A DNA stretch of 32,000 bases, taken from assembly GCF_030070105.2 (NCBI RefSeq), contig NZ_CP194951.1, positions 1,038,453 to 1,070,452 on the forward strand. Direction: 5' to 3'. The notes beneath the pieces are model-generated. The model was not told the DNA's origin. It ran no database searches and saw only the letters and a list, made by a program, of their open reading frames with translations. A program made the position numbers and the translations under genes. Of the stretch, positions 1 through 32,000 are shown piece after piece. Origin of the DNA: Bermanella sp. WJH001. Lineage in GTDB: Bacteria > Pseudomonadota > Gammaproteobacteria > Pseudomonadales > Oceanobacteraceae. Within the stretch, counting starts at the first letter, position 1. Each line of letters begins with the position of its first letter.

Positions 1-2136
1 GGACAAATTAATGATGGTGACCTTTTCCTTTACTTCTTCTTTAACAAAGATGCAGCAGGGCAAAGTGACAACAAGGTGTACTTTGAGGTGTTCACTGAAG
101 GCAATCTAAATGAAGCAGGTATGCCGGTTGATCAGGTGATTTTATCGGATGACGGTCAAGAGTTAGTGATCGTTGATGCTGATGCAACCAGCCAACATTA
201 CATTGGTGATTACCAATATTGGTATAACACTGACGGTGGTGTGATTGGCCCGTTACGCGGTGAAGAGTTTACCATTGCGGTTCGCGCGGTATCACAAAGC
301 CCTGTGGGTGACGATTTAACCGGTGCTAGTTTCTTTTCACGAGAAGGCACTGAGTATAACTTCTTCAAAGACCCTAAGATCACCTCATTTATCGTCACGT
401 ATAAAGAAGAGAAGTTCTGTGATCTTGATCCGGTAGATCCAGTAGAACCAGTTGATCCAGTAGAACCCGTTGATCCGGTAGACCCAGTTGATCCAGTAGA
501 TCCAGTTGACCCAGTTGACCCAGTTGACCCAGTTGACCCAGTTGACCCGGTTGATCCAGTTGATCCAGTTGATCCAGTTGATCCAGTAGAAGGTGATGGT
601 ATTTGTTACGGTAAAGGGTATTGGAAAAACCATAACCGTTTTGCATCTAACCCAAGCCAAAATAACCCATGGCCTGCTGATGAAAACACAGCTTTGTGTG
701 GTACCACCTGGTATCAAATGATTGGCGAACCAAGTCAAGGTAATGCATGGAATATTCTGGGCAAGCACTGGGTAACGGCAAAACTGAATGTGGCCAATGG
801 TGGCTTTGTGCCAACTGAAATCGCCAGTGCGTTGTTAATGTCAGAAACTCTGCTGGTTAATTGCAGTATTGATAATGATGATCGCGATTTTGCACTTGCG
901 CTTAAGGACACGCTGGAACATTACAATGAGTCACCAGATTGTTTAGAAAATCCTGTTGAGCCTCAACCGTTAGCCTCAACCGTGCATATTCGTTCAGTTT
1001 ATGACTTTAACGGTGAAGACATGAGTGTGCTGGGCTTGGCGAATATGGCGAACCCTATGTTGCTGCCGATGGATCAGCGCAGTGAACGTTTCATTCGTAT
1101 TTATACGCAAAATCTTGAAGGGGCCACGGTATTAAGCGGTTATGCACCCATTCAACCTGATGGCTCTGTGATGTTTGAAATGCCAGCGCACACACTATTC
1201 ACCTTTGAAGTGGTGAACGCACAAGCCAAAGCGTTAAATCATGACCGCTCACAAATGGCGGGCAGCGACTTCCCTTACACTTATATGCAGCGTTATGCAG
1301 GTTGGTTAGAAGTGACTGGCAGTGAGCAAAAAGAATTTAATGGCTTTGATGTCACCAGTGAAGCCGCTTCTATCAATGCAGGTGCGCAACAAGTGGGTCC
1401 ATACCCAAATGCATCTACGTTGATTCAAGCACAGTCTATCGGTCAAACAATGGCGCAAGCATTGTATGGTGCAGTTGAAAACTTCGGACAGTTGATGCCG
1501 GTGATGCGTTATCACGACTACTGGACACCAAGTCCGATGCAAGGCAATAACACAATTGCTTTAGGATACGCAGAACTGACAACAGCCTCCCCAGTGAATG
1601 CTGCCTGTGAACTGAATAATGCATCTGATTGTGTAGCGACCATTAGTTATGAACAACACATCAAACCATTATGGAATAATGTGATTCGTAACAAAGCAGG
1701 CAACAGCTGTGTGGATTGTCATGATAACCGCGGCTTTACCAGCTTAGATTTAAGTGACTTTACTTCTCCAGTAGAAGGCTTAGCCTCATATGATGCCTTG
1801 TTCAGCAATAACCGCACTTATATGTATCTAGCGTCAACGTTCAGTGAAGTAAATGAAAGTCACTGTCGTCGATATGTGGAAGCACCATTTGTGATGCAAC
1901 CTGAAAATGATTGCTTCAGCTGCTACGGACAAGCATTAATGAATCCTTTAGGAGCCATTAGTAGCGCAAACTTCTTTGATGTATTTGCCGAGGATGCAGA
2001 TCATAATCACTGGATTTTCCGCCCACTGGAAGTGGATCAATCTAAACAGGACATATTCCAACAGCATAAAAACATGCTAACACCGCAAGAGCGTAAGCTA
2101 ATTGCAGAGTGGTTAGATATGGGTGCACCCCAATAA
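1..2136 (+). CDS. 5'-truncated secreted/surface repeat protein with a (PVD/PVE)18 linker and a C-terminal CxxCH cytochrome-c-like domain
   Basis: Frame 1 has no stop from nt 1 up to the GTG at 76 chosen by the ORF track, so the gene probably starts upstream of the window. The stop at 2134-2136 is followed by a strong hairpin terminator. A CVDCH heme-c motif lies at 1708-1722. The C-terminal tail '[17 protein letters not shown]' resembles Planctomycete-cytochrome-C (PSCyt1)-type domains, from memory. Confidence 0.7.
430..591 (+). repeat. 18 tandem in-frame copies of a 9-bp unit (CCA GTT GAY / CCR GTA GAW) encoding PVD/PVE
   Basis: Read directly: ccggtagat, ccagtagaa, ccagttgat ... ccagtagaa. 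The central copies are perfect repeats of ccagttgac and ccagttgat. Confidence 0.95.
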
Positions 2137-2164
2137 AAAATTAAAATAATAGCGGTCTAAATTT

Positions 2165-2199
2165 AACCCAGTTAATCGAAGATTAACTGGGTTTTTTTT
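2165..2199. terminator. Rho-independent terminator between convergent genes
   Basis: A 13-bp perfect stem (aacccagttaatc at 2165-2177 pairs with gattaactgggtt at 2181-2193) has a 3-nt loop and is followed by a T8 run. It sits between the stop at 2136 (+) and the stop at 2216 (-). Confidence 0.85.
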
Positions 2200-2215
2200 A
2201 TGAGATAAGCTGTTA

Positions 2216-4285
2216 TTAGCTCATGGATTTTAATTGCGGTTTGTATTGGCAATAAAATTGAAACATTGAACTAAAAGTACTGGGGTAAGCACTTTCAAAC
2301 AATTCCCATTGCTCTAAGTTGTTGAGCGCGTAATCAGCCCCGATAAACTGTTTGAAAGACGCTTTAGTTTGAGAATCCAGATTAGAAAAGCCTAAAAACA
2401 CAAGCTGATTTGAATCACATAGCTGTTTGATCGTGCTAGGTGTAAATCCAATTTCATATTCATGCAGCAGTAAATCCACCACGCCACTCATGCTGTAAAA
2501 ATCATCTGACTCCGTGACAAGGTGTTTGTTTTCAATTTTATCATCCGCAAAAATAGCATGACGTAAAATACGGATGTCTTGTTCATTTTTTTCAATGCCC
2601 CCATGTTTGTAGGCTTTTCTTATTTGGTAGATAGGGGTGCGTGCTCGTTTGCTATACAAGGATAGTTTTAATAAACCATTGGGTTTTAAATTACTTAACA
2701 AACCTTTTAGAGCTATTTGATAATCTTTAATGTGGTGCAAAACACCAGAGCACTCAACAATATCAAACGTTTGATCAAGCTTGGCAAGTTGAGTTAAATC
2801 CGCTAAGTAAAACTCAATGTTATCAATGTTTAGCTCAGCTGATTTTTTATAAGCGTAACTCAAACTGGTTTCACTGATGTCCAATGCGGTGACATGAGTT
2901 TGATAAAAGTATTTCGCAACATTCAGTGCATGGCGACCAGTGCCACACCCTGCCACTAAAATGTTGAGAGGCTGCAATAAAATAGCCTCTGGAATCTTCG
3001 CCCAAGGAAACTCATGTTGTAACGCACGCCCATAATTGGTTGTATGTTTGTTATCTAAAAATTGCCAGCGTGGGTAAGGGAAGCGCTCATACTGAGTTTT
3101 GACTTCATGGGGGTTACCTTGTGAAATAGGCGTGAGTGCGGTGAACTCAAAATGTTGGTCATGCAACAAGCGGTCATGAGCCTGTTTAATATCAAAACTA
3201 ATGGCAGGCCAGCTGTCATTATGAAAATCAAACAAGGCCTTATGGTTGTTAATGGTGTACCAAGACTCATACATGGCAAATAACATGAGAGCGCCGGATA
3301 TGTCCGTTGGCGTGCAGCTGGTTTGGGTTAGTGATTGCTCAATCATGATTTTTAATGTCAACACCATTGAGCGTTCAGCTTCAGTGTATGGCATTAAAAA
3401 TTCGTTATTCAATGCATACTGACACAATGCTTCACACAGTGGTACGTATTGATTAATCAAGCGGCCTTTTTTACTGGCATGACTTAATAACTCTTGGCGT
3501 AACGCAATGATTAACTTCTCAAGTAATTCATTTTTAATAATGGTGTTGCGTAACGTTTTTAATAATAAAACTGAATTAGCCATATCATTAAATGATGCGG
3601 CGCTACCTTGATGATTTAGTTGAAACTTATAAATCAAAACACTGCAACATAAATGAGAGAGCTGGTTTAAGTTTAAGTCGTCCCAACTAAGGTAGCTTAT
3701 TAAGTCCTGTTCTAATTCAACATCGTAATAATCGGCGACTAAACCTTGAGCGCAATGTAATAAACGGCTACGAATTTGAGCATCGCTCCCATTGGTTTTG
3801 GCTAACTGGCGATATAACTGAAACGCTTCAACTTTGCGACCTTGTTCCACCAAGGTATAGGCGAGGCTGACTTCCGCACGAGTTTGATTAGGTGCCAGTG
3901 ATATGGCTTGTTTGAAGGCTTTTTCGGCATCGTTAAAACGACTCATGGCCAATGCCACGTGGCCGGCGCTGTACCAATAGCCAGCATTATGGGGGTGTTC
4001 GATTAATGCTTGCTCTATATGGGCTTGAGCCGTGTTTAGATGTCCAGATTCAAGTTCAATACGTGCCAGTAAGTTGAGACTGTCACCATCTAAGGGGGCA
4101 ATTTCTAGGGCCTGCAAGATGAAACCTTTTGCTCCCTTCAGGGCATCTTGGCGCACCGAATGGTTCAAGTTATTTGGGGTATCATCAAATAGCACAAATG
4201 CTTGTTTTTTTAGTTCGTTGATCAGGCCTATTTTTTTTCGGCTGAGCTTGTCTTGCTTGGGATTTGCGCTGTTGCTAAATGCCAT
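2216..4285 (-). CDS. TPR-repeat protein fused to a class I SAM-dependent methyltransferase domain
   Basis: 689-aa ORF. The N-terminal third has TPR-like helical repeats (e.g. 'AGYWYSAGHVALAMSRFNDAEKAFKQAISLAP'). The C-terminal part carries methyltransferase motif I 'ILVAGCGTGRHA', an acidic post-I 'ALDIS' and 'FDIVECSGVLHH'. Confidence 0.8.
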   Translation of the reverse strand: MAFSNSANPKQDKLSRKKIGLINELKKQAFVLFDDTPNNLNHSVRQDALKGAKGFILQALEIAPLDGDSLNLLARIELESGHLNTAQAHIEQALIEHPHNAGYWYSAGHVALAMSRFNDAEKAFKQAISLAPNQTRAEVSLAYTLVEQGRKVEAFQLYRQLAKTNGSDAQIRSRLLHCAQGLVADYYDVELEQDLISYLSWDDLNLNQLSHLCCSVLIYKFQLNHQGSAASFNDMANSVLLLKTLRNTIIKNELLEKLIIALRQELLSHASKKGRLINQYVPLCEALCQYALNNEFLMPYTEAERSMVLTLKIMIEQSLTQTSCTPTDISGALMLFAMYESWYTINNHKALFDFHNDSWPAISFDIKQAHDRLLHDQHFEFTALTPISQGNPHEVKTQYERFPYPRWQFLDNKHTTNYGRALQHEFPWAKIPEAILLQPLNILVAGCGTGRHALNVAKYFYQTHVTALDISETSLSYAYKKSAELNIDNIEFYLADLTQLAKLDQTFDIVECSGVLHHIKDYQIALKGLLSNLKPNGLLKLSLYSKRARTPIYQIRKAYKHGGIEKNEQDIRILRHAIFADDKIENKHLVTESDDFYSMSGVVDLLLHEYEIGFTPSTIKQLCDSNQLVFLGFSNLDSQTKASFKQFIGADYALNNLEQWELFESAYPSTFSSMFQFYCQYKPQLKSMS

Positions 4286-4416
4286 GGGTAAATCCTTTCG
4301 CTACGATAAAAGCGATTAGTATGATATTTCCTTATAAGCACAGCCTATGCCATTAAAAATTATTCATATTTATCAATAATTTAGAGTGTTTTTAGGCAAA
4401 TATTTTCAATAGGAAA

Positions 4417-4431
4417 TGGGCACAGGGTTGC
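4417..4431 (+). promoter_or_regulatory. Weak sigma-54-like motif (TGGGCACAGGGTTGC)
   Basis: GG-N10-GC spacing is only kept if the first GG of GGG is used, and the -24 element is imperfect. It lies ~120 nt upstream of fliS. Confidence 0.2.
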
Positions 4432-4503
4432 CGCTTTTGGTGGGTTTTAGTACCGCTATGGCGTAGGCTGACTGAGATGAAAGCATCTATTTCAATTAAA
4501 TGT

Positions 4504-4530
4504 TAAAGATATCCAGTTTGGGGCCGTTTA
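4504..4530 (+). promoter_or_regulatory. Candidate sigma-28 (FliA) promoter of fliS
   Basis: TAAA(G)-N15-GCCGTTTA matches the consensus TAAA-N15-GCCGATAA at 4/4 and 6/8 positions. The -10 element ends ~17 nt before the GAGGG Shine-Dalgarno at 4547-4551. Confidence 0.45.
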
Positions 4531-4552
4531 CCTTTATGTAGTAATTGAGGGT

Positions 4553-5002
4553 ATGAGTATGTATACAAAAGGCGCAAAGGAATACAGTCAAGTTAGCTTG
4601 CAAACGGAAGTCATGGAAGCGGATCCCCATAAGCTAATTCAACTATTACTTGAGGGGGCATTAACTCGCCTTTCTATGGCAAAAAATTTCATAGAGAAAA
4701 AAGAGTATGCTGCAAAGAATGAAAAAATTGGGCGTGCAATTGATATTATTTGCGCGCTACAAGAATCGTTAGATCACGAACGCGGCGGTGAGATCAGTGT
4801 TAATTTAGAACGTTTGTATGACTACATGACTCGGCGTTTATTTGAAGCCAACTCTAAGAATGATCTCGTTATTATTAATGAAGTAATGGGACTATTGTCT
4901 GAAGTGAAATCAGGCTGGGAAGGCATTCGTGCAAGCTATGAAGAGATTAAAGGGCAAGGTAAATTACAGCCAGCTCCTGAGCAAAATCACTTGTCGGTCT
5001 AG
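4553..5002 (+). CDS. fliS: Flagellin-specific export chaperone FliS
   Basis: The N-terminus 'YTKGAKEYSQVSLQTEVMEADPHKLIQLLLEGALTRL' and size are typical of FliS, and the gene sits directly upstream of flrA as in Vibrio and Shewanella. The ATG at 4559 has better SD spacing than 4553, so the true start may be 6 nt later. Confidence 0.9.
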   Translation: MSMYTKGAKEYSQVSLQTEVMEADPHKLIQLLLEGALTRLSMAKNFIEKKEYAAKNEKIGRAIDIICALQESLDHERGGEISVNLERLYDYMTRRLFEANSKNDLVIINEVMGLLSEVKSGWEGIRASYEEIKGQGKLQPAPEQNHLSV

Positions 5003-5025
5003 CTCAAAAACGCCAACTTTACGAT

Positions 5026-5047
5026 AAAGGCCGTCAAGGCCTTTTTT
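5026..5047 (+). terminator. Rho-independent terminator after fliS
   Basis: Stem aaaggcc (5026-5032) pairs with ggccttt (5038-5044) around a 5-nt loop, followed by a T-run. Confidence 0.6.
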
Positions 5048-5350
5048 GTTATAAGGCCCATGGAACGTGGGTTATATGAATTTAATAGTTACAAAACAAT
5101 TAACTAGCGACAAAATTTTTTTGTAACTAAATAAAAAAATGGTTTACAGGCATCATTTTTTTTGACACTAATAAGCTTAAGCAAGATCAATGGCAGAAAA
5201 GTATTAATCTTGTTGATAAATAATAACAATAAAAAAGTCGTCATTTATTTGACCGTAACGTCCTCATCAACTTAACTAGAAGAAACTAGTCAAATTAACG
5301 ACGAGTTTACGATCAATTGAAGACAATAAAAATCGGGGAAAAGGTGCACC

Positions 5351-6823
5351 ATGTGGCGAGAAATTAAAGTCCTGTTGGTGGATGACAACGAGCAACGTCA
5401 ACATGACATGCAAGTATTGCTTGATTTTTTAGGTGAAGAATCGCTTAACAGCAATACTTCAAATTGGCGTGATATGGCAAATGATAGCGGCGACGCGGCT
5501 AACATTATTGCTTTTATTATTGGTAGCTCAGAAAAAACGTCACTTGATACACTTCTTAAAGAAATAAATGAATGGGATAAAGGCATGCCCATGATTTATG
5601 TGGGTGATGAAGAACTACCAACCGACCTTCCCGATGATGTACGCCGATCTATTATTGCTCAAGTGAGCATGCCTCCAACCTACAATAAATTACTTGATAG
5701 CTTGCATCGTGCCCAAGTATACCGTGAACACTTTGCCCATAATCGTGTTCGAGGTGAACGTCGCCCAGTGCAGTTGTTTCGCTCTTTGGTGGGAACCAGT
5801 CGCCAGATCCAATATGTACGTGAACTGATGCATCAGGTAGCAGACAAGAGTGTAACGGTTTTAATTACAGGTGAAAGTGGTACAGGTAAAGAAGTGGTTG
5901 CTCGCAACTTACATTACCACAGCACTCGTCGTGATGGCCCATTTGTACCGGTTAACTGCGGTGCCATCCCTAACGAATTAATTGAAAGTGAATTATTTGG
6001 CCATGAAAAAGGCGCATTTACAGGTGCCATTACATCTCGTTGTGGTCGCTTTGAAATGGCAGAAGGTGGCACTCTATTTTTAGATGAGATAGGTGACTTG
6101 CCACTTAATATGCAAGTGAAGTTATTGCGAGTATTGCAAGAGCGTACCTATGAACGTGTTGGTGGTACAAAAACACTGCAAACGGATGTGCGCATTATTG
6201 CAGCGACTCATAAAAACCTTGAAGCAATGGTGGCAGAAGAAACCTTCCGTGAAGATTTATACTACCGTTTAAACGTATTCCCAGTTGAAGTACCTGCATT
6301 GCGTGATCGTCGTGAAGACATTCCTTTATTACTAAATGAATTGATCTCACGGATGGAGAACGAAAAACGCGGATCGATTCGCTTTAATAGTGCTGCGATT
6401 ATGTCCCTGTGCCGTCACGACTGGCATGGTAATGTTAGGGAGCTTGCAAATTTAGTAGAGCGTTTAGCCATCTTGCATCCTTATGGGGTAATTGGTGTGC
6501 CTGAGTTACCTAAAAAATTCCGTCATGTGGATGAAGGCGATGAAGATGAAACCCGTATGCAAGAGCCTGTCATGCTACCAAGTGAACCGGGTTTAGTGGG
6601 CTTAGATACCCCCGCTTTATTACCGGTAAATGGTATCGACTTAAAAGATTATTTGACCAATCTAGAGCGTTCGTTGATTCAACAGGCGTTAGATGATGCT
6701 TGTGGAGTGGTGGCTCGAGCAGCAGAGAAATTAAAAATTCGCCGTACAACCCTCGTTGAAAAAATGAGAAAGTATGGTTTACAACGCAAAGAAAAAGAAC
6801 ATGCAGAGGAATTCGACGATTAA
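5351..6823 (+). CDS. flrA: Sigma-54-dependent flagellar master regulator FlrA/FleQ
   Basis: 490 aa. The REC-like N-domain has no obvious phospho-acceptor Asp ('AFIIGSSEK'). The AAA+ domain has Walker A 'GESGTGKE', the GAFTGA loop and 'DEIGD', and there is a C-terminal Fis-type HTH. The 'LFRS' and post-Walker-A 'ARN' motifs fall at residues 142-145 and 184-186. Confidence 0.92.
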
Positions 6824-6845
6824 GCTCATTCATTGATTCTTGACT

Positions 6846-6868
6846 AAAAGCCCGAAAGGGCTTTTTTT
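6846..6868 (+). terminator. Rho-independent terminator after flrA
   Basis: Stem aaaagccc pairs with gggctttt around a gaaa loop, followed by a T7 run. Confidence 0.8.
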
Positions 6869-6975
6869 ATGCATGGGATTTACTGAACCATGATTGGTTG
6901 AGCTGAAATAAATTTTAATTCTGTCAATTTATATTTAATAACCTTTATATATAGCGTCATTATAAAAATGTGATG

Positions 6976-6991
6976 CGGCACGCAAATTGCC
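6976..6991 (+). promoter_or_regulatory. Sigma-54 promoter of flrBC
   Basis: CGGCACGCAAATTGCC matches the consensus TGGCACG-N4-TTGCW with exact GG-N10-GC spacing. It lies 68 nt upstream of the flrB ATG at 7059. Confidence 0.75.
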
Positions 6992-7058
6992 ATTACACCT
7001 ATAGAAAACTTATTTAGCCATTTATTTGGCTTCATTATTGCGTTTAGGTGTGGAGTAT

Positions 7059-8273
7059 ATGGCGTCTTATATTGAAAGTATTCAAGAAAACCAGCCAAAA
7101 GAAGGGCTGCGTCAAGCATTTGAGCTCTTTAATCAAATGTCCGAACAACTTACTGACAGTTACAGTAAATTAGAAAGTCAGGTGCAATTATTATCTGGGG
7201 AGCTGGCTGAAGTCAGTGCCGCTCGGATGAAAGAGTTAAAAGAAAAAGAACGTTTAGCTGATCGTTTGCATAGCTTGTTGCAACTATTGCCTGGTGGCGT
7301 AGTGGTGTTAGACGGAAATGGCCGTGTGCAAGAAAGTAATCGAGCAGCCCACGCCATGTTGCATCATGAAGGTTTGCAAGGGCAATTGTGGCGTGATGTG
7401 ATTAGCCAATATTTTCGCCCTCGTGAAGATGATGGCCATGAAGTATCACTTATAAATGGTCGCCGCCTGAGTATTCAAACATCGAGCTTAGAAAACGAGC
7501 CAGGGCAAATAGTGTTAATGACAGATCAAACAGAAACACGGGATCTGCAAGCAAAACTAGCCCGGCATCAGCGTTTAATGGCCATGGGAAAAATGGTTGC
7601 AAGTCTTGCGCATCAAGTACGAACCCCTCTTTCAGGCGCCATGTTATACAGCCAGCATCTAGCCAGTAGCGATTTAGATGCAGATACTCGAATTAAATTT
7701 TCAAAAAAACTGGGCCGTCAATTAAAAAATATTGAAGCGCAAGTGCGCGACATGCTGATTTTTGCAAGAGGCAGTGCACCTTTAAATAAACTGCTCAAGC
7801 AAGATGATTTAATAAAATTAATCTGCGAAGCTAAAAATATATTGCATAAGCAGTTTCAAGCACAAATTGAAATAAGCAGCGAATATTCAGATTGCAAAAT
7901 ACAGTGTCACCAAGAAAGCCTCATTGGTGCGATTCAAAATTTGATTTCAAATGGCATTGAAGCCGCAGAAGAATGCACCTCTCAAGCAAAAATTCGAGTA
8001 CACATCACTCAGCAAAAAAACTTTCTTACAATATCAGTTTGCGATAACGGCCCAGGCTTAAAAGCCAGTGAGTCGGATAAAATGACCGAACCGTTTTATA
8101 CCACAAAAAGTAATGGCACCGGACTGGGTTTACCAGTGGTGAATGCTGTTGTGCGTGCGCATTATGGCAAATTAACCTTTTTTAATCATGAACAGGGCGG
8201 TGCATGTTTTGTTATGTCTTTGCCTATCAGCCATCAAGCAGTTAATAAGGAGATGAGCCGTGAATCCATTTAA
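7059..8273 (+). CDS. flrB: Flagellar sensor histidine kinase FlrB/FleS (PAS-HisKA-HATPase)
   Basis: H-box 'SLAHQVRTPLS', N-box 'NLISNGIEA', G-boxes 'DNGPGL' and 'GTGLGL', and a PAS-like 'LPGGVVVLDGNGRVQESNRAA'. The ORF opens at a TTG at 7026, but the ATG at 7059 has a GGAG just upstream. Confidence 0.9.
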   Translation: MASYIESIQENQPKEGLRQAFELFNQMSEQLTDSYSKLESQVQLLSGELAEVSAARMKELKEKERLADRLHSLLQLLPGGVVVLDGNGRVQESNRAAHAMLHHEGLQGQLWRDVISQYFRPREDDGHEVSLINGRRLSIQTSSLENEPGQIVLMTDQTETRDLQAKLARHQRLMAMGKMVASLAHQVRTPLSGAMLYSQHLASSDLDADTRIKFSKKLGRQLKNIEAQVRDMLIFARGSAPLNKLLKQDDLIKLICEAKNILHKQFQAQIEISSEYSDCKIQCHQESLIGAIQNLISNGIEAAEECTSQAKIRVHITQQKNFLTISVCDNGPGLKASESDKMTEPFYTTKSNGTGLGLPVVNAVVRAHYGKLTFFNHEQGGACFVMSLPISHQAVNKEMSRESI

Positions 8274-9666
8274 AATGTTAATCGTTGAGGACGATAGCCA
8301 GTTGCGTGACGCTATTGTTGATACTCTGCAATTACAAAAAATTAAAACCTTTGAAGCCAGTAGTGCTGAAGAGGCCATGCTGTTTTTACAAAAGCAATCG
8401 GTTGATATGATTTTATCCGATATTAGCATGGGGGCATTATCAGGTTTTGATTTACTTAATCATGTTAAAAGCCAATATCCATCCATTCCCATGGTTTTAA
8501 TGACAGCGTTTGGCGAAGTAGAAAAAGCGGTGCAAGCCATTCAACAGGGGGCAATGGATTATTTAGTGAAACCCTTTGAAGTGAGCGTATTGGTTGAAAC
8601 CGTCAATCAGTTTCGTCATCAAACCAGTGACGAGGCAAAAAGTAATGAACCTGTGGCGCAAGATCCTTCAAGTCGTGCATTACTTAAATTGGCGAAGCAA
8701 GTGGCCGATAGTGAAGCCACAGTGTTAATTAGTGGCGAAAGTGGCACAGGCAAAGAAGTGTTAGCACGTTATATTCATCAAAACAGCCCACGTAAGAGTG
8801 GACCTTTTATAGCGATTAATTGTGCTGCGATTCCCGAAAATATGCTTGAGTCCACTTTATTTGGTTATGAAAAAGGCGCGTTTACAGGGGCCTATAACAG
8901 TATGCCAGGTAAATTTGAGCAGGCCCAAGGAGGCACTTTACTGTTAGATGAAATCAGTGAAATGGAAATTGGCTTGCAAGCAAAATTATTACGGGTGCTA
9001 CAAGAGCGCGAAGTTGAACGTTTAGGTGGTCGTAAAACCATTTCATTAGATGTGCGTATATTGGCCACAACTAACCGTAATTTAATGGAATATGTAAATG
9101 AGAAAAAATTCCGCGAAGATTTATATTACCGTTTAAGCGTGTTTCCTTTGCAATGGAAATCCCTGCGTCAACGCTCGCAAGATTTATTACCCATTGCTGA
9201 GCGACTTTTGCATAAACATTGTAAAAAGCAAAATAAGCCCACACTCATATTTGATGAAAGTGCACAACAAAAATTACAACAACATAGCTGGCCCGGTAAT
9301 GTCCGTGAATTAGATAATGTGATTCAACGTGCACTTATTATTCAAACCGGTCATAGCATTACCGCAAGTGATATTGTTTTAAATGTTGATGCTCAGGCAT
9401 CACCTCAGGTGACGCAAAATAACCCATTTGAAGGCTTAGATATGCCCATTTCTCAGGAATCAGTGGCATCAGTTACAAGTCCTGCCGATGGTTTGGGTGA
9501 TAATTTAAAACAGCGTGAATACACGTTGATTTTAGATGCGCTCAAACATGAGAAAAATAAAAAACGTGCCGCAGAAAAACTGGGCATTAGCCCAAGAACA
9601 TTACGTTATAAAATGGCTCAAATGCGTGAGCAAGGTATCGATATTCAATCCAATTTAATGTTCTAA
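8260..9666 (+). CDS. flrC: Sigma-54-dependent response regulator FlrC/FleR
   Basis: REC domain ('MILSDISM' Asp), AAA+ domain with 'GESGTGKE' and GAFTGA, and a C-terminal HTH. The GTG start is preceded by AAGGAG at 8247-8252 and overlaps the flrB stop by 14 nt. Confidence 0.92.
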   Translation: MNPFKMLIVEDDSQLRDAIVDTLQLQKIKTFEASSAEEAMLFLQKQSVDMILSDISMGALSGFDLLNHVKSQYPSIPMVLMTAFGEVEKAVQAIQQGAMDYLVKPFEVSVLVETVNQFRHQTSDEAKSNEPVAQDPSSRALLKLAKQVADSEATVLISGESGTGKEVLARYIHQNSPRKSGPFIAINCAAIPENMLESTLFGYEKGAFTGAYNSMPGKFEQAQGGTLLLDEISEMEIGLQAKLLRVLQEREVERLGGRKTISLDVRILATTNRNLMEYVNEKKFREDLYYRLSVFPLQWKSLRQRSQDLLPIAERLLHKHCKKQNKPTLIFDESAQQKLQQHSWPGNVRELDNVIQRALIIQTGHSITASDIVLNVDAQASPQVTQNNPFEGLDMPISQESVASVTSPADGLGDNLKQREYTLILDALKHEKNKKRAAEKLGISPRTLRYKMAQMREQGIDIQSNLMF

Positions 9667-9690
9667 CAAAGTAGTAAACAAATTTTAAAT

Positions 9691-9706
9691 TGGCCTGTGT
9701 TATGCA
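9691..9706 (+). promoter_or_regulatory. Sigma-54 promoter candidate 1 for fliE
   Basis: TGGCCTGTGTTATGCA has exact GG-N10-GC spacing and a -24 half identical to the fliK promoter (TGGCCT). It lies ~110 nt upstream of the fliE ATG. Confidence 0.55.
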
Positions 9707-9781
9707 ATTAACACTTACGAATGGAAAAAATGTCAGGAAGACGTCTAACAGGGACGTCTAGGCAGGGAAGCTGCCAACGGA

Positions 9782-9797
9782 TGGCATTTTTTTGGCA
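9782..9797 (+). promoter_or_regulatory. Sigma-54 promoter candidate 2 for fliE
   Basis: TGGCATTTTTTTGGCA has exact GG-N10-GC spacing but lies only ~20 nt before the ATG. The transcript would start at about the SD, which argues against it. Confidence 0.35.
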
Positions 9798-9817
9798 GCT
9801 AATGAATGAGGTGAAAC

Positions 9818-10213
9818 ATGGTAGATAGAGCCGATATAAACAGTGTCCTATCCCAATTGCGCCAAGTACGCTCACAAATACAAGAGCCTAATCGTGCAGA
9901 ACTGTCTGCGGCAGACCGCCTAACTGAAGAGGTGGCCAAGCTACAAAATCAAAGTGCAAATTACCCGGATATCAAAGCCGATCCAAATGTGCCTGATTTT
10001 AAAACTATGTTTGGTAATGCCATTAATAATGTGAATGAACAGCAACAAAAAAGTTCAGAGTTACGCACCCGATTCGAAAAAGGTGATCCTATGGTTGATT
10101 TGCCAGAGGTCATGATTGCGGCACAAAAAGCCAGTGTATCCTTTGATGCAATGAAAGAAGTGCGTAATAAATTGGTCGATGCTTACAAAGACATTATGAA
10201 TATGCCGGTATAA
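9818..10213 (+). CDS. fliE: Flagellar hook-basal body protein FliE
   Basis: The C-terminus 'VMIAAQKASVSFDAMKEVRNKLVDAYKDIMNMPV' is the canonical FliE signature. At 131 aa it is ~25-30 aa longer than typical FliE. Confidence 0.9.
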   Translation: MVDRADINSVLSQLRQVRSQIQEPNRAELSAADRLTEEVAKLQNQSANYPDIKADPNVPDFKTMFGNAINNVNEQQQKSSELRTRFEKGDPMVDLPEVMIAAQKASVSFDAMKEVRNKLVDAYKDIMNMPV

Positions 10214-10284
10214 AAATAGGTGTACGTGTTTTGATTTTTGTTCATTTTTTATTTCACAGACAACCGTAGTAAAGGTTACATCTA

Positions 10285-12030
10285 ATGGCCACAGATAACG
10301 TACCGGCAGAGACAGGGGATAACTTTCCCACAGAGTCCGACCCTAATGTAAGTGATTCATCAGAAAGTTTTAATGATTCACTTCCGGATGCCATGGATGC
10401 CAGTGAAATAAACCCAATTATGATGGGCTTTAATAAGCTCACCATCGTACGCCAAGTAGCCTTATTAATTGGCTTTGCAGGTTTATTAGCCTTAGGTATT
10501 GGTGTGGTAATTTGGTCGCAAGAGACTCAATACCGCCCGTTAATTAGTAACCTTGAAGACTTTAACGCAAAAGAAATTCTCGCCATCTTAGATCAAACTG
10601 GCATTGATTATCGCATCAATCCCACCTCAGGCATTGTCACCGTACCCGAAACCGACATTCATGAAGCACGTTTAGCCCTAGCGCCTGTATTAGCAGAAGT
10701 GGATGACAGCGTTGGCCTTGAATTGTTGGATAAAGAACAGGGTTTAGGCACCAGTCAATTCATTGAAAGCGCTCGCTACCGTCGTGGTTTAGAAGGTGAA
10801 TTAGCGCGTACCATTGCAAGTTTACAAAGTGTGCGTAATGCCAGAGTGCATTTGGCATTGCCTAAGCAATCGGTTTTTGTGCGAGATGACCGAGAACCAA
10901 GGGCCTCTGTATTTTTAGAAATATACGGTGGAAAAGGTTTAAAGCAAGCGCAGGCAGAGGCCATCATAAATTTAGTGGCCAGCAGTATTCCTGAGTTACC
11001 GGTTGAGAATGTGACGCTTGTAGATCAGAAAGGAAACTTACTAAGTAAAGATGATAAATCCACAGAGGACTTATTAGCCGCTAAACAATATGAATTTACC
11101 CGCAAACTGGAAGACAATTTAAATCAACGTGTGCAGCGCATTTTAGAACCCGTATTAGGCGCGGATAACTTCCAAGCGGAAGTCAGTGCTGATTTAGACT
11201 TTACCGCCGTTGAGCAAACACAAGAACTTTACAACCCTGATTTAATCGCTTTACGCAGTGAGCAAACCTTAGACGAAGAAAGTCTAAACAAGGTCGACGG
11301 TGGTGTCCCAGGAGCATTATCAAACCAACCGCCGGGGGCTGCAGAGGCACCAGAGGTGGCAAACGGTGGTGAACAAGGTCAAGGTCAACCGATTGAGCGT
11401 CGCAGTGAAGCCACACGTAACTATGAAGTTGACCGGACTTTGAGTCATACTCAACATCAGGTGGGCAAGGTACGCCGCGTAACGGTGTCGGTAGCGGTCA
11501 ATGATCGTGCGCGAATGAACCCTCAAACCGGTGTAACTGAGGCCGTCACTTGGAGTCAAGAAGAGCTAACACGTCTTGAGTTACTGGTGAAAGATGCGGT
11601 GGGTTTCAACGCCGCTCGTGGTGATAGTGTCAGTGTCATCAATAGTGCTTTCTTAGGTGGACCACAAGAACTGGGAGAACCTGATTTCTGGCGTCAGCCT
11701 TGGTTCTGGGAAATTGTGAAACAAGTGTTGGCCGGTATATTCTTGTTGATCGTGATCTTTGGTGTGATTCGTCCGATTGTTCGTAATCTTATTGAACGCG
11801 GCAAAATGGATGAAAACGCAGAAATCGAAGGCGAATTGGATGAGCTTGGAAATGGTGATGATTTATTTGGCGATGATAAAGTCACGTTAGCCGGTGCCGA
11901 TGAGTTCTTATTGCCTGGGGCAAGCGAAGGATTTGAACGTCAACTTGATGCGCTTAAAGGGTTAATTGCAGAAGATCCAGCTAGGGTGGCGCAAGCATTT
12001 AAGAAATGGGTGAACAATGCCGAAGGATGA
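10285..12030 (+). CDS. fliF: Flagellar MS-ring protein FliF
   Basis: 581 aa, with TM segments near residues 55-77 and 470-495, the conserved 'RYRRGLEGELARTI' and 'ARVHLALPKQSVFV' motifs, and synteny. Confidence 0.95.
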   Translation: MATDNVPAETGDNFPTESDPNVSDSSESFNDSLPDAMDASEINPIMMGFNKLTIVRQVALLIGFAGLLALGIGVVIWSQETQYRPLISNLEDFNAKEILAILDQTGIDYRINPTSGIVTVPETDIHEARLALAPVLAEVDDSVGLELLDKEQGLGTSQFIESARYRRGLEGELARTIASLQSVRNARVHLALPKQSVFVRDDREPRASVFLEIYGGKGLKQAQAEAIINLVASSIPELPVENVTLVDQKGNLLSKDDKSTEDLLAAKQYEFTRKLEDNLNQRVQRILEPVLGADNFQAEVSADLDFTAVEQTQELYNPDLIALRSEQTLDEESLNKVDGGVPGALSNQPPGAAEAPEVANGGEQGQGQPIERRSEATRNYEVDRTLSHTQHQVGKVRRVTVSVAVNDRARMNPQTGVTEAVTWSQEELTRLELLVKDAVGFNAARGDSVSVINSAFLGGPQELGEPDFWRQPWFWEIVKQVLAGIFLLIVIFGVIRPIVRNLIERGKMDENAEIEGELDELGNGDDLFGDDKVTLAGADEFLLPGASEGFERQLDALKGLIAEDPARVAQAFKKWVNNAEG

Positions 12031-13075
12031 ACAAACTCCACCAACTGACGTTGCTAAAGCAAAGCCAAAAGGTGAGCTTTCAAGTTTAGATCATAAAGAG
12101 CGCGCGGCGATTCTTCTTATGAGCTTAGGTGAAAAAGATGCAGCGGAGCTGTTAAAACACTTAGGGCCAAAAGAAGTGCAAGCAGTGGGCGCAACCATGG
12201 CCCAGTTAAAAGATATTACTCAGTCACAAGTTGAGGGTGTGGTAGCTGAGTTTTTAGATAGTCTTTCTGGTCAAACCGGTTTAGGCCTAGGTGCAGACGA
12301 ATACATTCGTAACATGCTGACCCAGGCGTTAGGTTCAGATAAGGCCGGTGGTTTAATAGACCGTATTTTATTAGGCGGTAATACCACAGGTCTTGATACA
12401 TTAAAGTGGATGGAAAGCCGAGCGGTTGCTGATGTTATTAGGCACGAGCATCCACAAATTCAAGCCATTGTTATCGCCTATTTAGAGAGTGATCAAGCGG
12501 CAGAGATTCTTTATAACTTTGATGAAAAAGTCCGATTAGACATCATGATGCGAGTGGCATCATTACAAGCCGTGCAACCCGCTGCCCTGCAAGAATTAAA
12601 CGATATTCTTGAAAAACAATTCTCCGGTAATCAAGGTCAGCAAACCACTGCAATGGGTGGTGTGAAAGTATCGGCTGGCATTATTAATAATCTAGATAGT
12701 ACTTTAAGTGGTGAACTACTCGATCAAATTAAAGAAGTGGACGAAGAGCTTGGGGTACAAATACAAGACCTTATGTTCGTGTTTGAAAATCTTAATGAAG
12801 TGGACGACCGTGGTATTCAAGTGCTTCTACGGGAAGTGTCTGGTGATCTGTTAACCATTGCACTCAAAGGTGCTGATGAAGACCTTAAAGAGAAAATATT
12901 CCGCAATATGTCAAAACGTGCAGCCGAACTATTGCGTGATGACCTTGAAGCGAAAGGTCCGGTTAAAGTCAGTGAAGTTGAAGGTGCACAAAAAGAAATT
13001 CTCGCCATTGCACGGCGCATGGCAGATGCAGGCGAAATTGTTCTAGGTGGTGCCGGCGGCGAGCAAATGCTTTAG
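12017..13075 (+). CDS. fliG: Flagellar motor switch protein FliG
   Basis: 'ERAAILLMSLGE', 'HPQIQAIVIAYL' and 'MFVFENL' motifs. It overlaps fliF by 14 nt. Confidence 0.95.
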   Translation: MPKDEQTPPTDVAKAKPKGELSSLDHKERAAILLMSLGEKDAAELLKHLGPKEVQAVGATMAQLKDITQSQVEGVVAEFLDSLSGQTGLGLGADEYIRNMLTQALGSDKAGGLIDRILLGGNTTGLDTLKWMESRAVADVIRHEHPQIQAIVIAYLESDQAAEILYNFDEKVRLDIMMRVASLQAVQPAALQELNDILEKQFSGNQGQQTTAMGGVKVSAGIINNLDSTLSGELLDQIKEVDEELGVQIQDLMFVFENLNEVDDRGIQVLLREVSGDLLTIALKGADEDLKEKIFRNMSKRAAELLRDDLEAKGPVKVSEVEGAQKEILAIARRMADAGEIVLGGAGGEQML

Positions 13076-13124
13076 GGTTAGACAAAAGGCATTTTTATGA
13101 AATTGTTTTTAGAGTGCAGTCAAC

Positions 13125-14409
<1,285 letters not shown>

Positions 14410-14420
<11 letters not shown>

Positions 14421-15771
14421 ATCCTTAAATTGGCTAAAACAAACAGGTGAGTATCAATGTCAGCCAGTGGTATCGGGGCAATTAACCAGAATGGTTGGCC
14501 TGACAATGGAAGCGGTTGGCTGCAAAGTAAAAGTAGGGGATCGTTGCTGGGTCGAACAAGGGCGAGAAAATATCGAAGCAGAAGTGGTGGGGTTTGACCG
14601 CGAAAAATTCTTTTTAATGCCAATCGAACCGGTGCAAGGTTTATCACCCGGAGCAAAAGTCACCCCGATTCTTGATGGCGATCAAATTCCCGCAGGGTTT
14701 GGTTTATTAGGACGCGTTTTAAATGGCGCAGGAAGGCCGCTTGATGGTCTTGGTGATATTGTCAGTAATGAATACATCAGCCTTGAAGGCAAAATCATCA
14801 ACCCTATGCAGCGTGCCCCCATACGCGAAACCATGGATGTGGGAATACGGGCCATCAATGCACTTTTAACCGTGGGGCGTGGTCAACGCATGGGATTATT
14901 TGCAGGCTCTGGTGTGGGTAAAAGTATGTTACTGGGTATGATGACCCGCTTTACCACCGCCGACATTGTAGTCGTGGGTTTGGTGGGGGAGCGTGGCCGA
15001 GAAGTACAAGAATTCATTCAAGATATACATGGTGAAGAAGGCTTAAAGCGCGCAGTGGTTGTAGCCAGCCCTGCTGATGACTCCCCTATCATGCGTATGC
15101 GTGCCGCCTCATTAAGCACCGCGATAGCGGAATATTTTCGTGATGAAGGCAAAGATGTTTTATTGTTAATGGACAGTTTAACTCGTTATGGCCAAGCACA
15201 ACGGGAAGTGGCATTAGCGGTGGGTGAACCCCCAGCCACAAAAGGGTATCCACCTTCTGTATTTGCTAAAATTCCTAAATTAGTTGAGCGAACTGGCAAT
15301 GGGCCACCAGGTGGTGGCTCAATTACCGCATTTTATACGGTGCTCACAGAAGGCGATGACCTGCAAGACCCCATTGCCGATTCGGCGCGGGCGATACTAG
15401 ATGGTCACGTGGTATTAAGTCGCCGTTTAGCAGAAGAAGGCCAATACCCAGCCATTGATGTGGAGGCATCCATTAGCCGAGCCATGCCACAAATTGTAGA
15501 TGCTGTGACCTTGAAATCAGCTCAGCGATTTAAGTACCTCTATAGCTTGTATCAACAAAACAAAGATTTAATCAGCGTGGGTGCCTATAACCCAGGAAGC
15601 AACCCAGAGCTAGATCTAGCTGTGCGATTGAATCCCGTGATGAAAGCCTATTTGGCCCAAGACTTAAATCAATCACTGAGCCTTAAAGAGAGTATGGAAG
15701 GCTTAACCATGATATTAAACGAAGCATTAGGACGGCGAGCTGAACCACAAGGAGCACCTGAAGCGCAATGA
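14410..15771 (+). CDS. fliI: Flagellum-specific ATPase FliI
   Basis: Walker A 'GSGVGKS', Walker B 'VLLLMDSLTR' and F1-ATPase-like sequence throughout. The ORF opens at 14383. The ATGs at 14401, 14404 and 14410 follow AAGGA at 14396-14400, so the exact start is uncertain. It overlaps the fliH 3' end. Confidence 0.93.
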
Positions 15772-16217
15772 GTCGTGAACGTGCCAAACGATTAAAACCC
15801 CTTGTTCAGATTGCACAAAATGCCGTGAATGAAGCCCTTTCATACATTGGTGCACTGCAACAAAAGCTGCGCAGTGAAGAAGAGAAAAGTCAGACCCTAT
15901 TAGGGTATCAGCAAGACTACCGAGTCAATTTTCAAAACCAAGCCAGCATCAAGGTATCCGGATTACAGATTCAACAATTTGAATCATTTATGCACCAAAT
16001 AGACGATGCCATTGCCCAGCAAAACAACCACATCTTCCAAGTAAAAGAACAACTCAAAAAAGCACAGGGCATTTATCAAACCCTCAACCAAAAATTAAAG
16101 AGTTATGAAAAGTTAGAAACTCGACTTAATGATCAGGCAATAGCGTCAGAAAACCAACAGATGCAGAAATTTTTAGATGAAATTGGTGCACAACTTCATC
16201 GTCTTCATAGCTCATAA
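15768..16217 (+). CDS. fliJ: Flagellar export chaperone FliJ
   Basis: 149-aa coiled-coil protein with an ATGA overlap to the fliI stop, and synteny. Confidence 0.85.
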   Translation: MSRERAKRLKPLVQIAQNAVNEALSYIGALQQKLRSEEEKSQTLLGYQQDYRVNFQNQASIKVSGLQIQQFESFMHQIDDAIAQQNNHIFQVKEQLKKAQGIYQTLNQKLKSYEKLETRLNDQAIASENQQMQKFLDEIGAQLHRLHSS

Positions 16218-16307
16218 TTATTAACAAAAAAAACTTTCTGCCGCCCCCAACATTCCATGTATTACCGTCTAACATTATCAATAAATGAGCTAAAGGCTGT
16301 ACACATC

Positions 16308-16589
16308 ATGGAAATGGATAAGATTGACTTGGGTACGCGCTGTACCATAGTCAAAGCAGAGGAACTGCACGGGCAAATGGAAGGCTTGATTCAATCTGGC
16401 AATGACATCGAAATACAATCTGCTGGTATCGAGCAAATTGACACATCTGCTTTACAACTTCTTCTTAGTTTTCATCAAGCATTGGCTAAAGATAACCGAA
16501 AATTATCTTGGCCAAATCCATCAGAGCAAACAGTTGCCACAGCTAAGCTATTGGGTGTTGATGAATATATTGGATTAAGTGGACACTAA
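16308..16589 (+). CDS. Small STAS-domain protein (anti-sigma-antagonist fold), first gene of the chemosensory insert
   Basis: 'IEQIDTSALQLLLSFHQAL' matches the STAS 'D-S/T-S-x-L' helix motif. The ORF opens at 16257, and the ATG at 16308 gives a ~93-aa protein typical of single-domain STAS proteins. Confidence 0.7.
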   Translation: MEMDKIDLGTRCTIVKAEELHGQMEGLIQSGNDIEIQSAGIEQIDTSALQLLLSFHQALAKDNRKLSWPNPSEQTVATAKLLGVDEYIGLSGH

Positions 16590-16605
16590 TTCGGGAGAGC
16601 AATTT

Positions 16606-16968
16606 ATGGCAAAAATATTAGCAGTAGATGATTCAGCTTCCATGCGACAAATGGTGAGTTTTACCCTAAAAGGTGCTGGCCATGATGTGATTGAAGCCAG
16701 TGATGGTGTAGAGGCATTAAACTTTGCAAAAGGGCAAGGTGTCGACCTTGTGCTAAGTGATGTCAATATGCCAAACATGAATGGTATTGAGTTATGCCGT
16801 AATTTACGCGAATTACCAAGCTATAAATTCACGCCAATCTTAATGTTAACCACCGAGTCAGCTGGCGATAAAAAAATGGAAGGTAAAAGCGCAGGAGCGA
16901 CAGGTTGGATCGTTAAACCGTTTAATCCTGATCAGTTGCTTACGACCATCAAGAAAGTATTGGGATAA
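16606..16968 (+). CDS. cheY: CheY-like single-domain response regulator
   Basis: 'KILAVDDSASMR', 'LVLSDVNMPNMNG', 'MLTTES' and 'GWIVKPF' are the CheY signature residues. GGGAGAG lies upstream of the ATG at 16606; the ORF track's GTG at 16579 is unlikely. Confidence 0.9.
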   Translation: MAKILAVDDSASMRQMVSFTLKGAGHDVIEASDGVEALNFAKGQGVDLVLSDVNMPNMNGIELCRNLRELPSYKFTPILMLTTESAGDKKMEGKSAGATGWIVKPFNPDQLLTTIKKVLG

Positions 16969-16971
16969 ATC

Positions 16972-19113
16972 ATGAGTATTGATCTTAGTCAGTTCCACCA
17001 AGTATTTTACGAAGAGAGTTATGAAGGCCTTGATGCAATGGAGCAAGGCTTACTTGACTTAGACTTGGTAGAACCGGACGCTGAAGTCATCAATACTATT
17101 TTTCGTGCAGCGCATTCAATGAAAGGCGGTGCAGGCACCTTTGGTTTTACCCAGGTGGCTGATTTTACTCATGTGCTAGAAACGCTACTTGACCAAATAC
17201 GCAGCGGTCAACGGGCCATGAGCCAAGACATTCAAAACTTGTTACTCAAAAGTGTCGATTGCATAAGAGGTTTATTACAAGACCTACAAGCGAGTAATGA
17301 TCCTGATCTTGAAGAAAGCAAGGTCCTAAAGGCGCAATTTGAAGCCATATTAAATGGCGAGGCCCCATCAGTTGTCGAGCCTCCACAGCCCCCATCCGAT
17401 ATCCCAAAAGCTGAAAAAAATAGTGAAGCTGGCGGCTGGCATATTCGATTTATACCTGAACTGTCTATCTTACAAACCGGTAACGAACCCACACGAATGT
17501 TCCGTCAACTTGCAGACCTATGTGATAGCAATATGCAAGTGATTGCCGGTACCGAACGGGTGCCTGAATTTACCAGTTTGGACCCTGAACTGTGTTATTT
17601 AACATGGGATATTCGAATTGAAAAATCCATTTCAAAAGCAGACATAGAAGAAGTTTTTGAATGGGTAGCAGATGATGCCGAAATCATTATTACGCCGTTA
17701 TCAGGCAGTGTTAATGAATCAACCGACACAACAGCAGAAAAACAAACGGCAGAGCCCGACGTTACAGAAGTAGGCATGACAGAACCAGAAGTGGCTGAAT
17801 TGGCACCTGTTACACCACAAACCACAGCGTCATCTAAAACAGAAGCAGCTGTTTCAAAAACGGTAGAGAATCCAGCAAAACCTCAAGCTAAGGCCGCACC
17901 TAAGACGCAAGAGAGTTCATCTATCCGCGTGAGTATCGATAAGGTAGATAGCTTAATTAATATGGTGGGGGAATTAGTCATAACCCAATCTATGTTAGGA
18001 CAGCTTGGGCAAAACTTTGATATTACTCGTGTTCAGCGCTTACAAGAGGGCTTGGCACAACTTGAACATAACACTCGTGAGTTACAAGAAAGTGTTATGA
18101 AAATTCGTATGATGCCAATTAGTTTTGTCTTCAGTCGTTTTCCTCGTTTAGTTCGTGATGTGAGTATCTCTTTAGATAAAAAAATAGAACTGCTTATGTC
18201 TGGTGAAAATACCGAGCTTGATAAGACCGTAATGGAGAAAATTGGTGACCCAATGGTTCACTTGATTCGTAATTCCATTGACCATGGTATCGAAATGCCC
18301 GCAGATAGAATAGCGGCAGGTAAGCCAGAAACAGGCACCGTAAAATTAGATGCTTATCATCAAAGTGGCAATATTGTCATTGAAATTAAAGACGACGGTG
18401 CGGGCCTCAATACAGATCGAATTTTAACAAAAGCCATGGAAAAAGGTTTGGTTGCCGAAGGTGCAAATTTAAGTCAAGAACAGATATTCGACCTAATTTT
18501 TCAACCTGGTTTTTCAACGGCGGATGTTGTCAGTGATTTATCGGGCCGTGGCGTAGGCATGGATGTGGTGCGCAGAAACATTGCAGCTTTAAATGGCTCA
18601 ATTGAAGTGTCATCGGAGCGTGGGCGCGGTTCTCGCTTTGTCATAAGGCTGCCTCTGACCTTGGCAATTCTAGATGGACAACTGGTCAAAGTTGGAGAAG
18701 AAATTTATATCTTCCCACTGGTGAGCATTGTGGAATCGATCCAGTTAGATGATCGCGCAATCAATCATGTTGGTGGGCACAGCGATGTTCTGCAACTGCG
18801 CGATGAGTATGTGCCGATTGTTGAGCTTGACGAAGTATTTAATATTGATAAAGAAAAACGATCCATCGAAGAAAGCATTATTGTGGTGGTTGAAACAGAT
18901 GGTGAAAAAATCGGCGTTGTGGTGGATGAGTTGTTAGGGCAACAGCAAGTGGTTATCAAAAGCTTAGAAGAAAACTACAAGCGAGTAGATGGTATTTCAG
19001 GTGCGACCATACTAGGTGATGGAACAGTCGCATTAATTGTCGATGTGAGCAGCTTGTCAAAAATGAGCGGTGCATCATCTAGAATAATTGACGGTGGCCA
19101 TAAAGCCGCATAA
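16972..19113 (+). CDS. cheA: Chemotaxis histidine kinase CheA
   Basis: P1 Hpt 'AAHSMKGGAGTFG', P3 'IRVSIDKVDSLINMVGELVI', P4 N-box 'HLIRNSIDHGIE', G1 'DDGAGL', G2 'GRGVGMD', and a C-terminal CheW-like P5. Confidence 0.95.
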   Translation: MSIDLSQFHQVFYEESYEGLDAMEQGLLDLDLVEPDAEVINTIFRAAHSMKGGAGTFGFTQVADFTHVLETLLDQIRSGQRAMSQDIQNLLLKSVDCIRGLLQDLQASNDPDLEESKVLKAQFEAILNGEAPSVVEPPQPPSDIPKAEKNSEAGGWHIRFIPELSILQTGNEPTRMFRQLADLCDSNMQVIAGTERVPEFTSLDPELCYLTWDIRIEKSISKADIEEVFEWVADDAEIIITPLSGSVNESTDTTAEKQTAEPDVTEVGMTEPEVAELAPVTPQTTASSKTEAAVSKTVENPAKPQAKAAPKTQESSSIRVSIDKVDSLINMVGELVITQSMLGQLGQNFDITRVQRLQEGLAQLEHNTRELQESVMKIRMMPISFVFSRFPRLVRDVSISLDKKIELLMSGENTELDKTVMEKIGDPMVHLIRNSIDHGIEMPADRIAAGKPETGTVKLDAYHQSGNIVIEIKDDGAGLNTDRILTKAMEKGLVAEGANLSQEQIFDLIFQPGFSTADVVSDLSGRGVGMDVVRRNIAALNGSIEVSSERGRGSRFVIRLPLTLAILDGQLVKVGEEIYIFPLVSIVESIQLDDRAINHVGGHSDVLQLRDEYVPIVELDEVFNIDKEKRSIEESIIVVVETDGEKIGVVVDELLGQQQVVIKSLEENYKRVDGISGATILGDGTVALIVDVSSLSKMSGASSRIIDGGHKAA

Positions 19114-19619
19114 TGGAAGCCGATGCTATGACTGCAGTTAGTGAAATGGAAGAAAGTCAAAAAATTGGATCGGAAGACGGTGTTTTAACCGAGCAGTATC
19201 TGACTTTTATAATGGCTGATGAAGAATATGGTGTTGATATTCTTGCCGTTCAAGAAATTAGGGGTTGGGAGTCTGCGACCCCAGTACCTAACAGTCCAAA
19301 TTATTTAAAGGGGGTCATAAATTTACGCGGCACAATTGTCCCGATTATGGATTTACGCTTACGATTTGATCTTCCTAAGATTGAATACGGAGAAGAAACC
19401 GTTGTCGTTGTTTTAAAGATATTCACATCAACCGGAACTCGGACAATGGGAATAATTGTTGATGCCATAAGTGATGTCTATGACGTACCCATTGGTGAAG
19501 CAAAAAACAAAGGACTTGGTGATAACCAGAATTCAAATTTTATAAAAGGATTGGTAACCGTGAAAAAAAACATGGTGATTCTATTAGAACTTGAAAATCT
19601 TTTAACGATTGATGATTAG
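19113..19619 (+). CDS. cheW: Coupling protein CheW
   Basis: 'YLTFIMADEEYGVDILAVQEIR' and 'GVINLRGTIVPIMDLR' are the CheW signature. It overlaps the cheA stop by 1 nt. Confidence 0.92.
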   Translation: MEADAMTAVSEMEESQKIGSEDGVLTEQYLTFIMADEEYGVDILAVQEIRGWESATPVPNSPNYLKGVINLRGTIVPIMDLRLRFDLPKIEYGEETVVVVLKIFTSTGTRTMGIIVDAISDVYDVPIGEAKNKGLGDNQNSNFIKGLVTVKKNMVILLELENLLTIDD

Positions 19620-19631
19620 GTGGAAATAAAA

Positions 19632-22600
19632 ATGGATAGTTTGAGCCGGATGAGCATACAGTATAAATTTATCATGCCTTGGGTGTTGCCACTGATAGGG
19701 CTGGTATATGCCTTTATATCAATACCCCAAGAGCAAGCAGGGAATGCTCTCATTATACTGAGTTTATTATGTGCGGCTGGGCTCATTGCTCATTGGATGC
19801 AAGCCCATAAACTATTGACGGTTTTATTACTGGCAACCCGTAGCGCAAATGCCACCGCAAACGGTGATTATGGTTATGAACCCACAACCAAAGGTAAGGA
19901 TGAATTAGCCAAGCTTATTTATACCATGGTGAATTTACGTAATAGTGTTAAGTCTATTGCATCCAGTAGTGCTGATCTTGATAGTTCTAACTTGAAAGAA
20001 GACACAGAGAAAGTTGCGGCCATCGATAAGGTTCAAGCAATAATTGAATTCAATATGGATGGAACCATAATTACCGCAAACAAAAATTTCTTAGGAGCCG
20101 TCGGTTATTCATTAGAAGAGATACAGGGTAAGCACCATAGTATTTTTGTAGACTCAGAATTTAAAGCTAGCAATGAATATCAAGATTTCTGGAGAAAGCT
20201 CAATAATGGTGAGTTTGAATCTGCAGAATATAAGCGTGTAGGGAAAGGCGGAAAAGAAATTTGGATTCAAGCATCTTATAACCCAATTATTGGGAAAGAT
20301 GGTAAACCTTATAAAGTCATTAAATTTGCAACGGATATTACGCAGCAAAAAATTGATAATATATCTAATACTCGTATCAGAAGAGCTTTAGATTCATGCG
20401 CCGAGTCATGTTTAATGGTTGCGGATGAAAATTACGATCTTGTATATACCAATAAAGGTGTACAAGACATGTTTATCACGGCAGAGTCGGATATTAAGAA
20501 AAGTATTCCAAGCTTCTCTGTGGATAATGTTCTTGGTAAAAATATTGATATTTTCCACAAAGATCCAAGTTATCAGCGTTCAATGCTAGATAAATTATCA
20601 GACACATACAAAACCAAACTTGAGTTAGGAGATCGTACATTCTCATTGATCGTGAACCCAATATTAAGTGAAGAGGGTGCTCGCATTGGAACGGTAGTAG
20701 AGTGGACCGATAAAACAGAAGAAATTGCTCGTACCGAAAAAGAAGAAAAAATATCTGCCGAAAATGCTCGTACTCGCAGCGCGTTAGATGTGTGTCAGGC
20801 TAATGTGATGATGGCTGATGAAAACTTAAATATTGTTTATTTAAATAATTCGGTACGTGAAATGCTCACCGAGGCTCAGCCTGATATTAAGAAAGACTTA
20901 CCAAGCTTTGACGTCAGTAAATTAATGGGCTTTAACGTGGATGGTTTCCATAAAAACCCGGCTCATCAGCGTGGCATGCTAGCGGATTTAAAAGATGTTT
21001 ATAACACTAAAATTGTGGTGGGCGGTCGCACCTTTGATTTAGTGGCCACACCTGTTTGGCAAGATCAAAAACGTCTGGGCACGGTTGTTGAGTGGAAAGA
21101 CTTGACCGATCAACTTGCATTTGAAGCAGAACAAAAGCGTATTTCTGATGAAAATACACGTGTACGTTTAGCGCTTGATGCTTGTTCAGCGAATACGATG
21201 ATTGCCGATAATGATCAAAATGTGATTTACACCAATGAAGCGGTTTCAGGCATGTTGCGCATTGCTGAATCGGATGTACGCAAAGACCTACCTAACTTTA
21301 CCGCAAGTAAAGTATTGGGTAGTAATATTGATATTTTCCATAAAAATCCGGCACATCAACGTCAAATGTTATCAGCATTAAAAGATACCTATCGTACTCA
21401 GATTGTAGTGGGTGGTCGTACATTCTCCTTGATTGCCAACCCTATTATTAACCCAGAGGGTGAGCGATTAGGCACGGTTGTTGAGTGGAATGACCGTACT
21501 GAAGAAGTGGCGGTTGAACGTGAAGTGGATAACATTATTGAGTCAGCTGGTAAGGGCGAATTAAGTTTACGTGCCACGGTTGAAGATAAGAGTGGTTTCT
21601 TTAAAAATCTTTGCATGGGATTAAACAGCTTAATGACCATTTCGGAAAACGTCATTAATGATACAGCCCGTGTTTTAGATGCCATGGCACACGGTAAATT
21701 AGACGAACGCATTGAAGCAGATTATCAAGGTATTTTTGGCAAGCTTAAACAAGATGCCAATGATACGGGAGAGCGTTTAACAGATGTCATCGGTCGAATC
21801 CGCGAATCTGCAAATACCGTCAGTACCGGCTCCACTGAAATCGCACAAGGTAATACTGACTTAAGTCAACGTACCGAAGAGCAAGCCTCTAGCTTGGAAG
21901 AGACGGCATCCAGTATGGAAGAAATGACCAGCTCTGTTCGTCAAACCAGCGAAAATGCCTCTCATGCAAATAACCTAGCTGCCAATGCTCAAGAGAAAGC
22001 GCAAAAAGGTGGCGAGGTTGTGAGTAAAGCCGTTGGCGCAATGGAAGAAATTAACACCTCAAGTAAGAAAATTTCAGACATCATTGGTGTGATAGACGAA
22101 ATTGCATTCCAAACTAACCTACTCGCATTAAATGCTGCAGTAGAAGCAGCCAGAGCCGGTGAGCAAGGCAAAGGCTTTGCAGTGGTGGCAGGTGAGGTTA
22201 GAAACTTAGCACAGCGCAGTGCTGGGGCGGCAAAAGAAATTAAAGACTTAATTCGCGATAGTGTTGAAAAAGTCGATAATGGTACTGACCTTGTTAACAA
22301 ATCGGGACAAACTCTAGCAGAAATTGTAGAAGCCGTTGAAAAAGTTAACACCATGATTAAAGAAATCAGTTCAGCCTCTGAAGAGCAAGCCAGTGGTATA
22401 GAGCAAGTAAACAAAGCCATTAGCCAAATGGATGAAATGACTCAGCAAAATGCTGCTCTAGTAGAAGAAGCATCTGCGGCCAGTGAAACCATGACCGAGC
22501 AAGCCAAAAACATGCTGGATCTCGTGGGTTTCTTTAAAGTGGCTTCGGGTTCTGATACTCATAATCCTATGGGGCATCAGTCAGCTATGATGAGTCACTC

Positions 22601-22712
22601 ATCTAAGCCTTCTCAATCAAAATCAAGCGCGTCATCTACACAAATCCATAAACCGACTACGGCAAGTCGACCTGTGGTAAAAGATGACGACGACGATTGG
22701 CAAGAATTTTAG
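19632..22712 (+). CDS. Methyl-accepting chemotaxis protein: TM hairpin-HAMP-PAS-(Aer2-like PAS)x3-HAMP-MA domain-tether-DWQEF
   Basis: MCP hairpin tip '[42 protein letters not shown]'. Two hydrophobic segments lie at residues ~17-34 and 42-59 with a 7-aa loop. There are four PAS-like modules. The ORF opens at a GTG at 19620, but the ATG at 19632 follows AGGTGGA. Confidence 0.93.
20370..21512 (+). repeat. Three tandem diverged copies (~390-400 bp period) encoding paralogous PAS domains within the MCP
   Basis: Copies at ~20370-20729, 20769-21119 and 21159-21512. They share blocks R-x-R-x-ALD-x-C, 'KDLP.F', 'FHK(N/D)P..QR.ML', 'GGRTF.L' and 'GTVVEW.D.T'. Roughly half the residues are identical between copies 2 and 3, by eye. 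Confidence 0.9.
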
Positions 22713-22726
22713 AGAAGTAATGTACT

Positions 22727-23551
22727 ATGGATTTCTCGGGTAAGGAATTCCCAATGGCTGATGAGGACTTTAAACGCCTCTCAGCCAAGGCTTACGAAAT
22801 CAGTGGCATCGTATTGGGAGATCAAAAAAAAGAATTAGTTTATAGTCGTATATCCAGACGCATTAGAAAACTAGGTCTTAAAAATTTCTCTGAGTACTGC
22901 CAGCATTTAGAAGCGAATCATACTGCTGAAGTAAATGAATTTGTTAATTCAATTACAACAAACCTAACGTCATTCTTTCGTGAATCTCATCATTTTGAGT
23001 ATTTAGCAAAAGAAATCATACCGCATTGGAAAAAGCAAAATAAGTCGATCCCCATTCGTATATGGTCATCGGCTTGCTCTACCGGTCCTGAGCCATACAG
23101 TATTGCAATCACTTTGCATAAAAACATGATGGTCAAACAACATAATATTAAAATATTAGCAACCGACTTAGATAGTGATGTTTTAAAAAAAGGTCGTGAA
23201 GGCATTTACCCTCTTACCGAAATTGAGCAATTACCGAAAGACTACCTGTCTTGTTTTCAGCAGAATGCAACAACGGGTATGGGAATGGTAAAGCCTGAAA
23301 TAAAAGAAATGATTCAATTTAATCGCTTAAATTTGCTTGGCCCTTGGCCAATGAATGCAAAATTTGATGTGATATTTTGTCGTAATGTGGTGATTTATTT
23401 TAATAAAGAAACCCAAAAAGAATTATTTGAACGTTTAGCAGATCAGCTTAACGATGGTGGTTATTTATTTATAGGTCATAGTGAAACACTGCACGGTATG
23501 ACCTCTCGGTTTGAGTCTAAAGGCCGAACTATTTATAAAAAGATAAGGTGA
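22727..23551 (+). CDS. cheR: Chemotaxis protein methyltransferase CheR
   Basis: 'TNLTSFFRESHHF', 'RIWSSACSTGPEPYSIA', 'DVIFCRNVVIYF' and 'LFIGHSE' motifs. An alternative start at 22754 is preceded by TAAGGA. Confidence 0.93.
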   Translation: MDFSGKEFPMADEDFKRLSAKAYEISGIVLGDQKKELVYSRISRRIRKLGLKNFSEYCQHLEANHTAEVNEFVNSITTNLTSFFRESHHFEYLAKEIIPHWKKQNKSIPIRIWSSACSTGPEPYSIAITLHKNMMVKQHNIKILATDLDSDVLKKGREGIYPLTEIEQLPKDYLSCFQQNATTGMGMVKPEIKEMIQFNRLNLLGPWPMNAKFDVIFCRNVVIYFNKETQKELFERLADQLNDGGYLFIGHSETLHGMTSRFESKGRTIYKKIR

Positions 23552-23555
23552 TTAC

Positions 23556-24197
23556 ATGGCACATAATCCACTGAATCAGCCACCTGCTGAAAAAGGGTTT
23601 GAGCATGTTAATCGCTATTTTGATCCAAAGATAAATGTATGGTCAGCAAAAATATTGCCAGGTGAATTTTATGTTACCACTCATGGCGAAATGATTGGCA
23701 CGGTTTTGGGTTCTTGTATCAGTGCTTGTGTGCGAGATGTCACACTAGGTATAGGTGGTATGAACCATTTTATGCTGCCCATTCAAAACGAGCATAGTTC
23801 AGCGCAGTGGGGCAGCGATGCCAATACGTCTGAGACTCGTTATGGCAATTGGGCCATGGAGTATTTATTGAATACGCTTTATAAAATGGGTTGTACGAAG
23901 CGAAATCTAGAAGTGAAGTTATTTGGTGGCGGACAAGTACTTGCCAGTATGACGGATATCGGGCAAAGAAACATATTATTTGCGTACGATTTTTTACGCA
24001 AAGAAGGCATCAATGTAAAAGCTGCCGATGTAGGTGATGTTTATTCGAGAAAAATACTTTATTTTCCCGATACCGGATGTGTGAAAGTAAGGCGCATTAC
24101 AACCACGAAAAATGAAACCATTATCGAGCGCGAAAAGGGCTACCTGGATTCTATCAGGCAGCATAAAGATGACTCTGATATTGAACTATTTGATTAA
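23556..24197 (+). CDS. cheD: Chemoreceptor glutamine deamidase CheD
   Basis: 'ILPGEFYVT', 'TVLGSCISACVRD', 'GGMNHFMLP' and 'VKLFGGG' are the CheD signature. The position between cheR and cheB matches Che2/F7 clusters. Confidence 0.88.
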   Translation: MAHNPLNQPPAEKGFEHVNRYFDPKINVWSAKILPGEFYVTTHGEMIGTVLGSCISACVRDVTLGIGGMNHFMLPIQNEHSSAQWGSDANTSETRYGNWAMEYLLNTLYKMGCTKRNLEVKLFGGGQVLASMTDIGQRNILFAYDFLRKEGINVKAADVGDVYSRKILYFPDTGCVKVRRITTTKNETIIEREKGYLDSIRQHKDDSDIELFD

Positions 24198-24209
24198 CAA
24201 GGGTGGATC

Positions 24210-25268
24210 ATGATTAAAGTGCTGATCGTAGATGATTCAATCTTAATACGAAAAGTTTTAACACAGATATTATCTGATCAGGCGGATATCCAAGTAGTGG
24301 GTACGGCGGCTGATCCCTATATTGCTAGGGATAAAATTAAAGCCCTCAATCCAGATGTCATTACGCTTGATATTGAAATGCCTAAAATGGACGGTATTAC
24401 CTTTTTGCGTAACCTAATGCGCTTAAGGCCTTTGCCGGTTGTGATGATTTCCACACTCACACAAAAAGGTGCACCATCAACATTAGAAGCGTTGGAAATC
24501 GGAGCCGTAGATTATATCGGTAAACCCAGTGCCGATAAGCCTGAATTGTTAAGTGAATATGCCTCAGAAATCATAGAAAAAGTGAAAATGGCGTCGGTCG
24601 CCAACGTGAGTCGCCTAGAGGTTCAGGCCAATAGAACACCGCCAAAAGTGATTAAACCTATTGAAAAACAAGGTTTGAATCGAGACGGTTTAATTGTGAT
24701 TGGCGCTTCCACCGGAGGCACTGAAGCCATTAGGGAGCTGCTGTGCATGTTGCCAGTGGACACCCCACCAATCGTCATCACTCAACATATACCGCCGGTG
24801 TTCAGTGCATCATTTGCTAAGCGAATTAATGGCATGATTCAGCAAGAAGTCAGTGAAGCACAAGATGGCGATAAGATTATGCCAGGACATATTTATATCG
24901 CCCCTGGTGACAAGCAATTTGAAGTTGTGCAAAAAGGTGGTCACTTCTACTGTAAAGTGTATGACGGTGAACGGGTCAATTTACATAAACCGTCGGTAGA
25001 GGTTTTATTTGACTCGATTAGCCGTAACCCGCAACTGGCAAAACGCTCCATTGGCATTATGCTCACAGGAATGGGGGCAGATGGAGCACAAGCCATGCTG
25101 AGAATGAAGCAAGCGGGTTGTTATAATATTGTGCAAGATAAAGAAAGTTCAGTTGTTTGGGGAATGCCTGGTGCCGCGGTTGATTGTGGCGCGGCAGATA
25201 AGGTTTTACCACTTAATCACATTGCAGCCCATGTGGTATCACATTTAAAAAAGGGAATTAAGCGTTAA
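24210..25268 (+). CDS. cheB: Chemotaxis response regulator protein-glutamate methylesterase CheB
   Basis: REC domain ('VITLDIEMPKMDG') plus an esterase domain ('IGASTGGTEA', 'ITQHIP', 'MLTGMGADGA'). Confidence 0.95.
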   Translation: MIKVLIVDDSILIRKVLTQILSDQADIQVVGTAADPYIARDKIKALNPDVITLDIEMPKMDGITFLRNLMRLRPLPVVMISTLTQKGAPSTLEALEIGAVDYIGKPSADKPELLSEYASEIIEKVKMASVANVSRLEVQANRTPPKVIKPIEKQGLNRDGLIVIGASTGGTEAIRELLCMLPVDTPPIVITQHIPPVFSASFAKRINGMIQQEVSEAQDGDKIMPGHIYIAPGDKQFEVVQKGGHFYCKVYDGERVNLHKPSVEVLFDSISRNPQLAKRSIGIMLTGMGADGAQAMLRMKQAGCYNIVQDKESSVVWGMPGAAVDCGAADKVLPLNHIAAHVVSHLKKGIKR

Positions 25269-25346
25269 ATTTTACTAAATTATTTTTTTTGAACTATGCT
25301 CAAAATATGCAGTACAACTCTACGCCAAGGAAATAAGAGGTTTGAC

Positions 25347-25646
25347 ATGCCGGTAAATGCTTCGATTAAAGGTGATGAATTGACCGTCACCGTGGAAGGG
25401 CGCTTTGACTTTAGTGCACATCAAGAATTCCGTGATGCTTATGAAGATGCGGGGGCAGGTGTGAGTAAATACGTGATAGATATGTCTAAGGCTTCATATT
25501 TAGACAGCTCCGCACTTGGTATGCTTTTATTGCTGCGTGATCATGCCGGTGGTGAGAGCTCAAATGTGCGTATTACACGTTGCAATGCCGATGTGAAAAA
25601 AATTCTAACCATTTCGAATTTTGAGCAACTCTTTACTATCGATTAG
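25347..25646 (+). CDS. STAS-domain anti-sigma-factor antagonist (HsbA/SpoIIAA-like)
   Basis: 'ASYLDSSALGMLLLL' is the phosphorylatable DSS-x-LG motif, with serines at residues 54-55 counted from the ATG at 25347. AAGAGG precedes that ATG. The ORF opens at 25296. Confidence 0.8.
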   Translation: MPVNASIKGDELTVTVEGRFDFSAHQEFRDAYEDAGAGVSKYVIDMSKASYLDSSALGMLLLLRDHAGGESSNVRITRCNADVKKILTISNFEQLFTID

Positions 25647-25667
25647 CGGTAAGGTCTGAGGTCAGTT

Positions 25668-27383
25668 ATGGATGAAAGACCGCTACATGTATTAGTGGCA
25701 GATGATAACCAATCTGATCGAATGATACTGTGTGCCATCGTTAAAAAAATGGGCTACACCGTATGTGAAGCCGCTGATGGTAATGAAGCCATCGACCAAT
25801 TTTTAGAACAAAAACCTGACATCATCTTACTTGATGTGATTATGCCCAATTTAAATGGGCAACAAGCCGCTAAGACAATCAAGACCCTAGCGGGAGAAGA
25901 TATGGTTCCTATTATCTTCTTAACCTCTCTACAAGAAGCGTCTGACTTAGCCGCCTGCTTAGAAAGTGGTGGCGATGATTTTATTTCTAAGCCTTATAAT
26001 AAAATCATTCTGCAAGCAAAAATCAATGCTTTTAGTCGCATGCTGAAAATGCACACAACCTTGCAAACTCAGCGTGATTTAATCCGCGAAAATAATGAAC
26101 ATATGCGTCACGAGCAGCAAGTTGCAAGAGCTGTATATGATAATGTGGCACACAGTGGCTGTTTAGATCTACCCAACATTAAGCACTTGTTATCTCCTTT
26201 TTCTATTTTTAATGGTGATGTTCTTTTAGCTGCGCGCAAGCCTTCAGGCAGTATTCATATTTTATTAGGTGACTTTACCGGACACGGTCTGCCTGCTGCT
26301 ATTGGGGCGATGCCACTTGCTGAAATATTTTATGGTATGACGGCAAAAGGTTTTTTTATGTCGGATATTCTTCGAGAGATTAATATCAAATTAAAAAAAA
26401 TCTTACCAGTGGGTTACTTTTGCTGTACCTGTATGGCCAATATGAGTTTTAGACGCAACGAAATTGAAGTGTGGATGGGCGGATTACCAGATTTTGGCTT
26501 GTATCGTAAAAACACAGGTCAAGTTGAGCGAATTAAATCCAACCATTTACCTTTAGGGGTTTTGTCATCCCAAGCCTTTGATGCAGAAACCAAAACATTT
26601 GACTTCTTACCTGGTGATAAATTCTACATGTGGTCAGATGGTATCATTGAAGCCCGTAATTCTGATGGTGAACTGTTTGGCGATGAACGATTATTTTCGG
26701 TTTTTGATAATAAAAATAGCGATGACTATTTTGATAATATTCTAAAAAGTGTTAATCAATTTGTTGGTGAAAATGGCCGAGACGATGATACAACGTTATT
26801 AGAGTTGTCTATGGTTGATGAGTCTGAGATCGGTAGAGTGGATATTGATCTCTCAAGTGGTGCCATTAGTGGCCCCACAAATTGGAATATGATTTATACC
26901 CTAAGAGACGAAACCCTAAAGTCGTTTAATCCTTTGCCTATTATGCTAAACATTTTAAATGATGTGCCGGCATTACGGCGTTTAAGTGGGCAATTGTATA
27001 CCCTAATGGCCGAGTTATTTTCTAATGCGTTTGAGCATGGTGTGCTTGGATTAAGTTCGGAACTTAAAAAAACCGCCGATGGTTTTGCCGAATATTATCG
27101 TTTACGCAGTTGCGCGATGGAGTCTTTAGAGAATGCGTTTGTTAAATTTGATTTTGATCTGACCCCGACCAAAGATGGCGGTAAGCTGACCATCATTGTA
27201 GAAGATAGTGGGGAAGGTTTTGATTATGATAATGATAACTTCGACTCAAATATTGATGAAAATGTCGCATATTCTGGCCGAGGTATTCCACTGATTTATA
27301 GTTTATGCGATAGTCTCACCTATCTTGATAAGGGTAATAAAGTCAAAGTTTGCCTATCATGGAAATCCCCGATTGAGGAGTAG
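25668..27383 (+). CDS. Three-domain REC - PP2C (SpoIIE-type) phosphatase - RsbW-like HATPase serine kinase (HsbR-like partner-switch regulator)
   Basis: REC domain 'VLVADDN...IILLDVIMPNLNG...SKPY'. PP2C motifs 'GDFTGHGLPAA', 'WSDGIIEA' and 'GRDDDTTLLEL'. C-terminal kinase N-box 'ELFSNAFEHG', G1 'EDSGEGFD' and G2 'SGRGIPL'. Confidence 0.85.
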   Translation: MDERPLHVLVADDNQSDRMILCAIVKKMGYTVCEAADGNEAIDQFLEQKPDIILLDVIMPNLNGQQAAKTIKTLAGEDMVPIIFLTSLQEASDLAACLESGGDDFISKPYNKIILQAKINAFSRMLKMHTTLQTQRDLIRENNEHMRHEQQVARAVYDNVAHSGCLDLPNIKHLLSPFSIFNGDVLLAARKPSGSIHILLGDFTGHGLPAAIGAMPLAEIFYGMTAKGFFMSDILREINIKLKKILPVGYFCCTCMANMSFRRNEIEVWMGGLPDFGLYRKNTGQVERIKSNHLPLGVLSSQAFDAETKTFDFLPGDKFYMWSDGIIEARNSDGELFGDERLFSVFDNKNSDDYFDNILKSVNQFVGENGRDDDTTLLELSMVDESEIGRVDIDLSSGAISGPTNWNMIYTLRDETLKSFNPLPIMLNILNDVPALRRLSGQLYTLMAELFSNAFEHGVLGLSSELKKTADGFAEYYRLRSCAMESLENAFVKFDFDLTPTKDGGKLTIIVEDSGEGFDYDNDNFDSNIDENVAYSGRGIPLIYSLCDSLTYLDKGNKVKVCLSWKSPIEE

Positions 27384-27388
27384 GTAGT

Positions 27389-27721
27389 ATGTCCCATTTA
27401 AATATGGAGCAAATTCAAGAATTAAAAGACATTATGGAAGAAGGCTTTAATGATCTTGTCTTAACCTATTTACATGATAGCGAAGTAAAACTGACGGCAT
27501 TAAAAGCGGCCATTCAATCCTCAAAGAGTGAGCAGGTTGCTGAAATTGCTCACAGCTTAAAAGGCTCTAGTGCCAATATCTATGCTGAGTCCTTATCTGC
27601 ACTGTTCAAAAAAGTTGAGGATTCAGGTCGCTCGCAAACATTACAAGATGTACCGTATGTGTTTGAGAAAATAGAAGAAGAATTCTCACACGTTAAAACT
27701 CAACTGCAACAATTACAGTAA
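27389..27721 (+). CDS. Stand-alone histidine phosphotransfer (Hpt) protein (HptB-like)
   Basis: 'VAEIAHSLKGSSANIYAESL' is the Hpt active-site helix. It is 110 aa and starts 5 nt after the preceding gene, with GAGGAG upstream. Confidence 0.85.
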   Translation: MSHLNMEQIQELKDIMEEGFNDLVLTYLHDSEVKLTALKAAIQSSKSEQVAEIAHSLKGSSANIYAESLSALFKKVEDSGRSQTLQDVPYVFEKIEEEFSHVKTQLQQLQ

Positions 27722-27732
27722 CCTTTTAAACT

Positions 27733-27748
27733 TGGCCTAAGCATTGCA
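27733..27748 (+). promoter_or_regulatory. Sigma-54 promoter of fliK
   Basis: TGGCCTAAGCATTGCA has exact GG-N10-GC spacing and a TTGCA -12 element. It starts 11 nt after the hpt stop and ends 35 nt before the ATG at 27784. Confidence 0.75.
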
Positions 27749-27783
27749 AATTCTTTATATCAAAGAATTAATTGGGTCATGTT

Positions 27784-29187
27784 ATGCCAGTATCTCCGCT
27801 ATTTTCACTTGTGTCACCCGTCACACCAAGTAATACAAATGGGCCTTTGTCTCAATCAGGCGCGAACAATAATGGGGTTTTAAGCCCCATATCAAGCACA
27901 AATACAGACTCTTCTGACCTTTCTCAAGGTCAAACGACGTTAAGTTTTTTTGAACAACTACAAGTGGCAAATGATCTAAATAATTTGCCACTTGGGCAAG
28001 AATTTGCCGCTTATTTGCCGCACGTATCGGTCGATGAAGAAAGCCCGATGACGCAGCTGAATACTGATTTTGTAGGGCCATTAACTCCCTTAACATTAGA
28101 GCATACCCATAACACGGACGATGCCAGTGGAATTTTATACAGCCCAATAAATCAAGCCGTAACGCTGGATAGCACGCAAGTAGAAACACCTGAAGGACTA
28201 CAATATCTTGAAAGCTTGCGACGAGCGCAACCCCATATCCAGTCTCAAGGGGCATTAAGTTCTAACATGACACAAGAGGATCTGGTTGAGGGTAATTTAG
28301 ATACCCAAGCTCAAGTTAAACTCGTGCAGTCCGAACTCTCTGCAAGACAGGCACATATCCCTGAAGCGGCTGCGAAAATAGTGGACCCAAATCTTCAGGC
28401 TGTGAATCCTGCTATTGCGATGAATGCACAAAATAATAAAGCGATTAATCTCGACGAACTGTCAATGGATGTATTAACAGAAGAGATCACTTTAGATGAG
28501 GCCAGTTTAGATGGCATGCACTTAGAATCAGAATCGATACATGACCAGCCAAAAACATTAACAGCGTTAAAAGAAAACAGCATGGTGAATGTTTCGGTGA
28601 ATCAAGAAAGTAGCGCGTTACCTGACGCTAAGCTTAATGGAATGGAAACCATCACAGCAGGGTTAAAAGAATCAGCGGCTACAAAATCCATGGCCTTAGA
28701 TCAGGGCGACGGTGTTAAAACGCAAACACTAACCGCAGAAAAATTGGCCAGTCACTTTAATAAATTAGATGTGCCACCTCAAAGTCCACAATGGAATGAT
28801 CAGGTGGCAAAACGAATTAGCATCATGGCCAGTGAAAGTGTGCAAAGTGCCCGCATCCAGTTGGACCCTCCAGAATTAGGCTCTTTAGAAATTAAAGTCA
28901 AAGTGCAAAACGATCAGGTAAGTGTGGCATTTGGCAGTAATAACCAAATGGTGCGCGATGCATTAGAAAGTCAAACCCCACGCCTTCGTGAGTTGCTAGA
29001 GCAGCAGGGTGTGGATTTAGCCGATGTGAATGTCTCTGAACAAGGCCGAGATCAAAATGGTCAAGATTCAAATGAAGCACTTACACAAGGGGGTGATCAA
29101 GAGGGCGACGCAATAGGAGCTGATCCGTTGACTGACCAAGAGATCCAAACCTTTGAAAGCGATGCTTTAGTGGATTACTTCGCTTAA
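27784..29187 (+). CDS. fliK: Flagellar hook-length control protein FliK
   Basis: The C-terminal domain 'ARIQLDPPELGSLEIKVKVQNDQVSVAFGSNNQMVRDALESQTPRLRELLEQQGVDLADVNV' is the FliK signature, and the N-terminal region is Q/S/N/T-rich and looks disordered. The ORF opens at a TTG at 27772. Confidence 0.9.
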   Translation: MPVSPLFSLVSPVTPSNTNGPLSQSGANNNGVLSPISSTNTDSSDLSQGQTTLSFFEQLQVANDLNNLPLGQEFAAYLPHVSVDEESPMTQLNTDFVGPLTPLTLEHTHNTDDASGILYSPINQAVTLDSTQVETPEGLQYLESLRRAQPHIQSQGALSSNMTQEDLVEGNLDTQAQVKLVQSELSARQAHIPEAAAKIVDPNLQAVNPAIAMNAQNNKAINLDELSMDVLTEEITLDEASLDGMHLESESIHDQPKTLTALKENSMVNVSVNQESSALPDAKLNGMETITAGLKESAATKSMALDQGDGVKTQTLTAEKLASHFNKLDVPPQSPQWNDQVAKRISIMASESVQSARIQLDPPELGSLEIKVKVQNDQVSVAFGSNNQMVRDALESQTPRLRELLEQQGVDLADVNVSEQGRDQNGQDSNEALTQGGDQEGDAIGADPLTDQEIQTFESDALVDYFA

Positions 29188-29207
29188 GCTATTTTTATCT
29201 GCTTTTC

Positions 29208-29247
29208 CCTTGTCGTGCTTAGGCATGGCAAGGCCCTTCTTTTTTTC
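29208..29247 (+). terminator. Probable intrinsic terminator after fliK
   Basis: An ~11-bp stem (ccttgtcgtgc pairs with gcatggcaagg, with two G-U pairs) has a ttag tetraloop and is followed by cccttcttttttt. Confidence 0.5.
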
Positions 29248-29316
29248 TTGTCTACACTTAATGATGAATAGCTTATGCAATTTGGCGACATTGACCCAAA
29301 GTTTTAGTCGTGTTCG

Positions 29317-29332
29317 TGGCATAAGGCTTGCA
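29317..29332 (+). promoter_or_regulatory. Sigma-54 promoter of fliL(MNOP...)
   Basis: TGGCATAAGGCTTGCA is a near-perfect consensus. It lies 30 nt upstream of the fliL ATG, with AAGGTG between them. Confidence 0.75.
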
Positions 29333-29362
29333 GAATTCAATTAAGCATCAAAAAGGTGACGT

Positions 29363-29887
29363 ATGGCGAACGAAAAAGAATTGCAACTTGACGCAGTTGA
29401 AGAACCCAAAAGCAACAAAAAACTGATCATTATTATTGTTGCGGCAGTGTTAGTGGTGGGTATAGGTGTGGCAGCTGCACTGTTATTAATGGGGGGGGAT
29501 GATGCGCCAGCAGAAGAAACAGCAGAAGCCGCCGCCGAAGAAGCGCCAGTTGAAGCAACGGCAGGTCCTGCTATTTACGTTAAATTAAAACCAGAATTTA
29601 TTGTGAACTATCAAGTGGGTACGCGTCAGCGATACTTACAAATCTACATGGAAGCCATGACACGTAATCCTGGCGTGGCGGAGGCATTAGAAATGCACAG
29701 CCCCATGATTCGCAGTTCAATTATTTCCTTGTTGGGTCAGCAAAGTTATGAATACCTTCGAACCGCTGAGGGTCGAGCGGATATTCGATTAAAACTTCAA
29801 GAAGAAATTCAAAGAATAGTTACTCAAGAAACCGGCATTGAAGGCGGTTTAGAGCAAATATTATTTACCAACTATGTCATGCAGTAA
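29363..29887 (+). CDS. fliL: Flagellar basal-body-associated protein FliL
   Basis: A single N-terminal TM segment ('LIIIIVAAVLVVGIGVAAALLLMG'), the conserved 'Y..L.P.FIVN' and 'RYLQI' blocks, and synteny. Confidence 0.9.
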   Translation: MANEKELQLDAVEEPKSNKKLIIIIVAAVLVVGIGVAAALLLMGGDDAPAEETAEAAAEEAPVEATAGPAIYVKLKPEFIVNYQVGTRQRYLQIYMEAMTRNPGVAEALEMHSPMIRSSIISLLGQQSYEYLRTAEGRADIRLKLQEEIQRIVTQETGIEGGLEQILFTNYVMQ

Positions 29888-29933
29888 TGTTTGCCATATT
29901 TATTATTAGTCGGTTTTTGAGGGTCATTGACTC

Positions 29934-30929
29934 GTGCAAGATCTTTTAAGTCAAGACGAAATAGATGCCCTGTTACACGGGGTAGACGACGGTGACATCG
30001 AACCGGAAGATCCCGGTGATGGTGAAGGCGTCAAATCCTATGACCTCTCAAGTCAGGATAGGATTGTTCGTGGGCGAATGCCCACATTAGAAATGATCAA
30101 CGAACGCTTTGCGCGTTACACCCGCATAAGTATGTTCAATTTTTTACGTCGCAGTGCTGATGTTGCCAGCGGCGGCATTCAAATCATGAAGTTTGGTGAA
30201 TATATTCACACGCTTTATGTGCCCACCTCATTAAATATGGTGAAAGCGCGGCCATTGCGCGGCACCGCGTTATTTATTCTAGATGCCAAATTAGTGTTTA
30301 AACTGGTTGATAACTTTTTTGGTGGTGATGGGCGTCATGCAAAAATTGAAGGCCGTGAATTTACCCCCACTGAATTACGAGTGGTGCAGCTAATTTTAAG
30401 CCAAGTTTTTAAAGACATGAAAGAAGCTTGGCACGCTGTTTTACCTTTAGAGTTTGAGTATTACGGCAGTGAAGTAAACCCTGCCATGGCCAATATCGTT
30501 AGCCCCAGTGAAGTGGTTGTGGTCAGTTCATTTCACATTGAGCTCGATGGCGGTGGTGGAGATCTGCATGTGGCGTTGCCGTACTCAATGATTGAGCCAA
30601 TTCGAGAGGTACTGGATGCGGGTGTTCAATCCGATGTAGACGAAGTAGATGAAAGATGGGTGCATTCTTTGCAAGAAGATATTCAAAGCGCCAAAGTTCC
30701 GGTACACGGAACCATTGTTCAACAAGAAATTTCATTGCGCGAAGTGGCGGCATTTAAAACAGGGGATGTGATTTCCATAGATATGCCAGAAGATTTTATT
30801 TTACAAGCCAATGGCACACCTATTTTTAGAGGCCAGTTAGGTGTTTCAAATGACGTACTGGCTGTAAAAATTAAAGAGCCCATAAAAAGAAAATTAAATA
30901 CCGGCAATAAAGATGGATTACCAGTATGA
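29934..30929 (+). CDS. fliM: Flagellar motor switch protein FliM
   Basis: N-terminal CheY-P docking motif 'LSQDEIDALL'. The GTG start is preceded by TGAGGG. 331 aa. Confidence 0.93.
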   Translation: MQDLLSQDEIDALLHGVDDGDIEPEDPGDGEGVKSYDLSSQDRIVRGRMPTLEMINERFARYTRISMFNFLRRSADVASGGIQIMKFGEYIHTLYVPTSLNMVKARPLRGTALFILDAKLVFKLVDNFFGGDGRHAKIEGREFTPTELRVVQLILSQVFKDMKEAWHAVLPLEFEYYGSEVNPAMANIVSPSEVVVVSSFHIELDGGGGDLHVALPYSMIEPIREVLDAGVQSDVDEVDERWVHSLQEDIQSAKVPVHGTIVQQEISLREVAAFKTGDVISIDMPEDFILQANGTPIFRGQLGVSNDVLAVKIKEPIKRKLNTGNKDGLPV

Positions 30930-31450
30930 GTGATGACGAAAACACCACAGAAGAACCAACTGAAGGCGCTGGTGAAGCAAGCGAAGAATCCGGCGTAGAC
31001 GCAGACTCACTCGCCAATGAAGTAGCGGACGGTGTCGAAGAAGCCGGTGGTGATGATGAAGGTTTAGCCGATGAATGGGCTGCTGCCATGGAAGAAGCCG
31101 GCGAAACCGATGATGACGATGATGGTGTCAAACCTGCACCAATGGAAGAGTTTGATGCTGATGAAGCCCATCAAAACTTTGACAAAACCACCCCTGAACT
31201 GGATGTCATACTTGATATCTCAGTTGTGATTTCAATGGAGGTGGGTAATACACAAATCCCCATCCGTAATTTATTACAACTTAATCAGGGTTCCGTAATC
31301 GAGCTGGACCGTTTAGCCGGTGAACCATTAGATGTGCTCGTTAACGGTACATTAATCGCTCATGGAGAGGTGGTAATGGTAAACGATAAATTTGGTATTC
31401 GTTTGACCGATGTTATTAGCCAAAGCGAACGTATACAGCGTTTACGCTAA
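30926..31450 (+). CDS. fliN: Flagellar motor switch protein FliN (with an ~80-aa acidic N-terminal extension)
   Basis: C-terminal SpoA core 'LDVILDISVVISMEVGNTQIPIRNLLQLNQGSVIELDRLAGEPLDVLVNGTLIAHGEVVMVNDKFGIRL'. ATGA overlap with fliM. Confidence 0.93.
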   Translation: MSDDENTTEEPTEGAGEASEESGVDADSLANEVADGVEEAGGDDEGLADEWAAAMEEAGETDDDDDGVKPAPMEEFDADEAHQNFDKTTPELDVILDISVVISMEVGNTQIPIRNLLQLNQGSVIELDRLAGEPLDVLVNGTLIAHGEVVMVNDKFGIRLTDVISQSERIQRLR

Positions 31451-31490
31451 AGCAAATCATCACTAACAAAAATAATAAAAGAGTAGCGCT

Positions 31491-31937
31491 ATGATTTTTG
31501 TCTCTGCGCAAGCACTGGCTAACGCCCAAGCGGCGCCAGTAATAGCTAGCCCAATTGTACCTAATACTCAAGAGCAGTTGATACAAGTCAGTCTTGCGTT
31601 GGCTGTAGTAGTGGCTTTGATCTATGCCATTGCGTGGTTTATAAAACGCAAACAAGGCATGCAAGGGTTATCAAATATTCCCATGAAAACCATTGGGGTT
31701 TTACCCATGGGCATGAAAGAAAAGATTATTTTAATCGAAGTGGGTGGTAAGCAAATCTTGCTGGGAATGACACCATCTAATATCAATACCTTAGCCACAT
31801 TTGACCAGCCAATTATTGAAGAGAAGCCAGCAAGCGCATCGTTCTCTCAAAAACTCAAAGACATTATTTCTCAACAGAAAAACCAAGCTCAGTCAGACAC
31901 CGTCGATGTTAAGGCAAACCATGAAGATCATCATTAA
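31491..31937 (+). CDS. fliO: Flagellar biosynthesis protein FliO
   Basis: A small protein with one TM segment ('VSLALAVVVALIYAIAWFI') and the conserved 'LILIEVGGKQILLG' block. Synteny between fliN and fliP. Confidence 0.85.
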   Translation: MIFVSAQALANAQAAPVIASPIVPNTQEQLIQVSLALAVVVALIYAIAWFIKRKQGMQGLSNIPMKTIGVLPMGMKEKIILIEVGGKQILLGMTPSNINTLATFDQPIIEEKPASASFSQKLKDIISQQKNQAQSDTVDVKANHEDHH

Positions 31938-32000
31938 AAATGGGTTGGCTTTAATTGTGCTGATGGTTTTCAGCACTTTTTCCATGGCTGAAGAAAAATT
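31921..32000 (+). CDS. fliP: 5' end of the flagellar export-gate protein FliP (truncated by the window edge)
   Basis: The ATG at 31921 overlaps the fliO 3' end by 17 nt. It reads MKIIIKNGLALIVLMVFSTFSMAEEK, which is signal-peptide-like and open to nt 32000. Expected from synteny. It is absent from the ORF track because it has no stop codon. Confidence 0.6.
   Translation, partial: MKIIIKNGLALIVLMVFSTFSMAEEK

Follow-up and report, generated by a model that had tools for sequence, protein, structure and literature searches.

What does a chemosensory gene cluster do in the midst of genes for building the flagellum, and does its position there mean that it steers the motor? This question is raised by the window analyzed here, a stretch of 32,000 nucleotides from Bermanella sp. 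WJH001, in which 11 co-directional open reading frames lie on the plus strand (as do all features described below) between fliJ (15768..16217; Pfam FliJ, E 1.5e-19) and fliK (27772..29187; Pfam Flg_hook, E 1e-25). The setting is a polar flagellar cluster that resembles the one of Pseudomonas, in a Bermanella-like gammaproteobacterium; downstream of fliK, Pfam searches identify FliL, FliM, FliN and FliO, with the window ending at fliO. Our analysis indicates that the block is an informative variant of a described, ancestral F7 chemosensory system of the oxygen-sensing kind, joined to an HsbA/HsbR/HptB switch, and that this layout occurs commonly among marine bacteria related to Pseudomonas.

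Gene content of the fliJ-fliK interval

Pfam searches recovered the 11 genes with the domains that the original prediction had assigned to them. The first eight are STAS1, which encodes an anti-sigma-antagonist-like protein at the 5' end of the F7 cluster (16311..16589; STAS_2, E 2e-12), an F7-type cheY (16606..16968; Response_reg), cheA (16972..19113; Hpt as the P1 domain, H-kinase_dim, HATPase_c and CheW), cheW (19113..19619; CheW, E 2e-34), an Aer2-like receptor of the 36H class (19620..22712; HAMP, PAS and MCPsignal), cheR (22727..23551; CheR_N and CheR), cheD (23556..24197; CheD, with NCBIfam PRK13487 at 234.8 bits against a 223-bit cutoff) and cheB (24210..25268; Response_reg and CheB_methylest). 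These are followed by a second STAS gene, the hsbA orthologue (25344..25646; STAS), the hsbR orthologue with REC, PP2C phosphatase and GHKL serine kinase/anti-sigma domains (25668..27383; Response_reg, SpoIIE and HATPase_c_2) and the hptB orthologue (27389..27721; Hpt). Neither cheZ nor cheV was found by Pfam in the window, also as predicted, and the ORF list and Pfam together reveal no second MCP anywhere in it.

In the ORF listing the gaps within the block range from -11 to +27 nt, and cheB and hsbA are separated by only 27 nt with no terminator. Three of the listed starts are probably too far upstream. STAS1 is likely to begin at 16311 rather than at the listed 16257, judging by the length of 93 aa that this start gives and that every relative shares; the longer listed ORF also includes a conserved non-coding motif (see below). 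Likewise, the start of cheY is probably at 16606, giving 120 aa (listed at 16579), and that of the second STAS gene at 25344 (listed at 25296). No abrupt change in GC content is seen along the block, and thus there is no sign of its recent horizontal acquisition.

F7 and Aer2 features of the chemosensory genes

By every proxy that we ran, the che genes appear to be of the F7/Aer2 type, in agreement with the class originally proposed: the assignment is supported by a 36H receptor, its xWxEF tail, heme-type PAS domains, a CheY4-like CheY, and the presence of CheD together with the absence of CheZ. The receptor is composed of a predicted N-terminal transmembrane hairpin (two hydrophobic 19-residue windows, 17-35 and 42-60), a HAMP domain, one generic PAS domain, three heme-type PAS domains, a further HAMP domain, the signaling domain and the C-terminal pentapeptide DWQEF. 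Its class follows from the alignment of residues about 700-975, which is gap-free with E. coli Tsr; over the same span 28 additional residues, equal to four heptads, are required for chain 6S18 of a P. putida aromatic-acid receptor, and about 35 for the T. maritima chain 2CH7. The three Aer2-type PAS domains are marked by FHKxP at 312, 443 and 573 and VEW at 359, 489 and 620. The last of them (residues 513-629) is matched by the PaAer2 PAS structure 3VOL with E 2e-63, and the E-eta histidine and I-beta tryptophan are conserved in it within FHKNPAHQR and VEW, respectively, from which heme binding is predicted. The best NCBIfam model for the whole receptor is that of Vibrio Aer2 (725 bits, below its 1200-bit cutoff). 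The DWQEF tail fits the xWxEF pattern, as do the DWQEF, EWAEF, EWDEF and EWEEF termini of its orthologues, and an E-W/V-E-X-F tail has been described for the V. cholerae System III receptors; its role here is putatively the tethering of CheR and CheB.

The best PDB matches of CheY are 4H60 and 4HNR (142 bits, versus 77-84 bits for other CheY entries), which we take to be CheY4 of V. cholerae cluster III. CheY is 75-94% identical to its orthologues, where CheA is 50-67% identical. CheA, CheW and CheR all have E. coli (F7) types as their best NCBIfam models (PRK10547 with 648 bits in the case of CheA), and the Che proteins share 35-60% identity with those of a Vibrio stage-1 cluster. The gene cheW is present in one copy, as it is in all the Oceanospirillales loci. 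STAS1 lies directly 5' of cheY-cheA, an arrangement kept in the relatives and in Vibrio; however, the residue that follows its conserved aspartate is T, A or C across the orthologues, and therefore phosphorylation of STAS1 is not conserved.

The combination of these genes with a STAS protein and a serine phosphatase had been treated as a fusion, but it is not new, being the gene set by which the ancestral stage-1 F7 cluster has been defined: STAS, cheY, cheA, cheW, aer2, cheR, cheD, cheB, STAS and serine phosphatase, as exemplified by V. cholerae cluster III, V. vulnificus che2 and M. alcaliphilum (Ortega et al. 2020, Nat Commun 11:2041). We verified this gene order in a locus of V. aquimaris. 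The Bermanella block shares with stage 1 the gene order, including the 5' STAS gene and the 3' STAS and REC-serine phosphatase genes, an Aer2 receptor of the 36H class that carries several heme-PAS domains and the xWxEF tail, and the presence of CheD without CheZ. It differs in having one cheW instead of two (two are also found in Vibrio), in lacking the mcpA-like receptor after cheB, the place of which is taken by the second STAS gene, in the predicted transmembrane hairpin and extra non-Aer2 PAS domain of its receptor, in having an Hpt gene 3' of the phosphatase gene where V. aquimaris has FapA, and in its position between fliJ and fliK. The divergence is also uneven: whereas CheA, CheB and CheY are 47-60% identical to the Vibrio stage-1 proteins, the phosphatase and the second STAS protein are only 32% and 40% identical, respectively.

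The hsb genes, their promoter-like motifs and related loci

The last three genes are best accounted for by their counterparts in Pseudomonas. By sequence identity and synteny they are true orthologues of hsbA-hsbR-hptB, in line with the resemblance originally noted. The second STAS protein is 60-61% identical to Pseudomonas HsbA, versus 40% for the Vibrio stage-1 STAS protein, and alignment places the counterpart of HsbA Ser56 within a conserved LDSSA. The REC-PP2C-kinase protein is 48% identical to Pseudomonas HsbR, versus 32% for the Vibrio protein, with conserved stretches around the REC aspartate, at the GHGLPAA and DDD motifs of the phosphatase domain and at the N and G boxes of the kinase domain; a 65%-identical homologue is named by JGI as an 'HptB-dependent secretion and biofilm response regulator'. 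The sole PDB match of the Hpt protein is the 116-aa Pseudomonas HptB (7C1I_A, E 7e-15), and its identity to the Pseudomonas HptB proteins encoded at the same position is 34-38%. In two Pseudomonas loci that we compared (L102 and L103) the order hsbA-hsbR-hptB and the flagellar neighbors are the same, without che genes at the fliJ-fliK site.

This agrees with published work: P. putida and other non-aeruginosa Pseudomonas have an hsbA-hsbR-hptB-fliKLMNOPQR-flhB operon (Leal-Morales et al.; Valentini et al. 2016), and in most Pseudomonas the fliJ-fliK interval contains hsbAR-hptB, which in the non-aeruginosa species shares a transcript with fliK. Hence, the assumption that fliK directly follows fliJ fails in the nearest well-studied lineage, and the extra material in Bermanella amounts to 8 genes (STAS1 to cheB) rather than 11. 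With that operon the block shares the place right after fliJ, the order of the hsb genes and the genes downstream, the identities being 60% for HsbA, 48% for HsbR and 38% for HptB; the difference is that eight F7 genes here separate fliJ and a sigma-S-like element from hsbA.

This element, GTCTAACATTA (16267..16277), is a candidate sigma-S-type -10 element, 44 nt ahead of the point where STAS1 probably begins. The putative promoter element is similar to the sigma-S -10 consensus and occupies the same position past fliJ as the RpoS-dependent PhsbA of P. putida. Of 53 loci, 17 have the corresponding pattern GTCTANN[CA]TTA at a distance of 25-80 nt on the upstream side of STAS1 (0.05 expected), where it is usually paired with a TAGCA located 19 nt further upstream. 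Its conservation matches the RpoS-dependence reported both for the F7 clusters of V. cholerae and P. aeruginosa and for PhsbA. As in P. putida, where PfliK and PfliL are sigma-54 promoters, sigma-54-like motifs precede fliK (TGGCCTAAGCATTGCA, 27733..27748) and fliL (TGGCATAAGGCTTGCA, 29317..29332); the former is one of only three matches to TGGC-N7-TTGCW in the window. Between fliK and fliL are a terminator-like hairpin (29208..29233; an 11-pair stem with 6 GC pairs, then a T-rich tail) and a second copy of the GTCTA motif, GTCTACACTTA (29250..29260), about 110 nt upstream of fliL, which recurs in L001-L005 and L007.

The full layout is found in six named genera of Oceanospirillales (Bermanella, Oceaniserpentilla, Thalassolituus, Alkalimarinus, Litoribrevibacter and Oleispira) and in MAGs of Hahellaceae, Saccharospirillaceae and Cellvibrionaceae, and has persisted in hosts between which HsbR identity has fallen to 48%. 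It recurs in about half of 40 metagenomic F7 loci, 19 of which are linked upstream to fliG/H/I/J. Thus, the arrangement is present in many close relatives, but in the literature we found no paper that describes the whole of it in a flagellar context or gives it a function. Specifically, we found no prior description of the flagellar position of the whole cluster, of hptB directly downstream of a stage-1 gene set or of the conserved sigma-S-like motif that precedes STAS1.

Partial versions of the layout also occur. In two relatives (L004 and L011) the che genes have been lost, leaving deletion scars, while the hsb genes are kept and the flagellar genes are intact; in L074 and L075 the che genes are directly followed by fliK, and in L028 and L037 only a STAS gene follows cheB. 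The hsb-only, che-only and che-plus-STAS loci indicate that the modules are separable.

Output of the combined block

We tentatively propose, as a reading that is plausible though far from assured, that this stage-1-type F7 operon, which runs unbroken into hsbA-hsbR-hptB after fliJ, acts on the phosphorylation of HsbA rather than steering the motor. Binding of O2 or another heme ligand to the receptor would set the activity of CheA, and CheA~P would charge the F7 CheY and CheB. The pathway might then reach HsbA by phosphorylation of the HsbR receiver by CheA, alongside HptB, or alternatively via CheY~P or STAS1. HsbA would in turn change partners, as has been described for both HsbA and CrsA, the candidates being the RpoS-sequestering kinase domain of HsbR/CrsR, diguanylate cyclases and FlgM, the last of these for P. 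aeruginosa alone. The conserved sigma-S-like element upstream of STAS1 suggests that the block may be a stress or stationary-phase unit set within sigma-54 flagellar operons, from which transcription would read into fliK, itself equipped with its own sigma-54-like promoter.

This proposal draws on the domain content, tight spacing, F7/Aer2 features and stage-1 gene order of the block, on the orthology and synteny of its hsb genes and on the conservation of the layout in relatives. It further draws on the RpoS-dependence noted above, on the published biochemistry of HsbR/HsbA and CrsR/CrsA and on the fact that F7 genes lie beside STAS and REC-PP2C-kinase genes in three arrangements, namely Vibrio stage 1, Shewanella che1 and the flagellar-linked one. 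The S. oneidensis che1 operon (Bouillet et al. 2016-2019; Fortier et al. 2022), which RT-PCR showed to be transcribed as one unit, likewise unites F7 Che proteins and Aer2 with the STAS and REC-PP2C-kinase switch CrsA/CrsR. It differs in its stage-2 order with mcpA-crsA-crsR ahead of cheY, in having no 5' STAS gene, no Hpt gene and no flagellar genes listed in the operon, and in that CrsR is only 25.5% identical to HsbR. Control of CrsR/CrsA by Che1, with RpoS as the output, has already been proposed for S. oneidensis, and hence the idea that the array feeds a partner switch is not new. In P. aeruginosa, the sole Pseudomonas for which the location of the F7 cluster was described in the literature that we consulted, homologous Che2, Aer2, HsbA, HsbR and HptB are encoded by unlinked loci (PA0173-PA0180 and PA3345-PA3347), the hsb genes having moved beside flgM, whereas here they are contiguous. 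There HptB~P turns HsbR from a kinase into a phosphatase, and the choice of partner by HsbA depends on its Ser56. The partners named for this pathway are hybrid kinases that feed HptB, FlgM, HsbD/CfcR and HsbR for HsbA, and RpoS for HsbR, with published results differing between P. aeruginosa and P. putida. The gating of sigma-28 via FlgM that had been envisaged for the present locus is reported only for P. aeruginosa and was excluded in P. putida, which has hsb in the same position as here. Other observations count against our proposal: the modules are separable, HptB is already a phosphodonor for HsbR, the phospho-site of STAS1 is not conserved, and the sigma-S reading is one of sequence resemblance. 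Moreover, a two-hybrid test of CheA2 and RsbU of V. vulnificus was negative (data not shown in that paper), and in the literature no experiment on any organism demonstrates that an F7 CheA passes its phosphoryl group to a REC-PP2C-kinase protein.

It is also quite possible, if somewhat doubtful, that the F7 and hsb modules are independent neighbors, the che output passing through its own CheY while HsbA, HsbR and HptB are driven only by orphan hybrid kinases via HptB, like their P. aeruginosa counterparts, and that their adjacency arose because the fliJ-hsbA junction tolerates insertions and both are stationary-phase units. Insertions into the flagellar clusters of Pseudomonas are known to favor that junction, all of the partial combinations are found in nature, a dedicated donor exists in HptB, and the negative CheA2-RsbU result points in the same direction. 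However, the che-STAS-phosphatase order is also found outside a flagellar context in Vibrio and the genes are linked in Shewanella too, so that a chance juxtaposition would need repeating; the short, terminator-free cheB-hsbA spacing and the persistence of the layout at 48% HsbR identity also speak against independence. A motility system for aerotaxis, with CheY binding the flagellar switch, would explain the place of the block inside flagellar structural operons, between fliJ and fliK and near fliM and fliN; indeed, the motor is under F7 control in enterics and probably also in beta-proteobacteria, and Aer2 receptors expressed in E. coli can drive its chemotaxis. We nevertheless consider it very improbable: cheZ and cheV are absent, and all genomes with stage-1 or stage-2 F7 systems also carry F6, which controls the motor where studied. 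Further, CheY is nearest to what is presumably V. cholerae CheY4, and not to the entries that we take to be the motor-binding CheY3 or E. coli CheY, and the che block is deleted in two relatives that retain intact flagellar genes.

Finally, the locus may preserve an original wiring, in which HsbA and HsbR, perhaps with HptB, began as the output of the ancestral F7 system and hsbAR-hptB of Pseudomonas is the remnant after che loss, although we regard this as rather unlikely. If true, HsbA partner switching would be the long-sought output of non-enteric F7 systems, and the HsbR receiver would be the point where F7 CheA and HptB meet, joining O2 sensing and hybrid-kinase inputs at an integration point tied to flagellar assembly. 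Read in this manner, the deletion scars in L004 and L011 would show the route of che loss happening today.

The chemosensory block and its published relatives

The window carries a Pseudomonas-like polar flagellar cluster, entirely on the + strand, in the order fliS, fleQ, fleS, fleR, fliE, fliF, fliG, fliH, fliI, fliJ, the block, fliK, fliL, fliM, fliN and fliO. The block is bounded upstream by fliJ (15768-16217, +) and downstream by fliK (27772-29187, +), and the interval between them holds 11 ORFs with spacings of -11 to +27 nt. Their Pfam domains are, in order, STAS, CheY-like receiver, CheA, CheW, HAMP/PAS/MCP receptor, CheR, CheD, CheB, STAS, REC-PP2C(SpoIIE)-HATPase_c_2 and Hpt, which bears out both the 11-gene insert of the original prediction and each of its family assignments. 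We looked for a break in GC content along the block and found none; together with the retention of the layout in hosts with HsbR down to 48% identity, this led us to reject a recent horizontal transfer. Rfam returned no matches to the window. Upstream of fliS lie genes for a 686-aa protein devoid of a confident Pfam family (76-2136, +) and a 689-aa TPR and SAM-methyltransferase protein (2216-4285, -), which may be members of a flagellin-modification island.

Ortega et al. (Nat Commun 2020 and preprint) described the stage-1 cluster as the most ancient gammaproteobacterial layout of the F7 chemosensory class. We verified its order on Vibrio aquimaris chromosome II (filed among plasmids), which reads STAS, cheY, cheA, cheW, cheW, aer2, cheR, cheD, cheB, mcpA, STAS, REC-PP2C-kinase and FapA. 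Hence, what had been taken for a novel fusion is the already published ancestral cluster, lacking mcpA and one cheW and with hptB added; the position of the hsb genes and the coupling idea are likewise published, and the claim of novelty was overstated. At 15832-17505 of the V. aquimaris locus, the FapA (flagellar assembly protein A) homologue comes after the REC-PP2C-kinase gene, a further flagellum-related neighbor, here outside a flagellar operon.

By sequence comparison, the last three genes of the block are orthologues of hsbA, hsbR and hptB. The sole PDB match of the Hpt protein is 7C1I chain A, and a search with this chain recovered Pseudomonas proteins that sources name HptB, from which we reached Pseudomonas loci via the contigs encoding these homologues. 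HsbA is 60-61% identical to its Pseudomonas and 40% to its Vibrio stage-1 counterpart; the corresponding values for HsbR, the REC-PP2C-kinase protein, are 48% and 32%, whereas HptB shows 34-38% identity to Pseudomonas and lacks a counterpart in the Vibrio stage-1 locus. The neighboring FliG, FliI and FliM, used as calibration against Pseudomonas only, show 63-70%. In alignments, position Ser56 of HsbA is kept, as are the motif regions of the HsbR receiver, phosphatase (PP2C) and kinase domains. The nearest public relative of HsbR, at 94% identity, is from a Bermanella MAG, and an exhaustive representative search with HsbR yielded 2160 family representatives at E <= 1e-30. In the P. aeruginosa-like genome CP083359 (L104, 6331-7935), hsbR is called in four fragments, reflecting either frameshifts or sequencing errors.

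In non-aeruginosa Pseudomonas, hsbA-hsbR-hptB is known to lie between fliJ and fliK and to be co-transcribed with fliK-flhB, and the fliJ-hsbA junction there is a noted insertion point. The loci of the HptB homologues in two non-aeruginosa Pseudomonadaceae (fliE-F-G-H-I-J, STAS, REC-PP2C-kinase, Hpt, fliK-L-M-N-O-P-Q-R, flhB, flhA) show the layout of the window minus the che genes. Our literature search found no paper with an F7 cluster between fliJ and fliK, none mentioning an Hpt gene alongside an F7 cluster and none linking HptB to Aer2/CheA2. A flagellar-embedded stage-1 F7 cluster, whose terminal STAS protein and phosphatase are HsbA/HsbR orthologues followed by hptB, is therefore undescribed in the literature searched. 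The block unites the stage-1 cluster of F7, the HptB-HsbR-HsbA switch of Pseudomonas and the flagellar fliJ|fliK junction, three elements that have been studied separately.

F7 and Aer2 features of the Che proteins

The formal membership of the Che genes in F7 rests on sequence proxies. The kinase-control module of the receptor (19620-22712) aligns gap-free to E. coli Tsr, the archetype of the 36H heptad class, whereas the P. putida aromatic-acid receptor chain has 28 extra residues, equal to four heptads, over the same span. The receptor ends in DWQEF, its orthologues in DWQEF, EWAEF, EWDEF or EWEEF, in agreement with the E-W/V-E-X-F ending of System III receptors in V. cholerae. Against 3VOL, the heme-PAS structure of P. 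aeruginosa Aer2, residues 513-629 of the receptor give a match with E 2e-63, and both the I-beta Trp and the histidine region FHKNPAHQR are kept. The best NCBIfam model for the receptor is Vibrio Aer2, with a score under the model cutoff, and those for CheA, CheW and CheR are E. coli-type. CheY matches the PDB entries 4H60/4HNR, which we take to be V. cholerae CheY4 of cluster III, with 142 bits, as against 77-84 bits for other CheY entries. This F7 CheY (16606-16968) is the most conserved protein of the region across homologous loci L022-L100, with 75-94% identity in loci where CheA shows 50-67% and FliG/FliI/FliM 56-75%, which implies that this small response regulator is unusually strongly constrained.

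The receptor has three Aer2-type PAS modules, spaced by 130-131 residues. Tandem Repeats Finder detects no DNA-level repeat across them, and as proteins they are mutually 48-58% identical, so the duplication is old. A tri-PAS-heme Aer2 was previously known from V. vulnificus. N-terminal to the trio are one generic PAS domain and a predicted transmembrane hairpin; in contrast, Aer2 of P. aeruginosa, V. cholerae and S. oneidensis was reported to lack transmembrane regions, and the predicted hairpin bears on the membrane attachment of F7 arrays. Orthologues differ in their number of Aer2-type PAS modules: FHKxP motifs number three in the window receptor and Thalassolituus and two in B. marisrubri and Litoribrevibacter, although the latter has three VEW motifs.

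Spread and variants of the arrangement

A scan of genome contigs anchored on HsbR gave 14 loci, and the survey was widened via encoding contigs and a metagenome scan anchored on CheY. Of the 11 HsbR-anchored loci that reach upstream of hsbA, 9 have the che block, either whole or truncated at a contig end; they are labeled Bermanella, Oceaniserpentilla, Saccharospirillaceae, Cellvibrionaceae (48% HsbR identity), Oceanicoccus or Gammaproteobacteria. The remaining two carry deletion scars: in L004, fliJ and the upstream motif are retained, and a decayed STAS1 (the first STAS gene) of 88 aa precedes hsbA, whereas L011 has STAS1, cheY, a CheA stump of 246 aa and then some 800 nt free of long ORFs before hsbA. 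Six more instances of the layout come from Bermanella marisrubri, Alkalimarinus alittae, Thalassolituus hydrocarboniclasticus, a Hahellaceae MAG, Litoribrevibacter albus and Oleispira, the last represented by the downstream part from cheR onward. In metagenomes, 40 loci anchored on the F7 CheY extend 3 kb or more upstream, and 19 of these have fliG/H/I/J directly upstream. In L074 and L075 the che genes are directly followed by fliK; L028 and L037 read cheB, STAS, fliK, with neither hsbR nor hptB; and L078 and L079 have F7 genes in non-flagellar contexts. These surveys indicate that the layout is old, widespread and modular, its parts being separable (hsb-only scars, che-only loci and loci with che and STAS only).

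In several otherwise complete clusters, the receptor gene is missing from the interval between cheW and cheR (those of Alkalimarinus alittae, L016, and the Hahellaceae MAG, L018, and loci L028, L037, L039, L074 and L078); either these clusters rely on an Aer2-type receptor encoded at another locus, or it has been lost. A word-indexed search with STAS1 found only 26 close relatives, as this protein evolves fast. Between fliJ and STAS1, the metagenomic locus L025 has an additional F7-like cheY (8580-9000; 72% identity), which comes with a GTCTAACCTTA motif of its own. The names of the MAGs bearing L011 (Crocinitomicaceae) and L003 (Oceanicoccus) misfit their Bermanella-like flagellar/F7 loci (HsbR identity 70-85%) and are probably binning errors in public records.

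Candidate output and transcription

Ortega et al. noted that the function of ancestral non-enteric F7 (Aer2) systems "remains unclear". In this lineage the "second STAS + serine phosphatase" of F7 corresponds to the HsbA/HsbR orthologues, which provides a concrete, testable output candidate. The parts support a chain in which ligand binding by the heme-PAS domains of a membrane-anchored 36H array would modulate CheA, which would phosphorylate the F7 CheY and CheB, while adaptation would proceed via CheR, CheD, CheB and the pentapeptide tether. For the output step we favor, if tentatively, an effect on the phosphorylation of HsbA, which HsbR would mediate and to which HptB would provide another input. 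We favor it because the F7 genes and the STAS/REC-PP2C-kinase pair are linked in three gene orders and are contiguous here. Its main rival, functional independence of the che block and the hsb switch, is a serious possibility that we rate somewhat lower: the modules are naturally separable and a published CheA2-RsbU two-hybrid assay was negative, while the recurrent linkage speaks for coupling. Motor control by the F7 block is unlikely.

As to what an HsbR/HsbA output would act upon, the proposed gating of sigma-28 through FlgM holds in P. aeruginosa but is excluded in P. putida according to the literature, and an output via RpoS or c-di-GMP is no less plausible. For S. oneidensis che1, F7 control of a STAS/REC-PP2C-kinase switch (CrsR/CrsA) acting on RpoS has been proposed in the literature. 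The gain is limited: a Che-to-partner-switch proposal had already been made for Shewanella, public genomes commonly carry the layout and a functional che-hsb link is a putative one. Bermanella marisrubri and Thalassolituus are cultivable, with both possible phosphodonors, CheA and HptB, encoded beside the switch.

The sigma-54-like motif TGGC-N7-TTGCW has only three matches in the whole window; two of them precede fliK, by 24 nt, and fliL, by 31 nt, and parallel the sigma-54 promoters PfliK and PfliL of P. putida. No terminator-like hairpin inside the block is as strong as the best-scoring one, 3' of fliK. A conserved element, GTCTAAYCTTA (16267-16277), precedes STAS1 (16311-16589), usually with TAGCA 19 nt further upstream, and it too appears undescribed. 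When the pattern is relaxed, 17 of 53 loci have it at a distance of 25-80 nt from the start of STAS1, on the upstream side, where 0.05 would be expected; these loci are phylogenetically non-independent, but their STAS1 identity goes down to 27%. The sigma-S -10 consensus is TCTATACTTAA, which the element resembles in sequence, including the C just before the hexamer and the A after it; the fliJ-hsbA spacers of Pseudomonas have the similar strings GCTACACCTT and GCTAAATCTT. A sigma-70 scan gave 24 sites versus 38 in shuffled sequence, none convincing upstream of STAS1. Compared by eye with the respective consensus sequences, the element was rejected as a sigma-28, sigma-54, ECF/sigma-E or FleQ box on sequence or spacing. 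P. putida PhsbA is RpoS-dependent with a sigma-S-type motif, and the F7 clusters of V. cholerae and P. aeruginosa are RpoS-induced; from these and the conserved sigma-S-like element we infer that the block forms a stress-phase unit embedded in sigma-54 flagellar operons. The motif recurs at 29250-29260 (GTCTACACTTA); this copy, a near-perfect sigma-S-like -10, is placed between the hairpin after fliK and the sigma-54-like fliL promoter and is kept in homologous loci L001-L005 and L007; thus, fliL may have two promoters.

Follow-up and report, generated by a model that had tools for sequence, protein, structure and literature searches.

Probable hsbA, hsbR and hptB orthologues at the end of an F7-type chemosensory cluster in a flagellar locus of Bermanella

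The genes at positions 25347-27721 of the window, as we call the whole 32,000-nucleotide stretch of Bermanella sp. WJH001 DNA analysed here, are very probably orthologues of hsbA, hsbR and hptB that end a vertically inherited stage-1 F7 chemosensory cluster, with HptB as the best-supported phosphodonor of HsbR. Gene order, domain architecture, key residues, position and phylogeny all point to this identity, and the triad together with the adjoining che block is a new example of systems that are already known. There is nothing unusual in the gene set itself, whose members are orthologues of the genes of a characterised switch and occupy their customary flagellar site. Its value is comparative: the layout joins the literature on the Pseudomonas HptB/HsbR/HsbA lifestyle switch with that on ancestral F7/Che2 chemosensing, a system still said to have no known output. 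In the literature searched, no paper names both "HsbR" and "Aer2".

Genes and proteins of the triad

The three genes are co-oriented in the order hsbA-hsbR-hptB (ORF list and Pfam; Table 1), with gaps of 78 nt between cheB and hsbA, 21 nt between hsbA and hsbR, 5 nt between hsbR and hptB, and 50 nt between hptB and fliK. The Pfam E-values of the triad and of fliK exclude chance by a wide margin. A preliminary description made from the sequence had recognised here a triad of STAS, REC-PP2C-RsbW-kinase and Hpt proteins directly upstream of fliK, with the gene and domain order of P. aeruginosa PA3347-PA3346-PA3345 and a DSS-x-LG phosphorylation motif in the STAS protein. The domain search that it proposed matched STAS, Response_reg, SpoIIE, HATPase_c_2 and Hpt, and all of these features are present as described.

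Table 1. Features of the locus, in window coordinates.
Feature	Position	Strand	Description and evidence
fliJ	15768-16217	+	Upstream flagellar flank; Pfam FliJ 1.5e-19
STAS-1	16257-16589	+	Divergent 5' STAS protein; Pfam STAS_2 2.1e-12; motif DTSALQ; start probably ATG 16308
F7 (Che2-type) chemosensory core	16579-25268	+	cheY to cheB; Pfam
cheY	16579-16968	+	Pfam
cheA	16972-19113	+	Pfam; own Hpt/P1 domain
cheW	19113-19619	+	Pfam
Aer2-like PAS/HAMP receptor	19620-22712	+	Pfam
cheR	22727-23551	+	Pfam
cheD	23556-24197	+	Pfam
cheB	24210-25268	+	Pfam
Sigma-70-like site	25098-25127	+	Lead only for an hsbA promoter; extended -10 (TG, TATAAT), poor -35; in the 3'-terminal part of cheB
hsbA, predicted orthologue (STAS-2)	25347-25646	+	99 aa; Pfam STAS_2 4.3e-12, STAS 1.1e-11
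hsbR, predicted orthologue	25668-27383	+	571 aa; Response_reg 3.1e-24 (8-119), SpoIIE 2.5e-38 (193-380), HATPase_c_2 1.9e-09 (447-561)
hptB, predicted orthologue	27389-27721	+	110 aa, single-domain histidine phosphotransfer protein; Pfam Hpt 2.3e-11
fliK	27772-29187	+	Downstream flagellar flank; Pfam Flg_hook/FliK 1.1e-25
Terminator-like hairpin	29208-29233		First strong one, 3' of fliK; 11 pairs and T-run

HsbA is a predicted anti-sigma-factor antagonist carrying the motif Y-L-D53-S54-S55-A-L-G58, and DSSALG is found in 133 of the 135 STAS-2 homologues examined. Its predicted phosphorylation site, Ser54, falls on residue 56 when the protein is aligned with its counterpart from L089, a locus of presumed Pseudomonas identity (57% identity, motif in register); the phosphorylation site of P. 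aeruginosa HsbA is Ser56 (PMC5085249). We prefer the start at ATG 25347, and reject a longer reading frame from 25296, because AAGAGG lies 6 nt upstream of this ATG and the homologues are about 101 aa long. As to the promoter, P. putida PhsbA is described with a poor -35 and an extended -10. In our consensus scan sigma-70-like sites were no commoner, indeed fewer, than in shuffled sequences, so the site at 25098-25127 is only a lead.

HsbR consists of a receiver (REC), a PP2C (SpoIIE) phosphatase and an RsbW-like Ser kinase (HATPase_c_2). Residues invariant among 12 homologues include D12, D13, D56, T86 and K108 in the receiver, D202, G205-H206-G207, D324-G325 and D372-D374 in the phosphatase, and E449, N453, D513-x-G515-x-G517 and G537-x-G539 in the kinase, whose N-box, G1 and G2 boxes are intact. 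It shares 46% identity with the L089 protein over 566 residues. HptB has a conserved His55 within AHSLKGSS, and its best PDB match is 7C1I, the P. aeruginosa HptB (E 6.9e-15), with AHSLKGSS aligned to AHSFKGGS; identity with the Hpt protein of L089 is 33%.

The F7 cluster and the history of the locus

Judged by its sequence, the region 16257-27383 is the published stage-1 ancestral F7 (Aer2) cluster. The preliminary description had correctly placed a CheA with its own Hpt (P1) domain in the same locus and on the same strand, and it missed the cluster as such. The stage-1 order is STAS, cheY, cheA, cheW, aer2, cheR, cheD, cheB, STAS, serine phosphatase (Ortega 2020, PMC7184735); the window has this order from the 5' STAS gene through an aer2-like gene to cheB, followed by the 3' STAS and REC-serine phosphatase genes (STAS-2 and HsbR). 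As in stage-1 genomes, a separate flagellar che (F6) system is found elsewhere: a second CheA and CheB are encoded at C1:1080743-1084207, near a FliA-like sigma gene. STAS-1 matches the 5' anti-sigma antagonist of stage-1 clusters (PMC7184735), and its homologues stand first in the che block of related loci. The end of its reading frame shares 11 nt with the beginning of cheY, and the residue at its phospho-position is T or S in the flagellar clade, whereas several distant loci have G or A there.

Nevertheless, the window differs from stage-1 clusters in several respects. It has one cheW, the second cheW-like gene being missing, and STAS-2 follows 78 nt after cheB without an mcpA-like receptor gene, which encodes about 400 aa and is present in the majority of F7-linked loci from other families. 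Moreover, hptB follows the phosphatase gene, and the cluster sits inside a flagellar cluster, between fliJ and fliK. Known stage-1 examples are V. cholerae cluster III and V. vulnificus che2 with RsbU/RsbV (PMC7184735; Stuffle et al. 2022, PMC10107281).

We compared the locus with the 80 closest loci listed in a scan of genome contigs. STAS-2 and HsbR precede fliK/fliL in all 80, and an Hpt gene lies 3' of hsbR in almost all of them, whereas a che block occurs in about half (37 complete and 2 relic loci). The trees were anchored in Pseudomonas indirectly, by the HptB structure 7C1I and by L089 (62% GC, a 6.5-Mb genome of the same order as the window organism, P. putida gene order), whose Hpt protein matches 7C1I at 4e-26. 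In the phylogeny, also proposed in the preliminary description, HsbR does not fall away from hsbR: one clade takes in the window protein and all flagellar or Hpt-linked homologues, including L089 (support 100 in FastTree with 78 rows; SH-aLRT 100 in IQ-TREE with 33 representatives). Outside it are the genome's own REC-PP2C paralogue and the F7-only or orphan homologues. This paralogue belongs to a second STAS and REC-PP2C pair (C1:1385086-1387079), which we rejected as the true hsbAR given its 36% identity and its place in the tree, and also because it has neither Hpt nor flagellar neighbours and no Pfam kinase match.

Within the HsbR tree, che-less and che-bearing loci are interspersed, which forces at least six changes, and the CheB proteins of the che-bearing loci form one clade (support 95). 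Relics lie exactly at the fliJ|hsbA junction: L024 retains an entire cheB, L049 a cheB fragment of 66 aa and L053 a cheY that is split. Together, these observations indicate that the che-less, Pseudomonas-type layout was derived from the che-bearing layout by deletion, and on the same grounds we rejected the alternative to an ancestral and later deleted che block. Relics and trees also suggest an origin of the Pseudomonas module from an F7 cluster, which would make che-bearing Oceanospirillales well suited for testing oxygen input from Aer2 to the switch.

Phosphodonors and outputs of the switch

If the switch works as in P. aeruginosa and P. putida, HptB would be phosphorylated on His55 by hybrid sensor kinases, and the phosphoryl group would pass from HptB to the HsbR receiver, at Asp56. 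Phosphorylated HsbR would act as a PP2C phosphatase on HsbA-Ser54~P and unphosphorylated HsbR as a Ser kinase on HsbA, whose phosphorylation state would select its binding partner, with FlgM, a diguanylate cyclase or the kinase domain of HsbR as candidates; this kinase domain may itself hold RpoS. The genome encodes FlgM (G000:C1:2666714) and RpoS (above the curated cut-off). Within Pseudomonas the partners are species-specific: the outputs of HsbA are FlgM and HsbD in P. aeruginosa, but CfcR/CfcA in P. putida, where FlgM is not antagonised. FlgM binding is therefore an unsafe criterion, and the target of HsbA is uncertain.

HptB is the likely dedicated donor to HsbR, as two comparisons indicate. 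Firstly, che-bearing loci share the α1, β4-α4 and β5-α5 surfaces of the receiver with che-less ones, with only position 57 differing, although this is weak evidence since it is confounded by relatedness and genomes with a che-less hsbR may have an F7 cluster elsewhere. Secondly, an HptB-like Hpt, free or fused to a hybrid kinase, is encoded directly 3' of distant HsbR homologues in 7 of the 37 F7-linked loci outside the clade. Every che-bearing relative among the closest 80 loci keeps the Hpt gene, and the genome encodes at least nine hybrid kinases without an Hpt domain and only two free Hpt proteins.

Compatible with this HptB-HsbR-HsbA explanation is a tentative reading in which the kinase domain of HsbR mainly sequesters RpoS as an anti-sigma factor, with HsbA as the antagonist, as in the CrsR-CrsA system. 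Indeed, the kinase domains of both HsbR and CrsR bind RpoS in two-hybrid assays, and HsbR-HsbA controls RpoS post-translationally in P. aeruginosa (PMC6482189); besides, hsbAR-hptB is RpoS-dependent in P. putida, and RpoS is encoded in the present genome. The polarity differs, however, because HsbR binds phosphorylated HsbA whereas CrsR binds unphosphorylated CrsA (PMC6482189), the sequence is silent on which sigma or anti-sigma factor binds, and no sigma factor gene is adjacent to the triad.

It is also possible, if doubtful, that in this lineage one receiver integrates F7 CheA (or CheY/STAS-1) and the hybrid-kinase/HptB relay. If this were true, the much-studied Hsb pathway of Pseudomonas would be what remained once the che genes had been deleted or moved.

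The conserved gene linkage makes it likely that the F7 pathway and the switch are functionally connected. In a 400-genome sample of the class, 37 of the 67 full-length HsbR-like loci combine an F7 core, STAS-2 and the HsbR-like gene, and the same neighbourhood has been kept in dozens of gammaproteobacterial families whose proteins share 30-45% identity. Without selection for co-function or co-regulation, this persistence would be difficult to account for. Translational coupling of STAS-1, the second STAS protein, to cheY further argues against an improbable reading in which neither module, che block or hsb triad, depends on or signals to the other, and their common stationary-phase or flagellar transcription unit reflects history alone. 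Such independence would nevertheless be consistent with at least five deletions of the che block in which hsbAR-hptB was kept, with a Pseudomonas Hsb pathway that works without an adjacent F7 cluster, with F7 clusters that can sit elsewhere where hsbR is che-less, and with P. aeruginosa Che2, a stage-2 cluster without STAS and phosphatase genes (PMC7184735).

Direct input from CheA to HsbR, which the preliminary description had raised, is a hypothesis, and the comparative data favour HptB and offer nothing positive for CheA. An adjacent Hpt is missing in 30 of the 35 F7-only loci outside the HsbR clade, so that the receiver there has to rely on CheA or an unlinked kinase, which makes CheA input conceivable here. 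In a rival reading, which we regard as unlikely, the HsbR receiver would be a direct phosphotransfer target of F7 CheA, alone or with HptB, and the oxygen signal of Aer2 would set HsbA phosphorylation, making the partner switch the output long sought for ancestral F7 systems. The scarcity of adjacent Hpt genes, the very widely kept linkage (37 of 67 loci) and the co-inheritance of che and hsb genes in the trees are consistent with such a target; moreover, linkage of STAS and phosphatase genes is a defining trait of stage-1 F7 clusters (PMC7184735), and S. oneidensis che1 has the homologous CrsR/CrsA pair, with Che1 proposed to act on RpoS. Yet a two-hybrid assay in V. vulnificus showed no interaction between CheA2 and RsbU (data not shown in PMC10107281), and the F7 cluster has its own CheY and CheB receivers. 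The retention of HptB in every che-bearing relative, the similar receiver surfaces, and the recurrence of Hpt donors beside HsbR homologues even when an F7 core is adjacent also speak against it.

Comparison with known systems

SypE of V. fischeri likewise joins an RsbW-like Ser kinase, a receiver and a PP2C phosphatase in one polypeptide that acts on a STAS protein, SypA. Its receiver is central (kinase-REC-PP2C; PMC3610818), whereas the order in the window is REC-PP2C-kinase, a difference already pointed out in the preliminary description, and we rejected a SypE-type regulator as the identity of HsbR on this domain order.

The CrsR-CrsA pair of S. oneidensis che1 (F7) consists of a REC-PP2C-kinase regulator and a STAS antagonist and has a genetic linkage to an F7 cluster of the Aer2 type. 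The pair is reported to be homologous to HsbR-HsbA, and the reported identity of HsbR to CrsR is only 25.5%. Besides the polarity mentioned above, the pair differs, as described, in lying upstream of cheY (stage 2) and in having no Hpt.

Compared with the Pseudomonas HptB-HsbR-HsbA system (PA3345-PA3347; PP_4362-PP_4364), identities to the L089 proteins are moderate, and the window has STAS-1, cheYAW, aer2 and cheRDB between fliJ and hsbA. In P. putida, the operon hsbAR-hptB-fliKLMNOPQR-flhB lies just 3' of fliJ, which is the normal arrangement in most Pseudomonas, and the position of the triad directly 5' of fliK is hence not peculiar. The two systems share this position on one strand, after fliJ and directly before fliK, as well as the gene order hsbA-hsbR-hptB and the REC-PP2C-Ser-kinase architecture. 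They also agree in the DSSALG serine that aligns with Ser56, in a single-domain Hpt protein whose closest solved structure is 7C1I, and, by way of the presumed Pseudomonas locus L089, in membership of the same HsbR clade.

The hsb genes as the tail of an F7 cluster

The window (G000:C1:1038453-1070452) is a flagellar gene cluster of a Bermanella-like gammaproteobacterium, in which Pfam scans show one co-oriented gene series; from fliJ through fliK, a hairpin scan detected no strong terminator-like hairpin. The preliminary description had recognized a STAS protein (STAS-2), a REC-PP2C-kinase protein (HsbR), and an Hpt protein as counterparts of HsbA, HsbR, and HptB; their coordinates, domain calls, and the DSS-x-LG motif are all confirmed by Pfam and sequence inspection. 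Their placement directly upstream of fliK, also correctly described, is no peculiarity of the window but the usual address of these genes, because the P. putida operon hsbAR-hptB-fliKLMNOPQR-flhB has the same placement, directly after fliJ. P. putida PP_4362-4364 have been described as orthologues of PA3345-3347.

The best HsbR match, from "Bermanella sp.", is 94% identical. The residues for all three activities of HsbR are invariant across 12 aligned homologues: the acidic pocket, Asp56, Thr86, and Lys108 of the receiver; the GDFTGHG, SDG, and DDD motifs of the PP2C domain; and the N-box (E449, N453) and both glycine boxes of the kinase domain. STAS-2 homologues carry the motif DSSALG in 133 of 135 cases, and the closest solved relative of the Hpt protein is 7C1I, the P. 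aeruginosa HptB (PMC7467158).

The interval 16257-27383 is a stage-1 cluster of the F7 (Aer2-type) chemosensory class, a match that had been missed. The order of this ancestral layout is anti-sigma antagonist, cheY, cheA, two cheW, aer2-like, cheR, cheD, cheB, mcpA-like, second anti-sigma antagonist, and serine phosphatase, and its function was stated to be unknown (Ortega 2020, PMC7184735). By comparison, the cluster here has a single cheW, no mcpA-like gene, and hptB as an addition. The same antagonist/phosphatase pair, annotated RsbU/RsbV, occurs in Vibrio che2/che3 clusters (PMC10107281), and S. oneidensis che1 carries CrsR/CrsA. In a sample of 400 gammaproteobacterial genomes, matches at E <= 1e-30 occurred in 91, from which 67 full-length HsbR-like loci were fetched. 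Of these 67 loci, 37 directly follow an F7 core, so that HsbR proteins, taken as a family, are chiefly F7-cluster tails; other contexts are rarer: 16 orphans, 8 with the upstream side cut by a contig end, 3 with only an mcpA-like gene, and 3 che-less with Hpt and/or flagellar genes. In L095, L097, L103, and L125, the gene immediately 3' of the F7-linked HsbR homologue encodes a thiamine-pyrophosphate enzyme (TPP_enzyme_N/M/C, about 600-650 aa).

Positions of features in the window and in related loci
Feature	Position	Remarks
TPR + methyltransferase protein, 689 aa	2216-4285 (-)	adjoins fliS on opposite strand
fliS, fleQ, fleS, fleR, fliE, fliF, fliG, fliH, fliI, fliJ		5' part of series; co-oriented; Pfam
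FliH, 431 aa	13125-14420	far beyond Pfam core (residues 129-252)
fliJ	15768-16217	co-oriented; Pfam
STAS-1	16257-16589	co-oriented; Pfam; stop overlaps cheY start
cheY, cheA, cheW, 1030-aa PAS/HAMP receptor, cheR, cheD, cheB	ends 25268	co-oriented; Pfam
F7 cheY	16579-16968
Extended -10 site	25098-25127	only a promoter lead
STAS-2	25347-25646	co-oriented; Pfam; AAGAGG precedes ATG 25347
HsbR (REC-SpoIIE-HATPase_c_2)	25668-27383	co-oriented; Pfam
Hpt protein	27389-27721	co-oriented; Pfam
fliK, fliL, fliM, fliN, fliO		downstream of Hpt gene; co-oriented; Pfam
First strong terminator-like hairpin	29208-29233	hairpin scan
Second STAS + REC-PP2C pair, same genome	G000:C1:1385086-1387079 (L007:6087-8080)	orphan, outside window
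Lone full-length cheB	L024:8504-9565	between fliJ and hsbA
66-aa cheB fragment	L049:3956-4156	between fliJ and hsbA
Split cheY	L053:8634-9029	between fliJ and hsbA
cheR-like gene	L088:7751-8605	between fliJ and hsbA

Two layouts and the direction of change

A scan of genome contigs listed the 80 closest named loci (HsbR 50-94% identical); STAS-2 and HsbR precede fliK/fliL in all of them, and Hpt does so in almost all. Layout A, fliJ-hsbA-hsbR-hptB as in P. putida, accounts for 36 of these 80 (e.g. Pseudohongiella, Hahella, Marinobacter, Cellvibrio, Saccharospirillum). Layout B, that of the window, with STAS-1, cheYAW, aer2, and cheRDB between fliJ and hsbA, accounts for 39, two relics included (e.g. 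Bermanella, Oleispira, Thalassolituus, Bacterioplanoides, Litoribrevibacter, Oleiphilaceae, some Reinekea).

A single clade unites every HsbR protein linked to flagellar or Hpt genes (FastTree, support 100, 78 rows; IQ-TREE, SH-aLRT 100, 33 representatives). It includes the window HsbR, in agreement with its initial assignment to hsbR, and that of L089. L089 is a layout-A locus (62% GC) in a genome of 6.5 Mb that belongs to the same order; its Hpt matches HptB 7C1I at 4e-26, and identities to the window are 46% (HsbR), 57% (HsbA), and 33% (Hpt). The REC-PP2C protein of the second pair in the Bermanella genome (562 aa; 36% identity with HsbR of the window) falls outside this clade. Its C-terminal domain has no Pfam match, and the pair has DUF454, UPF0149, and LysR regulator genes as neighbors, with no flagellar, che, or Hpt genes.

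Inside the clade the two layouts are interspersed, and the starred branches of the HsbR tree force at least six changes. The layout-B CheB proteins form a single clade (support 95), apart from a long-branched pair from Reinekea and two distant loci, L105 and L112. Three che-less loci have che remnants exactly at the fliJ/hsbA junction, which are relics of a deleted F7 block. From these three observations we infer that layout B is ancestral for the clade and that the Pseudomonas-type layout A is its deletion derivative. The reverse scenario, in which che genes entered at an insertion hot spot, fits the interspersion, the CheB clade, and the junction relics less well.

The cheR-like gene of che-less L088, which resembles the P. 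aeruginosa cheR-hsbA adjacency, is either an F7 relic or a flagellar cheR. L112 (G252:C128), from another family, has the order cheA-cheW-aer2-cheRDB-hsbA-hsbR-hpt-fliK, yet the flagellar clade does not include its HsbR; this implies either transfer of the block or a che-bearing flagellar layout that predates the clade.

Inputs and outputs of the switch

In P. aeruginosa, phosphorylated HptB switches on the HsbR phosphatase, and HsbA, once dephosphorylated by it, binds FlgM; when HptB~P is lacking, HsbR acts as a kinase on Ser56 of HsbA, and the phosphorylated HsbA associates with HsbR and with the cyclase HsbD (PMC5085249). RpoS is another binding partner of the HsbR kinase domain (PMC6482189). 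In P. putida, HsbA phosphorylation is under the same relay, but the targets of HsbA are CfcR/CfcA, with no antagonism of FlgM, and transcription of the hsb cluster is RpoS-dependent. The Bermanella genome encodes FlgM, RpoS, and at least nine hybrid kinases that lack an Hpt domain; its free Hpt proteins number only two. The parts of the relay are present, with FlgM one candidate target of HsbA. Contig C2 (80,367 bases) repeats 79 kb of the chromosome (C1:1273529-1352502) at 100% identity, which accounts for duplicated kinase matches; C2 might be an assembly duplicate or else an excised or circular element.

Sequence comparisons favor HptB as the probable dedicated donor to the HsbR receiver. 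Layout-B loci retain Hpt; the receiver α1, β4-α4, and β5-α5 surfaces are alike in both layouts, differing at position 57 only; and, outside the clade, 7 of 37 F7-linked loci have an HptB-like Hpt domain directly 3' of the HsbR homologue, several of these domains being fused to PAS/GAF hybrid kinases. In distant families (L114, L116, L118, L134, L099, L126), large PAS/GAF hybrid histidine kinases ending in an HptB-like Hpt are found directly 3' of HsbR-like genes; these domains look like a fused counterpart of free HptB.

Regarding the F7 block, we lean toward coupling to the switch by a route other than CheA phosphotransfer, e.g. CheY, STAS-1, array binding, or co-regulation. F7 CheY is 75-81% identical across genera where CheA shows 55-62% and HsbR 53-57%, an unusually strong constraint for a response regulator without an assigned target. 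STAS-1 belongs to a separate subfamily with the motif D-T-S/A-x-L-Q and no glycine after it; in the clade the phospho-position is occupied by T or S, but several distant loci have G or A there. STAS-1 might serve HsbR as a second substrate, or else act as a CheS-like accessory of CheA; alpha-proteobacterial CheS is a CheA-binding STAS protein. That the block and the switch have no functional link at all seems rather unlikely. Direct input from CheA to the HsbR receiver is still less probable. In its favor, the linkage of F7 core and switch is very old and widespread, and an adjacent Hpt is absent from 30 of 35 F7-only loci; against it, a V. vulnificus two-hybrid assay gave no CheA2-RsbU interaction (PMC10107281).

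All parts of the locus belong to already described systems. To these, our analysis adds evidence for a deletion origin of the che-less layout, a family-wide link of HsbR homologues with F7 clusters, recurrent Hpt donors beside HsbR homologues, and caution in using FlgM as a criterion.
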